Shown piece after piece: positions 1 through 64,000 of a stretch of DNA of 64,000 bases. Where the stretch lies: NCBI GenBank assembly GCA_000002435.2, contig CM018792.1; one strand, 5' to 3'. Both the position numbers and the translations under genes were made by a program. The stretch comes from Giardia intestinalis (lineage: Eukaryota). The notes below the pieces were generated by a model, which saw only the letters and a program-made list of their open reading frames with translations, had not been told where the DNA came from and did no database searches. Positions within the stretch are counted from its first letter, which is position 1. Every line of letters starts with the position of its first letter.

Positions 1-253
1 CGTACTGCAGATAGACTTAGCTTACCCTGAAGATTACCCCGGTGACATAGAAGAAAGTAACTATGTTCTGGTCTATGGAATAAGCTTCGATCTACACAAC
101 CTTTCGCCTCTAGGAAAGTTTCTACCTGAGGTTGTCTCACTGTTGTTTTATTATGGAGCAGAGTCCGCAAGAGCATCACACAGGTTCGAACACCCCTTGC
201 TGTTCACTCTTTATTCTGCTGGATATGCAGCGTATCACGGGAGAAAGTACCTA

Positions 254-3200
254 ATGGCGGACTCGTACTTTCAGCGTTTAGCGGAGAGCATCGGGAGCAC
301 TCTCTTGACACAGCAGCAGCAAGGGCAAGGGCAAGATAAGCAGCGGCTAGATATCACCACGGTTCGTGTCCTGGCATCTCTGTCCGTGACTAGATTGATA
401 GCAGTCGTTGGCTTAAATAAGCACGAGAAGGCATATGACGCAGCAGTCCGTTTCTATGCTACTCTGCGGTGGTTCTTCTTGACTCTTCTTAGCTGGTATT
501 CACAGACTATTGGCACTAGTAGGGTATCAGAGACGCGCGCGAAACTCTTCACTGAGCATTATACTCACCTTGCGGAAACGCTTCATTCAGTACCTATTCA
601 AGCGCGCCCCCTTGTCTCTCTGGAGACGTGCTTCTTACCTTGCATATACGACCTGCTCTTTCTTCTTATTCTCGATACTGCGGAAGATCTTACTTCTGCT
701 CAGCTCTTGGAGCTTATTAGTTCCTACTCGCCAAACTCGTCTACGGCCCTCTCTATGCTCTGCGCAAGCACTAAGCAGCTTATTGGTCTCTCTCGTTCTC
801 GGACAATCTTTGACACAGCTGAGAAGACCTCTGCTGTTACATATCTGTTAGACCTTGTCCTGCGATCCAGCATGTTGTCTCTGCAACCTGAGATACTTAA
901 GTTACTCGTTACACCCTTTGTCCTCCAGCTAACCTCTTTCTCAACAGAGCACCATGCCTTAACTGGTCAGGCTCTTATGGTACTGCAAACTGTTCGGGAT
1001 AGATTATTGTGTCTTTCGCCGACGTCACTCTTCAGGTTTACCGTTGACTTGTTTGGACTATTCGATCCAGCAGTTCTTCTGCAAATCACTGATTCCGAAG
1101 AGGGGCAGTTCTTGCATACGTTAATTATTGATATTCTAAATGTGCTTGGCACCGCACGGTTGGCTATAGATTTCCATTCATTTTTTCCCTTATCACAGCA
1201 ACCCGATGGTCACAGTCCTGGAAATAATAAGACCTACTGGGACCTTGAGCGCTATATTAAGTCTCTCTCTTATCTGTTCGAGGTAACGATAACACTAGTT
1301 CGTCAAATAAGACATACATACATTTATTTTCACACAATTAATAGAAAATATAATAAATTGTTGGGAGAAAATAAGGACAATCCAAGTCAAGCACAACAGA
1401 CAGAAGCACTAGCGTCACTGAAGGAAAAGTACCACCTTTCGTCTAAGGAAATTGAGACTCTGTTAGCCTTCCGGAACGATTCTCTTTCTCCGCTCCAAAA
1501 CCAGCTAGATTTGACTATAAAGCTAAATATTCTTCTTGGGAACACCTTTGGTACCATCCTTCTGTGTTCTCAGCATCAGAGAATTGTGCCCTGTAGTGAG
1601 CTGGTGTCCTCCCTTAACTCATATTTCTATAAGTGTTCAGCGTGTATAGGGCTAGTCCTGTGTAACTTGGATGAAATTCCTATTCGTGGAGTCCCGGCCA
1701 GGGAGCAGGCAGTGTATGCAAAGGCATCACTAGTAAAGGAGCCACATGATGTACATGACATTGCTGTTCTGGCACCACTTCTGATCGATTTCAAGCTGTC
1801 GGAGCTCGTTGAGTCTAAGATGCTTGTGTATAAGCCATTATCCACAGACATCTTTAAGTATCCCAATCTTTCCAATGCAATCCTACATGTGTTGGGCAAT
1901 TTCTTTGCTGGGTTCGGATTTTGTGTCTCCGTGGCCGCGAATCGTCCTTTTGGCGACAACCCACACACACATGATGCATCCAAAATGATGGTTACAACTC
2001 CCACAGCTAGATGTGGTACTAAGCTCAACACCAAGGTTTATAGCTCTCCTTTATCAAGCTCTGCTACCTCACCATGTCAACAAGAGTATGGCCGCGGGAA
2101 GATGCCGCCCCAGCTGGCCCCAGAAGCTGCCACGGTGAATTGCTCTACAAGCTCTAGTACATCCACTGAGCAAGAGCCTTACAATGCATATCTTTCCCTC
2201 ATACAATATTATTACTTGGAATCCTCGCCTGATCTACCATTCCTTAAGCCCATTACTATCTTTCTCAATACACTTTTTGCATCTGGCATCATACTGGGAA
2301 ATCGGATCGCTCACAGGAATAAGGAGGAGCGTGTTTATCATTGCTCGTTAAGTATCTCTGATTTGGGGCTAGAAAAGCTAACGTCTACTGAGCTATATTC
2401 GTTTGCAGAAAATATTTGGTACTTTGTTCGATATTACAGCAATTCACTCTTTCAATGCACTACCTACTCCGATCTACTTTTTGGAGCTTATATGCTGGAA
2501 TTCATACGCTTTTCTCGCTTCAACTCTTTGAACGAGGTTCTCCTGTGCCAATTTATTAACTATTCCCAGCTATATTGGTCGGATAGCCTCGCGTCAGCAG
2601 AGCCCCTTGTTGTCAAATCCCTTGAGCCATGCTTTCCAACGTTCATCCTTCTGGATCTACCGTCTGCTCGAGAAGTGTTCGAACCACATAAGTCCGTCCA
2701 GTTATCGGTGCAAAAGGTGCTCAGCTGGTTTCAGACCATTGGCTTTGGCGCGTCCAAGTTCTACCTCCTGACTGAGCTTTTATATCTTTCCATGCAACAG
2801 CTTCTCCGACACAGCAAGTACCAGATGTTTCCAGAGTGCTATGGACTCATTGGGAAAATGCTGCATCTTGTTGAGGCCTTGTTGGACAGGCTTTATGAGC
2901 TAGACTCTAACACTGTCGAAGCATACACATATACAAAGCACTACGTGGAGATTCTGTACCGCCTCACGACTAAGGTAGCAGTACATTTGTCCACTCACCT
3001 TATACCATCTACTCATTTCTATAGGGAAGCTGCAAGAGACGCGGCATCGCTTCTAATTTCAACTCGTTGTCTTAAGTACTACAACGACACATTATTTCTT
3101 CTCACCACTAATCAGTCGAAGTCAAGTGCAGTGACGAGTTCAGATTTTTATTTATCTATCGCATTTATCGCGAATATCTTGGAATTAGTTTTATTATGTA

Positions 3201-4804
3201 ACTTGTCTGATGATGCAACAAAGTCGCGCGCAGTTAATTGTCAGCTTTTGAAACTAGTGATGCTTTCATGGAAGTATCTAAAACGTAACGCTTTTCTTAA
3301 CAGCACAAACATCTGCTCATTTGCACGCGTTTGCGCACTCCTTACTCTGTTTGAGCTAATCATCTTCCCGTCCTGCAAGGACCTTGCAGCACTGGATACA
3401 TCTTTCTCCATATTCACTGAGCTGCATGAGCACATCACGTTTCCCTTGTTCTTCTTAGCTTATGCCAAAGAACTAGTTGGAAAGTACTCGTTACTTCTCA
3501 GTGAGTGGTTTACTAAATGGCCGGATACGAATGTAGCAATTTCTGAGGTTAAGCTCACAAAGCTTTTAAGCATCTATACCGTTGCTGTTAAATCCACGGG
3601 GTGCGCACGGATACACTTGTACGCATCAGCGTTCGTCCGGAAGCTGTTGTCAACGGCGCACGTATGCAAGTTGTTGTCGCATAGAGAACAACAAGAACTC
3701 CAGACATTCTGCGCCACCATAGAGGTACATGCATGCTATTGGGACGCTGGAGCACTGGATTATGAGAGTCAATCGGCGACCGCGTTGCTCACTGAATTGG
3801 AAACCCCCATTAATAAGAAGCCAGAATATTCTGTGCAACTGGACGATGTTCGGTTGTCTGCAGAGCTGCTTTCTATCCCTACTCCAAAGAACCTCTCCGA
3901 TATATCGATTATCCCTCTCATTTCAAATGGATTTCTTCAGGAGATGCGGCCGCGACATATACCACAGACTGAGCTACCCCACTACTCTTCTATCGCAGAC
4001 CTAAAGCTTTCTGTAGCCACCCAGTATGCTATCGTGTTCAGTTTCACAGTTCCATTTGCAGGTACAAAGGAGGCCAACATGCTATCGGACCTTTTCACTT
4101 CTGTAGATGCTGACAAGAACAATCCCGATACATTTATGGACAAGATTGATGGGCTAATGGAAGGCACGCTCAACAAGAAGGTCAAGCTTCTGATGGGCCA
4201 TGATATGCCCACATACAATATCACGACGTCCTTGGGAGAACAGGTCGAGAGACGATATAACGTGATCTACTCTAAGAGGCTCTTGGAGCTAGTGTCTAAT
4301 GAGTTTTATTCTCTCGCTGACTGTGACACAAGCGACAATGCGATTGCACCGTCTACCCCTTCTTCTAAGGCACCTGTGATCAAAACCAACGAGCTAACTC
4401 GGCGGTACATGAACAAAGAAGAGCGAAATCGCCGTGCACAGTACCTTCTACAAAACGCACTTGATGAATTTGCGGATGAAAACTTATTGACAGCTCGCTG
4501 CGAGCCCCTGCAGGAAGAAGACCTATCCTCAGCAGTAATTACAAAGCCCGACCGTATTGCCGATGATCTAAGTGGTAAACTTATTCGTATCTCTACGGAT
4601 TCCGATGATCACGATGATCAAGTCCAAGGTAACCTTGAAGCTGCCATCTGTGCGCATGTCCATGAAGACCATGGGAGTGCAAAGGAATGCCCTGCAACAG
4701 AGTTTAGCGGGGATGATAACGAGTATGTTGACTTTGATGTAGATGACGACACAATTGAGGGCCAGTTGCCCGATTCTATCGTAACAGCTCTTCGCCAATC
4801 ATAA
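254..4804 (+). CDS. large hypothetical protein (~1516 aa), Leu-rich with an acidic C-terminal tail; no recognisable domain
   Basis: Uninterrupted 4.6-kb ORF. The ORF-track start at 143 is a TTG; the first in-frame ATG is at 254 and an in-frame TAG lies at 47-49. C-terminus is DSDDHDDQ...DFDVDDD. A frame this long in a ~50% GC genome is very unlikely by chance. Confidence 0.55.
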   Translation: MADSYFQRLAESIGSTLLTQQQQGQGQDKQRLDITTVRVLASLSVTRLIAVVGLNKHEKAYDAAVRFYATLRWFFLTLLSWYSQTIGTSRVSETRAKLFTEHYTHLAETLHSVPIQARPLVSLETCFLPCIYDLLFLLILDTAEDLTSAQLLELISSYSPNSSTALSMLCASTKQLIGLSRSRTIFDTAEKTSAVTYLLDLVLRSSMLSLQPEILKLLVTPFVLQLTSFSTEHHALTGQALMVLQTVRDRLLCLSPTSLFRFTVDLFGLFDPAVLLQITDSEEGQFLHTLIIDILNVLGTARLAIDFHSFFPLSQQPDGHSPGNNKTYWDLERYIKSLSYLFEVTITLVRQIRHTYIYFHTINRKYNKLLGENKDNPSQAQQTEALASLKEKYHLSSKEIETLLAFRNDSLSPLQNQLDLTIKLNILLGNTFGTILLCSQHQRIVPCSELVSSLNSYFYKCSACIGLVLCNLDEIPIRGVPAREQAVYAKASLVKEPHDVHDIAVLAPLLIDFKLSELVESKMLVYKPLSTDIFKYPNLSNAILHVLGNFFAGFGFCVSVAANRPFGDNPHTHDASKMMVTTPTARCGTKLNTKVYSSPLSSSATSPCQQEYGRGKMPPQLAPEAATVNCSTSSSTSTEQEPYNAYLSLIQYYYLESSPDLPFLKPITIFLNTLFASGIILGNRIAHRNKEERVYHCSLSISDLGLEKLTSTELYSFAENIWYFVRYYSNSLFQCTTYSDLLFGAYMLEFIRFSRFNSLNEVLLCQFINYSQLYWSDSLASAEPLVVKSLEPCFPTFILLDLPSAREVFEPHKSVQLSVQKVLSWFQTIGFGASKFYLLTELLYLSMQQLLRHSKYQMFPECYGLIGKMLHLVEALLDRLYELDSNTVEAYTYTKHYVEILYRLTTKVAVHLSTHLIPSTHFYREAARDAASLLISTRCLKYYNDTLFLLTTNQSKSSAVTSSDFYLSIAFIANILELVLLCNLSDDATKSRAVNCQLLKLVMLSWKYLKRNAFLNSTNICSFARVCALLTLFELIIFPSCKDLAALDTSFSIFTELHEHITFPLFFLAYAKELVGKYSLLLSEWFTKWPDTNVAISEVKLTKLLSIYTVAVKSTGCARIHLYASAFVRKLLSTAHVCKLLSHREQQELQTFCATIEVHACYWDAGALDYESQSATALLTELETPINKKPEYSVQLDDVRLSAELLSIPTPKNLSDISIIPLISNGFLQEMRPRHIPQTELPHYSSIADLKLSVATQYAIVFSFTVPFAGTKEANMLSDLFTSVDADKNNPDTFMDKIDGLMEGTLNKKVKLLMGHDMPTYNITTSLGEQVERRYNVIYSKRLLELVSNEFYSLADCDTSDNAIAPSTPSSKAPVIKTNELTRRYMNKEERNRRAQYLLQNALDEFADENLLTARCEPLQEEDLSSAVITKPDRIADDLSGKLIRISTDSDDHDDQVQGNLEAAICAHVHEDHGSAKECPATEFSGDDNEYVDFDVDDDTIEGQLPDSIVTALRQS

Positions 4805-4898
4805 TATTTGTACTAGTAATTGTTAAAAAATAAACTTTCTAGATTGTAAACTTTATTTTACGTTTTTATTAAATCTAAAAAAGTATGTTGGGGGCTTG

Positions 4899-6479
4899 AT
4901 GGCCGCCATGTTCCCCTTTGGCCTCTATGAAAGCGAGTCGCTTCTTGGTCAGCTTCTTGGTCACAGGGTTGCAGGAGTAACACTCAAGGCATGTAGGATA
5001 AGTGAAACTCCGGAGCTTGCCGTGAAAGTGGCTTCTCTCGCAAACGTGGCAAATGACGCTAAAATCAATCTGATCAAGGACCTGCGTTCTCTTAAGGGAA
5101 TTACACACAAGAATATCTTGGTATATACAAGTATCTACGTGACCAGTCGCTCAATCTTCATCGAAGTGGAACTCATGAAGGGAAAGTCTCTAAGTGACCA
5201 CCTTCTGGCCCACAGACGTCATGGCAATATTCCTGAATTGCTAGTGAGAGATATACTTCATCAGCTATCCAAGAGGCCTGATTATTTGCACAGAAGTTGC
5301 AGTAGGCAGATTGTACATGGTAATTTGATTCCCGAAGATATATTCTACGACAACGGCGCAATGCTCATCGCATCCTATGGACTACTTCTACCAACCAACA
5401 CTTTTATCCACAACTCCGCAGCGGTCATCAAGGTCTTGCCAGTTCGTGCTTAATGCACAGGTTAGACAACAGCACCAGATCGAGTACACCGCTGTGTGGA
5501 CTGTCAAACCTTATTCTCTGGATGACCAATCTTAGTCTATCGGAGAGCATATCATCAAGTGACCTAGATATCCCCTGGCAAGCAGCGTATTCACATGATC
5601 TACTCAGTCTTACTAAGCATATTGAAGGGCTATCTATTGCAGAAGCGTCATTCTCTCTTATAGAGTGTTTGACAATGATCAGAAATGTAGCATTGGGGCA
5701 CACACAATTATTCCATCAATCCATTTACCCTTGGAACACCGAAGCAGCTCCTGACATCTATTGACAATGACAATCAGGAAGAGATAGAAAAGTACATTGC
5801 ACGCCTCAATTCGTGTCCACCGAGCGCTTTAGTAAGTGCCATCAACAAACGAAGGACAACCTCTGCAGCTACCATGTGTAGAAAAATAGCAAGAAGGGGT
5901 CTTTCCATGTGCAATCCCATATGCTCAGGAATAGATGTGCACGAACCAACACCACTGATGAAGGAGATTTGGTAGAGTAATAGCTGTGAACCCATCCTAA
6001 TTAAAGAGCACATGACGGCACGCTGCAATGGCATAACCGCTCTACTGATTAGCGCCTACAAAGGATGCCATACATGTTTGATCCATCTTGCCTCGGAAAT
6101 GGGTATACAGAGCTGGTCTGAGACAAGAGCTCTGATGTTTGCTGTTAACAGTGGTCATGAGAAGTGTGCAAGGCTACTGCTGCCAGAGATGGGAATTCAG
6201 CGACACGATGGGATGACCACCCTGATGCTTGCAGCAGAACTAGGGAACGTGAACTGTGTTAAAATGTTGATAGATTGTGAAAAGGAGATGCAGACGAAAC
6301 AAAAGTGAACTGCCTTGCACTATGCAGTCGACAACAACCATGTGGAATGTGTTAAGCTGTTACTATTTGCTGAAGAGGACGTCCCTAACGCCAAAGGCCA
6401 GAGGTGTTTGGCCATAGCAAAGATGAAATATTTTCGCGAGTACGTTCAGCTGCTCTCTCAAGAGCTAAGCAGGCCTTAA
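4899..6479 (+). pseudogene. NEK-type protein (pseudo)kinase fused to ankyrin repeats, disrupted by a frameshift and by in-frame TAA, TAG and TGA stops
   Basis: Segment 4899-5453 encodes a kinase N-lobe with a degenerate Gly loop (LGQLLGHRVAGV), AVK, HKNILVY, a VHGNLIPEDI catalytic loop (no HRD Asp) and SYG in place of DFG. The frame shifts at ~5453 (ATG overlapping TAA). Segment 5976-6479 encodes ankyrin repeats (ITALLISAYKGCHTCL, TTLMLAAELGNVNCVKMLI, TALHYAVDNNHVECVKLLL) broken by TAG 5973 and TGA 6306 in the same frame. Confidence 0.5.
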
Positions 6480-6567
6480 CATGCCTAACTCGGGCGAATT
6501 CACTCTAGAGCGCGGAATCAAAAAATAATGTAAAGTGCGCCTTTTTTACCGACCAAACAAAAACCCT

Positions 6568-8928
6568 ATGCCTCTGGTGGACAAAAAGGATTGGTTTCAG
6601 GCCATTGCGAACAAGAACCATTCGGCGATAAGGACTGCCATCCCTCGATTTGCGGGGAGCACGAATGGAGCAGGCGATACGGGGCTCATAATGGCTGCGC
6701 GCCTCAACGATGTGGAACTTGCGCACCTCCTTGCCAAGCAGGAGGCGACCCTCACTAACCCTGATAATCTCACTGCCCTTATGATTGCCGCTCAGTCGGA
6801 CCATCCGCGCGTGGTTGAGGTTCTTGCTCCCCTGGAGTACTCCATTTTTCTTCCCAACGGCCGCACAGCCCTTTCGCTTGCTGCGGAGGCAGGCCACGAC
6901 GAGTGCGTGATGATTTTGGCCAAGTATCTATCCACAGAGCGTGACTGCGACAGCCTCAGCGCCCTTGACTATGCTGTCAAGAACGACAACCTTAATTGCA
7001 TAAAGGTCATGCTGAACACACACAAGTTCACGATAGATGACATCACGCACACCCTCAGGTACGCGCACGAGAAGGACGCCGTGGACACAGTTAGGGTCCT
7101 TGAGGCCGAGGCTGAGCGAATCGCCAACCTTTGCTATGCCCAAGCAACGGCAACACAATCATCGGTGACACCTATCGAGCAGAAATCGCCGGGCTCTATG
7201 CTCGGCTCCCGCGTCGGCGGCCCGCGGTCTACCCAAAGCATGAACGGCACCAGCTCCATGCGCTCTGTCGGCATGACCGAGTCGATGCGCTCGGGCGGCC
7301 GTATTGTTACAAGGTTCGCTGACCTTGCAACGTACGAGAAGGAGCTCGACATGGCACTCACCAAGCTCGACAAATACGAGGTCGACCGTACGGTCCTCAA
7401 GACGGAGAACACGAGGCTCTTCGAAGAGAACACGGAGCTCAAGAAGAGGATCAAGATACAGCAGGACCAGCTCGATCAGATCCGTGTGCTTGTGCAGTGC
7501 AAGTCTCAGGACGCCGAGGAGATCGCCACGATCTGCAGGCACTTTATCAACGATTTGCAGGCCGAGAAGGCGAAACGCTCCAGGGAGTATGAGGAGCTCA
7601 AGCAAGATGTCGCCATCCTCAAGGCGAAGAATCAGGCCTTCAAGGTTGACTTGAACACTCTCATGAGCACGAAAATCGAGCACGAGAAGGCCGCCCAGTA
7701 TCTTAAGCAGAACATTGTCAGCAAAGACGAGGTCCTTAATGCGCTTCAGGACCAGAATCGTGAGGTCATTGAGCAGGCCAAGATGCTTGAGCACAAGTCC
7801 CAAGACCTTGCGATAGAGATTGCTAAGCTTTCAGACAACGTCGCTAGGCACAAGAACGAAGCTATAGGCCTCCGTTCCGTCATCGAGCTCAAGGATAAGG
7901 AGATCGAGGATGTGAAGGCGCAGGTTGAGGAGATTAATGAAGTTGTAAGCACATACAGACAGCGTGCTCTCGCCGTTGAAGACGAGAAGAACGAGATTCT
8001 TAATGAGGTTGCAAGGCGCAAGGCTGCCTATAATGCCCTTGAAAGCAAGAAGGAGGAGCTTGAAAACCAGGTCATAGGACTCGCAGACGAGCTTACCAAG
8101 TCTTCTGTTGCGCTCCAGGCGCTTCAAAATGGCATTTCCAACCTGGAGGATCCATTTTCCATCGCTGCCACCGGGGACTTCATTAACTATGCAGATGACG
8201 ACGATACGAGTATTGCGAGGAAGGTCCTTACGGGTGACAAGGGGGCCATGCTCCGCCACATTGCCGAGAACGAGATAGCCGCTTATGGGAAGGCGAACGA
8301 GGAATCGATCAGAAAGGCGAGTGAGTATGTCTCCAAGAGCGAACTGGAGTGGCTGACGGAGCCCGTGATGCAGCAGATTAAGCAAGCGATTCTCAAGGGA
8401 GATTACGACACCGCCAGTCAGCTGACAAACAAAGTACCGCTGGACTTCACAAACCTCCGTAACGAAACAGGCCCGAAGACGTATTTGATGAGCGCAGCCG
8501 AGCACGGTGAGCTCCTTAAGGTTTGGTTCTATCGTCCCTACCAAGCCGGAAAGCAGGACCACCACGGGAAGACGGCCCTTATGTACGCGGCCGAGAATGG
8601 CCACTCTGAATGTGTCAGGCTCCTTCTCGACCGCGAGGCCGGCATGACCCTCGAGAACGGATGGACGGCATTGATGTCTGCAGTCCTCAACAATCACACG
8701 GAGTGTGTGAAGATCCTGGAAACGAAGGAGGGCGGTCTTTCCACGAACGAGCTCCATGAAGAGGGGGCTGGCTTCACTGCCCTCATGCTCGCTGCCAAGC
8801 TGGGCCATACTGAGTGTGCGCACTTCCTGCTGAACAAGGAGGCGCCCATCAAGCACTCCACCGGGCGCAGGGCCATCTTCTATGCCAAGAGCGCAGAGAT
8901 TAAGAACCTCCTCTCCCTTTTCAACTGA
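6568..8928 (+). CDS. ankyrin-repeat / coiled-coil / ankyrin-repeat protein (Giardia Protein 21.1-like)
   Basis: N-terminal ankyrin repeats (GDTGLIMAARLNDVELAHLL, TALMIAAQSDHPRVVEVL, TALSLAAEAGHDECVMIL). A ~300-aa heptad-rich coiled-coil (ELKKRIKIQQDQLDQIRVL...). C-terminal ankyrin repeats (KTALMYAAENGHSECVRLLL, FTALMLAAKLGHTECAHFLL). First ATG is at 6568; the ORF-track start at 6535 is a GTG. Confidence 0.8.
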   Translation: MPLVDKKDWFQAIANKNHSAIRTAIPRFAGSTNGAGDTGLIMAARLNDVELAHLLAKQEATLTNPDNLTALMIAAQSDHPRVVEVLAPLEYSIFLPNGRTALSLAAEAGHDECVMILAKYLSTERDCDSLSALDYAVKNDNLNCIKVMLNTHKFTIDDITHTLRYAHEKDAVDTVRVLEAEAERIANLCYAQATATQSSVTPIEQKSPGSMLGSRVGGPRSTQSMNGTSSMRSVGMTESMRSGGRIVTRFADLATYEKELDMALTKLDKYEVDRTVLKTENTRLFEENTELKKRIKIQQDQLDQIRVLVQCKSQDAEEIATICRHFINDLQAEKAKRSREYEELKQDVAILKAKNQAFKVDLNTLMSTKIEHEKAAQYLKQNIVSKDEVLNALQDQNREVIEQAKMLEHKSQDLAIEIAKLSDNVARHKNEAIGLRSVIELKDKEIEDVKAQVEEINEVVSTYRQRALAVEDEKNEILNEVARRKAAYNALESKKEELENQVIGLADELTKSSVALQALQNGISNLEDPFSIAATGDFINYADDDDTSIARKVLTGDKGAMLRHIAENEIAAYGKANEESIRKASEYVSKSELEWLTEPVMQQIKQAILKGDYDTASQLTNKVPLDFTNLRNETGPKTYLMSAAEHGELLKVWFYRPYQAGKQDHHGKTALMYAAENGHSECVRLLLDREAGMTLENGWTALMSAVLNNHTECVKILETKEGGLSTNELHEEGAGFTALMLAAKLGHTECAHFLLNKEAPIKHSTGRRAIFYAKSAEIKNLLSLFN

Positions 8929-8935
8929 TTGCCTG

Positions 8936-8941
8936 AGTAAA
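8936..8941 (+). terminator. putative polyadenylation signal AGTAAA (TGAGTAAAT), 8 nt after the stop of the 6568-8928 gene
   Basis: Matches the Giardia AGTRAAY poly(A) signal consensus; position is typical. Confidence 0.5.
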
Positions 8942-8957
8942 TCTGTCCATTCACTGG

Positions 8958-10136
8958 TCACATTGAGAGCTCTTCGAACAGCCCGATCCCGTTTAAGATG
9001 GTCTGGACCTCCTGCTTATTACCAGTACTGAAGAATGCATCAATGACATCGTCGGGGGTCTGAGGGGTGATGGTCAGGATAGCGTGTGTTGGGGTGTAGC
9101 TCAGTGGAGCAGTTGGTACATCAGGAACAGCTGCAGTGACAAAGTGGACCGGACCAGATTCTACCCGAGTAGCCGAAGAAAATGAAGGCGAGTGCGATTC
9201 GCGAAAATGCAGATCGAGGTCTGGATCGATCTTTTCTGTAAGGAAAACTGTCTGCTGGTGATAGAAGTCGTTTGGAACCTTGCCATTAAGGTTCAGTTCA
9301 GCAGTATCATCGTGAGGAGACGAACTTTGCGGAGATACGCGTGCAATATCAACTATAGGAGGCGATGAACCTTCGGGAGACCGGTTTGCTGGTGAGCGGA
9401 CCTCAAAGTCTAAGTGTACATCCGGTGTGGACAAAGCGCTCCAATGGGCAGGGGCAAGACCGGTTTGATTACAAAACTCAAGAAGCGATGCATCGAGAAG
9501 ATCGTAGACATGTTCGCTTTGGTAGGGGGCCCGAATAATACTGGACTCCTGTGAAGTCCCGCCATTGGCTTCGGAAACGCGAGAAAGACCAAACATCATT
9601 CGGAGCTGGCGGGCGCGTAATGCTTTAGCAGAAGGCAGAGGCCTGCGCGGTGTGATTTTTCTATTACACCGCAGGAGAGCTTGCTCGAGAAGAAAGTGTG
9701 AGGGTGAATCAGGAGATACCACCATAGCAGTTACATATCGTCTGGTCTGTCGGTCATAGCTGAATAGCTCCTTGTACTTAACAATCGCACGGGTCCTTTG
9801 GACAAAAGAGCGCGTCATGGCTGCTTCGCCACGAAACCGTGACGACGCGCCAGATGTCTGAAAACTTGCGCCATAAAGCAGTGTAGGATCCATCAAGACC
9901 CGATAGTACTCCTTGTTGGAAGTGAACGCATAAACTACGCGGGGAGGAAATTCAGGTCCTTGCAGTTTCAGGATAAGGTGGACATCTTCGGTAGTCCGTG
10001 AGTCAATAAGGCGTGTAGCCTGCGGAATGCGCAACAACTCCAAAATGCAAAAGCTTATGCGTTGGAAAGTCAGGCGTTGCAAGTATCTGCGGGAGATGGT
10101 GTGTAAGGCTTTGACCGCAGCCAACACATTGGTCAT
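8958..10136 (-). CDS. hypothetical protein (392 aa), Ser/Pro-rich C-terminal half
   Basis: Long ORF starting at an ATG in an A-rich context (GCAAAAAATG). Convergent with the ankyrin gene, 29 bp apart. In the same frame as the upstream ORF 10152-10931 (see findings). Confidence 0.5.
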   Translation of the reverse strand: MTNVLAAVKALHTISRRYLQRLTFQRISFCILELLRIPQATRLIDSRTTEDVHLILKLQGPEFPPRVVYAFTSNKEYYRVLMDPTLLYGASFQTSGASSRFRGEAAMTRSFVQRTRAIVKYKELFSYDRQTRRYVTAMVVSPDSPSHFLLEQALLRCNRKITPRRPLPSAKALRARQLRMMFGLSRVSEANGGTSQESSIIRAPYQSEHVYDLLDASLLEFCNQTGLAPAHWSALSTPDVHLDFEVRSPANRSPEGSSPPIVDIARVSPQSSSPHDDTAELNLNGKVPNDFYHQQTVFLTEKIDPDLDLHFRESHSPSFSSATRVESGPVHFVTAAVPDVPTAPLSYTPTHAILTITPQTPDDVIDAFFSTGNKQEVQTILNGIGLFEELSM

Positions 10137-10151
10137 TTTTTGCTTCGGGGC

Positions 10152-10931
10152 TCAAATAATGTCTGAAAGGTCATCGTCAAAGTCACGGGTAGTAGCTCTG
10201 CTTTTATAGGTACCAGCATAATCTTCTGACGGCTCTATGCGTCGATTTGTGGAAGTTAGTAAATCGTCCGCCAAATCCTGTAGTACCTTAGCAGACTGAA
10301 GATTGGTGTTCTGCTCATGCTCTCTTTGGAGGACTCCACCATCCAATGCAAGCCCATGATACCTTCTCAATGAAGGATTGGGTAATTTACCGGCGGCACT
10401 TTTGGTCGTGCTAGCTATAGACCCTAGTGGAATAGTATCCAGGGAGATGGACTGCAGCACAGTAGCAGCGCCGGTCTTCTTGACAGGGGTGATAAATAAG
10501 GGCCTTCGGGATACTACAGAAGGTGTCACGACTGGCTGTGAGGACTTGTCGACGGCGTCAGTGTTTGTAACCGCAGGTGCATTAGTCACTGGCGGGCGTG
10601 TTAGCTTCTTGAATATGCTGACAGAAGGAGGTTTGGGGGGTTCAGATGCTTCAATAGGAGGAATGGAAGAAATAGCTTGGCTTTCAGTTCTTTCGGTTAA
10701 GCTACTCTCGGCGACGCTATCTTGCAGGGTAGGAGTAGCTGTAGGGGGTTTCCTAGTTACTCGCTTAAATATATCTCCCTTTCGCGGCGGCTCTTCTTCG
10801 GTTGTGCTGTGCATCAGTGGAGATGGTTTGTCATTTCCCAAGGGTCCGTCATCATGCCCACTGACAACGGATCGCGGAAGGGAGAAATTGGAATCGGTAA
10901 ATGGAGGCTTTACCCCAGAGCTTTGAGCCAT
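10152..10931 (-). CDS. hypothetical low-complexity (Pro/Ser/Thr-rich, probably disordered) protein (259 aa)
   Basis: ORF with an ATG start. Its stop TGA at 10152-10154 is in frame with, and only 15 nt upstream of, the ATG of ORF 8958-10136. Confidence 0.45.
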   Translation of the reverse strand: MAQSSGVKPPFTDSNFSLPRSVVSGHDDGPLGNDKPSPLMHSTTEEEPPRKGDIFKRVTRKPPTATPTLQDSVAESSLTERTESQAISSIPPIEASEPPKPPSVSIFKKLTRPPVTNAPAVTNTDAVDKSSQPVVTPSVVSRRPLFITPVKKTGAATVLQSISLDTIPLGSIASTTKSAAGKLPNPSLRRYHGLALDGGVLQREHEQNTNLQSAKVLQDLADDLLTSTNRRIEPSEDYAGTYKSRATTRDFDDDLSDII

Positions 10932-10938
10932 AGAAAAA

Positions 10939-11868
10939 ATGGGCAGAAGATCTCATTCCGACCGCAACCTGTTAAAGCATAAAAGGAGAGCGGAGAAGGA
11001 TTCAAATGGCAACGGCTTAGAACACGATGCTATTACTATTGATGCTGCCATCGAGAAGCCTTCAATCCGAGCTGTATGCAAAGAAATGGCACCAGCTGAT
11101 TCAGAATCCACTTTGAAATACGCTCTAGCAGAGTTGATACGCAAACCAGCTTCTCAGGAAGGCTGTGCTAATTCGTCTTTCACGTCTATTACTCAGAGCA
11201 AATTTGCGAGGACTTTGACATTGGAACATGAGACTACCAGGGCCTCAGTAAAGAGGGAGCAGCGGGAGTGCCTTGGCTACGTCAAGTGCACTTATAGTCG
11301 ACGGAATGTGGCGGCAATAACTGCAGACGATCTGACGGCAGCAGACCCCATGTTAAATGTCATTCACATTTTACACCATAACTGTGTACCAGTGCCAGTT
11401 CACTGGCGGCTACGCAATGGCAGATTCTTGTCCGAGCATGTGCCCAAGTACACAGTCGCTTCGAAACATCAAAACGTGTACCAGATACCTCTATTTGCAG
11501 CAAAGCTCTATAACCCAAAGGATATCTATGCGAGATTCCAGAGGTCGAGCAGAGAAAGTAAGCAGTACAGTGCTTCACAGACTGTTGTCATAACCTATGA
11601 GCATCGTACCAATTGGGTAACTATACCGCTTCTCTCACATGGAGACCTTTACCAAGAAGCGCGCAGCAGTATAATTGGTCGTTCCGCATACTCTCCAGGC
11701 ACCATGTCTGATGAGTTACGTGAAGCATTGAACATGCAGCCAAATGATCCACCTCCGTGGCTAGCCCGTCAAAGCCTATTGCTTAAACCTTCATGGCTCC
11801 AGGATATCTCCATCGCAGCGCTGAACGTATCTGCTCCTAAGCAGGAGACACCTCTGCTGCGCTTCTGA
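10939..11868 (+). CDS. splicing factor 3b subunit 2 (SF3b145/Cus1)-like protein, DUF382 + PSP domains
   Basis: DLTAADPMLNVIHILHHNCVPVPVHW matches the DUF382 core DVTAADPKLLVHLKATRNTVPVPRHW. TIPLLSHGDLYQE matches LTIHGDLYYEGKE. GTMSDELREALNMQPNDPPPWL matches the PSP-domain signature GDLSDELRxALGM...PPPWL of SF3B2/Cus1. Confidence 0.7.
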   Translation: MGRRSHSDRNLLKHKRRAEKDSNGNGLEHDAITIDAAIEKPSIRAVCKEMAPADSESTLKYALAELIRKPASQEGCANSSFTSITQSKFARTLTLEHETTRASVKREQRECLGYVKCTYSRRNVAAITADDLTAADPMLNVIHILHHNCVPVPVHWRLRNGRFLSEHVPKYTVASKHQNVYQIPLFAAKLYNPKDIYARFQRSSRESKQYSASQTVVITYEHRTNWVTIPLLSHGDLYQEARSSIIGRSAYSPGTMSDELREALNMQPNDPPPWLARQSLLLKPSWLQDISIAALNVSAPKQETPLLRF

Positions 11869-11933
11869 TCATCATCTCAATAAAGATCAGCCACTCTATC
11901 AACCTAGCACGGGTTGTTCTTCTCCAAGAAAAA

Positions 11934-12182
11934 ATGAAACGGGATGAAGTGCGAAAGAAACTCATGGAGCTTGATATTCGAAAGAAAGAGATCGAGGCGG
12001 AAGCAAAAAGCTATCAGGAGGTGCTGAACGCATACCCGAAGGTGCTGGACGATGAAGGCTTTCCCCTTCCTAACGTCCCCCATGAGCTTGTCGCCAATGC
12101 TAAGCATAAGCTTGTATGTCTCAAGACAGATTACAAGAATATAATGAACGAGATAGAAAGTTATCTGCCCTATGCGTTTTAG
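11934..12182 (+). CDS. Nas2/PSMD9 N-terminal-domain-like mini-protein (82 aa), no PDZ domain
   Basis: VRKKLMELDIRKKEIEAEAKSYQEVLNAYPKVLDDEGFPLPNVPHELVANAKHKLVCLKTDYKNIMNEIESYL aligns with human PSMD9 [25 protein letters not shown]...[42 protein letters not shown]. The ORF ends after this helical domain. Confidence 0.5.
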   Translation: MKRDEVRKKLMELDIRKKEIEAEAKSYQEVLNAYPKVLDDEGFPLPNVPHELVANAKHKLVCLKTDYKNIMNEIESYLPYAF

Positions 12183-12206
12183 CGTGATATGATGCTATCA
12201 CATAAA

Positions 12207-12212
12207 AGTAAA
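12207..12212 (+). terminator. putative poly(A) signal AGTAAA, 25 nt after the 11934-12182 stop and 8 nt before the next gene's ATG
   Basis: AAAAGTAAATCAAAAAATG: signal and downstream initiator overlap. Confidence 0.45.
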
Positions 12213-12219
12213 TCAAAAA

Positions 12220-13872
12220 ATGGCTGTACTTTCTCTTCTAATTGGTCTAGGTTGCGTGGCTCTAACATGGCTTCTTTTCGTCTCTGTCTTGCGGCGGAGC
12301 TCTCCAAGTACACTTCTGCGCCTCAAAGAGTCTGGAGTTAGTGTCACACATAATGGGTTTTCTAAAGCATTTTATTTCAAGTCTATACCTCAGTATAATC
12401 TAACGTTAAGCGTATCACCAGCCAGTGAGAGTGCCTCCAAAAAGAAAGCACGTGCTCTCCAAATCATAAGCACATTGTCAGTCGTACTGGGGACTGCATT
12501 CAGTATTCTGAGCATTGCTGTTATCATCTGGTCCATTTGGTCGTCCTTCAACAAAAAAGAAGTTCCCTACACCCTCACAGTACCGCACTCTAACGTGCTG
12601 ACAGTGTTCCTTTGCCTCTGCAGCGCCGTCCTCTTTCATGAGATGGGGCATCTGCTACTTATGTACAGCACCAAGACACCCATTCGTGGGTTTGAGGTTG
12701 GGATACGGTACTTCATTCCCTTCGTTACAATCTTTGGGGCTTTAAATTCACCTGGATCCGCTTCTGACTCTCAAAAGGAAACCATTAACGCTATAGGCGG
12801 TATTCTCGGAAACATATCCACCTCGTTAATAGCTCTCGCTATAGCATATCTTGTTTCTTACCGAACACGCACCTCAGTTTCTTCCACCTCCCTGTTTGTT
12901 TACTTGGGAGAGGACCCCCACGACATTAGTCCCTATTCACTAGTTCAGTCCGTAGGAAGTACACCAATACACAGCCCAATGGATCTAGATCGTGCCCTCC
13001 GGACGATTGAGGCGCAGTATACCGGAGATTATGGAGCTATTGAGCTCTTGGTGGACAACAAAAACACCTTCTCGTTGGCCGCCGGAATCAGGCAATCGGT
13101 TCAGGCGCAGCTAGCATACCAGAAGAGTGGTGCCCTTGCAGGTGTGGCTGATCTCTGGCCACCATACTCATCATCACAAAGCCTAGGAGGCATACAGATA
13201 CCGTACACAGCTTTGGAAAATATGGAGCCACTACAATGCCACATCCCACAAGATGGGGTCCCAATACTTCTATCCCACTATCACGTGCTTTCAGCGTCTC
13301 ACCTGCTTGTTCTATCTCCCTATGTTATGAACACTTCTCTCCTTTCAACCTTTCTCTCTAGCGACCAGTCCAGCCTCTGTCATTACAGCACAGCAGACTA
13401 TGTCTGCATGTATCCATATTTCTTCGCCAATGACACCCTTAGCGCCAGTGGAAACGGCGTCTATGCACGTTCGATAGTTAATGGTGTTCAGCAAATGATA
13501 CCACTACCAGTTTCTGGCAGTCACCAGACTCTCACCCTCGAAGGGTGGAAAAAGCAATATCAGAGGCAGTTTGTCGCTGTTCCAACGTCTCTAGTGGGCA
13601 CAGCTTCTGATGCCAAAGAGTTGGAGGTAGCGGTTCAACGGATACGAAGAACAAACAAGTTCACCTTTATCGTCCAGATCTTCACAGAAACGAGTGCCGG
13701 CATGGCTATCTTAGCATCACTGGGATTTCCGTTCGGTAGCGACGGCCAACACCTTCTGCGCAACGTCCTACGGAATAAGTCGACTCAAGCAATCGTCCAG
13801 TCAGCCTTTTGGGCGTCCTCGCTGACGCTGTGTTGTTTTCTGGGGCTGAGCACAATATACTCCCTATTCTAA
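12220..13872 (+). CDS. site-2 protease-like (peptidase M50) intramembrane zinc metalloprotease
   Basis: Hydrophobic N-terminus and several TM segments. LFHEMGHLLLMYSTKTPIRGFEVGIRYFIPFVTIFGAL matches the M50 signature HExGHxx...G...(F/I)xPF..(F/I)G (compare RseP [24 protein letters not shown]). The C-terminal ASLGFPFGSDGQHLL resembles the M50 NxxPxxxLDGG motif. Confidence 0.6.
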   Translation: MAVLSLLIGLGCVALTWLLFVSVLRRSSPSTLLRLKESGVSVTHNGFSKAFYFKSIPQYNLTLSVSPASESASKKKARALQIISTLSVVLGTAFSILSIAVIIWSIWSSFNKKEVPYTLTVPHSNVLTVFLCLCSAVLFHEMGHLLLMYSTKTPIRGFEVGIRYFIPFVTIFGALNSPGSASDSQKETINAIGGILGNISTSLIALAIAYLVSYRTRTSVSSTSLFVYLGEDPHDISPYSLVQSVGSTPIHSPMDLDRALRTIEAQYTGDYGAIELLVDNKNTFSLAAGIRQSVQAQLAYQKSGALAGVADLWPPYSSSQSLGGIQIPYTALENMEPLQCHIPQDGVPILLSHYHVLSASHLLVLSPYVMNTSLLSTFLSSDQSSLCHYSTADYVCMYPYFFANDTLSASGNGVYARSIVNGVQQMIPLPVSGSHQTLTLEGWKKQYQRQFVAVPTSLVGTASDAKELEVAVQRIRRTNKFTFIVQIFTETSAGMAILASLGFPFGSDGQHLLRNVLRNKSTQAIVQSAFWASSLTLCCFLGLSTIYSLF

Positions 13873-14021
13873 TGTTTGCTGGCTACGCTTTGACCTTCAG
13901 TTGAAGTATTGAAATGTAACTAACAGGCACTTGTAAGTGCCTTCATACGGTATATGTACTACATAGATGGCAACCACTGTGACAGAGTAGGACAAGTAAA
14001 TCTTGGATAAATCAAAAAAGG

Positions 14022-17000
14022 ATGAAGCTGCGATATTATCGCCACGTCCGAGACTTCGATTTCCGGATACCAGAGACTATATTTGACAAGGATCCAGTAA
14101 GCCTTATCTTTCTCATTATTAATTTGGTGGATTTCTGTCTCTTTTATGTGTTGCGTGAGCTTCATCCTGATTCCCCGCTTCTAATGTATTTTCTATGGAT
14201 TCCGTTACAAATTCTTATCACCTACGATGCAATCAACTTTACTATCCAGTGCACTCGGTATCACATACGGTTTTTGACGTGGTATTATATTATGTGGACT
14301 GTCTCTAGGATTTCCGCTGTGGTTTCAGTTATAGTGGTGCCCTTCATTCTCAGGGCTGGGGTAAGCCAATTATACCACTATCACATGGGCAGTTTCAGCA
14401 TATATCGAGGGCTGCTTCCCAGTCTCGGTCCAATCTTTCGCATGAAGGAGAGTCATACCCGTTGGGTTAAGGAATATTATATCCCCGACTTTGTCAAGTC
14501 CATAATCCGCATATCGTACTCAGTCGTTGCCTTCATATTTTGCTATGCTGGGCTTTTCCAAATTTTCAACTTTCCCCTTGGGACGTTCTCAATAAGCACA
14601 ATTGATGCAGTTTATTATACTATGGTTAGCATTGCCAGCATAGGCTACGGTGACATCTATCCGACAAATAACTTTTCAAAGGTGGTGCTCTGTCTCTACA
14701 TAATAGCCTTCCTGGGAAACCTGCCTATCTTTGTTAGGAATAGCACAGAAGAGCTGCACGTTACTCGGCTACTACACAAACTAAGGTCAGCCTGCAAAAA
14801 TGGAATTACTATTATTTCCGATCAAAACATATCGTTTGTCTTTCTCCTCAGGCTTATCTTGCCGGCAAATATTCACATTGGCCTGATAGACGTCACTGAA
14901 GACGAGAATCCTCACTTACGCAACACCTGCTACAGCTTCAATAACGTAGGCTACATCAATCTGAACACGTGCGGGGAGAATACAGCAAGGCGGGCGCTAG
15001 ACTATGAATTCCTGGTCAACAGCCTGGTGGGTAGAAGCAGAAAGATTGTCGTGCTGTCTCCAGTGTCATCTTCAACCATGGCGGACAGCACCTGTCTGGC
15101 TATGGCACTCAATTGTGGCAGAGTTGCAAAAGTGGATACACAGTTAATTGTGATGACCCGGGAGGGTGGACGTTCCCAGACACTGCAGTCACACATTGGC
15201 GCCTACCACGAGAATTGCTACATAGTGGATATGACCGACTTTAGTGCAAAGATACTTGTTTTGGCGATACTGTTCCCGGGGTTTGCTACCTTCTTCTTCA
15301 ACATCATGCTCCCCCCTCATGTCTCTTTACATAAACTTGAGAATCGAACGGCAGATTTCTATAATGAAAGAGTAAGGAGAGTGAGAATCCGCACGCGTCT
15401 CCTTTTGGCAAACGCACGAGCAAAGGGTAAGAAGCATCAAAGTGGTAGACGATCCAAGCTATACTGCAAGTCCAGATCAGACGATGTTTTCCCGTCCAGC
15501 TCTCTACCTGGCATGCAGGGGCTTGAGTTCAATAATAGTGCACAGAATACGCTCGATGCAAACCAGCACATGTACTCTTCTCATGTGCGCTTCACGGATC
15601 TGAAAAAGCGATATACCATGGACCTGTCTAGCAGCTCGACCATGTCCTTGTACAAGGAGTACTATCCATGGGGAGTCAATAATAAAGATAGTGATGTGCA
15701 GGATAAAAAGTCGTATGTTCCGAAGGCGTACTCAATAGCTGCACTTAGAGACAAACCAACTGGCCTTGTGAAGAGCCCCTCGTTGCCAGAAATTCCATAT
15801 GACAACAACGCAATCGCTATAGCAGTCTCGACACCCAATCTTGGCACCGTTCTCCCCGTGCCCATCACCCTGGAGACCATGCAAACAGCCTGTGCTGACT
15901 ATTTCGGTAAAGAGAGCCAGCAACAGAGCACATCTTTCTCTAATGTGTCGTCTGTTCCATCTATTGATAATATAGCTGCCCTAGAGACTCGCTACTCGAG
16001 GCGTTCCTTTCAAGCAGGGCGGACAAAGGAGCCCCGTTTACAATTCGAAGCAGCTCTAACCCAGTTTATATCGAAAATAACCAAGTTCCCCACTCTTGAG
16101 TTTCTACGATCCACCATTGACATTCCCGTTTTTGATTTCCATCCCGGCCTGGTGCACGACAATAAGTGGCGTGCATGGCTTTCCTTTGAGCAAAACAAGC
16201 AGGTACACCTATTTCTTCCTGCCATGGTCGCTGCCACTGAGCCGCTGGACACAAGCACGACATTTAGCTCAAAATCCAATAACTATCCATCTAAATCAAA
16301 GTACTTGCGCAAGAGCTCTATCGACCTGGAAACTATGGTGCGCAATTGTGGGGCGGATACCACTAGTGACCGCTTCCGACCCCTTGCTGTAATAATTAAC
16401 AAGCGTGTTCTTCAGCGTAAAGAAGATGATTGCCTCAACTATGAGGATACATTTGTCAAGAAGTGGCGCTTCACTAATCAGCTTTTTAAGTTCGACATTT
16501 GCTGCAATCTGCACGAAGGACTCACGATGGACAAGCCTGATCTGCTGGGCATTACTAAGCGGTTTCCGATTTATGAAGTCAAGCACAACAATGAGCAAAT
16601 ATGGAGCAAAACTTCTAAGATGACATCCGCAAGTAAGGCCATATACTCTCTCAAGCAGCTATCTGCACACCTCCCCATTGCTGAGCAACCCAGTGAGTTT
16701 CTAGGCGATATGTCCAGTATGCTATCATTGTCAAAGATTGACGAGCTGTCCATGCAAAGTGCCCAGACCAATATCCTTTCACCGCCTACGTTACTGAATA
16801 GAGTCTCTCTGAACGCCATGTCACGGGCTTACTCTCCTGATGCAGAGTCTTCAAAACAAATACCACCTATAGACAATTCACTTGAACAAGCGATAGCTCC
16901 GCCAGAAAACCCTGTGAACCCAGTATCTAATACCACAGGCCTGAAAAGCATTCTGGGGAAGAAAATCTCAACCCTAATGAGTGAGTACATTGGGGTACTG

Positions 17001-18272
17001 AATCCACAATTTGACGATTTTGTAATAACTAGCACAATAATGAATCATACACTATCCTTGGGTGCACTGCAGCAGGTTAAGCTATCGGCCAGGAACGTCA
17101 GCTCACTTGGACTTATTATATTAAATGACCTAGATCCAAAGCTTTTTTATGCAACAATGTTTATGCTCATGGATCTTCAGAAGATAGATAGCATGGTGCT
17201 AGTGTTTGACTGTGTGAGCGACGAGATGATAACTAAATACCGGGGCATGTTGTACAAAATGGCATCTAAATTGGTTGAGCGTGTACGCTGCTCCATGCCC
17301 AAGAAGCAGACTCTTTGTAGGGCACCATTCCTTGAGCAAGCATATTCTAGCAGGGCTGTGCTGTCCATGCCGTACCGTCAAGCCTCCGTCGCCCATGTCA
17401 ATCCAACCGCTGAGCACAACCTCGATTCATCTGGTACCATGAAGCTTGACATGTGCTTCGGAGATGAACAGATGAGCTCGTCTCAGGAACACGAGATAGA
17501 TGCTGAGTGTGTGGGACACTCGCAGACTCTGTCACGTGAGCTTTATGTTGTTAACCAAGAGGATACGATCTTGACGTATGCCTTACCCAGTGAAGACAAG
17601 GACGGCTACCTCAGCGAAGGGAAGTCAAAGACTTTCACCATCAAAATGTTCGCCATTGACTCAACAATCCCCGAAGAATTGACTGACATAGGATTTGCAG
17701 ATCTCGACAGGGCCATGATCGTGAACCCGCTCGACAACTCGGTGGCAACAGAGGGTCATCTGCTCCTTACAAAGTCTGCATGTGAGATGATAGGCCATAC
17801 GGACGTGATTGTCTACTCCTTAGACGTATATAATACGCTAATGCTTCACGATCTTGGATTTGGTGACAACTATCGATCCGGATCCTTCATTCCGAGCATC
17901 GAGGCCATCCTCACAGGCACATTTATTCAGTACTCTGAGAATGCACTGACGGCGCTAATGCTTATGAACAAAATTTACGCTTACAAAGATTCCGTCATTG
18001 TCTACCAAGTGTTATTCGACGATCGTACACATACGCATACAATATTTGCCAGTACGCGGGGAGCGAATACCCTCAACAATATCAAGAATAGACGCTTTTC
18101 CCAGCGAGTGTTGACTGTGGAGGCCCTCCAGAGCTTTCTTGGCGGATGCGGACTGGAGGTCCTCTACTACAGCATATGCGGATGCATCCTTGTTGCACCG
18201 GAGCCTAGCTTGTTTGTCGAGCACAAAGACTTCATTGTAGCATATAGCGTTGATTTATTTAAACAATTTTGA
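14022..18272 (+). CDS. potassium channel alpha subunit with a very long cytoplasmic C-terminal region (possibly BK/Slo-like)
   Basis: N-terminal ~240 aa have multiple TM helices and the pore loop TIDAVYYTMVSIASIGYGDIYPTN (K+ selectivity filter xxGYGD), followed by an S6-like helix KVVLCLYIIAFLGNLPIF. About 1150 aa of soluble sequence follow with no domain I could name. Confidence 0.6.
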   Translation: MKLRYYRHVRDFDFRIPETIFDKDPVSLIFLIINLVDFCLFYVLRELHPDSPLLMYFLWIPLQILITYDAINFTIQCTRYHIRFLTWYYIMWTVSRISAVVSVIVVPFILRAGVSQLYHYHMGSFSIYRGLLPSLGPIFRMKESHTRWVKEYYIPDFVKSIIRISYSVVAFIFCYAGLFQIFNFPLGTFSISTIDAVYYTMVSIASIGYGDIYPTNNFSKVVLCLYIIAFLGNLPIFVRNSTEELHVTRLLHKLRSACKNGITIISDQNISFVFLLRLILPANIHIGLIDVTEDENPHLRNTCYSFNNVGYINLNTCGENTARRALDYEFLVNSLVGRSRKIVVLSPVSSSTMADSTCLAMALNCGRVAKVDTQLIVMTREGGRSQTLQSHIGAYHENCYIVDMTDFSAKILVLAILFPGFATFFFNIMLPPHVSLHKLENRTADFYNERVRRVRIRTRLLLANARAKGKKHQSGRRSKLYCKSRSDDVFPSSSLPGMQGLEFNNSAQNTLDANQHMYSSHVRFTDLKKRYTMDLSSSSTMSLYKEYYPWGVNNKDSDVQDKKSYVPKAYSIAALRDKPTGLVKSPSLPEIPYDNNAIAIAVSTPNLGTVLPVPITLETMQTACADYFGKESQQQSTSFSNVSSVPSIDNIAALETRYSRRSFQAGRTKEPRLQFEAALTQFISKITKFPTLEFLRSTIDIPVFDFHPGLVHDNKWRAWLSFEQNKQVHLFLPAMVAATEPLDTSTTFSSKSNNYPSKSKYLRKSSIDLETMVRNCGADTTSDRFRPLAVIINKRVLQRKEDDCLNYEDTFVKKWRFTNQLFKFDICCNLHEGLTMDKPDLLGITKRFPIYEVKHNNEQIWSKTSKMTSASKAIYSLKQLSAHLPIAEQPSEFLGDMSSMLSLSKIDELSMQSAQTNILSPPTLLNRVSLNAMSRAYSPDAESSKQIPPIDNSLEQAIAPPENPVNPVSNTTGLKSILGKKISTLMSEYIGVLNPQFDDFVITSTIMNHTLSLGALQQVKLSARNVSSLGLIILNDLDPKLFYATMFMLMDLQKIDSMVLVFDCVSDEMITKYRGMLYKMASKLVERVRCSMPKKQTLCRAPFLEQAYSSRAVLSMPYRQASVAHVNPTAEHNLDSSGTMKLDMCFGDEQMSSSQEHEIDAECVGHSQTLSRELYVVNQEDTILTYALPSEDKDGYLSEGKSKTFTIKMFAIDSTIPEELTDIGFADLDRAMIVNPLDNSVATEGHLLLTKSACEMIGHTDVIVYSLDVYNTLMLHDLGFGDNYRSGSFIPSIEAILTGTFIQYSENALTALMLMNKIYAYKDSVIVYQVLFDDRTHTHTIFASTRGANTLNNIKNRRFSQRVLTVEALQSFLGGCGLEVLYYSICGCILVAPEPSLFVEHKDFIVAYSVDLFKQF

Positions 18273-18383
18273 ACAAGACTTCCCGAATTAGAACTTCAAA
18301 TTAGACTTCTCGATTAGCACATCGACCATACGGCTTTTGATACTGTAAGATTTGGGCTTAGAAGAAGAGACCTAGCGTTATCT

Positions 18384-19718
18384 TCATTTTACTGGGCCGC
18401 CACTGAGCAGAGATTGACCCTGTGTAACGTCTCTTTGAAGATTGAATAGTGTTCGCTCCAAAATAGAGACCTTGCGTGTATACTCCCCTATAGCCTTCTG
18501 AAGAGAGTCCTGAGTGGCTATTAAGGAAATAAAGTCTATTGAGGCCGGTCCATCCCCAGAGGCAATTTCATTCTGACGGAGCTTCTTGAGAACTGACCTG
18601 TCTATGCCCAGCTGCTTCTTGCAGTCATTAATCTGAGCGCTTATCTTGTCAATTGCCGTTCGTTTAGCAAATATTTCCTTTTCAATGAACTCCTTTTCTT
18701 CTGTTATTTTATTCAGATCTGATTTGAAGGTGTTTAGTGCCAGCGTGGTATTTCCACTGGTAAGCTTAAGCCGAAGAAGCTCCTGGTTCTTGGCAGCTAT
18801 CTTTTCAAGATATTTGGAGTTCGCAATGGCCAGTTGATCGAAGTCAATGGAGGACATCTGATCTGTTGCTTCAGTCTGCTTTTCGAGCTGCCTCTGGAGC
18901 TTCTTGATTTGCTTGTTGTTCACGTCTATCCGTGCCTTCATATTGTTCATGTCTGTTGTGATTTTCCCTATAACCTCGGAATAGAATGAATTGAGCTTAA
19001 ACGCTGACACCTTGGTGGGGATAGAAAACTGCCTTGCGCCAACCTGGGTGCTGGGCTTCGATGGGGACCCAGAAGGAGACTTAGTCGGGGATGCCGGAGC
19101 AGTGCTCTTTGCTTCTACATCTGGCTCACCTGCCGCTCCTTCTTTGCCTGATGCCTGAGCATGGACACGTACCGGCGACTTTACTCTACCGGGGCTGGGG
19201 GAGCGACTCCGAGTCTTAGGCGACGGGCTCCTACTGGTAATTACGTCTCCAGTATCGTCAACAGTTAGATACACCTGGTCACCGATGGTCAGTGCCGCCT
19301 GGGGGTCGGCCAGAACGTCACGGCGGAAGGCGAAAAGCCACCGCTTTATTTCAGAAAGCTTTGTCTCTGCGGAAATCGTAAAGGCCTTCAGCGTCAATGT
19401 TATCTCTGTACCCTTGTTTCGCATGATCTCTGCATCGCCCTTAAGCTCTTCCGATTCACAGATGGCTATCAAAACTTTCTCTTTCATGGTCAGGGTGTCG
19501 GAATTGTCATCTGCACTCTCTGCCAGCGCGTCCTCTTCGCCATCAAAGTGCAAACTGGACGTGGGATCGAAAATGCTATTCTCTTGATTTTTAAGAAAAG
19601 ACTGGTGGCGCTCAATGAAAGAAACAAGAAGATCATTTTCCTTCATGATCATTTCATTTGCCTGAATCAGCTCGTCTATTTTCTCGGAAAAGTTAATGAC
19701 CTGTGTGCTTCCAAGCAT
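18384..19718 (-). CDS. hypothetical coiled-coil protein with an SR/SP-rich segment (SRSPSPKTRSRSPSPGRVKSPVRV)
   Basis: 444-aa ORF with an ATG start. The C-terminal half is heptad-rich (NKQIKKLQRQLEKQTEATDQ...). Lies head-to-head with the next gene, 52 bp apart. Confidence 0.55.
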   Translation of the reverse strand: MLGSTQVINFSEKIDELIQANEMIMKENDLLVSFIERHQSFLKNQENSIFDPTSSLHFDGEEDALAESADDNSDTLTMKEKVLIAICESEELKGDAEIMRNKGTEITLTLKAFTISAETKLSEIKRWLFAFRRDVLADPQAALTIGDQVYLTVDDTGDVITSRSPSPKTRSRSPSPGRVKSPVRVHAQASGKEGAAGEPDVEAKSTAPASPTKSPSGSPSKPSTQVGARQFSIPTKVSAFKLNSFYSEVIGKITTDMNNMKARIDVNNKQIKKLQRQLEKQTEATDQMSSIDFDQLAIANSKYLEKIAAKNQELLRLKLTSGNTTLALNTFKSDLNKITEEKEFIEKEIFAKRTAIDKISAQINDCKKQLGIDRSVLKKLRQNEIASGDGPASIDFISLIATQDSLQKAIGEYTRKVSILERTLFNLQRDVTQGQSLLSGGPVK

Positions 19719-19770
19719 GGTTTCGGGACAGGCTCCTTTTTAAACTTTGAGGCCAAGTTTTAAATTTCAA

Positions 19771-20565
19771 ATGGTCCAATCCTTTTTCAATGCACCACTT
19801 ATTCTAGAAGGCCCTGCATCTGTTGCGTTTTCTAGCGAATCAGAAGAGTCCTCGAAGCCGGTAGAAGTTACTATTTATAGCGACAGAACAGTAAAGATCT
19901 TCTATAATGCTGACGGAAAGCTAGAGACGCGACAAGCAAAATCTTGCTGCATTTTGAATCAGGAGCCGACCTCACTTACAATATTGGGTATTGAGCAGGG
20001 AGCTCTCGTGCAGTGGTGCTTGATTTGCGCCTCTTTCCATATACTTCAGAACTATAATATGATAGGGGACTTTCTCCCCCGGAGGTCTCGTCGAGAAATC
20101 AATACAGTTAATGATCTGCTGATTAGAGCAGAAGATGGAGTCGAAGAAGAGTCCAACTTGATGGACTTCTTCACCAACACTTACGTGAATACAGATAGAG
20201 ATACTGAAGTAGTTCAGTCAGCAGGTCAAAGGTATACTGAAAATTTATCCCGGGCACAGGACACTCTCCTTGCTGAGATTCATAAGCTGCTGGTTGAGGG
20301 AATGGAGGCTGACGTTGCAATGAAGGACCAGAGACAGCAGAGGCATAACGAGTGGCTTATGCTGCGTGGAAAGATCGAGCAAGCCATCAACCTAGATGGT
20401 CAAGATGATAATGCACCAGCCTCTATCAGACTAGTAGTACCAAACATACAGATGCCCGAAGAGTACAGCCTTCTTAACTCTATTCAGGAGACGCAGGACG
20501 AGGCACTTGACGAATTTATTTCTACCATCAATGGCGAGGAGACCGATAAAACTCCAACTCAATAG
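19771..20565 (+). CDS. hypothetical protein (264 aa)
   Basis: ORF-track start at 19747 is a TTG; the first ATG is at 19771. Its 3' end overlaps the convergent LisH gene by 38 bp. Confidence 0.45.
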   Translation: MVQSFFNAPLILEGPASVAFSSESEESSKPVEVTIYSDRTVKIFYNADGKLETRQAKSCCILNQEPTSLTILGIEQGALVQWCLICASFHILQNYNMIGDFLPRRSRREINTVNDLLIRAEDGVEEESNLMDFFTNTYVNTDRDTEVVQSAGQRYTENLSRAQDTLLAEIHKLLVEGMEADVAMKDQRQQRHNEWLMLRGKIEQAINLDGQDDNAPASIRLVVPNIQMPEEYSLLNSIQETQDEALDEFISTINGEETDKTPTQ

Positions 20566-22246
20566 CATCACAGTCGCTCACAGAGAGATATAATCTCTTG
20601 GTGCCATTACTGCTGTCTCTTCCGATGAACTTCCTCGCTGGACTATCTCCCTTGTATATCAGTGTTGTCTTCAGTACCCTTGTGGCGTGATTGAGGGCTA
20701 CCTTCACACACCATATCTTTGTGCTGGCACCATCACACACAAGTACTGCCAGTCCGCTTGAGCAAACAAATGCCAAATCAGCTATAGAACAGTCAGTCTG
20801 TGACCAGTCTATCTGCTCACCGTGGAGCCCTTGCAACTCCGCAATGGACAGGGTGAACATAGGGAGGCCTGTTTCAACGGATAAAATGATTATCTTGTTT
20901 GCGGAGCACACCGCAACTGCGCACCGTTCAGTCCATATTCCTACCTCCACTGTTGTGATGGCAGGGTCTAGCTTTTCACAGTATGCCCATGAGTTATACT
21001 GTCTTTCGACTTCCGTGCACAAGGGGCCGTACAACAGGTACCTATAGTTTATCATTGCTATGCCATGACTCGTTAAGCACGCAACGTACGGCAATGAGTC
21101 GATAAATGCAATCGTGTATACTGTAAGAAATACTTGCGGTGTGCTCAGCCCCAAGAACTCCGGCAGATTAATATATCGAGGCGTGAGCGCACCCGCTTCT
21201 TCGTTGTCCACAAAGGGGACATAGAGGTGCAAGATTCCAAGGGGTGAGTATAGTGCGAGAACTTCGTTTTGTGACACATAAAAGTATGAAGACAGTCCTG
21301 AACATGTCCCTGCGCTCTGGAAGACGCAAGATGCCCATCCTCTTTCTCGAGAGGTGGTAGACCTTGCTGCGTCTCCATACCTGCGACTGTGGTAGTGCTC
21401 AACAATGGCCTCTGGCACAGGGTGTACTGTGAGGTTTATCAGTGATTTGGACCGATTACTCAAGGGCCTTGGTATCATGATTGCATTGTTTTGCTTATCA
21501 CATATACATGTAATCCACTTGCTCCCCATACTGATGGACTTGGTAGGATACGAGAGGCTGTATCTGTACAAGACATAAAGGGAGACAGTGTTGAAGACAA
21601 TGAAATGGTGCAATGAATCAGGATCACTAGCACCACCTTCGTTTTTAGTTTCTGATTCCGTTGTCGGTAGCTTGGCGACAAGGCTAAATGTGAGACCATC
21701 GGGGCAGACAAAGGCTTGCGCTGCTAGATCCTCTGTTACATCAAGTGCGCGACCTGCTAGTTCGGCTTTCGTTTGCGCATCTATCAAATGGAGGCTATGG
21801 CGAAATATGACGACAAGTCGTGCTGAGAGCGCAGGTTCCTTTGAGGGGCCAAATCGCAGGATCCGTAACGGGTAGCCGTCGTTATTTGGCATGTGGCTTA
21901 TGTAGTAGTTGAGTGGATATCGTGTTAATCGAACGCCCTCCGTGCAACTCAAGCTTTGCTCCTTTCCCAAAGTTGCGGTTGACGAAACTGTGATGGCCTT
22001 GTTGTCATAGTCTTGCTTGGTGGCAGGATCGAAGATGGACACATGCGAATCCAAACAGAGTGATTCTAATTGCGCGTATGCAAGCCCCTTTCCAACGAGG
22101 ATTCGAAGCAAGCCGGGATCTACCATGTCCAGGGTAGGATCATTAAGCTTTATCATGGCCTCGCACGAAAGAGCTGCTGCGCTGTGTAGATACCCACACT
22201 CCCTCAGATAATTGTAAACAAGGCAGGGGATGTCAGAAGGATTCAT
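20528..22246 (-). CDS. LisH-motif protein (572 aa), probable beta-propeller body
   Basis: N-terminal SDIPCLVYNYLRECGYLHSAAALSCEA fits the LisH consensus (L..LIyeYL...Gy..tA..f..E). The remainder is mostly beta-rich sequence with no clear WD signature that I can verify by eye. Confidence 0.45.
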   Translation of the reverse strand: MNPSDIPCLVYNYLRECGYLHSAAALSCEAMIKLNDPTLDMVDPGLLRILVGKGLAYAQLESLCLDSHVSIFDPATKQDYDNKAITVSSTATLGKEQSLSCTEGVRLTRYPLNYYISHMPNNDGYPLRILRFGPSKEPALSARLVVIFRHSLHLIDAQTKAELAGRALDVTEDLAAQAFVCPDGLTFSLVAKLPTTESETKNEGGASDPDSLHHFIVFNTVSLYVLYRYSLSYPTKSISMGSKWITCICDKQNNAIMIPRPLSNRSKSLINLTVHPVPEAIVEHYHSRRYGDAARSTTSRERGWASCVFQSAGTCSGLSSYFYVSQNEVLALYSPLGILHLYVPFVDNEEAGALTPRYINLPEFLGLSTPQVFLTVYTIAFIDSLPYVACLTSHGIAMINYRYLLYGPLCTEVERQYNSWAYCEKLDPAITTVEVGIWTERCAVAVCSANKIIILSVETGLPMFTLSIAELQGLHGEQIDWSQTDCSIADLAFVCSSGLAVLVCDGASTKIWCVKVALNHATRVLKTTLIYKGDSPARKFIGRDSSNGTKRLYLSVSDCDAIELEFYRSPRH

Positions 22247-22406
22247 TTTTAACGTGAATAAGAAGGAATTTGATGGAGTTTAGCTGCCACATTAGGAGAA
22301 TCTGTACAGGGGCTAGACTAGGTGACTCCGCAGGCAGAGTTTTATGGACAAATCTTTCGTTCATCTCTCAAAGGCTCGCAATACTTAAAGATTTGAATTT
22401 AAAAAG

Positions 22407-23171
22407 ATGGACAGAGATCTGAGGTCTCGCAAAACACCCAGAGCAGATATTGGTAGCACCGTCACAGCTGTTCTGGACACACGACCGCAGTTTGAAAGTG
22501 TAGAGGGTGCTGAGGCAACAGTCTTAGTGGATGGGACGCGGCGTAGATTAAATAGTCGCCAGTCTTCTGCGGGCCCGGCTATCCTGCACCAGCGAGGGAA
22601 GAAGTCTGAAGGAAACTCCCCCATACAGTTCCACGACGGCTATTTGAATCACCCTGGTCTTTTTTCCGTAGAATTAGGCTTTTCCACGGCCTCAATTAAC
22701 TACGAGGGTCATCCAAGCGCAGATGTGGTTGTACCTCATCGTTATAGAAATAACTACGAGCTCACAGATGCTGAGGATGCACAGCTGATCACGATGATGG
22801 AGCGGGAGTTTCCAGAATATCAGGGCAAGCTGACCAAATCCATCTCTGCATCCTATGACTCTGAGACATTCCTCAGTCAAAACTGCAGCAGTATATTCAA
22901 CGAGGCTCTCAGGCCGTCTATTGACATACACTCCGTCTGTGAGCCTTTAGACAGCATATCTCTGTCGAGCTCCATGAACTCTATGTTCCACGTAGTCTCT
23001 CAAGACCACACAAGGGCCTGTAATAGCTCCATTGGAGATGACAGCCTGTTGCGGGACCATCGGGGACCTGCTGCACGCAGCACCACTATACTATACAATG
23101 GAACACGCCAAAAGAGCCAGCAATCTGCCACAGCGTCAAGGCAACACAAGTCTGCTAAGATCTTGCAGTAA
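22407..23171 (+). CDS. hypothetical Ser-rich protein (254 aa)
   Basis: ORF with an ATG in an AAAAAGATG context. Divergent from the LisH gene, 160 bp apart. Confidence 0.4.
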   Translation: MDRDLRSRKTPRADIGSTVTAVLDTRPQFESVEGAEATVLVDGTRRRLNSRQSSAGPAILHQRGKKSEGNSPIQFHDGYLNHPGLFSVELGFSTASINYEGHPSADVVVPHRYRNNYELTDAEDAQLITMMEREFPEYQGKLTKSISASYDSETFLSQNCSSIFNEALRPSIDIHSVCEPLDSISLSSSMNSMFHVVSQDHTRACNSSIGDDSLLRDHRGPAARSTTILYNGTRQKSQQSATASRQHKSAKILQ

Positions 23172-23304
23172 ATTTGTCTGTGGTGCAGCATGCGCTTACA
23201 GACTAAAGTACAGGCCTCCTCAGTCCCGCTTGTAAGAGAGCAAAATGTTTAGACAACCCTGACTTCGGATTGTTGCTAAACCTATCAATAATAAATAAAT
23301 TAAT

Positions 23305-25803
23305 TTAACTATAAATCGTCTTGAGTACAAATAAGGCACGTAGGGCTTGAAAGGCCCGTTTGCCTAGAGACTGGAAGCTGAAGATGTTCCCACGCCGTAT
23401 TGCAGTGCTGAGAAGTTCTGTAATCTGAACTCGATTGATATCTTCGCGGTTCTTCACAAAGGACGTGCGAGTCCTCTGCAGACATGCCTGGATAGAAAGC
23501 GCCGGAAGTCTAAGCAGCCTTTGTAGCTCCTCCCCAATTCGGGGCCGGTACCCATCTGATCCCTCGGTTAGCATGTCCAATTGTTCTGCAATATGCTGCT
23601 GGCTAAATACGTTCACCCTTTGTATGAGACTCTCAACGGTTCTTCCTCCCATAGAGATTGGCACACATGCCTCTTCAACAGGGACATGTTGACTAAACAA
23701 CTTTATCACGGCGTCCCATCTGGATGTAAGCTTTGCGAACATAGATTTCAGTAAGCCATTGCTGCTCGAACCTGGGGAGGCCCTCTGTTGTAACTTCCTC
23801 AAAAGAAGCTCCCTTCTAAACCACAGCCTGCGATTCAGCACAGGCCTCAGCTGCACAAGCTCACGCAGAAAGGTGTGTGCTTGGTGATCAGTTGGAAAAT
23901 AGGTGGGAAAGCATGCCTGGCCGTTGTATGCGACAATCTTATCCCAGTTCTGCTTAACAGCAATCTCGTGCGCATGCAATATAAACTCCTCGTGATTCTT
24001 AACTTGTGATGCTGCAGTGCCAGGGTGGACAACCAAGCCATTAAATGAGAGGTACAGACGAAATCTGTCTATCAACTTGTGGATCGAGACTGTGTGAAAC
24101 TCATGAGCTGGATCATCCAACGGAGCAAAGTACTTCAAATACAGCAGTAGCTCCAAAGTGTGAACATATCCAAATGAAGGAATACCATCACAAAAGTCGC
24201 ATCCCATAATTAGTGCAAGGAAGATAATATCATCGCTTGAAAAATACAAAGAGATATCTCGCTGACGTATGGATTGGAAGCCAGAGACGTCATGGATGCT
24301 GGACAGTCTTCCAAAGAGGCGCAGCACCAGAACAGGGCGGTAGGCTATGACATCCGAGTCTTCTGTCAACACAGCTGCCACATAACCATGAGAGTTTAAA
24401 AGGGCACATACATGTTCAGCCTCATAGCCAGGCTTGCACTTGATGCATGGAACCTTGAACAAGTTAGCTATTTGTAAGACCTCTGCTATCACCCTTTCGG
24501 TTAAAGGCTTGTATACAGAAGAGGAGTCAGTATTGCCCGCAAGCCTCTTGTGCATTTTATATACGCCTACCTTGAATACGCCCACCTCGGGAAATTCAGT
24601 AGATTGGTTGACAAACGAGGAAAATGTTGTCCCCACAGCAGTACTAGAATTCATAAGTTTCTTCATGTAAGATTGATTGTTCGTGGAACGATTCCACGTA
24701 GCGCTGGCATCCATCTCTTGAGCTGCAGGTGAACCACTAAGCTCTTCTCTCCAGCCAGGCCCAGGAGGTGACGATGGTGCTACAAAAGAAGGGGCCGGGT
24801 GTGAAGCTTCAGTTGTCGAAGGATCTCTGTCAGAGATGGAATAGGGTAGGGTAGAGAAGTACTCTTCAGCGTCTCTTGATGCACTGAATATACTACGCTG
24901 CATTGGCGACACGTCTGCCTTGCTGGTTGGTGTCTGCTTAACTGATCTATGTGGAGACATGGCTGTAAGTAAAGCTAAGCGCGCTGCATCCCTTTGCTGT
25001 CTAATAGCTGTAAAGACCTGTTCATTCATCTGAGACACTGCAAGACGTCTTTGCAGTTGCCAACTTGCGTACTCTTCCAACTGTGCAGAGACGGCGTCAG
25101 AGTTAAAGCGGAGCTTATGTGATAGCAAGTGCTTTGTTCCTTCATAGTTATAGTCAGCCCTAAACTCTAGTGAGTCAGAAACATATGAATCCTCTTTCTC
25201 TTTTTCTTCAGAGGCAGCATTTATACCAGCGAAGTGTGAGGCGGTAGAAGAGGGCTCCGGTTGGTCAAAATTTATAGGGGTAATCTCAGGGCATGCAGTG
25301 CACCTCATGAAGGAAGTGACTGCCCCCCTACTACTATCTGACCAATGCTCAGGAACAAACGAATCCGATACAGTTTTCGAAGTCATCTCTTGAAGGGTAT
25401 TTTGCTCATGGGATGCTGAAAAGTGTGCCATAATGTCGTCAAGCGCTTCCGTCTCAAGTCGTCGATATTCGTCAGCATCAATCGCGTCTGCTTCACCTTT
25501 AGTGCTTCTGATCAAACTGGCTTCGGCGCTTCGACGCCTCTCCAGTTCCTCGGTCTTCAACCAGTGCGGGGCCCCAGAATCAAACACAAAGACAGGCATC
25601 AAGCCCAGTGACAGTATGCGTGTGATAATTAGAAAGGTTGCGCGGACATGGTAGTTCTTACGCTCTTCATCTGAGCTGGTATAGTAGTAAGAGTACAACA
25701 AGCCAGAAATATCTACCGAGACCGTCTTCTTGTTGAGATAGTCGGCGCGGTTTAAGCCCTTTGACATCTGACTCAGAATGTTCCAGAGGCCAGCTATGCC
25801 CAT
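23305..25803 (-). CDS. XPG/Rad2-family structure-specific endonuclease (ERCC5-like)
   Basis: N-terminal XPG-N domain MGIAGLWNILSQ...KTVSVDISGLLY...LGLMPVFVFDSGAPHWLKTEELERRRS. XPG-I domain PGYEAEHVCALLNSHGYVAAVLTEDSDVIAY sits ~380 aa downstream. A long spacer between N and I is the XPG/Rad2 hallmark (FEN1, EXO1 and GEN1 have them adjacent). Real start is the second Met (ATG 25801-25803); the first codon in the track is a GTG. Confidence 0.7.
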   Translation of the reverse strand: MGIAGLWNILSQMSKGLNRADYLNKKTVSVDISGLLYSYYYTSSDEERKNYHVRATFLIITRILSLGLMPVFVFDSGAPHWLKTEELERRRSAEASLIRSTKGEADAIDADEYRRLETEALDDIMAHFSASHEQNTLQEMTSKTVSDSFVPEHWSDSSRGAVTSFMRCTACPEITPINFDQPEPSSTASHFAGINAASEEKEKEDSYVSDSLEFRADYNYEGTKHLLSHKLRFNSDAVSAQLEEYASWQLQRRLAVSQMNEQVFTAIRQQRDAARLALLTAMSPHRSVKQTPTSKADVSPMQRSIFSASRDAEEYFSTLPYSISDRDPSTTEASHPAPSFVAPSSPPGPGWREELSGSPAAQEMDASATWNRSTNNQSYMKKLMNSSTAVGTTFSSFVNQSTEFPEVGVFKVGVYKMHKRLAGNTDSSSVYKPLTERVIAEVLQIANLFKVPCIKCKPGYEAEHVCALLNSHGYVAAVLTEDSDVIAYRPVLVLRLFGRLSSIHDVSGFQSIRQRDISLYFSSDDIIFLALIMGCDFCDGIPSFGYVHTLELLLYLKYFAPLDDPAHEFHTVSIHKLIDRFRLYLSFNGLVVHPGTAASQVKNHEEFILHAHEIAVKQNWDKIVAYNGQACFPTYFPTDHQAHTFLRELVQLRPVLNRRLWFRRELLLRKLQQRASPGSSSNGLLKSMFAKLTSRWDAVIKLFSQHVPVEEACVPISMGGRTVESLIQRVNVFSQQHIAEQLDMLTEGSDGYRPRIGEELQRLLRLPALSIQACLQRTRTSFVKNREDINRVQITELLSTAIRRGNIFSFQSLGKRAFQALRALFVLKTIYS

Positions 25804-26339
25804 CACTCACTGCGTGCCTTTATTTCCTGCGAAAGGGTTTTAAATGATTTCTCCTGCCAATGCCGGAGCTGAGGCACACACACTTTGAGAGCTCATTTCC
25901 AACCTGTAAAATAAGTAGTACAAACATTACAGTTTATAATGCTCACAACCGAACCATAAAACCGAGTGCACCCCCAGACCTGGCTTCAGTGAAAACAATA
26001 GTATCCAATTAATTTACGCCCAAGGAATCCTTTGGGAGCTGAAGCCGTCTTCATAAGAAGAAGAGAAGAAATAAACGTAGAAATATCGACAACAGCGATG
26101 TACTAAGATCTAACTGTGACATGACAGGGGCGACGTTGCATCCTTAAGTAAGGCATTAAATCTAAAATATTTCCTACAAAACATAGCACTAAGAAGTCAC
26201 AGTACAAGAATTTCTAAAAGTAAGTCTCGGTAAGACTAAAAGTCTTAAAAAGCAGAGTTTCTAATTATACAAGGAGGGCTCAGGCCAAGCAACCACACCT
26301 GAGACCTGAGATTCAATGAAATCAATGGAGTACCAGTGG

Positions 26340-28046
26340 TCACATGAATCTGTGGGGCCCATTAATAAGCTCAAGCCATATGCAGAAGTTACGCTTCAAC
26401 TCATTGTAGTTCATATCGGGGCGAAGAAAGACGAAGATGCATGCCACAAGGTAGTGCACTTTATTTTTCTTTGTAGCGATCATATTGCAAAGCTCCCCTC
26501 TCTGGGTTATGGGGACATTGACGTGTTGCATAGTGGAGACACACAGCTCTAAAGTATCGAGCCAGTAAGAGAAAGAGTAGTCTTTGATATCGAACTTGAA
26601 ATCCATCTTGAGGTACTTGTGGAACCTCGAACGCAGACTGGAGAGGGTGCGGTTATTATAGATCAGAAGAGAATAGTAATAGTAGATGATGTGCCAATTG
26701 AGATCAATGGTATTATAATCTCCAACGTAGTAAAAGATGGCTGCCAGGATAATATTATCATCCTGCTCTGTGAATGCTTTCGGGGCCTTAGGACTATCTT
26801 CGTAGATAGTGGCCCGGAACGCGGGTCTGGGCCTACGTCTGTCAAAGGTGGAGCTGGCCAACCCAATGCAGCTGAATTTATATTGTGCATTGGAGTGGGG
26901 AGCAAAGTGCGACGCCGACTCATTCATGTAAGTTTTCGGGGCACTCTGCACGGTGTAGTTGATGTCTGTATCTACTACAATCGGAGTATCCTGCACTGCA
27001 TAGTTCCCACCCGTGGCATGCATGCTCGGCCAGGTTCTGCTGTGATGAGGGTGGGAGCAGTGGAAAGAGGATGACATGGAGTGGGACGCGTGCTCAGAGG
27101 TAGAGGAGTTGTCATGGACGGACTGTGCATACTTCTGCCGCTGGTGGGGCTCCTGGATGTACATAGACCCTCCACCAGCATCACTGTTGATCAGACTATC
27201 CATGGGATCAGGAGCGCAGCCAACGCTCTGGGCAGGCATATCATTGACCATGTTTGATGTACTGCTATCCCGTGCTCCTACGGCTCTACCAGATTGAGAA
27301 TCAAGCAGGAAATCAACCTGAGTGCCTACTCTGATACCAGCCGGTGGCTTTTCCTCAGAAGGAAACTCTTGGGACAAGAGCTGCATCAATGCGTCCCGTT
27401 CGGTCTTCGAAAGGGTCCTAATCATCCGCCTAAGATCGTCACGGCCTATATTTTCCCCCTTAGGGACAGAGGGCTTCTTACACTCAATTGGCTGTGTGTG
27501 TACCTTCACTCTTCGTTGCTCACCATAGGACTCCCCACCTTGATGGGGACTCGCCTGGACTGTGGGTAATGGCCGCTCATAAGCGTCGGCCACCTCTGAC
27601 TGCGGCGGCCGAGGATGAGGAGAAGGAGGAACGGGAAACTCCTCTAATGCTAGTGCAGTCGCCGGAGGTTCTTCGGAAATGAAGGGTATGATCTTCGCGG
27701 AAGCAGTAGGCAGGTGCGTATTATGACCTATAGAGTTGATAGGTTTTGATGGGAGAATTGTTTGTTCGGGCGGAAAAAACCGAAAACGCATGTCATTGGA
27801 TATCAAGACCCTTGCTGGAGTGAAGATGTAAGGCGTGGCTGTCCCTGATATCATATCGGACCCATCGTACAAGTAAACAGGGTCGGCGAACGGATCCAAC
27901 CTCGACATAGTCTCCCGAGCAGACTCGCTGCTCTGTTGGTCTGTAAAGCTGGGGAGGGTATCAGTGATTATCTTAAGATTTCGGTGTCGAAAACCTGCGC
28001 CCTGGCCCGCGAGTCTGGGAGAGGCTACCAATTCCCCGTGTGACAT
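26340..28046 (-). CDS. hypothetical protein (568 aa) with a possible C-terminal Myb/SANT-like motif
   Basis: Long ORF with an ATG start; Pro/Ser/His-rich middle. C-terminal FTEQDDNIILAAIFYYVGDYN...NRTLSSLRSRFHKYL loosely fits the Myb/SANT pattern (aromatic-TEEED..L...G..., NRT..Q.R.R...L) but carries an insertion. Weak. Confidence 0.4.
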   Translation of the reverse strand: MSHGELVASPRLAGQGAGFRHRNLKIITDTLPSFTDQQSSESARETMSRLDPFADPVYLYDGSDMISGTATPYIFTPARVLISNDMRFRFFPPEQTILPSKPINSIGHNTHLPTASAKIIPFISEEPPATALALEEFPVPPSPHPRPPQSEVADAYERPLPTVQASPHQGGESYGEQRRVKVHTQPIECKKPSVPKGENIGRDDLRRMIRTLSKTERDALMQLLSQEFPSEEKPPAGIRVGTQVDFLLDSQSGRAVGARDSSTSNMVNDMPAQSVGCAPDPMDSLINSDAGGGSMYIQEPHQRQKYAQSVHDNSSTSEHASHSMSSSFHCSHPHHSRTWPSMHATGGNYAVQDTPIVVDTDINYTVQSAPKTYMNESASHFAPHSNAQYKFSCIGLASSTFDRRRPRPAFRATIYEDSPKAPKAFTEQDDNIILAAIFYYVGDYNTIDLNWHIIYYYYSLLIYNNRTLSSLRSRFHKYLKMDFKFDIKDYSFSYWLDTLELCVSTMQHVNVPITQRGELCNMIATKKNKVHYLVACIFVFLRPDMNYNELKRNFCIWLELINGPHRFM

Positions 28047-28097
28047 GTCGCGTGATTTTTTTGAACTGGAATGTGTTGATAATTTAAAAGTGGGTTT

Positions 28098-28802
28098 ATG
28101 GACGACCTCGAGCCTGTGGTCAGTGCTACGATATTTGAAGATTTCCCACCGTGCGTCACCAAAGCCCTCTTTCGGTACTGCACAGTGGGGATATCCGAAA
28201 AGCTAAGGCTAAAGCGTTATTTTATTCTATTTGATCAGGAGCAGCGCACTGCGCGCATAGAGACCGCAGACCCGAAGATCGTAGATACTATAAAACGGAT
28301 ATTCTCAGTATCTGCGCACACAATCCAATTAAATAGAGATGATATTATTTCTGAACAAAAGGATTTTGCGTTGCAAAGAAGCCTGACGAATATTGAAAAG
28401 TGTGAGGAGGCATTTGTACGTGACGGTGTTTGTGCAGTAGACGTCATTTCTTCGGCTTCAGATGCGAAGTCCACTCCAGCCATTATTGATTTTCTGCAAT
28501 TCCTCTTTTCGCACGTAACGTTTGCAAAGGCTGGAGAGCGCGTGAAGATAATAGTTCCCCAGAAGCTTTCGAAGGCGGTTGCTGACGCCCTTGTCAACGA
28601 TCGGGTCTCCTTCAAGATATATCTGCCAAAGGTGGAGCTTATTGAGTCTCATCCTAAGAAAGGTAACATGGCCTATCGCGTGAAGGTCAGATTGCTACTG
28701 AATAAGGACGACTGCGTTAAGTTAATAGAAAACACTCAAACCTTAAAGCAGCCCCCGTTCTTCAACGTTCGTCCTGTCAATGATCTTATTGATCCGTGGT
28801 GA
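28098..28802 (+). CDS. hypothetical protein (234 aa), first of a possible tandem paralogue pair
   Basis: ORF with an ATG. Head-to-head with 26340-28046, 51 bp apart. Similar to the next gene in size and in its C-terminal K/V/I-rich pattern. Confidence 0.45.
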   Translation: MDDLEPVVSATIFEDFPPCVTKALFRYCTVGISEKLRLKRYFILFDQEQRTARIETADPKIVDTIKRIFSVSAHTIQLNRDDIISEQKDFALQRSLTNIEKCEEAFVRDGVCAVDVISSASDAKSTPAIIDFLQFLFSHVTFAKAGERVKIIVPQKLSKAVADALVNDRVSFKIYLPKVELIESHPKKGNMAYRVKVRLLLNKDDCVKLIENTQTLKQPPFFNVRPVNDLIDPW

Positions 28803-29009
28803 GGCGGGCTCTACGTCACAGCACACATGTACACATGTTTTCTTCCTTTGCTCTAGTCTTTGTCACCATTTAAATCTTTTGGGAGCTGATAGCTTGTATA
28901 CCGTAGGGTTCAAGGGTGTGACGCTCAATACAAGTGTACAGAACTGTCGGAATAAATTGAATAAACTAAAGAACTGTCATGACTTCTATCAAGGATTTTT
29001 AAAAATTAG

Positions 29010-29726
29010 ATGAATAACGACGGTGCCTCTGCTCAGGACGCCCAGGAGCCCAGAGGCACGATGTTCTATGATTTCGACTCCTATTTTAACAAAGAGATGA
29101 TTCTGCTGACTGTGCTGGGCATTTCGGAGATCAAGGACCTTGGTTTTATTAATGCACACTACGACGCCAACACCGGCCACCTGTATACGGATAGTGTCTC
29201 CGAAGTCTTTATAAAAGAAATGGAGGCATCATTTGGCATGAAACACAGCTTTTACAGCGACTTTAGTCGGTTTAATTTCAAGACGCGAGACATGGCAACA
29301 GCAGAGGCCAACTTGGCCGAATTAGAGGAGGCTGGCAAACAATTTTCTCACTCAAGCTTGTGCGATCTCACATATTCACCGTCGTCCATCCATTGTCTTG
29401 AGCTTTCAGGAATTCTCCGCAGCCTCCAGCAATTTCTAGACATCTTCGAGTTCCCAAACAGTGGCAATAAATTTACAATTCTGGTCAAAGAGGGCCAGGT
29501 AGAGAAGGTCAAGAAGGCCATAGAAAATAATAGGATAAACTTTGGTAGAAACATACCAGTGGTGAGTGTCCTTCTGAACAAAGATAGAGCAAAATCAGCG
29601 TGGCGTTTTGTCAAGTTTCGTGTCTGCGTCAAGTACGGATACATCAAGAAGCTTGTGCCGCAGTTCAACAAGCTATCACCTGTCCCAATCCTGCTTATAA
29701 GTCCTCCAGGAGACACAGACGATTAG
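29010..29726 (+). CDS. hypothetical protein (238 aa), second member of the possible tandem pair
   Basis: ORF with an ATG in an AAAAATTAGATG context. C-terminal FTILVKEGQVEKVKKAIENNRINFG...FVKFRVCVKYGYIKKLV parallels VKIIVPQKLSKAVADALVNDRVSFK...YRVKVRLLLNKDDCVKLI of the upstream gene. Confidence 0.45.
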   Translation: MNNDGASAQDAQEPRGTMFYDFDSYFNKEMILLTVLGISEIKDLGFINAHYDANTGHLYTDSVSEVFIKEMEASFGMKHSFYSDFSRFNFKTRDMATAEANLAELEEAGKQFSHSSLCDLTYSPSSIHCLELSGILRSLQQFLDIFEFPNSGNKFTILVKEGQVEKVKKAIENNRINFGRNIPVVSVLLNKDRAKSAWRFVKFRVCVKYGYIKKLVPQFNKLSPVPILLISPPGDTDD

Positions 29727-29769
29727 ATCTTACTTAAAAGTAAACACTAAGCACTCCACGTCTTGGTGC

Positions 29770-29775
29770 TTTACT
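29770..29775 (-). terminator. putative poly(A) signal AGTAAA overlapping the TAA stop of the 29771-34273 gene
   Basis: Minus strand reads ...AAGTAAAGC, with the stop codon embedded in the signal. Giardia-typical. Confidence 0.45.
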
Positions 29776-32700
29776 TCTGCACTGCTCCGATGCCCCCTCT
29801 GCCCAGGGGAACATGGGTCCTGATGAGCTTTGCAATAGATGGGTCAGATGTCCTTCTGATAGCCATCTCACCGAACTCCAGTGCTTCATAAGGGGCCAGA
29901 AGCTCGACCATTTGGTAATTATTGAGCGCAGCAGCCATGATGAGGGCACTGGCACCCTCACCATAGGTGGACTTTGCATTGGTAGTGATGTTGGCCTCTG
30001 GTTTGGCCAGCAATGCGGCAATGTCATAGTATCCTGATGAGACAGCTAACATGAGTGCTGTGGAGCCTTCGCGGCGCTGCATTCCTGCTTCATACTCTAG
30101 AAGCACCTCAACGCAAGGTGCATGATTGAAGTATGCCGCAGCCATCAAGGCAGTGCGGTGGAAAGAGGATTCAATACAACGTGCTTCGTATTTGGCCAAC
30201 AAACGGACAATGTCAGCGTATCCGTAGCACGCAGCCATCATCAAAGCGGTTGCATCTGTAAGCTTCCAGGTTCGGCAAATAAAAGTCCCTAGAGTCATCT
30301 TAGCCTCTAGTTTACGCAGAAGCTTAACTGCTATGGCATTTCTATTTGCAACTGCTAACATGAGGGCGGTCTTCCCGTGATTGTTCACCTGCTTCGCTTG
30401 GTAGAGCAGAGTCTTCAAAAGCCATGCCTTATTAATGCGCTCAATACTCGCTATGTCAGTTTGCTGAGTAAGACCCGAATCAGTTAGTGGGTCAAAAGGC
30501 CCCAGTTCTATAATTCTTCGCATTAAGTCTGTGTTACCCTCCCTATCGACAACGATCTTAGGGCTGAGGGACTCGGCAATTTTGATGTGTCCGTGCCGCT
30601 TTGCCAACAGGAACGCTGTGGTTCCATCGTCCTTTGTAAGATTAAGCTCATACGGCCGTAACATGGCGCAGATCTCTTCAAAGCCTTGCTCTGCTGCCAC
30701 CATAAGTGCACTGGTTCCATCGAGCATCACCATACCATGCTCCCTTTCAACAAACAAAGGCACAAAGCCCTTGTAGTTATTATAAGCACAGATCATAAGC
30801 GCAGTAGTTCCCTCGTTGTCTTGAATGCCTTGTTCGTGGGGGGCCAGAAGTTCGACCGCAGTGGTGTCTTCAATTAAAAGTGCCAACATCAGTGCTGTTT
30901 CCCCCTTTGAATTCCTAATTCGAGCCTCTAGTTCTACAAGCAACTTAATTGCATCGTGATTGTGAGCCAGAACAGCATGCATCAGAGCTGTCATCCCGTG
31001 AGAGTCTTGCTTACCTGCTTGGGACAGTAAGCAGTACACCAACCCTGGACGCCGCTGCTTTACCATCAGCATAAGTTGTGTTTTCTGGCTTGTGTCGGCC
31101 CCATGGGCACTACTCTTATGAGCACTATCTTTATCTGGCTGGAGCCCATCTTGAATGGTGACAAGGCCTTCTGCATTCCTTAGCAGCTCTACTATTTGTT
31201 TGTGGCCGGACAGGACAGCATAATCTAGGGCCATTAGTCCATTTTGGTCCATCAATCCACTTTCGTGTGGCACAAGAATCTGTGCAAGGGAGTAATTACC
31301 AAGGGTAGCCATCTGCATCAGCGCCGTTGTCCCAAATCCGGGTTCTGATAGCTTGCATTCTTCATTGCTAGCACTTTGAGCTAACGTTTCGAAGTCACTA
31401 CCAAATAAGCTTGCCTCAGTAGCGGAGATGCCGCACCGCAATATACACTTCTCGTGCGGCACGAGAAGGTGAACTGCCTCGATGTTATTGGCCTCACACG
31501 CAATCATAAGTGCCGTTCTATAGTGAGTATCGTGCAGCTTTGCTTCTCTGGAAATAAGCTCAACTAGTATCTTGTTTTTCCCCTGCTCTGCAGCAAGCAT
31601 AAGGGCGGTTTTTCCTTCATTATTCTTCATGCCGCCTTCTATTCCAATTAGTGTCCTAATCACGGCTATGAGCTTGTTTATCTGTTCAATGTACATGTGC
31701 GAAGGAAAGCAATGGCCTGCGCTGTCTGAGGATAAGTCCGAATCCATGGCCCCGTACAAGCTTTCTAAGATACCAGCCCGTGTTAGGGTCATTAGGGCCG
31801 TCTCCCCACCTTTGTCACGTAGTCCGGCTTCATATGGAATCAATGCTTCAGCAAGGCTTATCAATCCTTTCTTCACTGCAATCATTAACGCAGAGCAACC
31901 AATTTTATCCTGGTGCCCACTTTCTCGAGCTATAAGCAGCAGGCCTATGTCCTCTAGTCCTAGTGCTGCGGCATACATTAAGGCCGTCTGACCGCGATTA
32001 TTCTCTGCCCCAGCCTCCTCCTTTATTAGCTGCTTAATGGCCTTGAGATCACTGCACGACTTAAAAGCCACTGCTCTAATAAGCCGCGTATTCCCGTCGT
32101 TGTCCTTTTGGATAGTGATGTGTGCAGATGCCTTTAGATCCAAGTAGTCTTTCTCGAGGACCATCAACTTCTGCTTCAATATGAGGCACTCATGGTGCTC
32201 TGCATCTCGTGCATCAATTGCAGCTTCAAGCTTCTTCTTGCACACAAGTAGCTCAGATTGCAGCCCCTGCTGAGCCTCTTTCAGTGCTAAAATGATCTGA
32301 GCTGCTCGCGAAAGGCTGGATTGCGTGTGCAGATGACGAATTATGCTATCAAGCTCAACCTCACTCAGATCTTTATGCTCTAATTTAGAGTCTGTATGTG
32401 CTCCTGGTGCTGACATACTTCTTGCAGGCGGAGGAAGATCGTTCTGGTTAGAAGCTACAGGGACAAACGTGGCTTCCCAAGTAGGCGGGAAGACTACATC
32501 GTTACTAGTTGGGGCAGGAATAGTTGTTGTCTGCATGGTGGATCGCAAAGTTTGTTCTGCTTCGTCCAATTTCCACAGAAGTTCTTGGTTTTCAATCTGC
32601 AGCCGATCAATCTCGGCGGTTTTTTCCTCATTTTCTGTTTGCAAGGTGGATATCACCTCATTCAAGTTGTTTACCACATTTGCTGTGACCTTTTCACCCA

Positions 32701-34273
32701 TTTGTCTGAGGGCGTCAAATTCCTCACGCATTTTGCTGTATTTTTCCGCCAGGACAGCATATCTGTATTTGTATCGATCCGCAGCCTTGCGGTTAGAGGA
32801 TGCCTCAGTAATTGCAGAAGATGAGCGAGGTGCTTCTTCAGTCCCGGTGATGTAGAACGTCGGATCGAGCTTATGCTGAGTTGAAAAAGGGTTTTTAATG
32901 GTTAAGGAACGTATGTCAAGGGCCGATGCCGGCCTTACATGTATGTCTGCTCTGGGGCTGGATCCTTTGGTACTCTTAGATGAAATTATGAACGAGCTCT
33001 TGGAAGATTGCCTCAGAGGAGAACTCCTGCTAGGAGAGCTACGGGAGGGAGATATCGGAATGCTTTGAGAAAACGGGATCGATGGGCGCCTGGACGGTGA
33101 CAACGAAGGACTACGGCCAGGATGGCCACGTGGAGGGCTTGGGAATAGTCTCTGCACATTTATATTGGGCTCCTTAGAATTTTGCTGCGGTTCTTTGATT
33201 GATTTTGCCGACGCTATGTTCCGCTTTTTCTTTTTCTTACCAGAATCTGGTTGGGATTTTAATGAATTCGGGGATTGCAACGGTTCCTTAGGTTCCTTAT
33301 CGCGATCCACACTACCTTGTAAGACGCTTGATTCGGGGCCACTTTTGCTATTACTGGGTGACGAGGCTAAGATACGCGTCCGCGATAGAATAACACCTGT
33401 AGAACGAGTACTCTGAGAGCTTATAGGCTGCTCCTGCTCTGCAAGATTAAGTGAGGAGGAGGGTGTTACCTCCTTGCTTGTTTGGCTGGAGGGCGTCTTA
33501 GCCAAATGGCTTATCTGAAGCCTGCTCTGCTCGGCAAGGGTTGACACGCCCATCCGTGCCATAACAGAATCGCTTAGTGGTAGAGTAGGTGCCTGCTCAA
33601 TTCTGGTGCTAGCAACAGTAGCACCAATCTGTGTGCTTAGGGAAAAAGGATGCTCTTGTGAGTATTCTCTATCATCGAGATCTTCTTGCCTCGATTGAAC
33701 AGGAGGTGCCGTGCTCAGCAGCAACGAGTGAGAAGGAGGGAGAACGTTGTGTTCAACACTGCTCTTGGCGACTTGTTCTGTATAAATAGCAGACGCAGAC
33801 AGGGAGCGCTGAACATCCTCCTGTGTTATAGAGGCAGAACTGATCAAGAGAGATAGCATTTCAGAATCATCGGTCAGAACAGCTATGTCAGACATTTTTG
33901 AGGCCTCTGTGTCAGGATAGTAGGGTGTTAGAACTCTGACAGCATCTAAACTGGAGCTTTGGATGGCTAATAGCAAAGGTGTCATGCCTTTGTGTAGCGG
34001 CACACTTTTCTCGTATTTGACTAGTAACAGACATACGCTCGAATAATTTCTAAGGGCAGCAATGGCTAGGGCCGTGTATCCTCTATTGTTGGTCATTGAG
34101 TGCTCGTGGGGAGCAAGGGCTCGGCAAAGGCTCAAGCAGTTGGATGCAGCAGCCATCATCAGAGCCGTCTCGCCATGCTTGTTTTGTGTACGTGCATATG
34201 TCGGTAGAAGCTCGGACACCAGCTGTACATTCTTACTCCGCACGGCCTTAAACCACTGCTCCGCATCAGCCAT
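29771..34273 (-). CDS. large ankyrin-repeat protein (Protein 21.1-like, 1500 aa): ankyrin blocks, a Ser/Pro-rich linker and a coiled-coil
   Basis: More than 20 ankyrin-like repeats (GETALMMAAASNCLSLCRAL, YTALAIAALRNYSSVCLLL, QTALMYAAALGLEDIGLLL, KTALMLAAEQGKNKILVEL, TTALMICAYNNYKGFVPLF...). A central region has SPS/SPSR low complexity and a heptad-rich segment (LQTENEEKTAEIDRLQIENQELLWKLDEAEQ). Confidence 0.8.
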   Translation of the reverse strand: MADAEQWFKAVRSKNVQLVSELLPTYARTQNKHGETALMMAAASNCLSLCRALAPHEHSMTNNRGYTALAIAALRNYSSVCLLLVKYEKSVPLHKGMTPLLLAIQSSSLDAVRVLTPYYPDTEASKMSDIAVLTDDSEMLSLLISSASITQEDVQRSLSASAIYTEQVAKSSVEHNVLPPSHSLLLSTAPPVQSRQEDLDDREYSQEHPFSLSTQIGATVASTRIEQAPTLPLSDSVMARMGVSTLAEQSRLQISHLAKTPSSQTSKEVTPSSSLNLAEQEQPISSQSTRSTGVILSRTRILASSPSNSKSGPESSVLQGSVDRDKEPKEPLQSPNSLKSQPDSGKKKKKRNIASAKSIKEPQQNSKEPNINVQRLFPSPPRGHPGRSPSLSPSRRPSIPFSQSIPISPSRSSPSRSSPLRQSSKSSFIISSKSTKGSSPRADIHVRPASALDIRSLTIKNPFSTQHKLDPTFYITGTEEAPRSSSAITEASSNRKAADRYKYRYAVLAEKYSKMREEFDALRQMGEKVTANVVNNLNEVISTLQTENEEKTAEIDRLQIENQELLWKLDEAEQTLRSTMQTTTIPAPTSNDVVFPPTWEATFVPVASNQNDLPPPARSMSAPGAHTDSKLEHKDLSEVELDSIIRHLHTQSSLSRAAQIILALKEAQQGLQSELLVCKKKLEAAIDARDAEHHECLILKQKLMVLEKDYLDLKASAHITIQKDNDGNTRLIRAVAFKSCSDLKAIKQLIKEEAGAENNRGQTALMYAAALGLEDIGLLLIARESGHQDKIGCSALMIAVKKGLISLAEALIPYEAGLRDKGGETALMTLTRAGILESLYGAMDSDLSSDSAGHCFPSHMYIEQINKLIAVIRTLIGIEGGMKNNEGKTALMLAAEQGKNKILVELISREAKLHDTHYRTALMIACEANNIEAVHLLVPHEKCILRCGISATEASLFGSDFETLAQSASNEECKLSEPGFGTTALMQMATLGNYSLAQILVPHESGLMDQNGLMALDYAVLSGHKQIVELLRNAEGLVTIQDGLQPDKDSAHKSSAHGADTSQKTQLMLMVKQRRPGLVYCLLSQAGKQDSHGMTALMHAVLAHNHDAIKLLVELEARIRNSKGETALMLALLIEDTTAVELLAPHEQGIQDNEGTTALMICAYNNYKGFVPLFVEREHGMVMLDGTSALMVAAEQGFEEICAMLRPYELNLTKDDGTTAFLLAKRHGHIKIAESLSPKIVVDREGNTDLMRRIIELGPFDPLTDSGLTQQTDIASIERINKAWLLKTLLYQAKQVNNHGKTALMLAVANRNAIAVKLLRKLEAKMTLGTFICRTWKLTDATALMMAACYGYADIVRLLAKYEARCIESSFHRTALMAAAYFNHAPCVEVLLEYEAGMQRREGSTALMLAVSSGYYDIAALLAKPEANITTNAKSTYGEGASALIMAAALNNYQMVELLAPYEALEFGEMAIRRTSDPSIAKLIRTHVPLGRGGIGAVQK

Positions 34274-34302
34274 TGCAAAAAAGCCAAATTTTAAAAGGAT
34301 GT

Positions 34303-34308
34303 TTTACT
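34303..34308 (-). terminator. putative poly(A) signal (AGTAAAAC on the minus strand), ~30 nt after the stop of 34339-38124 and 30 nt before the ATG of the ankyrin gene
   Basis: Minus-strand AGTAAA read from the reverse complement of gttttactgcg. Confidence 0.35.
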
Positions 34309-34338
34309 GCGTAGGCTACAAGTAGGGCACCAGGCCCT

Positions 34339-37300
34339 CTAGTTGATTAAATATTGAGAGTTATCCCCAGCAGAAGATCGAAAAAGATCAGATTCGTGGC
34401 CCATATCTTGAAATTGACTCCCTCCCGCTTTCTCAGACCCACGTAAGGAAGTACTGAGGGTTAGATTGTTTGCCCCCGCAGGACTGCGCATCAGAGATCG
34501 GATTGTCTCTTCCTGCTCACTAAGAATGCCACATAGGTTGGAATATTTCTCTTCTTGCAATGCATGCGCTCTGTGCAACGATGCAAAGGAATCTTTCTGC
34601 TCAGTCATTGCTTGAAGAAGCCCAGCAATTACGTTTTCCTTCTCTTTCAGCTTCTTCTGCAGAGATTCCACTTGAGCATTCTGTGGTGCAGCGTTAAATG
34701 CTCGTGCAGCAGCAGCATTGGCCGCTGCAAGCTTCTCCTCCATGATTCGCATCGAGTACTCCGCTGCTTCAGCTGCTTCCTTGGCCCTCTTTTCATAGTC
34801 TGAAGACTTATTTTCTGTAGCCCTCAGTCGGGCCTGGATGCTGAGCATGGTACGCAGGCGGTCATTTTCCTCGTCCTTTTCTGCGAGAAGCTTGTCGTAG
34901 TCGATGTCAGAGAACTTGTATTCGGTGACAATCTGTGGTTTCAAAGCACCAACGGAGTTAAGCTGTTCTTTGAGAGCTTCAATTTGATTATTTAAAGTGG
35001 CAATCTCATGCCGGTGGCCAGATTTCAGCCTTTCCAAGTCGGACCCACCGCTGGAAGGCGACACCGGAGGCGAATAGACAGGCACTTCTTTGACAATCTC
35101 CACTTTTTTAATGTTACGCTTTTCAGCGGCTAAATCATCCGTCAAGCGTCTAATCTCATCGTCCTTTCTCTTAAGCTCTTGCTCACATTCAGAGATCTGG
35201 GCACGTAGCTCTTCTAGTTCTTTTTCGAGACGTTCTATCTCATAGGAATCAATAGCCGGTGTCTGCTTGCAAGACGTTATCATTTCCGCAGGCTCTGCAG
35301 GTACAGGTTCAGACACCATCCATGTATCAAATGGCAACTCCGGAGGTGTGTCGACACGGTCAACCCGAGGGACTTCTGCGAGGTTGTATATCGAGATGTC
35401 GGCTTTACGCGCCGTGACCTGAGAGCAAACATCAGCACTCATCCACGTGTCGTACGAAAGCTCCGGAGGCGTGTCGACACGGTCAATCCTCGGGATCTCA
35501 ACCATTGCTAGCTCAGGGATATCCGATTTGCGTATAGTCCGGAACCCTCTTTCGGTGCTTCCTATCCACGTGTCGGAAGGTAATTCTGGAGGCGTGTCGA
35601 CGCGCTCGACAACAGGTATACCCGCCTGACCGTAAGTTCTCTGAATGTGTATAGTAGGTACAGGCATGTCTCTACACTGCTCCAAGCGTGCTTGAAGTTC
35701 GTTTATGATCTCATCCTTTTCAGCGATTACTCTACGAAGCTCGTCATATTCTGTTGTGGACACATACATGCGTGATTGATGCGCTGGAGATTCCAGTGAA
35801 AACAGGCCACAGTCCACGGGTGTTGGTAGGCGCTCAACTACGGGAACATCCACAAAGTCAAATGTAACGGCCTCCATGCGTGCACGAGGCAGCACATCGA
35901 CGTCATCTGGCATCCATGTATCGTATGGTCCAGCTGGTGGGGTAGGCAAGCGATCTGGAGAATCATCAAGAAAATCGATAGCAACAGGCTGGATTCGTTG
36001 CGTCTCTATGGTCAGATCAGCAATATAATTTCTCAGCCGCTCAATCTCCTCTCCCTGCTCGTTAATAAGATTCTCCAATCGATCGATTTCTATCGTATAA
36101 ATGGAGGTATCTATTCCCGATACGTCTGACCTGACTGCTGAACGGCTATATGCATTCTGCAGCTCGAGGGTCTTGCTCGCAAGCTCACTCCTCAATCTGT
36201 CTATCTCGTCGGTGCTCACCAGCCCCTGCTTACATGTGAGGTTATAAACAATTTGCTGCAGCCGACTGATCTCTGCATCCTTGCCAAGGAGCAAATCAGA
36301 GGTGTCCAGAGTCCTCACAGGAGCTTGCTGTGCCACAGTCAGAAGCTTGAGAGATTTCATTCCAATCTCATTCTCGGTGATATAATCTCTGAGTCGCTCT
36401 ATTTCAGTGCCTTGCTCCTCCAACTGCATCTCCAGTCTCTCTATCTCCGACGTGTAGACAGATGCATCTAAGGTTGTATCACGAAAGGCAGCCTTGGACG
36501 ACTGCATGGTGATCTCGGCATAGCGCTTTCTAAGCTCCTGAAGCTCTTCTTCAAGTGTGTCCGCCCGCGCCTTGCTCTGAAAGGCCTCTAATGAGGCACG
36601 GTCCAAGAGTTTGCGGAGCTCTTCTGAATCGTCTAGCAAAGGCACCTGCGCACGTACAAAGGCTGGTTGTGCAGGGGATGGTTGATAACTATAGAGCAAC
36701 TTTTGCAGGCGAGAGATCTCGTCATCCTTTCTTCTTAAGATCTTGTCCATGTCAACGACCAGTGACGCACTCGCGGCAGGTTGGATCGGGGGCATACGCA
36801 CGGACTCTATGTCCCTCTCGGCTATGTAATCACGCAATCTCTCTATCTCCGCGCCTTGCTCGTCTACTAATGTTTCGAGCCGTGAAATCTCTGTTGTGAA
36901 GATAGACGAGTCAGTTATTGCACGGCCGCTTTTGAGCTCCTCCAGCTCTATAGTCTTCTTGTTAAGCTCATGCTCATAAGTGATAAGTTTGTCAGTGAGA
37001 GCATTTATCTCTAGAAGTTGATCTCCTGACGAAAGAGAGGATGCACATGCTCCGTGGGAGAAAGCATCATCATGAACTTGGGCGCGTCCAGCGCACCGCA
37101 AGCACAGAGACAAGCTTTCAAGAGATATCAGGGAAGCAGATCCACAGTCAGAGAACATCGTTGTTTGGTCATTAACGCAAGAGAGCAACTCCCTAACAGC
37201 CGCCTCAATGACTGAGACATCGAACTCCTCTTGATATTCTGCACGCCCACGCTCTAAATTCGTCTTCAACTGCACTAGAATTTTCTGGGCCTCAATAGCT

Positions 37301-38124
37301 TCTCGTGCCGTGCTATAGACACATATTTGGGCCTGCACCTTACTGAGGTAATAACGCGTGGTAGCGGAGTAGTACCTCTCCTTGATCGACACTAGATTGG
37401 CCTCAGAAAGCATGAAGGGATAATGCGAAGGGTCCACCATACTGCGCAGCACTGTGTCAAGGTGAGTAACTGCGATTTTATATGAAAGTGCCGCTTTAGC
37501 GAAAGCATGCATGACACCCAGATTGTCCTGAAGTTCAGTTTGAGACTGCGCCTCGTACCCTAGTCCACGGACCATCTCTGCAAGCCCGCTTAGATACGCC
37601 TTTGTCATGGGGCCCGTTTGTCCACTCGCCATGTTGGAGGCCTCGTCAAAGAAGTGTCCCGCTCTCGCATAGAGTGTTATTTGCATGGTCTTGTCTGCCC
37701 TTGAGGCCTCAGATGCAGAAATGCAACCCAGTGAATAAAGCACATTGGTAAGTTCAGATGATAAAATTGCCGTTCCCGAGAGTAAAGCAGTGGAGGTGGA
37801 ATCGTCGACCTCCTGATGCTGATAGAGAGCAAAGGTCCAACGCGGCAGATGGCTCTGCTTTTCAGAGCCGACAAGAGATATGTTCCGGAAATCAGAACGA
37901 GTGACCAGCTGCAGGAGGAGGTTCCGCGCTTCCAGCATACTCTCGTATGAATCTGTCCTTGTGCGAAGACCCTGAACTCGCTCAAGAAGGGTGGTGGTCG
38001 ATAAATCGTCTGAGTTGAGCTTTTTAGCAATGAGCTTCGCCAATAGCGTATACACAGAGCCATTATCCAGGGGTTTCCTTTCTTGTGGAAGGATACTTGG
38101 AAGGGCCTGGGACGGCGTCTGCAT
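34339..38124 (-). CDS. large coiled-coil protein (1261 aa) with internal repeats
   Basis: Long heptad-rich stretches. Three copies of S(I/V)(F/Y)T.EI.RLE.L..EQG.EIERLR.YI. Three or four copies of a ~41-aa unit containing RVDTPPELP.DTW(M/I). Confidence 0.65.
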   Translation of the reverse strand: MQTPSQALPSILPQERKPLDNGSVYTLLAKLIAKKLNSDDLSTTTLLERVQGLRTRTDSYESMLEARNLLLQLVTRSDFRNISLVGSEKQSHLPRWTFALYQHQEVDDSTSTALLSGTAILSSELTNVLYSLGCISASEASRADKTMQITLYARAGHFFDEASNMASGQTGPMTKAYLSGLAEMVRGLGYEAQSQTELQDNLGVMHAFAKAALSYKIAVTHLDTVLRSMVDPSHYPFMLSEANLVSIKERYYSATTRYYLSKVQAQICVYSTAREAIEAQKILVQLKTNLERGRAEYQEEFDVSVIEAAVRELLSCVNDQTTMFSDCGSASLISLESLSLCLRCAGRAQVHDDAFSHGACASSLSSGDQLLEINALTDKLITYEHELNKKTIELEELKSGRAITDSSIFTTEISRLETLVDEQGAEIERLRDYIAERDIESVRMPPIQPAASASLVVDMDKILRRKDDEISRLQKLLYSYQPSPAQPAFVRAQVPLLDDSEELRKLLDRASLEAFQSKARADTLEEELQELRKRYAEITMQSSKAAFRDTTLDASVYTSEIERLEMQLEEQGTEIERLRDYITENEIGMKSLKLLTVAQQAPVRTLDTSDLLLGKDAEISRLQQIVYNLTCKQGLVSTDEIDRLRSELASKTLELQNAYSRSAVRSDVSGIDTSIYTIEIDRLENLINEQGEEIERLRNYIADLTIETQRIQPVAIDFLDDSPDRLPTPPAGPYDTWMPDDVDVLPRARMEAVTFDFVDVPVVERLPTPVDCGLFSLESPAHQSRMYVSTTEYDELRRVIAEKDEIINELQARLEQCRDMPVPTIHIQRTYGQAGIPVVERVDTPPELPSDTWIGSTERGFRTIRKSDIPELAMVEIPRIDRVDTPPELSYDTWMSADVCSQVTARKADISIYNLAEVPRVDRVDTPPELPFDTWMVSEPVPAEPAEMITSCKQTPAIDSYEIERLEKELEELRAQISECEQELKRKDDEIRRLTDDLAAEKRNIKKVEIVKEVPVYSPPVSPSSGGSDLERLKSGHRHEIATLNNQIEALKEQLNSVGALKPQIVTEYKFSDIDYDKLLAEKDEENDRLRTMLSIQARLRATENKSSDYEKRAKEAAEAAEYSMRIMEEKLAAANAAAARAFNAAPQNAQVESLQKKLKEKENVIAGLLQAMTEQKDSFASLHRAHALQEEKYSNLCGILSEQEETIRSLMRSPAGANNLTLSTSLRGSEKAGGSQFQDMGHESDLFRSSAGDNSQYLIN
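35319..35690 (-). repeat. three tandem ~124-bp coding repeats (RVDTPPELPxDTW units) inside the coiled-coil gene; a fourth degenerate copy lies near 35905-35960
   Basis: Plus-strand copies ccatgtatcaaatggcaactccggaggtgtgtcgacacggtcaa (35319-), ccacgtgtcgtacgaaagctccggaggcgtgtcgacacggtcaa (35443-) and ccacgtgtcggaaggtaattctggaggcgtgtcgacgcgctcga (35567-); period 124 bp. Confidence 0.7.
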
Positions 38125-38486
38125 AAGATACTTTTTTAATTTTCTATTTTTTTAACTTGAGGCGCAAAGTTCCCGGTAGATCCTCACCGGCGTCTCTGAA
38201 TCCTCTAGAACCAGCGCCCCTTGACAACAATGCTACCAAATAGCTGGGACAAAAGAGATTACCTTGGCCGGATTAATTAGAGCCGGCCAGAAAACTTGAA
38301 TAAAGGTGGACGGCGCCAGCCGGGACAAGGGCAGGACCATCCTGGCAGCTGCCTCACAGCCCGGCTGCCCCTTGCATGTAGTGGATCGGCGGTTAAGCCG
38401 ACGAAACAGTAACTACACTAAAGTCGAAGCCGACTCTGATTTTAATTTTTGCCTGCAGCTAATTTTTCCTTGCAGCTTCTGCTCGG

Positions 38487-38492
38487 TTTACT
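38487..38492 (-). terminator. putative poly(A) signal AGTAAA overlapping the TAA stop of the FG/RanBD gene
   Basis: Minus strand reads ...AAGTAAACCGAGC. Confidence 0.45.
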
Positions 38493-39390
38493 TGGTGTGC
38501 TCCTCTGCCTTCCCCTCGCTGGAGTCTTTCTGCGGCATTGCTGCAAGACAAGTGTCGCGGAGCTCCTCCGTTGCGAACTTAAAGAGCGCGATCATGGAGG
38601 TCTTCGTTAGATCGTTGTGGATGGCGAGCTTGAGGTATCGCTTCTTATCGGGAACAACGTTCACATCCTTTGTTAAGCGTGAGTTTATTGCAACAATACT
38701 CGTTCCAACGCGCGAAAAGACGAGCTGGCGATCTTCTGGCGACTCCTCTACGCTAATAATCTGCAAGTATCCTTTGTTCTTGGCAACCCACCTACCATCC
38801 TCCTTATCATAGTGGTAGAGCTCGACGTCCCCGCCTTCGAAAAGACTGTTCTTGTTTTGATAATCCTTTTTGTCGACTGATTGGGTGGTCGTGTAGTTCT
38901 TAGCCGAAACCAGAGAGGCGTTATGCTCTGCAACTGGTGGACCCTGGGCGTTGTCGTCTGCCTTTAATGGCCCCATGTTGGGAAAGCTAAATGCTGCCTT
39001 AACTGTTGGCTCTAACGGTTTGCATGCTGCGATTCCTGTAAATGAGAACGCGAAAGTTGCAGTGCTCTCCTTAGTAGCATTCTCCGATGCTTCGTTTGTC
39101 TTGGTCTTCTTTGACTCGGTGGTAGGTTTGGGTAACGGGCCGTCTGCAGGCTCTGCCGCTTGCTTATCTATGTGTCCGTGAGACCTGAGAGATTTGCGTG
39201 GAGGTTCTTGGTCGGGTATGTAACCAAATGAGAACTTGAAATCTGAAGCAGGAGTGGGAGCAGGGACTGAGGCAGGCTTTTCTCCAGTAGGATTCTTGTC
39301 GTCGGTGCTTGCAGGCACAAATCCAAACTTGAATTGGGGCGGATCACGGGCCTCTTCCTTCTTTTCCTGGACGCCGAGAAGGTCGGGCAT
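38488..39390 (-). CDS. FG-repeat protein with a C-terminal Ran-binding (RanBD/PH-like) domain (Nup50/Nup2- or RanBP3/Yrb2-like)
   Basis: N-terminal FxF/FxFG-type motifs (FKFGF, FKFSFG, FAFSF, AAFSFP) in a disordered K/T/P-rich region. C-terminal ~110 aa LFEGGDVELYHYDKEDGRWVAKNKGYLQIISVEE...LVFSRVGTSIVAINSRL...KRYLKLAIHN...SMIALFKFATEELRDTCLAAM follow the RanBD1 pattern (LFxxRAKLFRFDxExKEWKERGxGxxKILxH...RxVMRRxxTxKxxxNHxI...). Confidence 0.5.
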   Translation of the reverse strand: MPDLLGVQEKKEEARDPPQFKFGFVPASTDDKNPTGEKPASVPAPTPASDFKFSFGYIPDQEPPRKSLRSHGHIDKQAAEPADGPLPKPTTESKKTKTNEASENATKESTATFAFSFTGIAACKPLEPTVKAAFSFPNMGPLKADDNAQGPPVAEHNASLVSAKNYTTTQSVDKKDYQNKNSLFEGGDVELYHYDKEDGRWVAKNKGYLQIISVEESPEDRQLVFSRVGTSIVAINSRLTKDVNVVPDKKRYLKLAIHNDLTKTSMIALFKFATEELRDTCLAAMPQKDSSEGKAEEHTK

Positions 39391-39458
39391 TTGATTTTTT
39401 GCGTCTGCGCGCCGCGCGAGGCAAAAGGCAACTCAGAGATGAAAACCGCAAGTTAACG

Positions 39459-39464
39459 TTTACT
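39459..39464 (-). terminator. putative poly(A) signal AGTAAA overlapping the TAA stop of histone H3
   Basis: Minus strand reads GGGCAAGTAAACG. Confidence 0.5.
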
Positions 39465-39900
39465 TGCCCTTCCTGTACTCGGGCTCGATCCGCTTGCCGA
39501 TCCGGGTCGCAAGCTCCATGTCGGGCTTCATGATCGTGACGCGCTTGGCGTGCTCGGCGCAGAGCTGCGTGTCGACGAAGAGCGAGATGATGTAGTTCTC
39601 CGCAGACTCCTGGAGGGCCTCCACCGCCGCGCCCTGGAAGCGGATGTCGGACTTGGAGAGCCCGGAGGTGACGATGTCACGGACGAGCTTCGAGAAGGGC
39701 AGCTTCCGGATGAGCAGGTCTGTGGACTTCTGGTACTTCTTGATCTCCTTGACCGCGACCATGCCCTGCTTCTTGCGGCCGGTCTTCTTGATCCCGCTCG
39801 TCGAGGACGCCGTCTTGCGTGCGGCCTTGCGCGCGATCGTCTTGCGCGGCGCCTTCGTCGCGCTGGTCGTCTTGCGTGCCGTGTGCTTGGTGCGTGCCAT
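39460..39900 (-). CDS. H3: histone H3 (divergent, Giardia-type), 146 aa
   Basis: [29 protein letters not shown]...[25 protein letters not shown]...[50 protein letters not shown] aligns along its whole length with canonical H3 ([27 protein letters not shown]...[25 protein letters not shown]...[20 protein letters not shown]). The ORF track extends upstream to 40029; the true ATG is at 39898-39900. Confidence 0.85.
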
Positions 39901-39913
39901 TTTGTTCCCCGCC

Positions 39914-39929
39914 CTTTTTGGCCAAAAAG
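39914..39929. promoter_or_regulatory. perfect 16-bp palindrome CTTTTTGGCCAAAAAG, 14-29 bp upstream of the H3 ATG
   Basis: Equals its own reverse complement. Lies between the him motif and the H3 start. Confidence 0.5.
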
Positions 39930-39935
39930 ATTGAT

Positions 39936-39950
39936 CCCAAATCTGCGCCC
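39936..39950 (-). promoter_or_regulatory. Giardia histone promoter motif (him): GGGCGCAGATTTGGG
   Basis: Exact match on the minus strand to the published consensus G[AG]GCGCAGATTT[ACG]GG shared by G. lamblia core histone promoters. Located ~40-50 bp upstream of the H3 ATG. Confidence 0.6.
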
Positions 39951-40296
39951 CATCGTGTGAAATTTCATTTAAAATGTCATCTTGGTGACTGCGAACACGG
40001 GCTGGCAAATACCTTACTATAGTAGACATCTATAGTACTCACGTTTTCTGCAAAACATGCTATTAAGATGACAAGGGCAACCATGGATGTCAAAGGGCTG
40101 CGACATATGGTTAGTCTCGCAGATCTCCTCAGCGAGCTGGACTTTTTGCAGACAGAAGCTCCAGAAGAATTGGTTTTGAGCATGGTGCTGCAAATGGTGT
40201 TTGCAATCCATCACTCTCCACTAGGCTCGATATTCTGTTGCCGCGTCGGACCTCACGGTTGGGTCAGAAAGCATATACATTGATAACAGAAGGGTC

Positions 40297-40716
40297 ATGG
40301 CCTTCGATACGTCGTCGTGTACTAGCGATTGGCAATCCAAGCAATCTCGCCAACCCGGCCCGCGTGATGATCTACTTCAATCTTACGATGACCCCAGCCT
40401 GTGGATTATAGCAAATTTACAGAGCATGATCGCATATGCTAAGAGACTACATGTGCGTGGATGCGATTCTCTAGTCTCCGCATTAGCAAACCTAGTACAA
40501 CAAGGATATACTGACCTTAGCGACATACTTGCGTTCCCGGAGCTGTTTGCACCATTTAACCTACTATTCAATAGGCTTAGACCGGTAATCGGGGCGCTTC
40601 AAATGCCGCTGATGATTCTAATAAAATTTTGTCCACGGATGGTTGAAAGCTCAGGGTTCCTGGACGTACATCAGGCACAGCTAGATTTCAGGATGTCTGT
40701 GCCCGCACGGCTTTGA
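40297..40716 (+). CDS. hypothetical small protein (139 aa)
   Basis: ORF with an ATG, divergent from H3; no similarity I recognise. Could be non-coding. Confidence 0.25.
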   Translation: MAFDTSSCTSDWQSKQSRQPGPRDDLLQSYDDPSLWIIANLQSMIAYAKRLHVRGCDSLVSALANLVQQGYTDLSDILAFPELFAPFNLLFNRLRPVIGALQMPLMILIKFCPRMVESSGFLDVHQAQLDFRMSVPARL

Positions 40717-40968
40717 TGTACGCAGTGCACTATGACTAGAAGCTGTGTTCTATTTTAGCACAGCATGAAGCAGAACTACTGACAAAAATGGATGCTGCTT
40801 CAACTCATCGATTTCAGTGCGTCTTCGACCTAATTTCACACGAAGTTTGGATGAGGCAAAAGCCTAGCGAGGAGTTTCCCTCGGAAAGCGCGCATATGAC
40901 TATGCAATAATGCGCAATAGAACCCTCTGGGCACAAGTACTACAGTACTACAGCAGTATGCCGTTGGG

Positions 40969-43900
40969 TCATATGCATAGACGGTCGAGCTGCGCCAAGA
41001 TAGGAGTATTAGGCGGTAGGTATGCGCGTATTCGCATCCCTATATTTTTCTTATTGATAGATGCTTGGGAGGGGTCGTATCCCAGTGATCCCAGCTCGCT
41101 GTATTTGCGAACGAGAGCAATCATGTAGTAGCATAGAACCTTTGACACATAGGAGAAGTCCTCTTTTAGAAGATCAGGAACAGGTATGGATTCCATAACA
41201 GCTGCTGTGTCTATCTGGGTGTTCCCTACCGTGCTTACTCCACCTTGATGCAGCCCCAGCACCTTCCAAATAGAGTCAATGCTGTGTATAAGGTTGGCAA
41301 CAAGGGCTTTTTCGCGTATTGTCACAACATCTGTTGTAAATAAGTTCAGGACAAATTGGGCAGCCAATCTTTCATATTGCTGCTTTGGATCGTATGTCTT
41401 GTACCTGTTTGTTGTGAGTAGCGCAAAAATGGTCATAGGGATGACAAAGTCAAAGGAGGTCAGCTGCAGGTCCGAGCACATCTCTACTATGCTCCGGAAC
41501 ACCTGAGCTGCCTGGCCAATCACATTGGCTGCCTCAAGATCTGAAGAACTGAGACTGTCACTGCGGACGATACCTCTGGTGATGCCTCTGTGGGGGTCAT
41601 TGAGCAGACTCTCCTGTCTAAAGACAAAGCCAGGGAGGGTGGTGCTCGTCAATGCAGCCACCCAATAGCCGCCTAGGGCTGAGCGCTCTTGATTGGGCGT
41701 TGCGCTGGACAACAATATATATACCCCGATGTCACTCAATCGCAGGGGCACTACGCACTGGGTATATAATTCTTGGAGCGGTTTGATGCCGTCTGTGTCC
41801 AGCTGAGTAATGTATTTAGAGACATCCCCATCCTTTATGTTCTGCACCCTGCGAAGCACTACCAGTTGCACACGAGCCGCGACCAGGGTTTCTTTAATCG
41901 ACACCAAGAGCTTCTGCGGGGTAACACCCTGGTCATCTGCTCTACCCTTGTCTGTAGTGGCATAAATATTTCTGGGATAAGCTGCACTCATGGCTCCCTC
42001 CACTCCGAAGGTAGCATCTGCGGCACTGGATTGTCCCGACATACCAAACGGCTGGCTTTCCACCCCTACCAATGGAGCATTTCCAACGGTTCGATATGCC
42101 GTCTGAGCACTAGTTGGCTGTGCAAGTCCGCCACTCTCCAGCTTCGCAAGGGCATCAGATAACATGTTGATACGATCCTGTAGCGTCAGGTATCCCAGCT
42201 GGACCGTGCCATTGACGATTGATGGGAAGATAGCCTGAGTTTTTGCCTCTGTGGCCTTTCTAAACATCGCAACACATATTTTGTCATTGGAGCGTTTCTC
42301 CAAATACCTGAAATAGAGGTAAAAGTTCTGCGTCTTTAAGAAACTCTCTATGTAAGGCGAGACGGCCATTATTAGCCCTAGCGAGGCCCTATTTTCAATA
42401 ATCTTTAAAACGGTGACTACTGCTACACTTGTATCGCATTGTGAGTCTTCTTGGAGAGCTTTCAAAATGCATGCTGCAGTGTAGTAGTGCGCATACAAGA
42501 AGTAGTACAACTGCATCTGCCAGACTTTGGATGGACACTGAGTAATGGCCACACGAAGAACGGTGACAATCTGTCCAGACGCTGTCCCCGACGTTGCGCT
42601 TGCGGCGGTATGGATTGACCGCAGGGGGACGCCGGTTAGAGCAAAGAGGCTATCTGCATCGTGCACTCCAGACTCCACATCCGCAGCCATTTCAGTGAAG
42701 GTGCCTGGCCTGCCAAATTGGGTGTATCCACCAAAGTGACTGAATGCAGCACCGGAGAGATCTCTCAACCCGTTGGTTCCGTGCATAGCTGAGCCCTGGG
42801 GTCTCAATAGCTCGTATATCCCTGCTAAAAGATAGCCCTGACTGAGGATATCAAGGGCTTTGCTGCAGAGATTGCAAACTTTTGATATCGAGGCTTGCCA
42901 ATCTTTCCTGGGAATCGTAGACATAAGAAGCTCATTGTGTACCAACGCATCAAAGCCGTTGTCAATTTGAAAGGGGAATTTGACAATTCCAGAGTCTATG
43001 CTAGCTTGAAGCTCCTTGAGCCGTGTAAAAGGCCCTTGGCCAACTGTCTGATGGCAGCAACCTTTATAATAATCATATGCACGATTAATATTTGTCTGTA
43101 GAACTTTGTGAAATACGTCTTTTAACGAGCCTTCCAACTCTGGAGAACCTTGAGGGTTCCCCTGAGGCGCCATGAGATTATATGCGCGACCCTTGTGTCC
43201 ATAGGCTCCCTGGACAAGCCCTGCATTTTGTTCTGCATGAATACCGAGAGGCCCCTTGATGCTAGCCAACTTGCCATCATCTCCCAGAGCGTCCAATAAA
43301 GCAGTTTCGTCATCAAAGACCCTTATTAGAAGCAGTACGATGCACGCGGAGAAGTTCCCCATCCCTTTCAGGACATCGAGGATTGGCTCAATGGGCTCGA
43401 TGCTTGATTGAGAGCGCACCAGTGTATCTATGGCCCTGCGAATTATCAAATTCCGCCGCTCTGGAGGTAGTCTCTTGGCCTGCTCTAGCTGCTGCAGAAC
43501 CTGGATTCGCACACTATAGACACTGTGCAGGACCTGACAGTGCTCTTTGAGCTGCGCTGAAAAATCACAGTTCACGCCGTAGCGCAAAGACGCCGCCCGT
43601 AACAGCGAGTGGTTATGGCGACTAATACTGGAGGCCCCAGGAATCTCTGTCACGTCGCCTACAGAGAGTGTACGAATAATTTCATCCAAAAGGACCCGGG
43701 TTTCAGGGAGAAATATGCCGTGAATAGAGAGAAGGTCGCAATATATGCCGCACGACAAGCCATCATATACACTGGTGGAAAGCGTATTCACGCTCTGCTG
43801 CTTATTCCTCTTGCTGTTTTTCTGGGTGGCCATGGCGCCATCATGTCCGCTTGAAAATACCATTGGGTGTCCATGGAGCCGGGCAAAGTTGTTCAAGCAC

Positions 43901-46530
43901 GTGCTAGCATAGATTATTCTGGACGGATGAATGATTAGGCTGACGAATCCGATTGCTTCTGAGATGCTTCCCAATGATTCAAAGATCGTTTCCACCTTGT
44001 CAGCGTCTTGCTGTGCGCTATCCACAACAATCAATCGATTGTAGTTGATTTGCATAAAGCGCAGCAGTTGGTTGAGTCGTTCTCTAACACCTAGAAGCTC
44101 GTCCATGGTCCACGTCAAGGATGCCATTGTGTGAGAGCTATCCAGAAAGAGAGGGACCCCTTGAGTCGAGGCTTGAAAGGAAAGATTCTTTGTGAGTGTG
44201 GTGGTGGATAGTCTAGTCGACGACGCACGGAAGATGGACTTTGTACTTATATGGGATGTAGATACAGCCCGGTTTGCAGGGTGCGTATCAATGATACCCT
44301 CTTTATAAGCGCGACGACCCTCTTCGCTGAAGTCTATGCATACCCTTTGGCGTGCTGCTGAATGCGACCTTTTCTTTTCAGTGTAGGCAGCCCCTCCTTG
44401 GACTGTATTCTCGCTCTCTGTTCGTTGTGTAGCTTTAGAGAAGAATGTCGATAGGCGGTGCACTGCTCCATCTTTGTTATCTGACTCACCACTTTGAATC
44501 GCATAAGCGCGGGGAGCAGTTACTGGAGCCCCCTTCCAATAAGGGTATATCGACAACGGACCCATTAGGCGGGCAATGTAACGCTTCAAAGCTGCAATCT
44601 GGACACAGTTAACTGCAGTCATGCCCTCAAAGAAGTGCTGAGTCGCACACTCTGACACTTTCGAAGACGAGTATTGAGAAGCAATAGCAAGGAGCATGCA
44701 ATAGAATTCGTGATCTCCATAGAGATCCCTTTGCTTTGAGACATCAACTTTGTCGCGCAGGAGTGCGTGGAGCCTCTCTAGTGGAGTAGAAATGTTGTAA
44801 ACAATTATTGTCGAGGTTGTAATGATGGCTATTGTACGTGGAGAGTGAATATATTGGTAAAGCTGAGGATTCGAAGAAAGGTATGTGGTGGAAAGTGCGA
44901 GGCTCCCTGCTTGGGAAGAATCCAGTTCTACTACGTCTACGATCTTCTGCTGGTGTGGCTGTGGAGTAGCGCCCACTTGCGTCTGACCTCCACTAAAGAC
45001 ATCAAGCAACAGTTCTCTGGTGCACCTCTGGACACGTGGCTGGACAGAAATCTCGTTCACAGATCCACACACCGCACTTTGCTGGGATACATCATCGAAG
45101 AAACAGGCAACAGAGAGTCCACGAGAACGGAAAAAGCTTATGCACGAGGATCCAACAAGGCTTCTGATGCCTTGGAATGGCGTTCTAACCTGTTTGAGGA
45201 CCAGTTTGTCATAGTTGAAATCGTATGCCTGATTGTGCTTTGCATCCTGCTTGCCCATTGCAGCCATGAAGTCCGCATAGTACTCATTTTTGAGTGTGTA
45301 TGTGTCTTTGGCCACCCCGCAGGCCGATAGACTGTAATAGAGCTCTAGTCCTGTATCGGTCATTGCAACTAAAGTGAAGGTTACGCTTTCTGATAAAGTG
45401 ATTGGCCAAATTTGTACAATGGATGCCTGGGAGTCGTTGGAATACATGCTTAGATCCTTCTGGAATGAGGTGTATGGCTTTAGTTTGCGAAAAGATGATA
45501 TGCAGCTGTCATCAAAGACATATACGGTGATCCTGTTATCTTCGTGAAGTGTGTACAGGAGTCCTCTGGTATCATCTACTACTGCCTGTTTAATGGGCTT
45601 GGGCCGTAAAAGGTCTGAAATAAAGGGAACATGCGACAAGACTGGGATAGACGTATGATCTATCAACCGAGCCCTGCCGACTCCAGCACTACTGGAAGAA
45701 AAGCCGCCAGGCAAAATACCTCTTGCTGCCGAAAGAAGTCCAATATTTGAGAGAAGACCCTCATTTTGAGAACTATATACCACTTCTATGAGAGACCCGG
45801 TTGTTAATCCTGCGAAGAGTCTGCCTGTTTGAGTACCAACCAACTGGGTTACAGCGGCATCCGTGGGTAGGGTTACGCTTAGTTGTGACTCAGCGATGAT
45901 AAACCTTTCTTGCTGCAAAGTTGCTGCTAGGGTCTCTTCAGATGAGGAGCCAGCTGCCGACAGCCTAACACCGAAGGAGACTGTCTTCCTTTGAAGAAAC
46001 GCTTTTGTGGTTACGTCGGTATCTATGCTTGGCGCACCACGAGACATAGCGGGAGGTTGCACTGCTGTGTTGTTGAGCGTGGAGGTGGCCTTTGGGTAGG
46101 TTACTGGATAGAGCTTAATTTGGTTTGTAAGCGCTACGGCCAAAAGGTACCGCGTTTCCACAGCAAACGTTAAGGGAGCTGGAGTAATTATTAAACAACA
46201 ATCTATATAAGCATCTAGTTCCAACCTAATTATGCGCCGGTTGTCGATGAGGTCAACGAGAATAAGTTCATTATCAATCGCAGTCCAGACGTAGTTGATT
46301 TCGGGCAAAAACCCCATACGCAGCTGCCGCTCAACGTTGTTACCAAGCGTAGTCAGGGCAGGGGGCAGATTGAACGTATGCTGTCTAATAAAGGCCCTCT
46401 CACCGGAACCGGGAGAAAGAACAACCTCTGATAGTCTCGGTAAGGCACACTCGAGGTCAGCTGCTACTGCGTCCTTCTCGTAGAGCTCCCTGCACGTCTT
46501 AAGGAGATCCACGACATGTGAGGCAGACAT
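40969..46530 (-). CDS. Nup155/Nup170/Nup157-like nucleoporin (1853 aa)
   Basis: N-terminal RQLRMGFLPEINYVWTAIDNELILVDLIDN...LLAVALTNQIKLYPVTY aligns closely with the conserved Nup170/Nup155 N-terminal beta-propeller segment (yeast Nup170 [26 protein letters not shown]...HLLLISTTMELFMFAIS; human Nup155 [25 protein letters not shown]...HLLVLATPVDIVILGLSY). The remainder is long and predominantly helical. Confidence 0.6.
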   Translation of the reverse strand: MSASHVVDLLKTCRELYEKDAVAADLECALPRLSEVVLSPGSGERAFIRQHTFNLPPALTTLGNNVERQLRMGFLPEINYVWTAIDNELILVDLIDNRRIIRLELDAYIDCCLIITPAPLTFAVETRYLLAVALTNQIKLYPVTYPKATSTLNNTAVQPPAMSRGAPSIDTDVTTKAFLQRKTVSFGVRLSAAGSSSEETLAATLQQERFIIAESQLSVTLPTDAAVTQLVGTQTGRLFAGLTTGSLIEVVYSSQNEGLLSNIGLLSAARGILPGGFSSSSAGVGRARLIDHTSIPVLSHVPFISDLLRPKPIKQAVVDDTRGLLYTLHEDNRITVYVFDDSCISSFRKLKPYTSFQKDLSMYSNDSQASIVQIWPITLSESVTFTLVAMTDTGLELYYSLSACGVAKDTYTLKNEYYADFMAAMGKQDAKHNQAYDFNYDKLVLKQVRTPFQGIRSLVGSSCISFFRSRGLSVACFFDDVSQQSAVCGSVNEISVQPRVQRCTRELLLDVFSGGQTQVGATPQPHQQKIVDVVELDSSQAGSLALSTTYLSSNPQLYQYIHSPRTIAIITTSTIIVYNISTPLERLHALLRDKVDVSKQRDLYGDHEFYCMLLAIASQYSSSKVSECATQHFFEGMTAVNCVQIAALKRYIARLMGPLSIYPYWKGAPVTAPRAYAIQSGESDNKDGAVHRLSTFFSKATQRTESENTVQGGAAYTEKKRSHSAARQRVCIDFSEEGRRAYKEGIIDTHPANRAVSTSHISTKSIFRASSTRLSTTTLTKNLSFQASTQGVPLFLDSSHTMASLTWTMDELLGVRERLNQLLRFMQINYNRLIVVDSAQQDADKVETIFESLGSISEAIGFVSLIIHPSRIIYASTCLNNFARLHGHPMVFSSGHDGAMATQKNSKRNKQQSVNTLSTSVYDGLSCGIYCDLLSIHGIFLPETRVLLDEIIRTLSVGDVTEIPGASSISRHNHSLLRAASLRYGVNCDFSAQLKEHCQVLHSVYSVRIQVLQQLEQAKRLPPERRNLIIRRAIDTLVRSQSSIEPIEPILDVLKGMGNFSACIVLLLIRVFDDETALLDALGDDGKLASIKGPLGIHAEQNAGLVQGAYGHKGRAYNLMAPQGNPQGSPELEGSLKDVFHKVLQTNINRAYDYYKGCCHQTVGQGPFTRLKELQASIDSGIVKFPFQIDNGFDALVHNELLMSTIPRKDWQASISKVCNLCSKALDILSQGYLLAGIYELLRPQGSAMHGTNGLRDLSGAAFSHFGGYTQFGRPGTFTEMAADVESGVHDADSLFALTGVPLRSIHTAASATSGTASGQIVTVLRVAITQCPSKVWQMQLYYFLYAHYYTAACILKALQEDSQCDTSVAVVTVLKIIENRASLGLIMAVSPYIESFLKTQNFYLYFRYLEKRSNDKICVAMFRKATEAKTQAIFPSIVNGTVQLGYLTLQDRINMLSDALAKLESGGLAQPTSAQTAYRTVGNAPLVGVESQPFGMSGQSSAADATFGVEGAMSAAYPRNIYATTDKGRADDQGVTPQKLLVSIKETLVAARVQLVVLRRVQNIKDGDVSKYITQLDTDGIKPLQELYTQCVVPLRLSDIGVYILLSSATPNQERSALGGYWVAALTSTTLPGFVFRQESLLNDPHRGITRGIVRSDSLSSSDLEAANVIGQAAQVFRSIVEMCSDLQLTSFDFVIPMTIFALLTTNRYKTYDPKQQYERLAAQFVLNLFTTDVVTIREKALVANLIHSIDSIWKVLGLHQGGVSTVGNTQIDTAAVMESIPVPDLLKEDFSYVSKVLCYYMIALVRKYSELGSLGYDPSQASINKKNIGMRIRAYLPPNTPILAQLDRLCI

Positions 46531-46631
46531 TCTCTTGTTTTACATATTCCAGAATTTATTATTGCAATTTCAAGCAAAATTGCGTTTGTAGCTAATACAA
46601 AAACCCAGAATCTTTCACATTTAACAACGCG

Positions 46632-47417
46632 ATGTTATTGGGCCACGGACCAAATCCGATTACGGCATACCTTGCGCATCTTTCGGCCGTTCCGCTTGGA
46701 ATTTATAAGACAGGTTACAGCACTTCTGCAGACACCCAGGCGTCTACTTTTTCAAGACATTCGCAGCATTCGCAGAGTGCAGATTGTGGCACAGAAGCTG
46801 CATTTCACTCCACGAAAAGCGTAGAAGCGGAGCATTTTGAAACACCTCACGGCCTCAAGTACTCTGAGGAAGAGGGTTACAATCCTCAGCCACTAAGGAC
46901 TCACCTAACGTTTTCGAGTTTGTCATCAGCGGTTCATTCTGGAGACGCTAGCAGTCAGAGCAAGGCGAGCTGCTCTTCTACTGCTCGAACTGATCCCGTC
47001 ATTGACAACATTTCACCAGATCTTTGGCGGAAGATCTCTCGCATCAGTGCACTGTTGCAAAACGTCGCACTTTCTATGTCCCAGGCAAGGAGTTCCCCAG
47101 AGAGCAGCAGATTTATGTCGCGGCTATCTGAAAGCAACGCAGCTAGCTCCAAATTTTACACGTCCCTTGGAAGCTTTAGTACAAGCACGCGTGACTTTGA
47201 TCTGAAGCAGATTGCCAGCATGCTGAGCGAGGTGATTGATAGCAGCCTTCAAAACGGAAGATCCGACGGTGCATCTCCCTCCGATCCTGAACTAAATCGG
47301 GAGATAGATGAGTTGGTGGCACAATATAACGACATGGCCTCGCTTGCTATCTCTTTGGGATCAGAGGCTCCTCTTATATCCACTACAGCATCTGTGAAGC
47401 AAAGTTCCCCTGAATAG
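46632..47417 (+). CDS. hypothetical Ser-rich protein (261 aa)
   Basis: ORF with an ATG. Head-to-head with the Nup155-like gene, 101 bp apart. Confidence 0.4.
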   Translation: MLLGHGPNPITAYLAHLSAVPLGIYKTGYSTSADTQASTFSRHSQHSQSADCGTEAAFHSTKSVEAEHFETPHGLKYSEEEGYNPQPLRTHLTFSSLSSAVHSGDASSQSKASCSSTARTDPVIDNISPDLWRKISRISALLQNVALSMSQARSSPESSRFMSRLSESNAASSKFYTSLGSFSTSTRDFDLKQIASMLSEVIDSSLQNGRSDGASPSDPELNREIDELVAQYNDMASLAISLGSEAPLISTTASVKQSSPE

Positions 47418-47766
47418 ATTCTCATGACAATTTGGTCTAAATCTTGAGCTGACGGGATTAAAGCTAAAGGGTGGCATAAGTGCCGTCGAAGCATGAGAAG
47501 AACTGCATGACTATCTGGTGTTCGGGATCTTATCCTATACCCATTAAAAATCTAAGTTATACTAGCACACACTTCTCATCGGCTAATATGCTTAAGGCTA
47601 CAATTGTCTCCCACACTGCAGCTACCTGTCCAGTTTCTCCAGCATAGCGAAAGGGCTTTCATGCTACTATCCTCGTTTTCATCAAAAAAGCAATCTGGCT
47701 GTAACATCAGTCATTGTTATTCCTTAAAATATAATTTGTTGTACTCTCTTCTGCACTCACTGCGGT

Positions 47767-50700
47767 ATGCCACCAGCTCACAATCGAAAGATCTGCGTGT
47801 CCGGTGCACAGGGCTTCCCCCCGCCCCCTAGTGACGCCTATCAGTTTACTACCATGGAGACTAAGCAGCCTCTTCATGAGTATTTTCCCCGCTGCCTGTA
47901 CTACACGTATCACTGGCTAAGCCCAATAATAAAGCTTATCAAACGGCAGGGAGCCATATATCCACGAGATGTGTACATACTTCCCCGTCATATGCGCGTT
48001 TCCGAGGCTTCAAGGCGACTGGTAGGTGCATGGAATCGAACTGTCGCCAGGGATGCTGCGCGCGGCAAAAAGCGCATGTCTTCCCTTATCTCGATATGTA
48101 TTCGTGCGTACAAGAGCAGCATGCTCATTATTTTCTGTCTTATTCCAGTTTACACATTTTTGGGCCTCGTTCCTTCAATTGCCTTGAACAACCTAACCAC
48201 CATTCTTGCAGAGGAGAACATTAGAAGGATATCGCTGGACTACTTGCTTACCACGGGCCAGCAGGCGTCCGTTACCTATCTCATCGGCCAGCTGTTCGCC
48301 AAGGCCGTCCCTTGGATTGGCCTCGTCTTTGTATCCCAGATAACCCTCGCGTTTCTCATCAATATATCCATGTTGAAGAACTTCGAGGTCAACACCATGA
48401 CGTCCCAGGCGCTTTCTGACCTGTTATATCGTAAGCTTCTCACTCTGTCTGAGCTCTCGCGCTCCTCCTCCATCAGTGGAAGCATTATTAATTTTATCTT
48501 TACTGACACCGGCAGAATCACGGACTTCCTTGCCTTCATCCCGATGTTCACTGCAGTCCCCTTCCGGCTCGTCTATTCTATCGTTATTCTCAGTACTACA
48601 ATCAACCCCTTAACGATGGTGGGGATCATTGGCGGGCTCACAACATCTCCACTGCTGGTTCTTTTCATCCGGCGCCAGCTCTGGTTCACTAAGCACTATA
48701 TGTGCTACAAGGACCTCCGAATAAAGCGTGCTACTGAGGTCCTCACAGGCATTCGTGTTATTAAGTATTTCTCAATGGAGAAACTGCAAGCAATTCGTCT
48801 TCATAGCGCTCGAGACCGCGAGTTGTCCCACCTAATTAACATAAAAATGAATAGCGCATACACCGTGATTGTCACGTCTACCACGGGGCCCTTGATGCTC
48901 ACTCTTGCGCTGACAACTCTAGCACTTGCGGGTTACCTTGACAATGCCACTGCGTACAGTGCAGCGCTCGTCATCAACACACTAAGCATGATATTCAACC
49001 AGCTTCCCCAGTTGTTAGCAAAGTTATTCGAAAGCCTGATTAGCAGTGATCGTCTCATAGCGTTTTTTAACTTACCAAACAAGGACGGACAAGTGTTCTG
49101 TTTGAGAACGCTGGAGGAGTGCTGTGCTCACTCCACAGACTCTGGACCTAGCATGCAAGATCGCGATGCATCGACAAATGAAGACAATGACGACAAGTGT
49201 GGTATAGGTAGTGGAGATGTTATCCTCAGTACTGTTGGAAATCCATCTTATTCGTGGGGCACTGCAAAACACCTTTCCTTGCCAATAATCCTCGATCCAT
49301 TATTTAAGCAGACGCAGGACACAATTAAGAAGTTTGCACGGCAGCTTCCGGTCCTTAATAATCAACTAGCTCGCGCACTAGCTACGCTTGATAGGGACCC
49401 TGCATATTCCATCCTACTCCGCTCTAACCCACTTACAGCACAGAGGGGGGTAGATGCCGATCAGTCCACTGACGATGAACAAGAGACCAGCTCTATTCTA
49501 TCGAGTGCCACTGACAGGCCTCTCGAACCTCGTAAAATTGGCCTACAGGACGATTGCTTACAAGCTGTCGTTGTCTTTACTCAATCGGTATCAGCTCAGG
49601 AGTGGGACGCGCTGCATAAACCAGTTACTACATCGTGTGTACATCTTGATAAATGGTGCAAGGACTGCGACACTATTCCCTTCTCTACTATTGACCAGAT
49701 CTCATCCTACAAGGAGACGTCTTACCTGCCACTACAAGAGGACAATCCGCTAACAGTCGTGAAGAAGATATATGTCCACTGCGCTGTCATGACCTTCTTC
49801 TTGACAGATCCCAAGTTTGACAGCCACCGAGCAAGCTTCAAGGTGGCTCGTGAGATACTTACGACCAAGGATAGCTTCCCTAATGTCATCAACAACTTAG
49901 ACTTCAAGGTGAAGCGAGGAGCCTTGGTCGGCATTCACGGGCGCGTTGGATCTGGAAAGAGTTCACTTCTTCTTGCACTGTTAGGAGAGCTCGCAAATAC
50001 AAGTCCAGAGAAGCAGGCCCGCATCCACTGCACCGCCAGCATTGCCTACTGTCCGCAGCTCCCGACTATTTTTTCTGGCACACTGAAATCCAATATATTA
50101 TTTTTTAAAGATTGTGACGAGGATAGATTGAAAAATGTTATTAAAATATGTGCTCTTGAGACAGATCTGAATAGCATGGCTCACGGTGTGGACACGGAAA
50201 TTGGTGAACGGGGCATCACATTGTCTGGTGGGCAAAAGGCAAGGATTGCGCTTGCACGCGCCGTGTACTCAGACGCGGACATATTTCTCCTGGACGATCC
50301 TCTTTCAGCAGTTGACGCCCATGTCGGCAGCACCCTATGGAATGATTGCATATTGAACTATCTTGTACGAGAGCAAGGGAAAACAGTGATAATTGTGTCG
50401 CATCAGATACACTTCTTCTCTGACTGCGATGATATTTATGAGATGAATAATGGACACCTAACTCGCATGACTCTCGAGGAGATGCGGAACCAGAATCTGA
50501 TTTCTGTCTCTTCTATGTTGACAGACACTGGTTCTCTGGCCAACGCCGCTACTAAGAGCACCCTACAACTTGATATTGGAGAAGCAGAACAGCCCGTTCC
50601 CCAGAAGGCGGTGCGAATGATAGAAGACGAAAAGCACGCCGCTATAGGCCGGGTTCAATTAGGTGTATACCACGCGTGGATAAAGGCAGGAGGCTACGGA

Positions 50701-52491
50701 ATCTTCTGGGGATACATACTATTGACACTAACTGGCAACGGCATACTGCAGTACCTTGGCCTGTACATCAATCACTGGTCTTCTAATCTGTATGGTTTCT
50801 CATCGGCAGGGTACATTGTGCTTTACGTGAGTATTTCTATGCTATATATTCTAATAGTCTTTTTAGAGCGGGTTGCCTTTATTAAGAGCTCTGTTAACGC
50901 TACGCGCACCCTACACAACAGGATGGTCGATGCCGTCCTCAACACACAACTGTTCTTTTTCGAAACCAACCCATTAGGTCGGATCCTCAACAGGCTCAGT
51001 CGAGACACAGATCAGTGTGACTCAGCAATTCCAAACAGCATTGTGTCGCTCAGCAATGACCTCCTCTATTTGCTGGTTAACCTGCTTGTGATTATGTTAC
51101 TTTCGTGGCCAACCATTGTCTTCATCATCCCCCTAGGGATACTCTACATCTTTATCTTTAACACGTTCAGACTAATAGCTCCTCAGCTAAAGCGTATCAC
51201 TCCTATCCTTTCTAGTCCCATACTCGCACTTGTGCAGGATTCCCTCACCGCGTTGCCATCTATAAGGTGCTATGGAAGTGAAGACCATCTCATAGAGCTC
51301 AACAGACTAAACCTTACGCGGAGCTACAGCGCGGACTGGCTTATGCGTGTGATGAATAGGTGGCTGAGCTTTCGCGTCAATGTGATCATGGGGATATTTG
51401 CATCGTTGGTGAGCATGAGCGTTGTCATTATTGCTCCCATTGGCAACAGTGCGCGCTATACCGGCCTAATTCTTATGAATAGCTTCACACTCATCAGCAG
51501 GCTGATTATGCTCGCCTTTTCTATTAACAGTTTGGAGAGTTCTATGAGCAGCGCAGAGCGCGTCCTGGAATATGGGAAGTTGAAGGGAGAGGAAGATGGT
51601 CTAACATATCCCGCTTTATCGACACAGAGTGCAGACCCAGCGAAGTTTGTTGACGTGTCATCGCTTTCCTTGCGCTATAGAAAAGATCTTGACTTAGTAT
51701 TGCGAAATGTGTCCTTTTCGGCCCACCGTGGAGAGCGTATTGGCATTGTTGGCCGCACAGGTGCTGGTAAGTCATCGATAACCGCAGCCATGTTTCGCTT
51801 GGTTGAGCCCGAGCCAGGATCGAGCATAATTGTTAATGGAGTGGACCTGCTCTCAGTTCCACTTGATGATGCACGTGCTCAACTGACCATCATCCCCCAG
51901 GACCCGTTTCTATTCTCAGGCACTATAAGGACCTGCCTCTGCTTTTACTCCCAATTGACAGCAGAAGGAATAACTCCCAAAGATATGCCTCCTGGTGTTG
52001 AGCGGATCTCGGACGAGAAACTCTGGCGGGTGCTCGAGCAGGTCCGCATGCGCGAGTACTTCGAGAAGCAGCCTGGCGGACTCGACGCCAAGATCACAGC
52101 TAACGGGGACAACCTCTCTGCAGGTCAGCGCCAGCTTGTCTGTGTGGCCCGTGCACTACTACGAGACGCACCAGTGGTTATTCTGGATGAGGCCACCGCC
52201 CAGGTCGACCGGGAAAACGACGCCATAATCCAGTCCACGATCCGTACAGCGCTGGAAGACCGCGTCGTCATCGCCATTGCACACAGGATCAATACTATCA
52301 TCGACTTTGACAGAATCATAGTTATGGACGCGGGCGAGGTAAAGGAGTTCGACACCCCCAGGGCGCTCCTGAGCAACCCAGAGTCGTTCTTCAGCAGACT
52401 AGTTGCTAAGTGCGAGGATGCAGAGGAGCTTTACCAAAAGGCATATGCCAAGGGCTCGAAGACGAACTCGGACCCAGAACGTGCAAGCTGA
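47767..52491 (+). CDS. ABC transporter, ABCC/MRP subfamily (full transporter: TMD-NBD-TMD-NBD)
   Basis: NBD1 has Walker A GRVGSGKSSLLLALLGE, signature LSGGQKARIALARAVY and Walker B IFLLDDPLSAVD. NBD2 has GRTGAGKSSITAAMFRL, LSAGQRQLVCVARALL and VVILDEATAQVD. Two blocks of ~6 TM helices. The translational start could instead be the METKQ Met at ~47854. Confidence 0.9.
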   Translation: MPPAHNRKICVSGAQGFPPPPSDAYQFTTMETKQPLHEYFPRCLYYTYHWLSPIIKLIKRQGAIYPRDVYILPRHMRVSEASRRLVGAWNRTVARDAARGKKRMSSLISICIRAYKSSMLIIFCLIPVYTFLGLVPSIALNNLTTILAEENIRRISLDYLLTTGQQASVTYLIGQLFAKAVPWIGLVFVSQITLAFLINISMLKNFEVNTMTSQALSDLLYRKLLTLSELSRSSSISGSIINFIFTDTGRITDFLAFIPMFTAVPFRLVYSIVILSTTINPLTMVGIIGGLTTSPLLVLFIRRQLWFTKHYMCYKDLRIKRATEVLTGIRVIKYFSMEKLQAIRLHSARDRELSHLINIKMNSAYTVIVTSTTGPLMLTLALTTLALAGYLDNATAYSAALVINTLSMIFNQLPQLLAKLFESLISSDRLIAFFNLPNKDGQVFCLRTLEECCAHSTDSGPSMQDRDASTNEDNDDKCGIGSGDVILSTVGNPSYSWGTAKHLSLPIILDPLFKQTQDTIKKFARQLPVLNNQLARALATLDRDPAYSILLRSNPLTAQRGVDADQSTDDEQETSSILSSATDRPLEPRKIGLQDDCLQAVVVFTQSVSAQEWDALHKPVTTSCVHLDKWCKDCDTIPFSTIDQISSYKETSYLPLQEDNPLTVVKKIYVHCAVMTFFLTDPKFDSHRASFKVAREILTTKDSFPNVINNLDFKVKRGALVGIHGRVGSGKSSLLLALLGELANTSPEKQARIHCTASIAYCPQLPTIFSGTLKSNILFFKDCDEDRLKNVIKICALETDLNSMAHGVDTEIGERGITLSGGQKARIALARAVYSDADIFLLDDPLSAVDAHVGSTLWNDCILNYLVREQGKTVIIVSHQIHFFSDCDDIYEMNNGHLTRMTLEEMRNQNLISVSSMLTDTGSLANAATKSTLQLDIGEAEQPVPQKAVRMIEDEKHAAIGRVQLGVYHAWIKAGGYGIFWGYILLTLTGNGILQYLGLYINHWSSNLYGFSSAGYIVLYVSISMLYILIVFLERVAFIKSSVNATRTLHNRMVDAVLNTQLFFFETNPLGRILNRLSRDTDQCDSAIPNSIVSLSNDLLYLLVNLLVIMLLSWPTIVFIIPLGILYIFIFNTFRLIAPQLKRITPILSSPILALVQDSLTALPSIRCYGSEDHLIELNRLNLTRSYSADWLMRVMNRWLSFRVNVIMGIFASLVSMSVVIIAPIGNSARYTGLILMNSFTLISRLIMLAFSINSLESSMSSAERVLEYGKLKGEEDGLTYPALSTQSADPAKFVDVSSLSLRYRKDLDLVLRNVSFSAHRGERIGIVGRTGAGKSSITAAMFRLVEPEPGSSIIVNGVDLLSVPLDDARAQLTIIPQDPFLFSGTIRTCLCFYSQLTAEGITPKDMPPGVERISDEKLWRVLEQVRMREYFEKQPGGLDAKITANGDNLSAGQRQLVCVARALLRDAPVVILDEATAQVDRENDAIIQSTIRTALEDRVVIAIAHRINTIIDFDRIIVMDAGEVKEFDTPRALLSNPESFFSRLVAKCEDAEELYQKAYAKGSKTNSDPERAS

Positions 52492-52895
52492 GTAGACTGA
52501 TTTAAGTTAAAGGACCAGAAGATGCATGTTCTTGCTTGTTCCATCAATCTATGCAAGTGAGAGAAGAATGGAATTTTCTATGAACTTCATGGTGATGTCT
52601 CAGCCCCCCAAGATTCTGTTTCCCCTTAAGCTGACCTCTAAGTCTCCCAAAGCATGGCACTATAGTGGCCAATAAGGGCGTGTATCTCTTTGGGATACTC
52701 TCTTTGGGGTACACTGCCTCAGTAAATATCAAAACAGAGTGTTTTGTGTCGAAAACCCTTTTAGTCGATCTACTCTCATGAATAGTGACTAATTGTTGTC
52801 GTGCTTAGCTCGTTATGAAAGTCTGCTGAAGGGGAGGTGAGCCGTGCCATTAAAAAAGCAAGCAGCAAAGTCTTTTGGGCAACACTCCAGAACTG

Positions 52896-53399
52896 ATGGA
52901 TGGGGACTGGGAAGACGAAGTTCCTCTACCAGAGGGAAACGAAAGCCGGCTGAGTGACGCCGTGGGACGGATGTTCTGTCACTGCGGTAATGAGGTAAAG
53001 ATAAGCTGCATATGGAGCAATGGCACTTGGAAGATTCTTTATACGTGCACGACAATTCTCAGTGGACAGGAAACGCACGGCCACATCAAGGAAGAGGTAA
53101 CGTCTGCTGTCCTTGATCAGCTGCAGGATGCAGACCTGCGGACCCGGGCGATGACGGTGAGGCCTCGGCAAACGGAGGGGAGTAAGACGTTTGGGAGTCT
53201 GAGCGTGGCTCAAATAGAAAACATACTGCTGAATCCAGTTTTGGAGAGAATGATAGATAAATGCCCCCTATGCAACATGGTCGTTCCAATGGTTGTTTGG
53301 CAATTGAGTCTTACGGAGATGCGTTTCGCATATATCTGCACAAATTGCAAGCTAGCATCCGATATGCGCGACGTCGTCGCCTGCAGTGAGAGCAGATGA
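52896..53399 (+). CDS. hypothetical Cys-rich small protein (167 aa), possible zinc ribbon
   Basis: ORF-track start at 52875 is a TTG; the first ATG is at 52896. Contains paired Cys motifs CHCGNEVKISC and CPLCN...CTNC. Confidence 0.35.
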   Translation: MDGDWEDEVPLPEGNESRLSDAVGRMFCHCGNEVKISCIWSNGTWKILYTCTTILSGQETHGHIKEEVTSAVLDQLQDADLRTRAMTVRPRQTEGSKTFGSLSVAQIENILLNPVLERMIDKCPLCNMVVPMVVWQLSLTEMRFAYICTNCKLASDMRDVVACSESR

Positions 53400-53451
53400 A
53401 GATTCCATTTCAAAATGGAATTCGGCTAACCCAAAAAGGAGTTCTCGAGAA

Positions 53452-53685
53452 ATGCCCAACACAATCACAGAGGAGAACCTCATGAAGATGATCGCAGACG
53501 GCCGAGGAAAGAAGCTTGTGGTCAAGTCCTGTAGCAAGGGGAGGCTGCAGGGCAAGGTCAAGCTGAAGCTCCGCACAGCGAAGTATCTTTACACCCTGAC
53601 GGTTCCCAATGCTGACGATGCAAAGAGTATTGTGAAGGGTTGCAAGGATAAGGTGGAGGTGCAATATGTCAACGACTCGGAGTAA
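53452..53685 (+). CDS. RPL38: 60S ribosomal protein L38e
   Basis: MPNTITEENLMKMIADGRGKKLVVKSCSKGRLQGKVKLKLRTAKYLYTLTVPNADDAKSIVKG aligns with eukaryotic L38 ([59 protein letters not shown]). 77 aa from the ATG at 53452; the track ORF begins upstream at 53386. Confidence 0.7.
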   Translation: MPNTITEENLMKMIADGRGKKLVVKSCSKGRLQGKVKLKLRTAKYLYTLTVPNADDAKSIVKGCKDKVEVQYVNDSE

Positions 53686-53686
53686 A
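53681..53686 (+). terminator. putative poly(A) signal AGTAAA with the RPL38 TAA stop embedded
   Basis: tcggAGTAAAtacg. Confidence 0.5.
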
Positions 53687-53715
53687 TACGCCGGCGGCGG
53701 CTCTGTGCAAAAATC

Positions 53716-56151
53716 ATGAATGAATGCCCACGGCTTCCTCGGGCCCTGTCGGTTGGGCGCCGCAGTGGAAGGCCCTTAGTGGGTGCCATTCCAAAATTAC
53801 TGGTCACCGAGGAAGGAGACGAAAACTCAAATCTCAGCCTCCCTGTCCGGTCTCTCAAGATTTCTCCCTGGAGTGATGTTGAGTGGTCACTGATACCGCC
53901 GATTGTCTCCAGTTCCATCCTAGAGATCCGTAGTGGCATGCAGCTCGTCTATGACATGCTCATGAACTCCATTAGTAGCACGCGGGTATCCACCGCTGCG
54001 CACAGCCAGGTGGCTGCGCGTCTTGATGCCTATTACTTAGACTTTGGCAAGCGCATTTCCGCCCTGGAGGTGAAGCTAAACATGGCTCAGCTTAGGCAAA
54101 GCGACGTCTTGGAAAAGCTAGATGCGCAGCAGAGAGATATCATCCAGCATACAGACTCCGTGACTGCAAAGCTGAATGCACAGTTTGAACGCACTAAGCT
54201 CCTTGTGGACTCAGCTCTGAGCAAATTCAGCCCACCCACAGATGTGGAGCTAGACGCCATTACGCTTCGCCTGTTATCTAGCCCCGTATTAATTAATGCT
54301 CTTCGAGATATGCAGTCAGAGTACTCAGCTGCTTCTTTCCAGGCCGTGCAGGAGCTCAATGGTCGCCTGGAGGATGTCGAACAGCAACTGAACCTTTATA
54401 GGAAGAACGTCCAGGAATTGGCCGAGATTATAGCAAACAACGAGCGGCACTTCAACCAGTATCAGGCACGCATCGGGGATAGGCTGCGGTTACTAGATGA
54501 GTTACCAAGCAAGTTAAAAGAGTTAGAAGGCATGCACCAATTATCCCTGAAGCAAACGTGTGATAAAGAAAAGCAAGCACAGTCTGAGCAAGCTAGTCAA
54601 GAAACGAAAGATGCATTAGCAGCCATTAAAAAGGAACTTGGTGAGCTGCGCACCTCTTTAACAAGCAATGCAATATGTGGTGAAAGAGCATGCCCTCACT
54701 TCCATAATATGCAGTCCTCCATAGCACCTTCAGCGCTTCCAACAATTCCAGATTTCAAGGCCCCCTCTTTTGAACCAAAGAACTCCTTGATGCCTCATGG
54801 TCATACTGTGGTTGAGCCAATCTCACGGGACTCTATTACTGGAAACCCCGTTACTAAGTCCCTTACATGCGAGGGTGAAGAGATGAAACGCACCCTAAGG
54901 CGTCATCTCCCACACACACAAAAGTCTGATGCACAGTCATACAGCTTTCAGACTAAACGATATGATGAACGTGAAGATGGCTGTGAAGATAGGGACGAGA
55001 CAATGGTCTACCAGGGCTCGAGGTCCACCCCAGGAACAGTGTACCTGAATGATCCGGAGTTTTATCAGGATTGCCATAGGTCAATTGCCCAGCCTGTTAA
55101 CCCTCATCGTTACAAGTCCACTGTTATGATCTCTGCAGACAAAAACATACGTCCACGTTCTGCTACTAGCCAGCCAACGTCAGCCGCGCTAACTGTCCGT
55201 GAGCTCATACCACAAATTTCTGCACAGTTACCATATAATAGTAAGCTATTGCAGAGTCTAGTCGCCAAACTAGTGCCAGAGCTTCTCCCGTATTTCCGCA
55301 CAGGAAGTGATAATCAGGAAAAAGAAGATGATGTTTCTCCAGTTAAACTTCAGGAGAGGTTAGCCTCTATTGTTCAACAAATAGAACCCCTGGCTGCTTC
55401 AGTCTCTGTTGTAATGGGCAGAATGGAAACGCTGTCACAGACACTGGATGCCGTTATAGAATCAAAAGTGAAGAGCGTGAGTGACAAGGTTGAAAAGGTT
55501 GACAAGGCTCTTACAGATGATATACTCCAGAAGCATGGGGCTCTAGTGTCTAAACTCAATAGCAAAATAGAGCTTGTGCGCGAATCCTTGCAGTTGTGCA
55601 TCTCATCCCACATAAAGTCAATTATGGATGCACTTGATCTTAGAGATAAGACGTATGCAACTAAGACGGCTTTATTTCAGCTTTCTCGGTCTGTAGCCGG
55701 TACAGACACTCGTATCTCTCTCCACGAAGACACTATCCTTCAACTGTGCCGACGTCTTCCCGATGAGACTAATCTGCGCGCTTTAGGCACATTTACTGAC
55801 GTCGTACGTGAATTAGGAGTGGAGAACTCATACACCTACGATGCACCTATAACAGTACCCACAAACTCCTCTGTTAACTCAGAGCTGTCGGCTGGTTCCA
55901 CCACATTTCGTGATCAGCTGAGCGACAGGCCCAGCAAAAGACCGAGGGCTATGAAGCGATCGACAGTGGTGTCTGCACCGCCCGCAAGGACCAAACAAAG
56001 TGTGCAGGGTACCCAGAATACACAAATCTTGCCCGGGCAAAGTCACCTGGCGTCGTTTTGTGCACCCAATCAGAACGAAGAACTGATTAGAACATCCCCT
56101 AGTCTCAAGGTATCTTACTATGACACTACAACACTAGACTCAGCATCGTGA
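53716..56151 (+). CDS. hypothetical coiled-coil protein (811 aa)
   Basis: Long heptad-rich segments (LEVKLNMAQLRQSDVLEKLDAQQRDIIQH...; LEDVEQQLNLYRKNVQELAEIIANNERHFNQYQARI...). ATG at 53716 lies 30 nt after the RPL38 stop. Confidence 0.6.
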   Translation: MNECPRLPRALSVGRRSGRPLVGAIPKLLVTEEGDENSNLSLPVRSLKISPWSDVEWSLIPPIVSSSILEIRSGMQLVYDMLMNSISSTRVSTAAHSQVAARLDAYYLDFGKRISALEVKLNMAQLRQSDVLEKLDAQQRDIIQHTDSVTAKLNAQFERTKLLVDSALSKFSPPTDVELDAITLRLLSSPVLINALRDMQSEYSAASFQAVQELNGRLEDVEQQLNLYRKNVQELAEIIANNERHFNQYQARIGDRLRLLDELPSKLKELEGMHQLSLKQTCDKEKQAQSEQASQETKDALAAIKKELGELRTSLTSNAICGERACPHFHNMQSSIAPSALPTIPDFKAPSFEPKNSLMPHGHTVVEPISRDSITGNPVTKSLTCEGEEMKRTLRRHLPHTQKSDAQSYSFQTKRYDEREDGCEDRDETMVYQGSRSTPGTVYLNDPEFYQDCHRSIAQPVNPHRYKSTVMISADKNIRPRSATSQPTSAALTVRELIPQISAQLPYNSKLLQSLVAKLVPELLPYFRTGSDNQEKEDDVSPVKLQERLASIVQQIEPLAASVSVVMGRMETLSQTLDAVIESKVKSVSDKVEKVDKALTDDILQKHGALVSKLNSKIELVRESLQLCISSHIKSIMDALDLRDKTYATKTALFQLSRSVAGTDTRISLHEDTILQLCRRLPDETNLRALGTFTDVVRELGVENSYTYDAPITVPTNSSVNSELSAGSTTFRDQLSDRPSKRPRAMKRSTVVSAPPARTKQSVQGTQNTQILPGQSHLASFCAPNQNEELIRTSPSLKVSYYDTTTLDSAS

Positions 56152-56196
56152 TGTAAGGAAAACGATCAGGATTGATGCTTTGACAAATGACTATCC

Positions 56197-57168
56197 TTAT
56201 CCGTGGCGTGCAAACCTGTCCCGAGTTATCCGGAATTCCCCTTGACCCCCGGGCCTCCCGCTATGTTTTTTCTGCTCATCATCTTTTCTTTTGGAGTTAT
56301 TAGATTGATTAAACGTAATTTCTAGGCGTTTAGAGTCATCTTTCCGTGCACGTAGATTTTTTATAATGGAATAAGCTCCACGTACCAGGGTTTCGTCACG
56401 CTTGGTCGCAGCCGGTATACTTTTGCCAACATGCTTGGCGTTATATGCGTGCAGTAAGCGCGAGTATTCATTTTCGCGAAAGCGATAGCCCATCCGCAGG
56501 GGAAAATTTCGCTCTCTGCATTCAAATTGGTAATGGTCTCTTGCGCCACATATGAAACAGCGCATCTTTCCCAGTAACCTGCTCCTCTTCTCTTTTGCCT
56601 CCTTCTTAAGATCGGGGCAGTCTCGCGACATGTGTCTCTGAAAGCAAAACTTGCACCTCTCCGTGCCCCTACAGTGTGGCATATACTCTGGACACACTAA
56701 TCCACTGTGGGGCCCTCCGCAACGGTAGCATTCGTTGGCGTATGTGTTTATAAAATTGTCTATGTCTATCAGATCGAGCAATCCTCCGGGAAGGCGATTC
56801 TTCTTCTTGCACGAACAATTTGCTTCACCACAAAGCATGCACACATTTGCGGTGCACGTGTCAACCTGATGCCGATCGTCTCCGCAGCAGAAGCAAACCC
56901 CGATTATCCTTTTCCTGGACCGACACATGTGTGCAAGATGGCCTATTTGGCCACATTCTCTGCACCAGATTGTTTCATCATAGTCGAAGTATCTTCGAAC
57001 AGGATAGTCCGCAACGGGAAAGGGCTGCTGCTGGGAGAGACTGGCGATCGAAAGGTTTGACTGGGACATGCTCAGAAAGGATTCACTGAAGCGAAGTGGA
57101 GAAGCAAAGTCATGCGCACTGGGTATTGTTGGCTCCGGGGTGGCATCCAGCTTCGGGGTTGTCGTCAT
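56197..57168 (-). CDS. CCHC zinc-knuckle nucleic-acid-binding protein with six knuckles and an Arg-rich C-terminus
   Basis: Repeated CX2CX3-4HX4C units: CRECGQIGHLAHMC, CFCCGDDRHQVDTC, CMLCGEANCSC, CYRCGGPHSGLVC, CKFCFQRHMSRDC, CFICGARDHYQFEC. Basic tail ...KHSGRPGGQGEFRITRDRFARHG. Confidence 0.6.
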   Translation of the reverse strand: MTTTPKLDATPEPTIPSAHDFASPLRFSESFLSMSQSNLSIASLSQQQPFPVADYPVRRYFDYDETIWCRECGQIGHLAHMCRSRKRIIGVCFCCGDDRHQVDTCTANVCMLCGEANCSCKKKNRLPGGLLDLIDIDNFINTYANECYRCGGPHSGLVCPEYMPHCRGTERCKFCFQRHMSRDCPDLKKEAKEKRSRLLGKMRCFICGARDHYQFECRERNFPLRMGYRFRENEYSRLLHAYNAKHVGKSIPAATKRDETLVRGAYSIIKNLRARKDDSKRLEITFNQSNNSKRKDDEQKKHSGRPGGQGEFRITRDRFARHG

Positions 57169-57293
57169 TGATCAATGTAAATTTTCATCCATTAATGCTG
57201 CAATTTATATGGTATTGCACGAAATGGCACTGCAATGGTTATGCATTTTAAATTGATTTTTGTCCTACAAATTGGACCCGAAACGACTGAGCC

Positions 57294-57563
57294 ATGCAAT
57301 CGGATGACATCGGGATGAAGAACAGCAGCGGAGTGGTCGTAGACGCATACATACCGCGCAAGTGTTCAGCAACAAATAGGCTCATTGGCCCGAAGGACCA
57401 CGCCGCAGTCCAGCTGAGCGTCGCCAGGGTTAATGATAAGGGCAAGATGATCGAGAACAACTATGTTACATTCGCCTTCTGCGGGGCCATCCGCAGCCGA
57501 GGCGGAGTGGACTCGGCCTTCATGCTCCTCGCCCAGGAGCACGGTCTCATGGAACGCCTTTAG
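57294..57563 (+). CDS. RPS21: 40S ribosomal protein S21e
   Basis: MQSDDIGMKNSSGVVVDAYIPRKCSATNRLIGPKDHAAVQLSVARVNDKGKM...YVTFAFCGAIRSRGGVDSAFMLLAQEHGLM aligns with eukaryotic S21 ([40 protein letters not shown]...[29 protein letters not shown]). Confidence 0.85.
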   Translation: MQSDDIGMKNSSGVVVDAYIPRKCSATNRLIGPKDHAAVQLSVARVNDKGKMIENNYVTFAFCGAIRSRGGVDSAFMLLAQEHGLMERL

Positions 57564-57583
57564 GTTGCCGCATACACCGGCCA

Positions 57584-57589
57584 AGTAAA
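57584..57589 (+). terminator. putative poly(A) signal AGTAAA, 21 nt after the RPS21 stop
   Basis: ccaAGTAAAcgc. Confidence 0.45.
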
Positions 57590-57638
57590 CGCTCTGATAC
57601 TTGCTGTATTCCTGCGTTGATTTACACAGCCTTCGGGT

Positions 57639-60600
57639 TCAGAGCGAGCACCTGGCTGCTAGGTCGTAAACGGCCTCCATGACAGCATCGTTTTGGGGAA
57701 CCCCCTTCATCAATCCGGTGGCAGATGACCTTAGGGCAATGATGAGATTGGCTAGCTCATTAGTGTCTTCATTGGCCAAAAGCGTGAAGCGAATCGTGTA
57801 TCCATAAACCTCCAGCTCGTCAAGGAGGACTGCTCGGAGCTCTGCAAGGGGCTCTAGGTCTAAGGCTAGAGCACCAACATCAATGACGTTGGCCATTATT
57901 TCTAAAAGACCGTGGGGAAGGACAGGGATGGCTTCTGTCGGAAGCATAGTCGATTCCAATACAACGTTAGAGGCAGAAATCCCGCTCTGGTACTCCTTGA
58001 AGTACGCTGATAACCCGGCTACACTCTGTGTAAGAGATGGATGGAATATGACTACCCTGGAAATCTCGGCGGGTGTCAGATCTCTAAGCTCAAAGAGTGC
58101 AAAGCTGTACCGCACAAAACTCGACCAATCGTGGTACTTGGCCATCACCGTTGCAGCCTGCCTAACCTTCACCGGTAAAGAGACCAGCTCTTCGTTAATT
58201 GAGCGACGCCTGTCCTTGAACGACTGGATTGCCAAGCCTGCTTCCTTCGATCTGTAGAAGATTTGGAGGACGCAATCTGCTAAGGTTGCACTTGTCTTGA
58301 CTAGCTGGACCAGAACAAATTCGTGAAGGCTCTTTGCATTGTGTTCTAGAAGGCCAAAAGACACAGGAGTTCCCTGGCCATCTGTGTCTATAGATATTTT
58401 ATAGATGCTACACATTTGGCTAACCAGGCTGCAGATAACGTTGAAGAGATCATACAAACATGGATGAAGAGAGTTGAGCCAAGAAGGGATGTCATTATAT
58501 GTCGAAATTGACAACAGATCAATGTTCGTTTCTCTAGACACCAATGCCGTTTGCAAATAAACACAGAGCGAATCGAGTGATTGAGCCATCGATAAGACCT
58601 CAAAAAGCCGTTCCTGCGTTAATTTAAACTCATCTGACATACTGTTTGAAAGAGGGTCAAGAACAGACCTTACGTTCTTCAGAATACCGTGTGCTATGGG
58701 AAGGTGACTGGTTGTTGTCAGGGTCACGCCGCTCAAGATAGATTCGAAGCCATTCAAGCATGCTTCGCGGAGTTTGGTAAAGCCGGAATTGAATTGTCCA
58801 TCCGCTTTACAAACTGACGAGTATATCTTCCCTATACTTTGCTGCAGCTGCTGACAAACCAGTACCTCATTGTACTCCGACACAAAGTTAGAGTACTCGT
58901 GGAAGGTGAGCAGATAGTAATCAGCTTCAAGAAGGGTCGGGGATTCGTTCCCACGACCGGTGTAAACGTAGAAGAACTTTATAAGGCCAGACATAGCATA
59001 GAGAGCTTCCAAATACGTTCGAATCTTCATTTTCAGATCGGCCGTAACAAGGCTTTTGACACCCCATAGCCCGGTCTCTTTGAGAAATGTAATGAATAGT
59101 ATGAGATCCTCGATTTTTTGTATGCACGCTTTGAAGTACAACTTACAGAGTGTCTTGTGTCTTGCTATTTCCTTCCTGTCGATAGATGAACCAGGCCCTG
59201 AAGAGAGGGTTCCAGAAACCATGAATGCCCTATCACTACTGGTGTGTTCGCGTGCACACCAGATGGGGTCTTCTATATTATTGATAATAGAACGGTCAGT
59301 TATGTGTATAAGAAGCCTCTCCAGATCTGCTGGGACGAGTGTTTGGAACAAGAGGTTGAAAAGAGCATCTCCGCTGCAATATGCACTGTAGGATGCATGG
59401 AGGAGATCGTAGGGCGTGAGCTTCGAGCCGCCAGTTGGGTCTGTGTGCTTTAGGCGCTTTTCTAGGTATTCTCGTCTCGCTCCGTCACCAAGCTTACTAC
59501 ACGAGCCACCATTATGTGAGGTAAAAAGTATATCCATGTTGACGTTCCCAGTCAATGACCTGTCGAGGGGTTCAACTGTGGCACCTTCAGGGGTCTGCCC
59601 AATGGCCTCAATGTAATTACTGAGAGAGCGTAGATAACCCTGGTTTGTTAGGAGAAGAATGCTGGTAAGGTGGACTGTCTTGATGAGCCGCAGCTTGCGA
59701 TGGATGGCTCGCCGAGATGCGAATCCGTAGGAACTGATGGATCCTGCGCCTTGTGGAAATGAAAAATTGCGACCAGTAAAGCGCTCTGAGCCATACGGCT
59801 TGAGCTGCACAACGGCTTGCGAGTCATAAATATTATCAATATTTCTGCAAGTCATATCGCTCCTGCTCATTCCTTGGGACTTTAGAACGGATGCCACAGG
59901 CACACGAGTGAGCATAAGGTCATCAAATGCTTTCCCGGTGAGTCCAAGCCTGTTTGTAAAGGCCATATTTTTCCTCTGTGAAGCGTGGACGGTAAGTAAG
60001 TTTGGTAATGATCCGTAATAGAGCACAGTATACCGCTTGAGAAGTTCGCTCCTGATGCTGTGTGCCATCCGTGCTTTAGTTGATCTAAGTCCGTGTAACA
60101 CGGAAGTTACCTTATGCATTAGGCTAGGATCAATGGGGGTGTTGAAAAGGGATTCAACAAATTGGGGCAATTCATCCCTGTACTGCAGGAAGTAGTCTCC
60201 CGGCTTGTTATAAATGTAAACATGAGAGCTTGTCCCTGGAGAACCATATGCCAGGGCCAAGGCTTGTGGAGAGAGATCTGAAATTCCAGACAACACTCTC
60301 GTGCACAACACCCGGCTTCCTGTCACTACGTATCCTACTTTGCTATTTAAGAGGGGGATATCTAGGCTTGGGCGTCTAGAGTAGAAGTCGGCAAGAGGGA
60401 AGTTTTCGACAGAATAGTTGAACATATCGATAACTAAATCTTTAAGCGCCTCTGACTTGAATCTTCTACTGTGCTTCGTCTGCTTAGAGAAGAGCTTGTC
60501 GGAGACAGGGATATGGGATATCATCATTGTACCTGAGTGCATATGAGCGTCGTCGAGGCCGGGGCCTTCAACGGGCATCTCAGATACTCGTCCTTCTTTG

Positions 60601-62798
60601 CGCTGAACTAAAGGGTTGAGCAGGATATCAGCCACAATCACATTTGTGTGATGATTGTAATAAAGAAGGGAATATGTGACCGAGCCCTCTTGTGGACAAT
60701 TATCAATCAAGCGAAGATTCTTGCTCTCTGATAGGGCTATAACTGAATATAGAAGAATGACGGAGTTCTTATCTATAACGTTACAATCTGACATCGTTAT
60801 ATAAGCGCGTTCATCTTCATAGTCTATGTGTGGGATTGTTTCTGTGGCACAGGAAACGTACCTAGTTCCGGGGAAAAGAGTAGATAGCTCGTCTGCCCGA
60901 ATAATTGCCTGTGATGAGAACACCATTGAGGACGTATCGCACACTCTCAATCCAACAGAATCAGGAGGCCTGTCAATTAAGCCATAGAAGCAGAGTCTGT
61001 CGTAAGCCTCCTTCGATAGTTCACCAGCGATAGGCTGTTCTTTATCGGCCCTGCTTTTGCTGGCAAACAGAGACTGCTTAATGTCACCTTTGGCAAGGCT
61101 CTCTGGCCGGTAACTTGCTCCATAATATTTAACGTTAGAGAGAAACCTTCGACCATACCTAGTCAACGCATTTATAACCGGAATTCTCTTCTTGAGCAGA
61201 ACAATTCTGTCTTCATAGATAATCAATACTTGCCCGTTGATAGCCGTGGAAGTTGTTTCCAAGTCGGTAACCCTGATGCGGAGAACTGGATCCAAGGTAA
61301 GAAAGTTAGAGACCCAGGCATCATTGGGTATTTCTGGAAAGTAGACTCTAGCATTGTTTTTATACTCTTTATAGATCCCGCCTTGGTCTAGCTCTGATTG
61401 ATGCAGCGACCTAAATTGCTCGCCTTGTGGATCATATAGCTGTACGCCATCGACATTAGTCAACTCCAGTGGGTTGAGCAGGTTGTTGCGACGAAGCTGT
61501 TCGTGTTCTTCAGCCCATCTTCCCAGCCGCCTCTTGCCCTCGATTTGTTGGGGCTTCAGTCCGATGCTTCTTTGAAGATGCGTGCGCTTAGGAGGCTTCA
61601 TGAGCTTTAGAAGCTCCTTCTCACCGCCGGTCTTGGTCAGGACATGTCCTGCCTCCTTCATTTGAAGAAGCACCTGGCGCTTTAGTGCAATGGGATACGC
61701 AAGCCTGTCAACCTCCGTATAGCCAGAAAAGAACTCGCGCATCTGTTCCAGCAGAGAGTGCGCTGTTTTTCGACCTCCTAAAGATCTTGTGGGGAAGGGC
61801 TCGTCAACCAGTTCAAGAGTGCAGGAAGAGTAAGGAACATTGTATGCCCGTATCCCCAGCTTATTGCTGCCCAAGAGGCTGTTTCGCCCAACAGTCATAC
61901 TGATTGCTGAATTTGTTTGCGAAATAGGACTGGCCCTGGTTGGCATTCCCGTTAGCATCCCTTTACAAAACTGTGCCACTGCCACCTTTGTCCGCTTGAT
62001 AATTCCTCTCTGTGGAGCCATGGGATCAGCCTTATGAAAGGATCCGAGCCAACTACTTGCTTGGAGCCTGAGTGACTTGCGCTCTTTGACACTGACCGCA
62101 GACATGGGGGCCCGCTTGGAAATCTCAAAGTCCAGCTGCTCATCAATCCTCAGTGTGACCCTCAGAATGCGCCCAAGGCTGGTGCCAATAAGCAAAGTTA
62201 CTCGTAATGCTTTAGAGCTCCTGGATGCATGCGGAGGATCGGGCAGTATGCCTGCTCCAGCGGTTTCGGCCGCCGTTACAAATTCTGTGGGATAGAGATT
62301 CAAATAATTACATAATCTGCTACGGACGAGACACAGGCGGTCCCGTCTAAAGTCCTTTTGAAGGTCGCTAAAGCAGAGAAGAAACCCATCTGTCGTGATA
62401 GCCACAGCCGTCTGAGGAAGGTCGGCCATGATTCCAGGAAAGACTGACTCAAAGGTAAACACAAAGGGATTGCTGGGGTAAGCGGTTGACGGTACAGCGT
62501 CCGGTCCTAGCAAAAATTCATTGTTATTACCGTTGTGAACCTGGTTGGCCAGCAAAGGATCACCGAGAGCCTCATCTGCGGGGCTGAAGGGTGATGTTTC
62601 CAGAATAAGAAGGCGCTGTGGCGTTGCATCTATCGAACTATAGAGGATAGTCCTGTATCTAGAGGCTATGGAAATACAAAGAGTTGATCTGTCAATGGAC
62701 GTGCGGCACTGGTCCATTGTGAGATTGAGCGTCTCCATGTATGACAGCACTAACTGCGGCGGCTCATATAGGTCTCTTTCGCGGGTCCTAATGCTCAT
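57639..62798 (-). CDS. very large hypothetical protein (1719 aa), no domain recognised
   Basis: Uninterrupted 5.2-kb ORF with an ATG start. Mixed alpha/beta composition, no repeats, no nucleotide-binding motifs that I can see. Confidence 0.55.
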   Translation of the reverse strand: MSIRTRERDLYEPPQLVLSYMETLNLTMDQCRTSIDRSTLCISIASRYRTILYSSIDATPQRLLILETSPFSPADEALGDPLLANQVHNGNNNEFLLGPDAVPSTAYPSNPFVFTFESVFPGIMADLPQTAVAITTDGFLLCFSDLQKDFRRDRLCLVRSRLCNYLNLYPTEFVTAAETAGAGILPDPPHASRSSKALRVTLLIGTSLGRILRVTLRIDEQLDFEISKRAPMSAVSVKERKSLRLQASSWLGSFHKADPMAPQRGIIKRTKVAVAQFCKGMLTGMPTRASPISQTNSAISMTVGRNSLLGSNKLGIRAYNVPYSSCTLELVDEPFPTRSLGGRKTAHSLLEQMREFFSGYTEVDRLAYPIALKRQVLLQMKEAGHVLTKTGGEKELLKLMKPPKRTHLQRSIGLKPQQIEGKRRLGRWAEEHEQLRRNNLLNPLELTNVDGVQLYDPQGEQFRSLHQSELDQGGIYKEYKNNARVYFPEIPNDAWVSNFLTLDPVLRIRVTDLETTSTAINGQVLIIYEDRIVLLKKRIPVINALTRYGRRFLSNVKYYGASYRPESLAKGDIKQSLFASKSRADKEQPIAGELSKEAYDRLCFYGLIDRPPDSVGLRVCDTSSMVFSSQAIIRADELSTLFPGTRYVSCATETIPHIDYEDERAYITMSDCNVIDKNSVILLYSVIALSESKNLRLIDNCPQEGSVTYSLLYYNHHTNVIVADILLNPLVQRKEGRVSEMPVEGPGLDDAHMHSGTMMISHIPVSDKLFSKQTKHSRRFKSEALKDLVIDMFNYSVENFPLADFYSRRPSLDIPLLNSKVGYVVTGSRVLCTRVLSGISDLSPQALALAYGSPGTSSHVYIYNKPGDYFLQYRDELPQFVESLFNTPIDPSLMHKVTSVLHGLRSTKARMAHSIRSELLKRYTVLYYGSLPNLLTVHASQRKNMAFTNRLGLTGKAFDDLMLTRVPVASVLKSQGMSRSDMTCRNIDNIYDSQAVVQLKPYGSERFTGRNFSFPQGAGSISSYGFASRRAIHRKLRLIKTVHLTSILLLTNQGYLRSLSNYIEAIGQTPEGATVEPLDRSLTGNVNMDILFTSHNGGSCSKLGDGARREYLEKRLKHTDPTGGSKLTPYDLLHASYSAYCSGDALFNLLFQTLVPADLERLLIHITDRSIINNIEDPIWCAREHTSSDRAFMVSGTLSSGPGSSIDRKEIARHKTLCKLYFKACIQKIEDLILFITFLKETGLWGVKSLVTADLKMKIRTYLEALYAMSGLIKFFYVYTGRGNESPTLLEADYYLLTFHEYSNFVSEYNEVLVCQQLQQSIGKIYSSVCKADGQFNSGFTKLREACLNGFESILSGVTLTTTSHLPIAHGILKNVRSVLDPLSNSMSDEFKLTQERLFEVLSMAQSLDSLCVYLQTALVSRETNIDLLSISTYNDIPSWLNSLHPCLYDLFNVICSLVSQMCSIYKISIDTDGQGTPVSFGLLEHNAKSLHEFVLVQLVKTSATLADCVLQIFYRSKEAGLAIQSFKDRRRSINEELVSLPVKVRQAATVMAKYHDWSSFVRYSFALFELRDLTPAEISRVVIFHPSLTQSVAGLSAYFKEYQSGISASNVVLESTMLPTEAIPVLPHGLLEIMANVIDVGALALDLEPLAELRAVLLDELEVYGYTIRFTLLANEDTNELANLIIALRSSATGLMKGVPQNDAVMEAVYDLAARCSL

Positions 62799-62864
62799 CA
62801 GTACAAGATTTAATTTTTCTATTGCAGGCGTTCCATGGACAACAAAAAATTAAATAAAAATCCC

Positions 62865-64000
62865 ATGCCAAGTGGAGCATTTTCTTTCTCACAGAAAAGC
62901 GAAATCAACGAGCACGAATATCCACAAGATAAGATAACTCATTACATTTTTGGGCAGTGCATAGGGAGAGGGTCCTTTGGGTCTGTTTATTATTGCCTCC
63001 ACCGCGAATCGCGGAATGAATTTGCAGCCAAAATTATGTCTAAACGGTATCTGTCTAAGAGGTTCTTCATCAGAGAGTTCAATACCCAGGGTTCAGAGCC
63101 TTTATCAGGCTCAGACGACGCGGGGCAGGCAAGGGCTGGTGCCTCTAACCAGGACACCATCCTCTCTTATTTGGACCTTGCATATCAAGAGATAGAGGTT
63201 ATGAAAACCTTTCGCCACCCATGCTTGCTCAGACTCTACGAGGTCATCCAGTCGACTGAGCTGGATAAGCTTCTCATGATTATGGACCTTGCTGAGGGAC
63301 CTATTTCATCTGTGGCGCCTAACGCGTCTCACGTGAATAGTAACGTAGTAGGAATGCTACGATGTATTTACAACTCTACCGACCTTGACAACTTGCTAGA
63401 GTATTCCTCTCTCTGCTGCACTCCAATGTCTCTTTCATTTCTCCGGAAGGCAATCCTCCACATCACTCTTGGTCTCTATGCTCTCCACTCCAAGGATTAT
63501 GTCCACGCAGACATAAAGGCCGCAAACGTTCTCCGTCTGGCCAACGGTAACTTTGTGTTGGGAGACTTCTCTCTCACTAACCACGTTAGCGTAACACGTA
63601 CCATGTCTACGGTTGTTTCTGCAGCATATGCCTCTCCTGACAACCGCGGGTTGACTAAGGAGAATGACGTTTGGGCTTTTGGGGTGACTCTATTCATGCT
63701 CCTCTTTGGCCGCCATCCTGCATCGCTTTGCCTGCATATCCTTGTCAGCAAGCTCCCGCCACCGGAGGATGGTGGCATAATTATTTCTCCTAATCCACTA
63801 AAGCGGCTAAATCATTGGAGTGACGTATTACGCGAGGCTCCCGACGCCCTCACCAACATCCTGAATGTCAACACGGCATCCCCACATGCAACCGTAATAC
63901 AGATTATTGTGGGGTGCTTGGAACTAGACTACAAAAAGCGTTTTACGGTTCCGATGATTTACGACCTAATTATAGGGGATCATATCAAGAATACGTGCTA
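62865..64000 (+). CDS. Ser/Thr protein kinase, CaMKK-like insert between beta3 and alphaC; 3' end runs past the window
   Basis: Not in the ORF track because no stop falls inside the window. Frame 0 from ATG 62865 gives IGRGSFGSVYYC (Gly loop), EFAAKIM (VAIK), an insert, YQEIEVMKTFRHPCLLRLYEV (alphaC/beta4), HADIKAANVL (catalytic loop, HRD as HAD), GDFSL (DFG as DFS), and DVWAFGVTLFMLLFG. Confidence 0.6.
   Translation, partial: MPSGAFSFSQKSEINEHEYPQDKITHYIFGQCIGRGSFGSVYYCLHRESRNEFAAKIMSKRYLSKRFFIREFNTQGSEPLSGSDDAGQARAGASNQDTILSYLDLAYQEIEVMKTFRHPCLLRLYEVIQSTELDKLLMIMDLAEGPISSVAPNASHVNSNVVGMLRCIYNSTDLDNLLEYSSLCCTPMSLSFLRKAILHITLGLYALHSKDYVHADIKAANVLRLANGNFVLGDFSLTNHVSVTRTMSTVVSAAYASPDNRGLTKENDVWAFGVTLFMLLFGRHPASLCLHILVSKLPPPEDGGIIISPNPLKRLNHWSDVLREAPDALTNILNVNTASPHATVIQIIVGCLELDYKKRFTVPMIYDLIIGDHIKNTC

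Follow-up and report, generated by a model that had tools for sequence, protein, structure and literature searches.

A unitary pseudogene of a NEK kinase/ankyrin gene, GL50803_14261 (GK058), in Giardia intestinalis WB

The GK058 locus among the known Giardia Nek genes

The Giardia kinome was surveyed by Manning et al. (2011, Genome Biol 12:R66; PMC3218828). Thirty kinase pseudogenes were counted in the WB isolate, 29 of them Nek-GL4, and recurrent loss of catalytic function was reported among the Giardia Neks. In Additional file 1 of the survey, the gene GL50803_14261, i.e., GK058 in the kinome nomenclature, was entered as a pseudogene of the Nek-Unclassified group with 1:1:1 orthology. On Manning's count, GK058 would be the single pseudogene outside Nek-GL4. 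A full-text literature search for the gene ID GL50803_14261 found no paper.

The locus described here is the same one. The window, i.e., the whole stretch of 64,000 nt that was analysed, comes from G. intestinalis WB, assemblage A, sub-assemblage AI. In Table S1 (PMC3218828), the sequence given for the gene is the frame-1 translation of the window starting at 4908, stops included. GL50803_14261/GK058 of the survey and the present locus do not differ biologically, and its pseudogene status is already known from 2011. Positions 4899-6479 (plus strand), i.e., ATG at 4899 to TAA at 6477-6479, were assigned to this pseudogene as a unitary one, with a probability of about 97%. By exact look-up, the first ORF of the remnant (184 aa) is XP_001709478.1, described as 'Kinase [Giardia lamblia ATCC 50803]'. 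To the 2011 entry, the present analysis adds a lesion map at base resolution with the homologies at the junctions, the dating of the major lesions before the AI/AII split, rate evidence for neutrality, and the recognition that the intact orthologues carry a second degenerate kinase-like domain.

The Nek-GL4 pseudogenes of WB resemble GK058 in being NEK kinase and ankyrin genes disabled by stops and frameshifts. However, they are by-products of rapid strain-specific duplication, whereas GK058 is the loss of a single gene: an intact single-copy orthologue stands at the syntenic position in related lineages. Because the gene is single-copy with 1:1:1 syntenic orthologues, it is a unitary pseudogene.

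The remnant lies between two conserved genes. Positions 143-4804 hold the 3' part of a gene of 1684-1686 aa, which starts upstream of the window, has no Pfam domain and is found in assemblages A, B, and E (WB-DH omega 0.17). The next gene, at 6568-8928, was identified by exact look-up as Ankyrin repeat protein 1/Protein 21.1 of G. intestinalis WB clone C6. Its 90%-identity cluster includes the orthologues of GS (assemblage B), P15 (assemblage E), and DH (sub-assemblage AII). Protein 21.1, although it adjoins a dead gene, shows more than 90% protein identity across assemblages A, B, and E and a WB-DH omega of 0.05, and is far more conserved than the proteome average of approximately 79% between WB/P15 and GS (Manning's figure).

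The intergenic stretch 5' of the ATG (4805-4898, plus strand) is AT-rich and shows a weak blastn match to the P15 upstream sequence, i.e., 75-81% over 53-81 nt. A promoter may be kept in this stretch. In an Rfam scan of 4700-6700 at E ≤ 1, nothing was found above threshold. One snoRNA match of 18.9 bits, against a gathering score of 40, was taken as chance. Some Logan assemblies list two minus-strand ORFs as genes, 5428-5703 (91 aa) and 5774-6034 (86 aa). Since not every sub-assemblage AII isolate has them, they are probably spurious.

Intact orthologues in assemblages E and B

The protein search with the full conceptual translation returned mostly generic ankyrin proteins, and useful information came only from the P15-type cluster. 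EFO63581.1, 'Kinase, NEK [Giardia lamblia P15]', of 1493 aa, belongs to the 90% cluster of the remnant's best homologue, and its accession is adjacent to that of P15 Protein 21.1. A search with the P15 kinase region returned no GS orthologue and no WB paralogue; the word prefilter limits its sensitivity, and it says little on paralogues. The orthologous loci were found via the conserved neighbour Protein 21.1, i.e., by retrieving the DNA around this gene.

In P15 (assemblage E), an uninterrupted ORF of 1493 aa was found between the same 1686-aa gene and Protein 21.1. This orthologue is GLP15_4724 (EFO63581.1; locus L008:6001-10482). In assemblage B, ORFs of 1485/1486 aa were found at the syntenic position in four assemblies (L004:5456-9913). 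The comparison with orthologous loci of other assemblages, which the initial annotation had proposed, thus gave intact ORFs in both E and B.

The order of the intact protein is kinase, a second and very degenerate kinase-like domain, linker, ankyrin repeats, low-complexity spacer, and more ankyrin repeats. In the P15 orthologue, Pfam recognized Pkinase and, after it, multiple Ank matches, which is the arrangement of the NEK kinase and ankyrin family. Among PDB sequences, STE20-type kinases, i.e., SPAK/OSR1 (1e-22), came closest to the first kinase domain of P15, and NEK1 followed at 5e-14; the Nek assignment of the gene rests on the kinome phylogeny of Manning et al. (2011; PMC3218828). The second kinase-like domain covers approximately aa 370-520 of P15, where Pfam reports none. 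Its only kinase matches were weak ones to human NEK7 (E = 0.02), with SYG standing opposite HRD and GLAG opposite the DLG motif. The intact orthologues would accordingly be described as having a predicted tandem pseudokinase architecture. The linker weakly resembled designed armadillo-repeat proteins, which was not regarded as meaningful.

The NG86 omega of P15 against GS was 0.16 for the whole gene and 0.11 when only the codons that WB retains were counted, with dS saturated. These low values mean that the intact gene is under purifying selection. In the first kinase domain, the catalytic Asp of HRD is lost: HGN, which aligns with HRD of SPAK, is present in WB, P15, and GS, and DH has HSN. 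The Lys of VAIK and the Asp of DYG are kept in P15 and GS. Because intact P15 and GS also have HGN, this triplet is ancestral and not part of the decay. By its motifs, the gene would already have been a pseudokinase while it was still conserved, as is typical of Giardia Neks. In this respect the ancestor, with its first kinase lacking the catalytic Asp in A, B, and E, fits the pattern of a scaffold pseudokinase with ankyrin repeats. The inactive Neks are, however, intact and conserved, as the P15-GS omega of 0.11-0.16 exemplifies for GK058, whereas the WB copy is structurally destroyed. Manning et al. (PMC3218828) call the orthologues 'active'. Since the first kinase domain of the orthologues has HGN for HRD, the word probably means intact rather than catalytically competent.

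Lesions of the WB remnant

In the first ORF, Pfam Pkinase matched residues 18-162, i.e., profile positions 5-144 of 263, which is the N-terminal half only (E = 3e-14). Ank_2 was matched in the last third of the remnant (E = 1e-27), and no Pfam match was found in the frame-shifted piece at 5453-5764. The ATG frame is open for 184 codons up to TAA at 5451-5453 and is then closed by eight close stops up to approximately 5700. Between 5432 and approximately 5760 another frame is open. From approximately 5700 the ATG frame is long and open again, broken only by TAG at 5973-5975 and TGA at 6306-6308.

The lesions were mapped by blastn, MAFFT, and tblastn with the P15 and GS orthologues as reference. 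Relative to P15, the WB remnant consists of three collinear blocks. Approximately 520 of 1494 codons survive, and approximately 2.9 kb of the gene is absent. The missing segments were found nowhere else in the window.

Block 1 (4899-5372, plus strand) corresponds to P15 aa 6-168 by blastn and tblastn, and holds the part of the first kinase that Pfam recognizes, i.e., the N-lobe and, after it, the catalytic loop with HGN, as far as beta-8. The glycine-rich loop carries a perfect 12-bp tandem duplication, GCTTCTTGGTCA at 4940-4951 and again at 4952-4963 (plus strand), and also a G to R change. The duplication was found in WB only; it is absent from DH, five Logan assemblies of sub-assemblage AII, P15, and GS.

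At the end of block 1, deletion 1 removes 912 bp relative to P15 (924 relative to GS), with the junction at 5372/5373 (5370-5375, plus strand). The deletion spans from LIA/DYG of kinase 1 to GA/SYG of kinase-like domain 2. Microhomology at the junction is limited to GCA, then TATGG nearby, with nothing more in common. The initial annotation had read SYG as a substitute for DFG and HGN as a substitute for HRD. Both triplets are present, but HGN is shared with P15 and GS, and the SYG of WB is no mutated DFG but the second-domain triplet that the deletion placed beside beta-8 of kinase 1.

The sequence at 5373-5700 (plus strand) is, by comparison with P15, the remnant of the second kinase-like domain from SYGLLLPTN, the equivalent of its catalytic loop, onwards. 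It had been taken for a frame-shifted C-lobe of the same kinase, which it is not. It is read in the original frame to 5430 and in a shifted frame from 5431/5432 to 5700. Compared with P15 and GS, the shift is due to a 1-nt deletion at 5430/5431, which is also found in DH and the other sub-assemblage AII isolates. The TAA at 5451-5453, where the 184-aa ORF stops, arises because this deletion puts the reading out of frame, and is no nonsense substitution. The original frame is restored at 5700/5701, where a CACACA run has lost 2 nt, again relative to P15 and GS (all on the plus strand).

Block 2 continues at 5701-6233 (plus strand) with the linker and the first ankyrin repeats, i.e., P15 aa 571 to approximately 745. 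It contains the TAG nonsense codon at 5973-5975, where P15, GS, and the assemblage-E-like sequence L001 have CAG (Q). Compound deletion 2 follows on the plus strand with junctions at 6233/6234 and 6246/6247, and removes approximately 1983 bp in total relative to P15, i.e., approximately 345 bp and approximately 1638 bp. Between the two junctions stands a 13-nt island, GCAGAACTAGGGA (6234-6246). The island matches an intervening P15 ankyrin repeat at 12 of 13 positions, and the next best match in the gene is 9 of 13. The ankyrin-repeat register is kept across all three pieces.

Block 3 (6247-6479, plus strand) corresponds to P15 aa approximately 1415-1493, i.e., the last ankyrin repeats and the C-terminus, and ends with the original stop TAA at 6477-6479. 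The TGA at 6306-6308 (plus strand) lies inside an ankyrin repeat, as first described, and replaces TGG (W); P15 and GS both read KQKWTALHYAV at this site. The change from TGG to TGA creates AGTGAAC at 6304-6310, which fits the Giardia polyadenylation consensus, AGTRAAY. This is probably a coincidence.

The initial annotation of a decayed NEK kinase/ankyrin gene, with a kinase N-lobe and ankyrin repeats, is borne out by the Pfam matches, the intact B and E orthologues, and the lost constraint described below. Its three stops are located correctly, all in the ATG frame, although only TAG and TGA are nonsense substitutions. The single frameshift that it listed corresponds to the 1-nt deletion, and the 2-nt deletion was not listed. 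The largest lesions (912 bp and approximately 1983 bp), which are visible only by comparison with the orthologues, and the 12-bp duplication at 4940-4963 were also absent from its list.

Loss of constraint and age of the decay

Seven sequences of sub-assemblage AII were compared, i.e., DH (GCA_000498715.1), five Logan assemblies, and one ENA metagenome scaffold. All lesions except the 12-bp duplication are common to the seven. Private lesions were also found: a 1-nt deletion at 5131 in DH, an insertion at 4876 in one other sequence, and a 1-nt deletion at 5981 in three. The decay of the remnant is therefore still continuing.

In the remnant, WB and DH differ by 69 substitutions, which are spread as 25, 17, and 27 over the three codon positions. 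The dN of the remnant, 0.036, equals the dS of seven pooled flanking genes in the same comparison (approximately 0.033, with dN approximately 0.004). Divergence was 3.2-4.2% in the remnant and 0.5-0.8% in the adjacent Protein 21.1 gene, i.e., a difference of 5-6 times. The remnant drifts neutrally, and purifying selection has been lost. The NG86 omega of the whole remnant was 0.4-0.7, below 1, which was attributed to small counts and the equal-rates site model and not to residual constraint. On the retained codons, omega between WB and P15 was 0.25, compared with 0.11 between P15 and GS. As a rough inference, this difference suggests that the gene has gone without constraint over much of the A branch.

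These rates also bear on whether the locus still functions, as a truncated scaffold protein of 184 aa or as a whole remnant read by readthrough or frameshifting. Both the ATG and the AT-rich sequence before it persist, and because of this a transcript or the 184-aa peptide may still be made; the ORF was also once annotated as a protein. SAGE values are given for GK058 in Additional file 1, row G285 (PMC3218828), i.e., R = 11.42, maximum 105.2, 'Trophozoites & Encyzoites'. These values are identical to those of the main text for WNK ORF 90343, may reflect a misaligned row of the spreadsheet, and were set aside as evidence of transcription. The equality of the remnant dN with the flanking dS counts against a functional truncated protein. 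Omega of the 184-aa ORF itself was 0.9-2.1 between WB and six sub-assemblage AII sequences. The ORF codes for only half a kinase fold, its glycine loop in WB is altered by the duplication and the G to R change, and in DH it contains the 1-nt deletion at 5131. Programmed recoding is also contradicted: where WB has its stops and frameshifts, the B and E orthologues have sense codons or an unshifted frame, conserved recoding signals are absent, and the downstream frames show relaxed constraint and extra isolate-specific indels. Residual function of the locus is thus considered very improbable, and the remnant is best regarded as a pseudogene without function of its own, presumably without a product.

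The assemblage A isolates are unusually diverse at this locus. Over 4805-6570, up to 75 substitutions in 1.77 kb were found between the window and the isolate sequences L009-L015. The similarity forms a mosaic, i.e., L010 is near WB in the 3' part and not in the 5' part, which points to recombination between sub-lineages of A or to the sorting of old alleles.

The initial annotation had left room for an allelic or assembly artefact. In general, stops and frameshifts of a tetraploid genome could be sequencing or assembly errors, or belong to one allele, with an intact NEK gene present in WB. No tool result backs this. Built from other read sets, the Logan assemblies SRR2642205 and SRR3178010 match the window with 100% identity, the former over 18,928 bp and the latter over 14,069 bp. 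The exact 184-aa ORF recurs on 120 contigs and the 57-aa ORF ending at TGA on 169 contigs. The key lesions are common to DH and six more sub-assemblage AII sequences of different projects, and the approximately 2.9 kb of the gene is simply missing. The protein search, of limited sensitivity, gave no long ORF of the A type. Artefact is therefore effectively refuted. Because the lesions are invariant in independent WB and AII assemblies, the major ones are genuine; they are fixed in every assemblage A isolate sampled and predate the AI/AII split. The gene had also been described as caught in the process of pseudogenization, which does not suit an old and heavily deleted remnant that has lost approximately two-thirds of its length.

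The direction of change was read from dS, i.e., 0.56 for WB-P15, 1.79 for WB-GS, and 1.68 for P15-GS. This pattern makes B the outgroup to A and E at the locus, and the long form of B and E is therefore ancestral. The opposite polarity, in which the short A form is ancestral and the B and E genes grew by internal insertions or duplications, draws on the repeated domain types of their extra segments (the second kinase-like domain and more ankyrin repeats), but it has next to no probability, given a long form common to the outgroup B and to E, frameshifts and nonsense codons in A where B and E have sense codons, and the island at 6234-6246 as a leftover of an internal repeat.

With the long form as ancestral, the decay in assemblage A can be described as follows. 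The ancestor was a protein of approximately 1490 aa, with an N-terminal NEK-type kinase already without the catalytic Asp (HGN) and a second, very degenerate kinase-like domain, and with a C-terminal part of a linker and two ankyrin-repeat blocks split by the low-complexity spacer. After the A/E split and before the AI/AII split, the gene was disabled and approximately two-thirds of it lost. The 912-bp deletion joined the two kinase-like domains at the short DYG/SYG similarity, and the compound deletion of approximately 1983 bp fell between ankyrin repeats, in repeat register. The small events were the 1-nt deletion, the 2-nt deletion, CAG to TAG, and TGG to TGA. The mechanism of deletion would be intragenic repeat or microhomology-mediated recombination, or slippage, and the order of the events is likewise inferred. 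Since the loss, neutral drift has been accompanied by isolate-specific lesions, i.e., the 12-bp duplication in WB and the 1-nt deletions in other isolates.

In the assemblage-E-like sequence L001:96-2966 (Logan SRR14195738_3913), 32 differences from P15 were found in 2966 bp (1.1%). This orthologue has two nonsense codons of its own, W510* (TGG to TAG) and Q807* (CAA to TAA), at sites unlike the WB lesions. Nonsynonymous changes from P15 number 22 and synonymous changes 8, with an omega of 0.82. Tentatively, GK058 may be dispensable across the A/E clade and was perhaps lost more than once. If the L001 variants are real and homozygous, the same double-pseudokinase NEK would be dying independently in a livestock lineage. 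Such independent losses, if true, would be a natural experiment on which scaffold Neks of Giardia are expendable.

For annotation, GL50803_14261 should be recorded as a pseudogene and not as a 184-aa 'Kinase'. Beyond this housekeeping the finding matters little, as it concerns an ordinary and already catalogued unitary pseudogene. Because the remnant is 5-6 times more diverse than the adjacent gene, it could serve as a neutral-rate marker in the population genetics of assemblage A. It is also a clean and datable example of how a Giardia NEK/ankyrin gene decays, i.e., by in-register deletions between internal repeats, small indels, and nonsense mutations.

Follow-up and report, generated by a model that had tools for sequence, protein, structure and literature searches.

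A Nas2/PSMD9 homologue without a PDZ domain in Giardia: a probable minimal Rpt5 chaperone beside an M50 site-2 protease gene

The 64-kb window, by which we mean the whole stretch of Giardia intestinalis DNA that was analysed, contains two tightly packed genes on the plus strand. The first (11934..12182, +) is an open reading frame for an 82-aa protein that is identical in sequence to GL50803_6647 of G. intestinalis WB (XP_001709487), labeled "hypothetical protein" in GenBank. The second (12220..13872, +) encodes a 550-aa homologue of the M50 site-2 proteases (S2P), likewise an exact database match, to GL50803_17127 of G. intestinalis WB (XP_001709488). The two coding sequences occupy different frames (11934 mod 3 = 0; 12220 mod 3 = 1) and are separated by an intergenic spacer of 37 nt (12183..12219, +) that carries an A-rich stretch, TCAAAAA, immediately 5′ of the S2P start codon and, for the small gene, a putative poly(A) signal. 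This signal, AGTAAA at 12207-12212, had been placed 8 nt in front of the S2P ATG in the initial annotation, and a motif scan finds it there: 7 nt intervene between the hexamer and the ATG, which begins 8 nt after it, and the extended AGTAAAT (12207-12213) fits the Giardia consensus AGTRAAY. Its counterpart is GGTAAA in assemblage B and is absent as such in G. muris, so that the poly(A) hexamer is not strictly conserved. The next gene junction is built in the same manner, with a poly(A) signal at 13995 before an ATG at 14022.

The small protein had been proposed to consist of the N-terminal domain of Nas2/PSMD9 and nothing else, and to stop ahead of the PDZ domain; both propositions withstand scrutiny. 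A search against Pfam, suggested at that stage, matched Nas2_N (PF18265) with an E-value of 5.2e-14 and 52.4 bits, against a gathering threshold of 23.2, aligning protein residues 11-79 with positions 2-75 of the 79-position profile. A profile built from the Giardia clade only found the yeast Nas2 N-domain (3WHJ/3WHL) as its top match in the PDB (E=0.0011; Giardia residues 9-82 on yeast Nas2 32-110), with the next unrelated match at E=0.3, which rules out a coiled-coil artefact as the source of the Nas2_N match. A family profile of 27 sequences, in turn, recovers full-length yeast Nas2 at E=1.6e-46. The family motifs of the hairpin are retained, namely the helix-2 pattern L-x-x-D ... I-E and the non-helical loop motif D-x-E/D-G-F/Y-P, present in Giardia as D-D-E-G-F-P; across the 27 sequences, Giardia included, L13, E21, L31, D39, G42, P44, D66, I74, and E75 are either invariant or conserved to 90% or more. 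To judge by these alignments, GL50803_6647 is homologous to Nas2_N along its whole length.

The AlphaFold2 model of the mini-protein (pLDDT 93) is a helix-loop-helix with two long helices, at residues 3-33 and 50-81. Fold searches with this model returned generic helical hairpins such as prefoldin and designed coiled coils and did not single out Nas2, and the structure thus contributes nothing beyond the sequence. The mini-protein is no new kind of system, and its relationship is already known insofar as UniProt calls two of its orthologues Nas2_N proteins; our literature searches for Giardia together with Nas2 or PSMD9, or for the locus tags, retrieved no relevant paper.

The reading frame ends at the close of the second long helix, with LPYAF-stop, before the linker and the C-terminal, circularly permuted PDZ domain of canonical Nas2/PSMD9. 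A PSMD9-PDZ HMM detected no such domain in the ORF, in the six-frame translations of the 64-kb window, or in the six frames of 4-6 kb around the orthologues, and a Pfam scan of ten other ORFs of the window revealed no proteasome or PDZ genes. In an exhaustive phmmer search of 1.84 billion representative proteins, the three families nearest to the mini-protein are all 87-89 aa long, and most of the remoter matches are canonical PSMD9 proteins of about 200-250 aa with a PDZ, accompanied by some shorter matches and a few unrelated, repetitive ones. A word-indexed profile search for further clade members gave canonical-type fragments only, and a second Giardia-like Nas2_N protein emerged from neither search. 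Absence of the PDZ is, as far as sequence comparison reveals, a trait of the whole clade.

The closest known counterparts are yeast Nas2 and human PSMD9 (p27, Bridge-1), the 19S base assembly chaperones for Rpt5, whose N-terminal helical domain is homologous to the entire Giardia protein. Differences lie in the missing linker and PDZ; in the inter-helix loop, which lacks the canonical G-x-P-G-V/M-x-G insertion; and in individual motifs, the canonical D-I/V-D being N-V-P and V-R-x-A-R being V-A-N-A-K in Giardia. The first ~25 residues of yeast Nas2 also have no equivalent, although many canonical PSMD9s lack them too. A parallel from another parasite is the annotated gene model of Babesia microti "PSMD9" (XP_012648556, 98 aa), which is likewise confined to the Nas2_N domain, with no PDZ-coding segment within 4 kb of the gene. 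Unlike the Giardia protein, it keeps the longer, canonical loop and D-I-D, and is only 43% identical, so that any loss of the PDZ there would be independent.

The downstream gene conforms to the initial description as an M50 site-2 protease in another frame, 37 bp away. Its product matches Peptidase_M50 (PF02163) with 33.4 bits (gathering threshold 27.2), and UniProt lists the orthologue from G. muris as "Endopeptidase S2P". The zinc-binding motif HEMGH (residues 140-144; 12637..12651, +) lies within a hydrophobic segment; H140, E141, G143, and H144 are invariant in five Giardia assemblage sequences and kept in G. muris and in a more distant relative, L004, whose M50 protein aligns with positions 3-200 of the 221-position PF02163 profile across both motifs. 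FPFGSDG (residues 503-509; 13726..13746, +) corresponds to PxxxxDG, the second motif of M50 proteases, from which the third zinc ligand Asp comes. Transmembrane-like segments fall at residues 1-26, 79-110, 121-148, and 191-213. The protein thereby resembles human MBTPS2, Escherichia coli RseP, and Aquifex aeolicus aq_1964 in having HExxH in a membrane helix, a distal PxxxxDG, and a loop of ~270 residues between them. It departs from these proteases, which carry lumenal or periplasmic PDZ domains, in that no PDZ is detected in the loop by sequence, and it evolves very rapidly. A literature search on Giardia site-2 proteases found nothing relevant.

An implied connection between the PDZ missing from the small protein and the neighboring protease is not supported. 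Pfam yielded nothing for S2P residues 224-500 even at E-values up to 10, the PSMD9-PDZ HMM scored at most 0.8 bits against S2P, and hhalign of the PDZ with residues 214-303 gave a probability of 0.2%; the abutment of poly(A) signal and ATG, moreover, recurs at the following junction. By eye, residues 238-287 are loosely reminiscent of the latter half of a PDZ, a likeness that has no statistical support and that we do not claim. The AlphaFold model of S2P, computed from a five-sequence alignment, is of unusable quality (pLDDT 33). The sole PDB match of the S2P profile is the proteasome chaperone PAC4 (residues 451-499, E=0.82), which we regard as chance, since it is sub-threshold, leaves Pfam PAC4 unmatched, and overlaps the transmembrane helix before the DG motif.

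The two genes have evolved at different rates. Between assemblages A and B, 5% of the residues of the mini-protein differ, versus 26-31% in the flanking genes; dN is 0.023 for the mini-gene, 0.196 for the PSP gene, and 0.164 for S2P, with pS at ~0.7-0.77 in all three and synonymous sites saturated. Assemblages A, B, and E share 91-95% identity in the mini-protein versus 64-88% in S2P. The G. muris orthologue is again 82 aa long, with 61% identity and the same LPYAF-stop terminus, whereas the neighboring S2P retains only 25% identity between G. intestinalis and G. muris. Two more distant relatives possess versions of 87 and 89 aa. These figures mark GL50803_6647 as a genuine gene on which purifying selection acts strongly. 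Two alternatives had been raised at the outset, that Giardia uses a PDZ-less Nas2 or that the ORF is a truncated remnant, and it is the former that is favored by this selection and by the retention of length and C-terminus in G. muris and the two relatives.

We consider it probable, at roughly 0.7, that GL50803_6647 represents Nas2/p27/PSMD9 in Giardia as an orthologue of which only the N-terminal helical hairpin remains, that it acts as a chaperone of Rpt5, and that the S2P is an unrelated neighbor. On this view the protein would have shed both linker and PDZ, along with some 5-8 residues of the inter-helix loop. The hairpin alone would bind newly made Rpt5, presumably as the Rpt5-Rpt4 module; once bound, it may block premature docking of Rpt5 on the 20S core or its joining to Rpt1, and it would be expelled upon ring closure, with no second grip by a PDZ on the last three residues of Rpt5. 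The proposed mechanism follows published structures. In these, most of the contacts to the small AAA+ subdomain of Rpt5 come from helices alpha3/alpha4 of yeast Nas2, which also lie over the C-terminal HbYX tail of Rpt5; these N-helices constitute the Rpt5 interface, sandwich the tail, and occupy the N-ring slot of Rpt1 (PMC13252414), the place that the N-terminal domain of Rpt1 takes as the ATPase ring forms. It is to the last three Rpt5 residues that the PDZ binds (PMC10452565). Other findings weigh against the proposal. In yeast, Rpt5 without its last 3-5 residues, thought to be the PDZ-binding element, shows strongly reduced Nas2 binding (PMC9922823), from which it follows that an N-domain by itself may be a weak binder. 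The loop in contact with the N-terminal domain of Rpt5 in yeast, moreover, is the one that is both shortened and altered in Giardia, at the D-I/V-D to N-V-P replacement.

A minimal Nas2 fits the other known reductions of the Giardia proteasome, which lacks Rpn12, Rpn13, and Sem1 and has an Rpn10 with a truncated VWA domain, a shortened component that still works (PMC4352536; bioRxiv 10.1101/2024.09.18.613619). These four are subunits of the mature particle, whereas the mini-Nas2 is a predicted assembly chaperone.

Among the competing explanations, the one that survives best, unlikely as it is, holds that the Nas2_N homologue is no longer involved in proteasome assembly and has been redeployed in another role, as a small coiled-coil adaptor. 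A review describes the N-domain of human PSMD9 as a binder of EXKK-type motifs in many proteins outside the proteasome and as sufficient for the rescue of a lipid-droplet phenotype (PMC13043653), and loss of the PDZ together with an altered loop could mean changed partners. Yet the residues conserved family-wide are kept, Giardia retains all six Rpt subunits and hence the client, and an old, essential partner is the simplest reason for conservation this strong.

Slightly less likely again is a split Nas2, in which a second locus, either a gene of its own or a trans-spliced exon, supplies the PDZ half and both halves act together. Giardia has a few trans-spliced genes, and a hexamer resembling a 5′ splice site, GTATGT, occurs within the reading frame at 12114-12119. 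It is not kept in assemblage B or G. muris, on which ground we reject an intron or trans-splicing event at this position. The position of the stop codon, moreover, is conserved across the clade, and the searches described above, which revealed neither a PSMD9-type PDZ coding segment in the window or near any orthologue nor another Giardia-like Nas2_N protein, also speak against a separate partner.

Gene order bears on a third explanation, that the mini-Nas2 and the S2P form a functional pair, be it a co-regulated proteostasis unit or an arrangement in which a PDZ-like region of the S2P replaces the lost Nas2 PDZ. The genes are adjacent on the same strand, with a gap of 24-37 nt, in G. intestinalis A and B and in G. 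muris; in L004, where no other neighbor is shared with the window, Nas2_N and M50 genes still lie within 1.5 kb on the same strand; the PDZs of PSMD9 and of S2Ps belong to the same permuted class; and the odd PAC4 match might be added to these points. However, the entire block of Ank, PSP, Nas2_N, S2P, and K-channel genes is syntenic between G. intestinalis and G. muris, and adjacency therefore needs no special cause. Two unrelated genes intervene between Nas2_N and M50 in L004, and in the other relative the 5 kb downstream (L006) and the 1.3 kb upstream (L007) of the Nas2_N gene are free of M50 genes. By the topology of the family, the S2P loop would face the lumen or exterior, and Nas2 acts in the cytosol and nucleus. 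Together with the undetectable PDZ, the recurrence of the poly(A)-to-ATG abutment, and the non-significant, helix-overlapping PAC4 match, this makes it very improbable that the proximity of Nas2_N and M50 genes in G. intestinalis, G. muris, and L004 reflects a functional or regulatory coupling by which signaling through intramembrane proteolysis would be linked to proteasome base assembly. The S2P appears to be an incidental, unrelated neighbor in a conserved, tightly packed gene block.

The remaining explanation, that the ORF is a decaying pseudogene fragment of a once full-length PSMD9 gene, could appeal to its coverage of only the first domain of a canonical two-domain protein and to its "hypothetical protein" label, and is effectively refuted by a dN between A and B that is 7-8 times lower than in both flanking genes at saturated synonymous sites, by a start, length, and terminus preserved in G. 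muris while the neighboring S2P has drifted so far, and by the 87-89-aa versions retained in two further relatives.

Nas2/PSMD9 has been described as a two-part clamp on Rpt5, the helical domain engaging the small AAA+ subdomain and the PDZ the C-terminal tail, and the relative weight of the two is still debated. A conserved, natural, hairpin-only Nas2 would argue that the hairpin is the indispensable core, in keeping with the 2026 cryo-EM work in which the helices make most of the contacts and cover the HbYX tail. Most likely, such a natural minimal Nas2 indicates that the PDZ is dispensable for the chaperoning of Rpt5, with a possible second, independent loss in B. microti. A hairpin-only Nas2 would supply a minimal construct for binding and complementation work, and would add an assembly factor to the list of Giardia proteasome reductions. 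It has been suggested that the parasite might be controlled through features of proteasome assembly in which it differs from its host.

The 82-residue protein encoded at 11934–12182 (+ strand), identical to XP_001709487 (GL50803_6647) of G. intestinalis WB (assemblage A) and annotated in the database as a hypothetical protein, is in our reading, to which we assign a probability of roughly 0.7, a conserved, PDZ-less, loop-shortened orthologue of Nas2 (PSMD9), a chaperone for proteasome assembly, that would act on Rpt5. Its match to the Pfam Nas2_N profile (PF18265; E = 5.2e-14, 52.4 bits, the gathering score being 23.2 bits) places residues 11–79 on profile positions 2–75 of 79 and bears out the initial annotation, which had proposed a Nas2 N-domain. 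A PDB search with the single sequence returned nothing meaningful; a profile of the Giardia clade only matched best the crystallized N-domain of yeast Nas2 (3WHJ/3WHL, E = 0.0011), along with full-length yeast Nas2, pairing yeast residues 32–110 with Giardia residues 9–82, and the next, unrelated match lay at E = 0.3.

In a 27-sequence alignment with canonical PSMD9s, the Giardia protein covers the first and second helices and terminates where the second does, confirming that it stops short of the PDZ domain; a linker followed by a PDZ ending in GLLGC is present in 20 of the aligned proteins. Residues conserved family-wide are retained (L13, E21, L31, D39, G42, P44, D66, I74, and E75). Compared with canonical PSMD9, however, the Giardia clade has a shorter inter-helix loop devoid of G-x-P-G-V/M-x-G, and N-V-P in place of D-I/V-D. 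The domain assignment itself is already reflected in UniProt, where the P15 and G. muris orthologues are labeled "Nas2 N-terminal domain-containing protein"; beyond these names, no paper found in our literature search mentions Giardia Nas2/PSMD9 or the locus tags of this gene and its neighbor.

The missing PDZ had been attributed either to a PDZ-less Nas2 in use or to a truncated remnant, and comparison with assemblage B and G. muris favors the former. The protein is 91–95% identical among assemblages A, B, and E, all of which share the LPYAF-stop end, whereas the downstream site-2 protease (S2P) reaches only 64–88%. Between assemblages A and B (Nei-Gojobori), dN is 0.023 for the small gene, with a saturated pS of 0.77, as opposed to 0.196 (pS 0.68) for the upstream PSP-domain gene and 0.164 (pS 0.69) for S2P. 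The G. muris orthologue (TNJ27162) likewise has 82 residues, 61% identity, and an identical terminus. Judged by its sequence, the small gene is a constrained, working one, given its low dN, the length and terminus kept in G. muris, and the divergence of the neighboring S2P; a decaying fragment is made very unlikely by the low dN relative to both flanking genes and by the preserved terminus. S2P itself evolves very fast, with 74% identity between assemblages A and B and 25% between G. intestinalis (12220–13872) and G. muris (locus L005, 6274–7863), compared to 95% and 61% for the small protein. Within the small ORF, the hexamer GTATGT (12114–12119) resembles a splice donor and fits the Giardia consensus for 5′ splice sites; assemblage B has GCATGC and G. 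muris GCGTGC at this site, and owing to this lack of conservation the hexamer is considered a chance occurrence.

The PDZ-less form is not limited to G. intestinalis and G. muris. When phmmer was run exhaustively on 1.84 billion cluster representatives, it yielded 45 matches, the top three of which are 61%, 51%, and 44% identical and 89, 87, and 89 residues long; the 87- and 89-residue proteins derive from public read sets, namely, those of a relative (contig L004, SRR31929897) and of a third lineage (contigs L006–L008, SRR14944320-25). The remoter matches are mostly canonical, PDZ-bearing PSMD9s of ~200–250 residues. Others are shorter sequences, several of them with the canonical loop and perhaps fragmentary gene models; a few long, repetitive proteins look unrelated. 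In the L006 relative, AGTAAAC, a Giardia-type poly(A) signal, lies 16 nt past the stop of the small gene (863–890), GC content is 69%, and intergenic spacers are very short; the signal and spacers suggest another compact-genome relative of Giardia. In another parasite, the annotated Babesia microti PSMD9 (XP_012648556; locus L009, 4001–4297) has 98 residues and Nas2_N only, and a PSMD9-PDZ HMM found no PDZ-coding segment within 4 kb. PDZ loss may thus have occurred in this gene model as well, and would be independent, since B. microti, unlike the Giardia clade, retains the canonical loop.

A separately encoded PDZ was sought with the same HMM, which had no match in six-frame translations of the 64-kb window or in the 4–6 kb around the assemblage B, G. 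muris, L004, and L006 orthologues; a Pfam scan of ten further window ORFs found no proteasome or PDZ domains. The initial annotation had also raised the prospect of a PDZ inside the next gene. This 550-residue protein (12220–13872, + strand; XP_001709488, GL50803_17127) is indeed an M50 site-2 protease, as had been called: it scores 33.4 bits against the Pfam M50 gathering score of 27.2, carries several TM-like segments, HEMGH (residues 140–144) within a hydrophobic one, and FPFGSDG (residues 503–509), and its G. muris orthologue is named "Endopeptidase S2P" in UniProt. Its loop gave no Pfam match even up to E = 10, the PSMD9-PDZ HMM scored at most 0.8 bits, and hhalign gave a PDZ a probability of 0.2%, leaving the suggestion without support from sequence; the AlphaFold model (pLDDT 33) is too poor for use. 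Searched against the PDB, the PDZ half of the PSMD9 family profile strongly matches bacterial S2P PDZs (aq_1964 of A. aeolicus, ~6e-14; RseP, ~1e-9) as well as HtrA/DegP proteases and GRASP55/65, in agreement with the published circular permutation of the Nas2 PDZ, like that of GRASP55 (PMC3976055). This resemblance is one between PDZ types and is no evidence on this locus. The only PDB match of the S2P family profile is PAC4/PSMG4 (5wtq, 8qyj; residues 451–499, 13570–13716; E = 0.82), another proteasome assembly chaperone and thus an odd find beside a proteasome chaperone gene; being sub-threshold, unreproduced by Pfam, and overlapping the helix before FPFGSDG, it is taken as chance.

The proximity of the two genes invites the proposal that they form a functional pair, which we regard as very improbable. 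As initially described, the ORFs lie 37 nt apart in different frames, and AGTAAAT (12207–12213) fits the Giardia AGTRAAY poly(A) signal in a motif scan, 7 nt separating its hexamer AGTAAA from the S2P ATG. However, the hexamer is GGTAAA in assemblage B, and the layout recurs downstream, where AGTAAAT at 13995 lies 123 nt past the S2P stop and 20 nt ahead of the ATG (14022) of a 1416-residue Ion_trans_2 channel-like protein. Since the whole block (ankyrin protein, PSP-domain protein, small gene, S2P, Ion_trans_2 channel) is collinear in assemblage B and G. muris, ordinary synteny is, on gene order, sufficient explanation there. In favor of a tie, L004 (6001–9644) still carries its 87-residue Nas2_N gene and a 624-residue M50 gene (profile positions 3–200/221) 1.5 kb apart on one strand, separated by a 193-residue gene and a tRNA-intron endonuclease; its remaining genes have no homologue in the window, and this mildly curious proximity may be a leftover of micro-synteny or reflect weak linkage. 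Against it, in the third lineage the 5 kb downstream of Nas2_N in L006 and the 1.3 kb upstream of it in L007 contain no M50 gene. The hinted link to S2P thus finds no evidence beyond incidental adjacency.

Two details of the block deserve mention. Upstream ATGs in the assemblage B gene models (locus L003, 4001–4018 and 4282–4296) add short N-terminal extensions, MPTQEK- on the small protein and MVNQK- on S2P, that are missing from assemblages A, E, and G. muris; S2P probably starts at its internal Met, as the extended start falls just 14 nt past the Nas2 stop. The upstream gene (10939–11868), only 69% identical between assemblages A and B, encodes a PSP-domain protein (PF04046, E = 8e-15) with a weak DUF382 match, a pair typical of splicing factor SF3b145.

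For the PDZ-less Nas2 reading, work on yeast offers a mechanistic frame. Helices α3/α4 of the Nas2 N-domain supply most of the interface to the Rpt5 small AAA+ subdomain, sandwich the Rpt5 HbYX tail, and temporarily fill the place of the Rpt1 N-terminal domain in the ATPase N-ring (PMC13252414). Earlier work has the PDZ binding the last three Rpt5 residues (PMC10452565), and deletion of the last 3–5 Rpt5 residues weakens Nas2 binding (PMC9922823). As the part making the main interface is kept, the Giardia protein would operate as a "one-handed" Nas2, shielding Rpt5 until ring closure. Such a reduction fits those known in the Giardia proteasome, which is without Rpn12, Rpn13, and Sem1 and has a truncated yet functional Rpn10 VWA domain (PMC4352536; bioRxiv 10.1101/2024.09.18.613619). 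In its domain architecture, the small protein is a variant form of a chaperone that is otherwise well known, and its host organism is noted for reduced machinery.

Follow-up and report, generated by a model that had tools for sequence, protein, structure and literature searches.

The locus at positions 14022-18272 of a 64,000-nucleotide stretch of Giardia intestinalis DNA (contig CM018792.1, assembly GCA_000002435.2; hereafter the window) raises the question of what kind of channel is formed by a potassium channel pore joined to a very large cytoplasmic body. The original prediction of a 1416-residue K+ channel was confirmed by the listing of open reading frames (ORFs) together with Pfam and PDB matches. 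The gene itself is known. The ORF product is identical at 1416/1416 residues (100%) to XP_001709490.1 of Giardia intestinalis WB, and is the already published GiK (GL50803_101194), a putative K+ channel found by BLAST (Palomo-Ligas et al., PeerJ 2019, PMC6397635), from which its sequence does not differ. The P15 ortholog was named among KCa homologues in 2012, and GiK is apparently the sole K+ channel of the Giardia genome to date (PMC3283738, PMC6397635). No electrophysiology of the cloned channel was found in the literature searched. In the other Giardia lineages the ORF is likewise intact and syntenic and shows purifying selection (pN well below pS), and transcripts have been detected; a pseudogene or an annotation artefact was therefore rejected.

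In the published analysis, aa 1-500 were modelled on Aplysia BK and chicken Slo2.2; aa 500-1416 were not analysed, and the term RCK has 0 occurrences (PMC6397635). We propose, with a probability of about 0.75, that GiK combines a K+-selective pore with a cytoplasmic tandem-RCK ring that is stretched by insertions and gated by a ligand. The segments are as follows.

14022..18272, + strand: GiK ORF; single ATG-start ORF, 1416 aa plus stop; GL50803_101194 / XP_001709490.1.
14022..14492, + strand: membrane domain upstream of S5, aa 1-157; from hydropathy, invariant columns and motif scan.
14493..14579, + strand: S5 / outer pore helix, aa 158-186; from Ion_trans_2 (aa 169-242) and hydropathy.
14595..14660, + strand: pore helix and selectivity filter, aa 192-213; from Pfam, PDB matches and the family alignment.
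14673..14747, + strand: S6 / inner helix, aa 218-242, continuing straight into the RCK1 linker; from Pfam, PDB matches and hydropathy.
14799..15314, + strand: RCK1 N-lobe as assigned by homology, aa 260-431; Rossmann-like betaA-alphaA ... betaF, then helix-turn-helix alphaF-alphaG.
15339..16034, + strand: insertion 1, aa 440-671; polar and rich in Ser, with little conservation, predicted unstructured.
16035..16226, + strand: conserved middle block, aa 672-735; present in 8/8 family members, pN/pS 0.10-0.14.
16227..17102, + strand: insertion 2 / RCK1-RCK2 linker, aa 736-1027; aa ~788-830 are an island of conservation in Giardia.
17103..17294, + strand: first part of the predicted RCK2 N-lobe (betaA-alphaA-betaB-alphaB), aa 1028-1091; clean 8-sequence alignment, AF2 strands and helices.
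17295..17621, + strand: insertion 3, aa 1092-1200, inside the predicted RCK2 N-lobe; missing from the compact relatives P0035/P0036.
17622..18269, + strand: rest of the predicted RCK2, aa 1201-1416; betaC-betaF, helix-turn-helix, C-lobe and the final '...ILVAPEPSLFVEHKDFIVAYS'.

GiK has a genuine K+-channel pore of the tetrameric P-loop superfamily. The segment TMVSIASIGYGDIYP (aa 200-214, nt 14619-14663) carries the selectivity filter SIGYGD (aa 206-211), which is invariant in 8/8 family members, namely five Giardia sequences and three distant relatives. Hydropathy peaks lie on either side of the filter at aa 161-186 (S5) and 220-238 (S6), and Pfam Ion_trans_2 matches aa 169-242 with 41.2 bits (E 1.6e-10; cut-off 22.5), in line with the predicted S5/S6-like helices within the first ~240 residues and with the profile check suggested for them. 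Searching the PDB with phmmer aligned the pores of NaK, MthK, KvAP, BK and AKT to aa ~189-242; a search of NCBIfam returned weak pore matches only. Among the long ORFs of the window, the pattern [ST]xG[YF]G[DE] occurs in GiK only, so that it was rightly singled out as the sole ion-channel signature. A second copy at nt 26499, in an ORF of 80 aa, was dismissed as chance.

An RCK domain follows the inner helix directly, as in the MthK / Slo / CASTOR superfamily; in the AF2 model of the G. muris ortholog an unbroken helix (216-257) runs from S6 into the linker. The original prediction saw no Walker, CNBD or EF-hand motif in the remaining residues and suggested divergent RCK domains there. Both statements hold. 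With the window protein alone, Pfam finds no domain at threshold in aa 243-1416 and no RCK match, and a profile built from the cytoplasmic regions of the five Giardia sequences gave 0 PDB matches at E<=10. When the alignment also took in the three distant relatives and was limited to the RCK1 block, both of which were needed, a pore-free profile of the family retrieved the gating rings of DMI1/CASTOR from the PDB (E ~1.5e-5). These are the only significant matches; Slo3 follows at E = 1. Sub-threshold Pfam matches to BK_channel_a, Slo-like_RCK and TrkA_N sit at colinear positions. The RCK profile check proposed initially is thus borne out in part: BK_channel_a (PF03493) reaches at best 22.8-23.2 bits in relatives (GA 26.8), Slo-like_RCK (PF22614) scores 13 bits on the family consensus (GA 24) and TrkA_N has E 0.0098 in the relative P0036, all of them below threshold and none in the window protein. 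At the sequence level, RCK1 homology of aa ~260-431 is established, and alphaF-alphaG of this lobe holds the invariant P419-G420-x2-T423-x3-N427.

Structure prediction, another check proposed, was poor for the window protein (aa 243-1416, 5 sequences, mean pLDDT 33.8) and better for the full-length G. muris ortholog (8 sequences, mean pLDDT 41.9), in which the RCK lobes alone are usable. Fold searches with the models place Slo, CASTOR and MthK on top, with RCK above other Rossmann folds in two algorithms. The most plausible reading of the cytoplasmic body is a tandem RCK gating ring, not a novel fold, and the unusual length of the protein arises because three insertions of ~230, 290 and 110 aa (together about 630 aa) interrupt the ring. 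These fast-evolving, Ser-rich segments are probably disordered. Insertion 1 is mostly deleted in G. muris and has a pN/pS of 0.25-0.39, compared to 0.07-0.15 for the folded modules. The middle block (consensus '...A-A-L-x-x-F-I-x-K-I-x-K-F-P-T...') may represent the C-lobe of RCK1, a candidate assignment by inference only; its hhalign comparison to BK is not significant (P 0.63).

A second RCK domain, formed by aa ~1028-1091 plus 1201-1416, is suggested by the modelled fold. In the G. muris model this region (aa 1028-1416) has a pLDDT of 60-80 (62-74 for aa 1028-1091), and the fold-search alignment lengths and the sub-threshold TrkA_N match in P0036 (E 0.0098) also speak for a second RCK, whereas the region has no significant sequence match. 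It is rather unlikely that RCK1 alone is genuine, as in an MthK-like channel, and that aa 1028-1416 constitute a different, lineage-specific domain. This alternative draws on the C-module profile and consensus, which retrieve nothing meaningful from PDB and Pfam (a CAVIN coiled-coil match at E 0.08 is noise), on the hhalign comparison of RCK1 with the C-module (P = 0.025), and on the derivation of the structural case from a model built with 8 sequences. The family blocks compared to one verified human BK, like RCK1 compared to the C-module, are colinear and not significant (P 0.025-0.06).

The original prediction suggested that the RCK domains could be BK/Slo-like and referred to a reported Giardia gBK channel. 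We found no such report in the literature searched. The named Giardia K+ channel is GiK itself (PMC6397635), so that the comparison proposed with a BK locus has no separate locus to draw on. That GiK is a true BK/Slo1 orthologue, activated by voltage and a Ca2+ bowl, is improbable. The sub-threshold BK_channel_a matches speak for it, as do the Slo channels heading the fold searches, the choice of BK and Slo2.2 as templates in PMC6397635, and the voltage-dependent, charybdotoxin-blocked K+ currents with a V1/2 of -30 mV obtained from total Giardia mRNA (PMC3970746). Should these currents come from GiK, they would speak for voltage dependence after all. However, BK_channel_a stays below its gathering score and is absent in the window protein; neither GiK nor its relatives reach the gathering score of the Slo families, the sequence identity in structural alignments with Slo is 7-17%, and the significant profile matches are to CASTOR/DMI1 only. 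The RCK part of the BK/Slo-like label stands; for RCK1, plant CASTOR/DMI1 is by sequence at least as close as BK/Slo. A homology search with the human BK gating ring recovered vertebrate BK only (94-99% identity), which left no basis for a diverse Slo profile, and one with a TMD+RCK1 profile was flooded by pore-motif words and uninformative.

The membrane domain also argues against a BK channel. Hydropathy places hydrophobic helices upstream of S5 at about aa 26-46, 53-75 and 82-115, and the G. muris model has helices at 25-47, 53-78 and 82-109. GiK has 5-6 hydrophobic helices in total by hydropathy, a TM count that is uncertain given a pLDDT <50 upstream of S5. The published topology has 7 TM helices (PMC6397635), of which the extra one probably corresponds to alphaF-alphaG of RCK1, a hydrophobic stretch (aa 411-429). 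A family-invariant motif, F125-x3-R129-G-L-x2-S134-L135, lies within aa 117-141. Voltage-sensor arginines had been noted as not evident: the motif scan of the helices preceding S5 finds no RxxRxxR or [RK]xx[RK]xx[RK] ladder, and classical voltage sensing is therefore not to be expected. A 6-sequence profile of the region gave 0 PDB matches at E<=10, the voltage-sensor domains of Slo included. GiK thus has neither the S4 ladder nor the recognisable voltage sensor of voltage-gated-like 6TM channels, and the region is at most a putative S1-S4 voltage-sensor-like domain. In the predicted RCK2, no conserved acidic cluster corresponding to the Slo1/BK Ca2+ bowl is found; the equivalent segment 'LHDLGFGDNYRSG' ('HDLGFGDNY') is variable within the family. 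The GxGxxG dinucleotide-binding loop after betaA, typical of nucleotide-binding KtrA/TrkA-type RCK/KTN domains, is absent in both Rossmann lobes.

It is highly improbable that the cytoplasmic body has no relation to RCK and that its weak matches are generic Rossmann noise of low-confidence models, as the DMI1/CASTOR profile match (E 1.5e-5) comes from sequence only and is independent of any model, the Pfam matches are independent, colinear and position-specific, and RCK ranks above other Rossmann folds in both algorithms.

In the proposed tandem-RCK channel, four GiK subunits would form the K+-selective pore from S5, the pore helix, SIGYGD and S6, and S6 would lead directly into the tandem module, RCK1 then RCK2. 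An intracellular ligand would alter the ring, pull the S6-RCK1 linker and open the gate. We infer the tetrameric ring assembly and ligand gating.

Several differences from known systems can be observed. Compared to Slo1/BK, Slo2 and Slo3, GiK lacks the Ca2+ bowl and a recognisable Slo voltage sensor and contains the insertions. CASTOR/POLLUX/DMI1 are plant nuclear-envelope cation channels (Kim et al. 2019, PMC6697748); the TVGYG filter is missing from both CASTOR and DMI1, of which CASTOR is permeable to Ca2+ and has 4 predicted TM helices (PMC6697748). In contrast, GiK has the canonical SIGYGD and 5-6 helices, which places it outside the CASTOR class. It resembles MthK in that the pore is contiguous with RCK, and Foldseek ranks full-length MthK among its top matches (E 7e-6; ~270 columns, S5 through alphaG). 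However, each MthK subunit carries 2 TM helices and one RCK, the second RCK being a soluble copy, whereas GiK has extra N-terminal helices and its predicted second RCK in the same chain.

The cytoplasmic body has few relatives, about 8 of ~15 billion proteins, and an exhaustive hmmsearch of its profile against 1.84 billion representatives gave 7 matches, with no Slo or CASTOR proteins. GiK most likely belongs, as a divergent member, to a class of channels that is well known, and does not found a new one. More speculatively, GiK and its relatives could be a third, previously undescribed eukaryotic tandem-RCK lineage. As this lineage would join a canonical K+ filter and a CASTOR/DMI1-like RCK1 to a non-voltage-sensor domain upstream of S5, without a known Ca2+, Na+ or nucleotide site, it might be gated by a ligand new to RCK rings, the ~630 aa of constrained insertions serving as a lineage-specific regulatory or cytoskeleton-anchoring hub. 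We hold this possibility tentatively.

An RCK-regulated K+ channel remains the basic picture. GiK, as apparently the one K+ channel of Giardia, has been proposed elsewhere as a drug target. Docking so far has used aa 1-500 and a 7-TM topology that probably counts an RCK1 hydrophobic helix as a membrane span, and regulation of the Ca2+-bowl type should not be assumed. The domain map of pore, RCK1, insertions and RCK2 tells what to express, delete and model. As a very divergent data point from a deep-branching eukaryote, GiK links the gating rings of the Slo and CASTOR types.

The channel is encoded by a single open reading frame in the window:

14022-18272, + strand: GiK, single ORF with ATG start, 1416 aa

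The window derives from Giardia intestinalis assemblage A, and the protein is identical (1416/1416 residues) to WB C6 XP_001709490.1 (UniProt A8B451). This exact accession was named GiK (GL50803_101194) by Palomo-Ligas et al., who predicted 7 TM helices, built a model of aa 1-500 with Aplysia BK and chicken Slo2.2 as templates, and carried out blocker docking (PMC6397635). Their analysis is confined to aa 1-500 and does not mention RCK. In Table 2 of that paper the molecular weight of the 1,416-residue protein is given as 25,811, where ~160 kDa is expected. In the list of Prole and Marrion, Giardia has one K+-channel homologue, the P15 ortholog EFO63588, placed in the KCa column (PMC3283738). 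RT-PCR has detected GiK mRNA (PMC10535608). For exactly this protein the original observation, a large K+ channel whose pore is canonical and which may carry BK-like RCK domains, is already known. For the Giardia 'gBK' channel that the original prediction took as reported, we found no describing paper in the literature searched.

Orthologs share 78% identity in assemblage B and 73% in two further lineages; the G. muris ortholog (1189 aa) is 41% identical across its full length. The assemblage B ortholog also occurs in public collections as a 1444-aa version (P0020/P0026), probably a call from an upstream start. Two short fragments of the gene, P0032 (207 aa) and P0034 (103 aa), have diverging ends that look like frameshifts or assembly errors.

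GiK almost certainly contains a K+-channel pore, as originally proposed. The signature TMVSIASIGYGDIYP is located at aa 200-214; the hydropathy peaks on either side of the filter, aa 161-186 and 220-238, correspond to the S5/S6-like helices. Pfam Ion_trans_2 matches aa 169-242 with 41.2 bits (cut-off 22.5), and a phmmer search of PDB sequences returns K+-channel pores only (NaK, MthK, KvAP, BK, AKT1), all at aa ~189-242. Within long ORFs of the window the K+-filter motif is found in GiK only, consistent with the claim of a sole channel signature. A 'SLGYGD' at 26499 (+ frame) lies in an 80-aa ORF overlapping a long minus-strand ORF and was rejected as a chance match.

The region preceding S5 contains a family-invariant motif, F125/R129-G-L/S134-L135. 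A motif scan found no [RK]xx[RK]xx[RK] ladder in any helix of this region, in agreement with the predicted lack of evident voltage-sensor arginines, and a profile search found no sequence relative of it among solved structures. We refrain from classing it as a voltage-sensor domain. Three hydrophobic stretches (aa 262-289, 411-429 and 1373-1391) fall within the RCK lobes, which probably explains why 7 and 9 TM helices were counted in publications; the 7-TM topology (PMC6397635) probably takes a hydrophobic helix of RCK1 (aa 411-429) for a membrane span. In P0035 and P0036, two distant family members, the protein begins ~35-40 residues later than in Giardia and the first hydrophobic helix is apparently absent, reflecting either too short a gene call or genuinely one TM helix fewer.

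The suggestion of divergent RCK domains was borne out by profile searches. While a five-sequence Giardia profile found no match in the PDB, a 6-sequence profile of the post-S6 block without the pore matches the gating rings of DMI1 (E 1.5e-5) and CASTOR (E 1.7e-5), both known from crystals. In both proteins the match falls on RCK1, and a second, weak one on RCK2; Slo3 is colinear at E = 1. The Pfam RCK models stay below threshold, while their positions follow the correct order: BK_channel_a (gathering score 26.8 bits) falls on a helix-turn-helix ('FPGFATFFFN') in G. muris (22.8 bits), P0035 (23.2), P0003 and the family consensus, and Slo-like_RCK (E 0.08) lies directly upstream. TrkA_N is found within the C-terminal block of P0036 (E 0.0098). 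We consider RCK1 (aa ~260-431) very probably present.

Both AlphaFold models are poor overall, with a mean pLDDT of 33.8 for aa 243-1416 of the window protein (5 sequences) and 41.9 for full-length G. muris (8 sequences), in which values rise to 51-71 in the RCK1 lobe and 60-80 in the C-terminal block. In both, the RCK N-lobe order betaA-alphaA...betaF-alphaF-alphaG follows S6 and is repeated at the C-terminus. Foldseek searches with the G. muris model return RCK channels and rings only at E <= 1e-3 (Slo2.2 2.8e-6, hSlo1 5.5e-6, MthK 7.3e-6, then CASTOR and DMI1), followed at 2-4e-3 by KtrA, the BK ring and the MthK RCK domain. Alignments span ~270 columns on full-length MthK and ~335-350 on isolated RCK domains. 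These lengths would fit two separate sources in the model, S5 through alphaG and the 344-aa C-module, respectively. RCK2 in the C-terminal block (aa 1028-1416) is likely, if less so than RCK1. That the channel has a single RCK and its C-terminal domain is unrelated we regard as unlikely. [quoted passage not shown]

For the window protein, modelled without its pore, no fold match reaches 1e-3; the top match is hSlo1 (E 8e-3), and 9 of the 15 best are Slo1/BK. These would suit a true BK orthologue activated by Ca2+ and voltage. The family lacks a conserved acidic cluster at the position of the BK Ca2+ bowl. Taken with the missing arginine ladder, this makes BK orthology unlikely, slightly more so than the single-RCK reading. 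GiK has no GxGxxG loop. Alignments of family blocks to the verified human BK sequence by hhalign are colinear and non-significant. A channel devoid of any RCK is scarcely tenable given the DMI1 and CASTOR matches.

Comparison of G. intestinalis with G. muris shows conservation (40-68% identity) over aa 1-460, 1001-1050 and 1201-1416; aa ~465-990 and ~1075-1200 are weakly conserved and in part deleted. An exhaustive HMMER search of 1.84 billion cluster representatives with the cytoplasmic part alone recovered only Giardia sequences and P0033, P0035 and P0036, long proteins from Logan assemblies. They share with GiK the pore, the post-S6 block, a short middle block (aa 672-735 of GiK) and the C-terminal block, and have different linkers. 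The C-terminal block is compact (~258 aa) in P0035 and P0036; the Giardia block has ~110 aa extra inside. The P0036 gene (L001, 6001-9159) adjoins a 3173-aa PI3K-like gene on a 108 kb contig whose genes are long, tightly packed and apparently free of introns. GiK itself carries three Ser-rich, polar insertions with 59-63% disorder-promoting residues, modelled by AlphaFold as coil or low-confidence helix:

aa 440-671: insertion 1
aa 736-1027: insertion 2
aa 1092-1200: insertion 3

Between assemblages, pN/pS lies at 0.07-0.16 for the folded modules and at 0.25-0.39 for the insertions, which therefore evolve faster, yet not neutrally; absolute dN/dS is unreliable because synonymous sites are saturated.

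The order PSP-domain protein, Nas2_N protein, M50 protease, channel and CCDC113/96 coiled-coil is conserved in two other lineages:

10939-11868, + strand: PSP (E 7.8e-15) and weak DUF382 domains, 309-aa ORF
12220-13872, + strand: Peptidase_M50 (site-2-protease family), 550-aa ORF, HEMGH motif, E 3.8e-8
18384-19718, - strand: CCDC113/CCDC96 coiled-coil family, 444 aa, E 4e-20
L002 890-1156 and L003 880-1128 (other genomes): Nas2_N (proteasome chaperone), 82-88 aa, flanked by the PSP and M50 protease genes

From the L002 and L003 positions, we infer a window counterpart of Nas2_N at ~11900-12200. The M50 ORF lies immediately upstream of GiK and is syntenic in two other Giardia lineages. The CCDC113/CCDC96 gene, of a ciliary/flagellar protein family, is convergent to GiK, with a Ser/Pro-rich middle and conserved synteny. 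PSP with DUF382 is the SF3b145/Cus1-type splicing-factor signature, which is noteworthy in a genome with almost no introns.

We propose, with a probability of roughly 75%, that GiK is a tetrameric K+ channel without a classical voltage sensor, in which a cytoplasmic tandem-RCK ring would gate the pore via a putative ligand, as in MthK, Slo and CASTOR. Classical voltage sensing would not be expected. Our analysis adds a domain map in which RCK2 is probable, sequence links the protein significantly to CASTOR/DMI1, neither a Ca2+ bowl nor an S4 ladder is present, and the taxonomic distribution is very narrow. The map should be of use to GiK researchers and will not surprise channel specialists. 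Total Giardia mRNA gives rise to voltage-dependent, charybdotoxin-sensitive K+ currents with no gene attached (PMC3970746); if GiK is truly the sole K+ channel, these currents call for an explanation.

Follow-up and report, generated by a model that had tools for sequence, protein, structure and literature searches.

A probable nuclear FxFG protein with a divergent Ran-binding domain is encoded next to histone H3 and the Nup155 orthologue of Giardia intestinalis

The analyzed window is a stretch of 64,000 nucleotides of contig CM018792.1 from the Giardia intestinalis assembly GCA_000002435.2. An initial annotation of this window had indicated two ORFs flanking a histone H3 gene, and both were found on the minus strand exactly at the coordinates it gave, namely, ORF-A (38488-39390, stop codon included, 300 aa) and ORF-B (40969-46530, 1853 aa), with the H3 gene between them. 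The three genes share the minus strand and lie within 8 kb. In addition, the reference annotation contains a small hypothetical ORF, GL50803_6458, on the plus strand between H3 and ORF-B (40297-40716). Every gene is an exact match to the reference proteins of G. intestinalis WB. ORF-A corresponds to GL50803_14213 (XP_001709504, UniProt A8B470), which is annotated as “hypothetical protein”, and is 100% identical to the protein record P0014. ORF-B is identical to the WB protein XP_001709507 (KAE8303621, UniProt A8B474), annotated as “Nuclear pore complex subunit”; this annotation is most likely based on homology.

The ORF containing the histone gene (39460-40029, 189 aa) is over-extended, and its true start is the ATG at position 39900. 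The resulting product is a canonical histone H3 of 146 aa (39460-39900, minus strand; Pfam Histone, 2.2e-33) that exactly matches Giardia H3 records and clusters with both the H3 of G. muris and the PDB sequence 7D69. A polyadenylation-type signal, AGTAAAC, overlaps the H3 stop codon.

The N-terminal signature of Nup155/Nup170 that had been noticed in ORF-B proved to be highly significant in both Pfam and PDB searches; the string on which this observation was based, MGFLPEINYVWTAIDNELIL, is located at residues 72-91. Pfam Nucleoporin_N matched residues 216-573 with an E-value of 1.5e-22 (80.4 bits, gathering cut-off 23.7), and PDB alignments to the propellers of Nup170, Nup157, and Nup155 covered residues 46-186 and 301-407. 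The N-terminal beta-propeller region comprises residues of about 46-573 (44812-46395, minus strand). The Nucleoporin_N domain is common to all five ORF-B relatives, including the G. muris orthologue (1660 aa), which carries the same annotation as the WB protein. When the ORF-B family profile was compared with the PDB, the best 15 matches all belonged to Nup170, Nup157, or Nup155 (E-values from 2.2e-17 to 3.5e-5; best values of 2.2e-17, 9e-13, and 1e-9 for the three proteins, respectively). The sole other row was BstYI at chance level (E = 0.75), and no Nup133 chain was present among the PDB matches in either the sequence or the family-profile search.

As for the C-terminal sequences of ORF-B (residues about 574-1853; 40969-44811, minus strand), they presumably form an alpha-solenoid. 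Nucleoporin_C gave a weak collinear match (14.2 bits, E = 0.018), and the match of the G. muris orthologue was likewise collinear and under the cut-off of 25.9 (22 bits, E = 8.1e-5). This region contains lineage-specific polar insertions at residues of about 666-803, 880-934, and 1257-1309, and these blocks are at least partly missing from the shorter G. muris protein. Human Nup155 and Nup157 and Nup170 of S. cerevisiae share with ORF-B the Nucleoporin_N beta-propeller with its GxFPEI-type segment (MGFLPEINYVW in ORF-B) and the large non-repetitive region after the propeller. ORF-B differs from them in its length (1853 aa versus 1391-1502 aa), in its polar insertions, and in its C-terminal domain, whose divergence keeps it under the Pfam Nucleoporin_C cut-off. 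ORF-B is identified as the only Nup155 orthologue of Giardia, equivalent to Nup157/Nup170 of yeast, which are scaffold nucleoporins of the inner ring. Its beta-propeller at the N-terminus precedes a long and strongly diverged domain, presumably helical, that carries the lineage-specific insertions, and the protein presumably connects the inner ring with the membrane of the pore, as elsewhere in eukaryotes. This assignment is already known and adds nothing new: Giardia Nup155 has been in print since 2005 and again in 2010, and the ORF-B sequence is identical to “nup155_giardiaL” in the supplement of Neumann et al. 2010. A literature search found no localization or proteomic report on Giardia Nup155.

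The position of ORF-A, H3, and Nup155 on one strand within 8 kb could suggest a co-regulated cluster of nuclear genes, and the order and orientation of Nup155 and H3 are kept in G. muris at a distance of about 37% protein identity. However, the gene following H3 in G. muris encodes a kinase of 2177 aa, and the ORF-A orthologue is located on another contig of chromosome scale (1.29 Mb, as opposed to 2.82 Mb). In a further relative, the neighbours of the ORF-A orthologue are genes for SecE, an ArfGAP, and ribosomal proteins. In Giardia, each gene is transcribed on its own from a short promoter, and ORF-A, H3, and Nup155 each have a short AT-rich start region of their own; the AT-rich initiator upstream of the ORF-A start is AAAAAATCAAATG. 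The conserved Nup155-H3 pair can be explained by ordinary synteny, and since the adjacency of ORF-A is not kept in either G. muris or the further relative, it carries no signal of co-regulation. A co-regulated cluster was therefore rejected from synteny as highly improbable. The initial annotation, which had called the adjacency probably a matter of chance while hinting at co-regulation, was justified in its caution by the different chromosome and neighbourhood of ORF-A in relatives, and the hint itself found no support. The region is best explained as three ordinary WB genes that are each transcribed independently, and the position of ORF-A beside the other two is probably incidental.

The orthologues of ORF-A measure 298-307 aa in the other assemblages of G. 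intestinalis, 221-223 aa in genomes resembling that of G. muris, and 287 aa in the further relative; those of the DH isolate and of G. muris are named “RanBD1 domain-containing protein” in UniRef. Residues 1-170 of ORF-A (38881-39390, minus strand) constitute a low-complexity sequence rich in P, A, K, T, and S. All 11 of its phenylalanines fall into four FxF(G) clusters, FKFGF (20-24), FKFSFG (51-56), FAFSFTG (113-119), and FSF (134-136). Such clustering is not random, as none of 100,000 shuffled sequences reached seven FxF matches. The clusters are kept in relatives down to about 31-33% full-length identity (about 40% in the domain-anchored alignment), and F115-S116-F117 together with F134/F136 are invariant in all seven aligned sequences. 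Two of the clusters contain the canonical FxFG motif (FKFG, 20-23; FSFG, 53-56), while the other two are degenerate, and all four precede the C-terminal domain. Motifs of the FxFG type are docking sites for receptors of the importin-beta family. The FxFG-like motifs of the initial annotation are thus real and conserved, but its term “FG-repeat protein” was overstated, because only two motifs are canonical. With two FG dipeptides in WB (one to three in relatives) and four FxF clusters, ORF-A lacks the long FG-repeat arrays of barrier-forming nucleoporins. AlphaFold2 modeling from a shallow alignment of five assemblage sequences (pLDDT 33) gave no confident part within residues 1-170; this N-terminal half is disordered.

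The C-terminal domain of ORF-A occupies residues of about 177-286 (38533-38862, minus strand). Its designation as a Ran-binding domain (RanBD) cannot be demonstrated by single-sequence searches and reaches significance once family profiles and a structural model are used. The WB sequence alone scored E = 0.12 against Pfam Ran_BP1 (PF00638; 13.1 bits versus the cut-off of 23.2) and E = 0.31 in the phmmer search of the PDB, and the profile of five G. intestinalis assemblage sequences had no PDB match. The profile of seven ORF-A sequences, searched against 177,635 PDB sequences, matched only RanBP3 (9.2e-5) and RanBP2 (0.039). A distant relative, P0012, was matched by the Giardia ORF-A profile with an E-value of 4.2e-18 among 1.8 billion proteins; it exceeds the gathering threshold of Pfam Ran_BP1 (26.5 bits, 103 of 122 model positions), and its top PDB sequence match is also RanBP3. 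Four of the seven ORF-A relatives are without any Pfam match. The profile search of the 1.8 billion representatives found only two more family members and no RanBD protein outside the family at E ≤ 0.001, so HMMER alone does not join the family to canonical RanBDs. A further homologue search up to E ≤ 10 yielded just one extra G. muris-like sequence. Four results provided the link: the Pfam match of P0012, the profile search of the PDB, the hhalign alignments, and the comparison of folds. According to the hhalign analysis, the ORF-A family is similar to the third RanBD of RanBP2 (RBD3; P = 1e-6, 91% probability) and to a RanBP3 fragment (P = 5e-5). A template-free AlphaFold2 model of the domain (pLDDT 76.8, pTM 0.70) shows a PH-like beta-sandwich with a C-terminal helix that is closest to solved RanBDs. 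Profile support was accordingly obtained for the folds of both proteins, and the C-terminal domain of ORF-A is most probably a divergent RanBD.

PH-like folds also occur in domains that bind proline-rich peptides, and the sole interaction reported for GL50803_14213, a pull-down with Giardia actin (PMC8552679), would fit an EVH1/WH1- or Dcp1-like domain in a nuclear actin-associated adaptor. However, the significant sequence matches of the ORF-A family are exclusively to RanBDs, and Pfam WH1 does not match the family even at E ≤ 10. The EVH1 domain of Mena was aligned by hhalign with P = 0.077 and a probability of 0.7%, compared with the 91% for RanBP2-RBD3. In the Foldseek search with the ORF-A model, 28 RanBD chains rank above the first EVH1. 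Moreover, FxFG motifs accompany RanBDs in RanBP2 and RanBP3, as they do in ORF-A, and are no known feature of EVH1 proteins. An EVH1/Dcp1 identity was therefore rejected on the Pfam and hhalign results and appears quite improbable.

Among RanBD proteins, the initial annotation had considered ORF-A to be Nup50/Nup2- or RanBP3-like. The structure comparison does not tell RanBP3, Nup50, and RanBP2 apart; by sequence, the RanBP3 half of this proposal is favored (PDB search and hhalign). As the Giardia Nup50/Nup2, ORF-A would be a mobile basket nucleoporin that binds RanGTP and importin-alpha/beta where the pore faces the nucleus and would there speed the release of import cargo and the recycling of importin-alpha. 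The importin-alpha-binding N-terminus of Nup50 (Npap60) and Nup2 is not detectable in ORF-A: all seven relatives are without a match to Pfam NUP50 (PF08911) at E ≤ 10, and the N-terminus of ORF-A, MPDLLGVQEKKEEARD, has no KR-type basic cluster. The Nup50 RanBD gave an hhalign P-value of 0.28 versus 1e-6 to 5e-5 for the fragments of RanBP2 and RanBP3, and the ORF-A profile matched no PDB chain of Nup50 or Nup2 (nor of Yrb2) at E ≤ 10. In addition, ORF-A has Trp in the Ran-contact motif, as in RanBP1, RanBP2, and RanBP3, whereas Nup50 has Phe (EFKEK). Because both the N-terminal segment and the sequence similarity are missing, the Nup50/Nup2 assignment was demoted and is considered unlikely. Localization data point in the same direction: GL50803_14213 fused to mNeonGreen was described as “evenly distributed within the nuclei”, with no enrichment at the nuclear rim reported (PMC8552679), which fits RanBP3/Yrb2 better than a rim-bound nucleoporin.

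Human RanBP3 and yeast Yrb2 are nuclear CRM1 cofactors with a disordered N-terminus, few FxFG motifs, and one RanBD, and ORF-A is alike in these respects. In RanBP3, two FxFG motifs located N-terminally to the RBD mediate CRM1 binding (PMC3045386). RanBDs contact Ran through the EWKER motif in strand beta2, which makes salt bridges with the Ran effector loop, and through the N-terminal extension HFEPVV (PMC3045386). The equivalent of EWKER in ORF-A is RWVAK (residues 200-204), and the position is occupied by EWATQ in G. muris and TWVQM in P0012, with Trp alone being invariant. The motif is also degenerate in RanBP3 (SWVER), which has W-V in common with ORF-A and retains the E-R pair that ORF-A has lost. 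No HFEPVV-type extension is recognizable or conserved in the alignment of ORF-A relatives, and RanBP3/Yrb2, likewise nucleoplasmic, are without a recognizable one too. Given the degenerate EWKER, Ran binding by ORF-A is possibly weak, and judging from the sequence it may be very weak or lost. Unlike RanBP3/Yrb2, ORF-A has no recognizable N-terminal NLS, is much shorter (300 aa), and ends almost directly behind the RanBD. The likeness does not amount to demonstrable orthology, the sequences being too distant and too small in number to support a RanBD tree. RanBP1/Yrb1 and RanBP2/Nup358 contain RanBDs of the same domain family, with RanBP2 RBD3 being the best hhalign match; however, these domains are cytoplasmic, bind with high affinity, have both HFEPVV and EWKER intact, and act with RanGAP, whereas ORF-A is nuclear and has neither Ran-contact motif intact.

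Taken together, ORF-A is likely a small, soluble, nucleoplasmic karyopherin/Ran cofactor of the RanBP3/Yrb2 type, the assignment being putative. It would act in the nucleus in the manner of RanBP3/Yrb2: its FxFG motifs would hold a karyopherin, the likeliest candidates being a divergent Giardia CRM1 or an importin-beta, and its RanBD would touch RanGTP at low affinity. On the nuclear side, ORF-A could thereby help karyopherin-Ran(-cargo) complexes to form or to turn over at the pore. The nearest alternative would be a part in taking import complexes apart, in the manner of Nup50/Nup2. In the comparison of Serpeloni et al. 2011, RanBP1 of Giardia was scored as category 2 and CRM1 as category 4. 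Going by the category score alone, a separate conventional RanBP1 probably exists in Giardia, so ORF-A would be a second, nuclear RanBD protein; Giardia CRM1 itself is a weak candidate.

Giardia commonly serves as the model of a reduced eukaryote, and little of its nucleocytoplasmic transport has been mapped. In comparative surveys, Nup155 is listed along with weak candidates for RanGAP and CRM1, while Nup50 and RCC1 were not found; literature searches on Giardia FG-Nups, Nup50, and RanBP3 found nothing further. The new part of the present analysis can be read as the annotation of ORF-A, which changes from a “hypothetical” protein, formerly just a nuclear protein of an actin screen, to a nuclear FxFG-plus-RanBD protein. 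The gain is modest: a useful annotation and no new kind of system. It is conceivable but rather doubtful that GL50803_14213 and its diplomonad relatives represent a minimal nuclear RanBD-FxFG cofactor replacing both RanBP3/Yrb2 and Nup50/Nup2; if so, the protein, with its rewired RWVAK motif, could take part in an unconventional handling of Ran, or of nuclear actin, inside the Giardia nucleus. GL50803_14213 can be tagged and readily tested, which makes it a concrete point of entry into the nuclear part of the Ran/karyopherin cycle of Giardia.

The first 170 residues of the 300-aa ORF-A protein (GL50803_14213, XP_001709504; 38488-39390, minus strand) are rich in P, A, K, T, and S, and 11 of 11 Phe residues of this region are located inside four clusters, FKFGF, FKFSFG, FAFSFTG, and FSF. 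The seven FxF matches of the protein were reached in none of 100,000 shuffles. The clusters are kept in four other G. intestinalis assemblages and in G. muris (KFSFG, TFNF), and they are also present in a distant relative, P0012, from the Logan run SRR31929897 (DFKFSFG, AFSFS, MFSFG, and FKFDF). Judging by their sequences, the clusters are of the FxFG/FSFG type, the kind of motif that binds importin-beta-family receptors. Since proteins of this family contain only one to three FG dipeptides each, ORF-A is not a barrier-forming FG-repeat nucleoporin. The FxFG-like motifs of the initial annotation are real, whereas its term "FG-repeat" is an overstatement.

The search with the WB sequence alone gave a weak match with the Pfam Ran_BP1 domain (E = 0.12) and with the RanBP2 RanBD (E = 0.31). 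A five-sequence profile of close relatives found no match in the PDB, and a first AlphaFold2 run on ORF-A gave no confident fold (pLDDT 33). An exhaustive profile search of 1.8 billion representatives yielded only two matches, both of them diverged relatives with E-values of 3.5e-35 and 4.2e-18. After these two were added, the profile matched only RanBDs in the PDB, namely, RanBP3 (9.2e-5 to 1.7e-4) and RanBP2 (0.039). P0012 taken alone clears the Pfam gathering score for Ran_BP1 with 26.5 bits (model positions 15-117 of 122). This protein of 287 aa with four to five FxF motifs is encoded by a gene-dense, eukaryotic contig of 22 kb, and it is the most RanBD-like member of the family and the key bridge sequence. 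A template-free AlphaFold2 model of ORF-A residues 158-300 reached a pLDDT of 76.8 (core 82-93) and a pTM of 0.70. In the Foldseek ranking for this model, 28 RanBD chains (RanBP2 RBD1-4, Nup50, RanBP3, Nup2, and RanBP1/Yrb1) stand above the first EVH1 domain.

EVH1 domains are classic modules of actin regulators. An EVH1-like, actin-linked C-terminal domain of ORF-A is an unlikely alternative, brought up by the close relationship of the two folds and by the recovery of GL50803_14213 when Giardia actin was screened for interactors (PMC8552679). Because of this closeness, the domain profile was compared with PDB-verified sequences using hhalign. The sequence evidence favours RanBD: the RanBP2-RBD3, RanBP3, and RanBP2-RBD1 fragments gave P = 1e-6 (probability 91%), P = 5e-5 (66.5%), and P = 2e-4 (44.1%), respectively, whereas Mena EVH1 gave P = 0.077 (0.7%). 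In addition, the near-identical protein of the DH isolate and the G. muris orthologue carry the automatic UniRef name "RanBD1 domain-containing protein", and "hypothetical" or "uncharacterized" still stands in the entries for WB and P15. Taken together, the family-profile matches, the Pfam score of P0012, the modeled structure, the hhalign comparison, and the UniRef names make the RanBD assignment sound, and the combination of FxFG motifs with a C-terminal RanBD proposed initially is borne out.

The mNeonGreen-tagged GL50803_14213 of the Paredez laboratory is spread evenly through the nuclei (PMC8552679). The same paper's remark "(coiled coil domain)" on this protein better suits its neighbor GL50803_6464, as ORF-A has no obvious coiled coil. 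Soluble and nuclear, with a single RanBD preceded by a few FxFG motifs, ORF-A resembles RanBP3. The latter binds CRM1 through two FxFG motifs, and the weak RanGTP binding of its RBD is due to a degenerate HFEPVV extension and a degenerate EWKER motif, SWVER (PMC3045386). Compared with SWVER, the motif of ORF-A is more degenerate (RWVAK; EWATQ in G. muris and TWVQM in P0012), with Trp as the sole residue invariant across the family, and no HFEPVV-like segment is conserved among the aligned relatives. The near alternative is a Nup50/Nup2-like protein, which has the same order of parts and would fill the Giardia Nup50 slot left empty by Neumann et al. 2010. However, the Pfam search found no Nup50-type N-terminal segment in the ORF-A family, the Nup50 RanBD shows no similarity in sequence (hhalign P = 0.28, probability 0.2%), and Nup50 has Phe at the position of the Trp kept in the family. 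ORF-A is probably a nucleoplasmic RanBP3/Yrb2-like cofactor, whose FxFG motifs may hold a karyopherin and whose RanBD may contact RanGTP weakly. The RanBD, the FxFG motifs, and the nuclear localization are demonstrated; we infer the two contacts, as well as the direction of transport that would be affected. Serpeloni et al. 2011 placed Giardia RanBP1 in category 2 and CRM1 in category 4 (weak candidate) and scored RCC1 as not detectable; going by the category score, a conventional RanBP1 distinct from ORF-A seems to exist in Giardia.

The second gene, ORF-B (XP_001709507, A8B474; 40969-46530, minus strand, 1853 aa), is Nup155. It matches Pfam Nucleoporin_N with E = 1.5e-22 and 80.4 bits (cut-off 23.7), and a phmmer search of all PDB sequences gave significant matches only with Nup170, Nup157, and Nup155 chains, in agreement with the Nup155/Nup170 identity read earlier from the sequence. 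With a six-sequence profile including the G. muris orthologue (37% identical), the best PDB E-value drops to 2.2e-17. The C-terminal two thirds show collinear Nucleoporin_C matches, all of them sub-threshold (E = 0.018 in WB and 8.1e-5 in G. muris). Relative to its yeast and human counterparts, ORF-B has approximately 350-460 additional residues, and part of the extra length consists of polar segments absent even from G. muris. The identity has been published and annotated previously: Nup155 was scored as present in diplomonads by Bapteste et al. 2005 and in Giardia by Neumann et al. 2010, whose supplementary alignment contains the ORF-B sequence itself as "nup155_giardiaL", and the name "Nuclear pore complex subunit" is used in the WB reference and in G. 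muris alike. The DH (assemblage A2) assembly splits the gene between two models, ESU37249 and ESU37250 (864 and 975 aa); a frameshift or a misassembly there is presumably the cause.

Histone H3 lies between the two genes (minus strand, start 39900, stop 39460, 146 aa). In G. muris (CM016925.1; positions 10001-15512 of locus L001), H3 likewise follows the Nup155 gene on the same strand, at a distance of 89 bp, and this order and orientation are kept at only ~37% Nup155 identity. The genes flanking the pair differ between the two species, with a gene for a 2177-aa kinase next after H3 in G. muris; the conserved pair is ordinary synteny. The ORF-A orthologue is located on another chromosome-scale contig in G. 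muris and has unrelated neighbors in the third relative, which indicates that the position of ORF-A is due to chance, as was initially thought probable. Gene order in these two relatives shows no sign of the co-regulation that had been raised as a possibility.

The H3 ORF (39460-40029, minus strand) begins 43 codons before the true start, and the older RefSeq model XP_001709505 and the DH-isolate model have 189 aa. The 146-aa form agrees with H3 of G. muris, with further Giardia entries for H3, and with the sequence of PDB entry 7D69; the 189-aa models look over-extended. GL50803_6458 (40297-40716, plus strand), a 139-aa hypothetical protein annotated in the reference between H3 and ORF-B, has no Pfam match and is only 96 aa long in the gene calls of other isolates, and the 89 bp between Nup155 and H3 in G. 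muris leave no room for it; the ORF is probably either spurious or restricted to G. intestinalis. GL50803_6464 (34339-38124, minus strand) encodes a 1261-aa coiled-coil protein, annotated as hypothetical, with three E(I/T)(E/D)RLExxxxEQGxEIERLR(D/N)YI repeats and three to four RVDTPPELxxDTWM-like units. Upstream of the Nup155 gene, at higher coordinates, are GL50803_2848 (46632-47417, plus strand), an S-rich hypothetical protein of 261 aa without a domain, and an MRP-like ABC transporter (47767-52491, plus strand, 1574 aa). These two, like each ORF looked up, exactly match WB reference proteins, which identifies the source as G. intestinalis assemblage A, isolate WB. Short AT-rich initiator-like sequences precede both minus-strand starts inspected, and an AGTAAAC polyadenylation-type signal overlaps the H3 stop; the minus-strand genes look compact and individually expressed.

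Re-checking of the ORFs showed the coordinates, strands, and quoted peptide of the initial annotation to be correct; its observation is confirmed and its interpretation supported. The Nup155 half was already known, and the new part is the reading of ORF-A, which gives a "hypothetical" gene a worthwhile new annotation, is backed by published nuclear localization, and would be no surprise for specialists.
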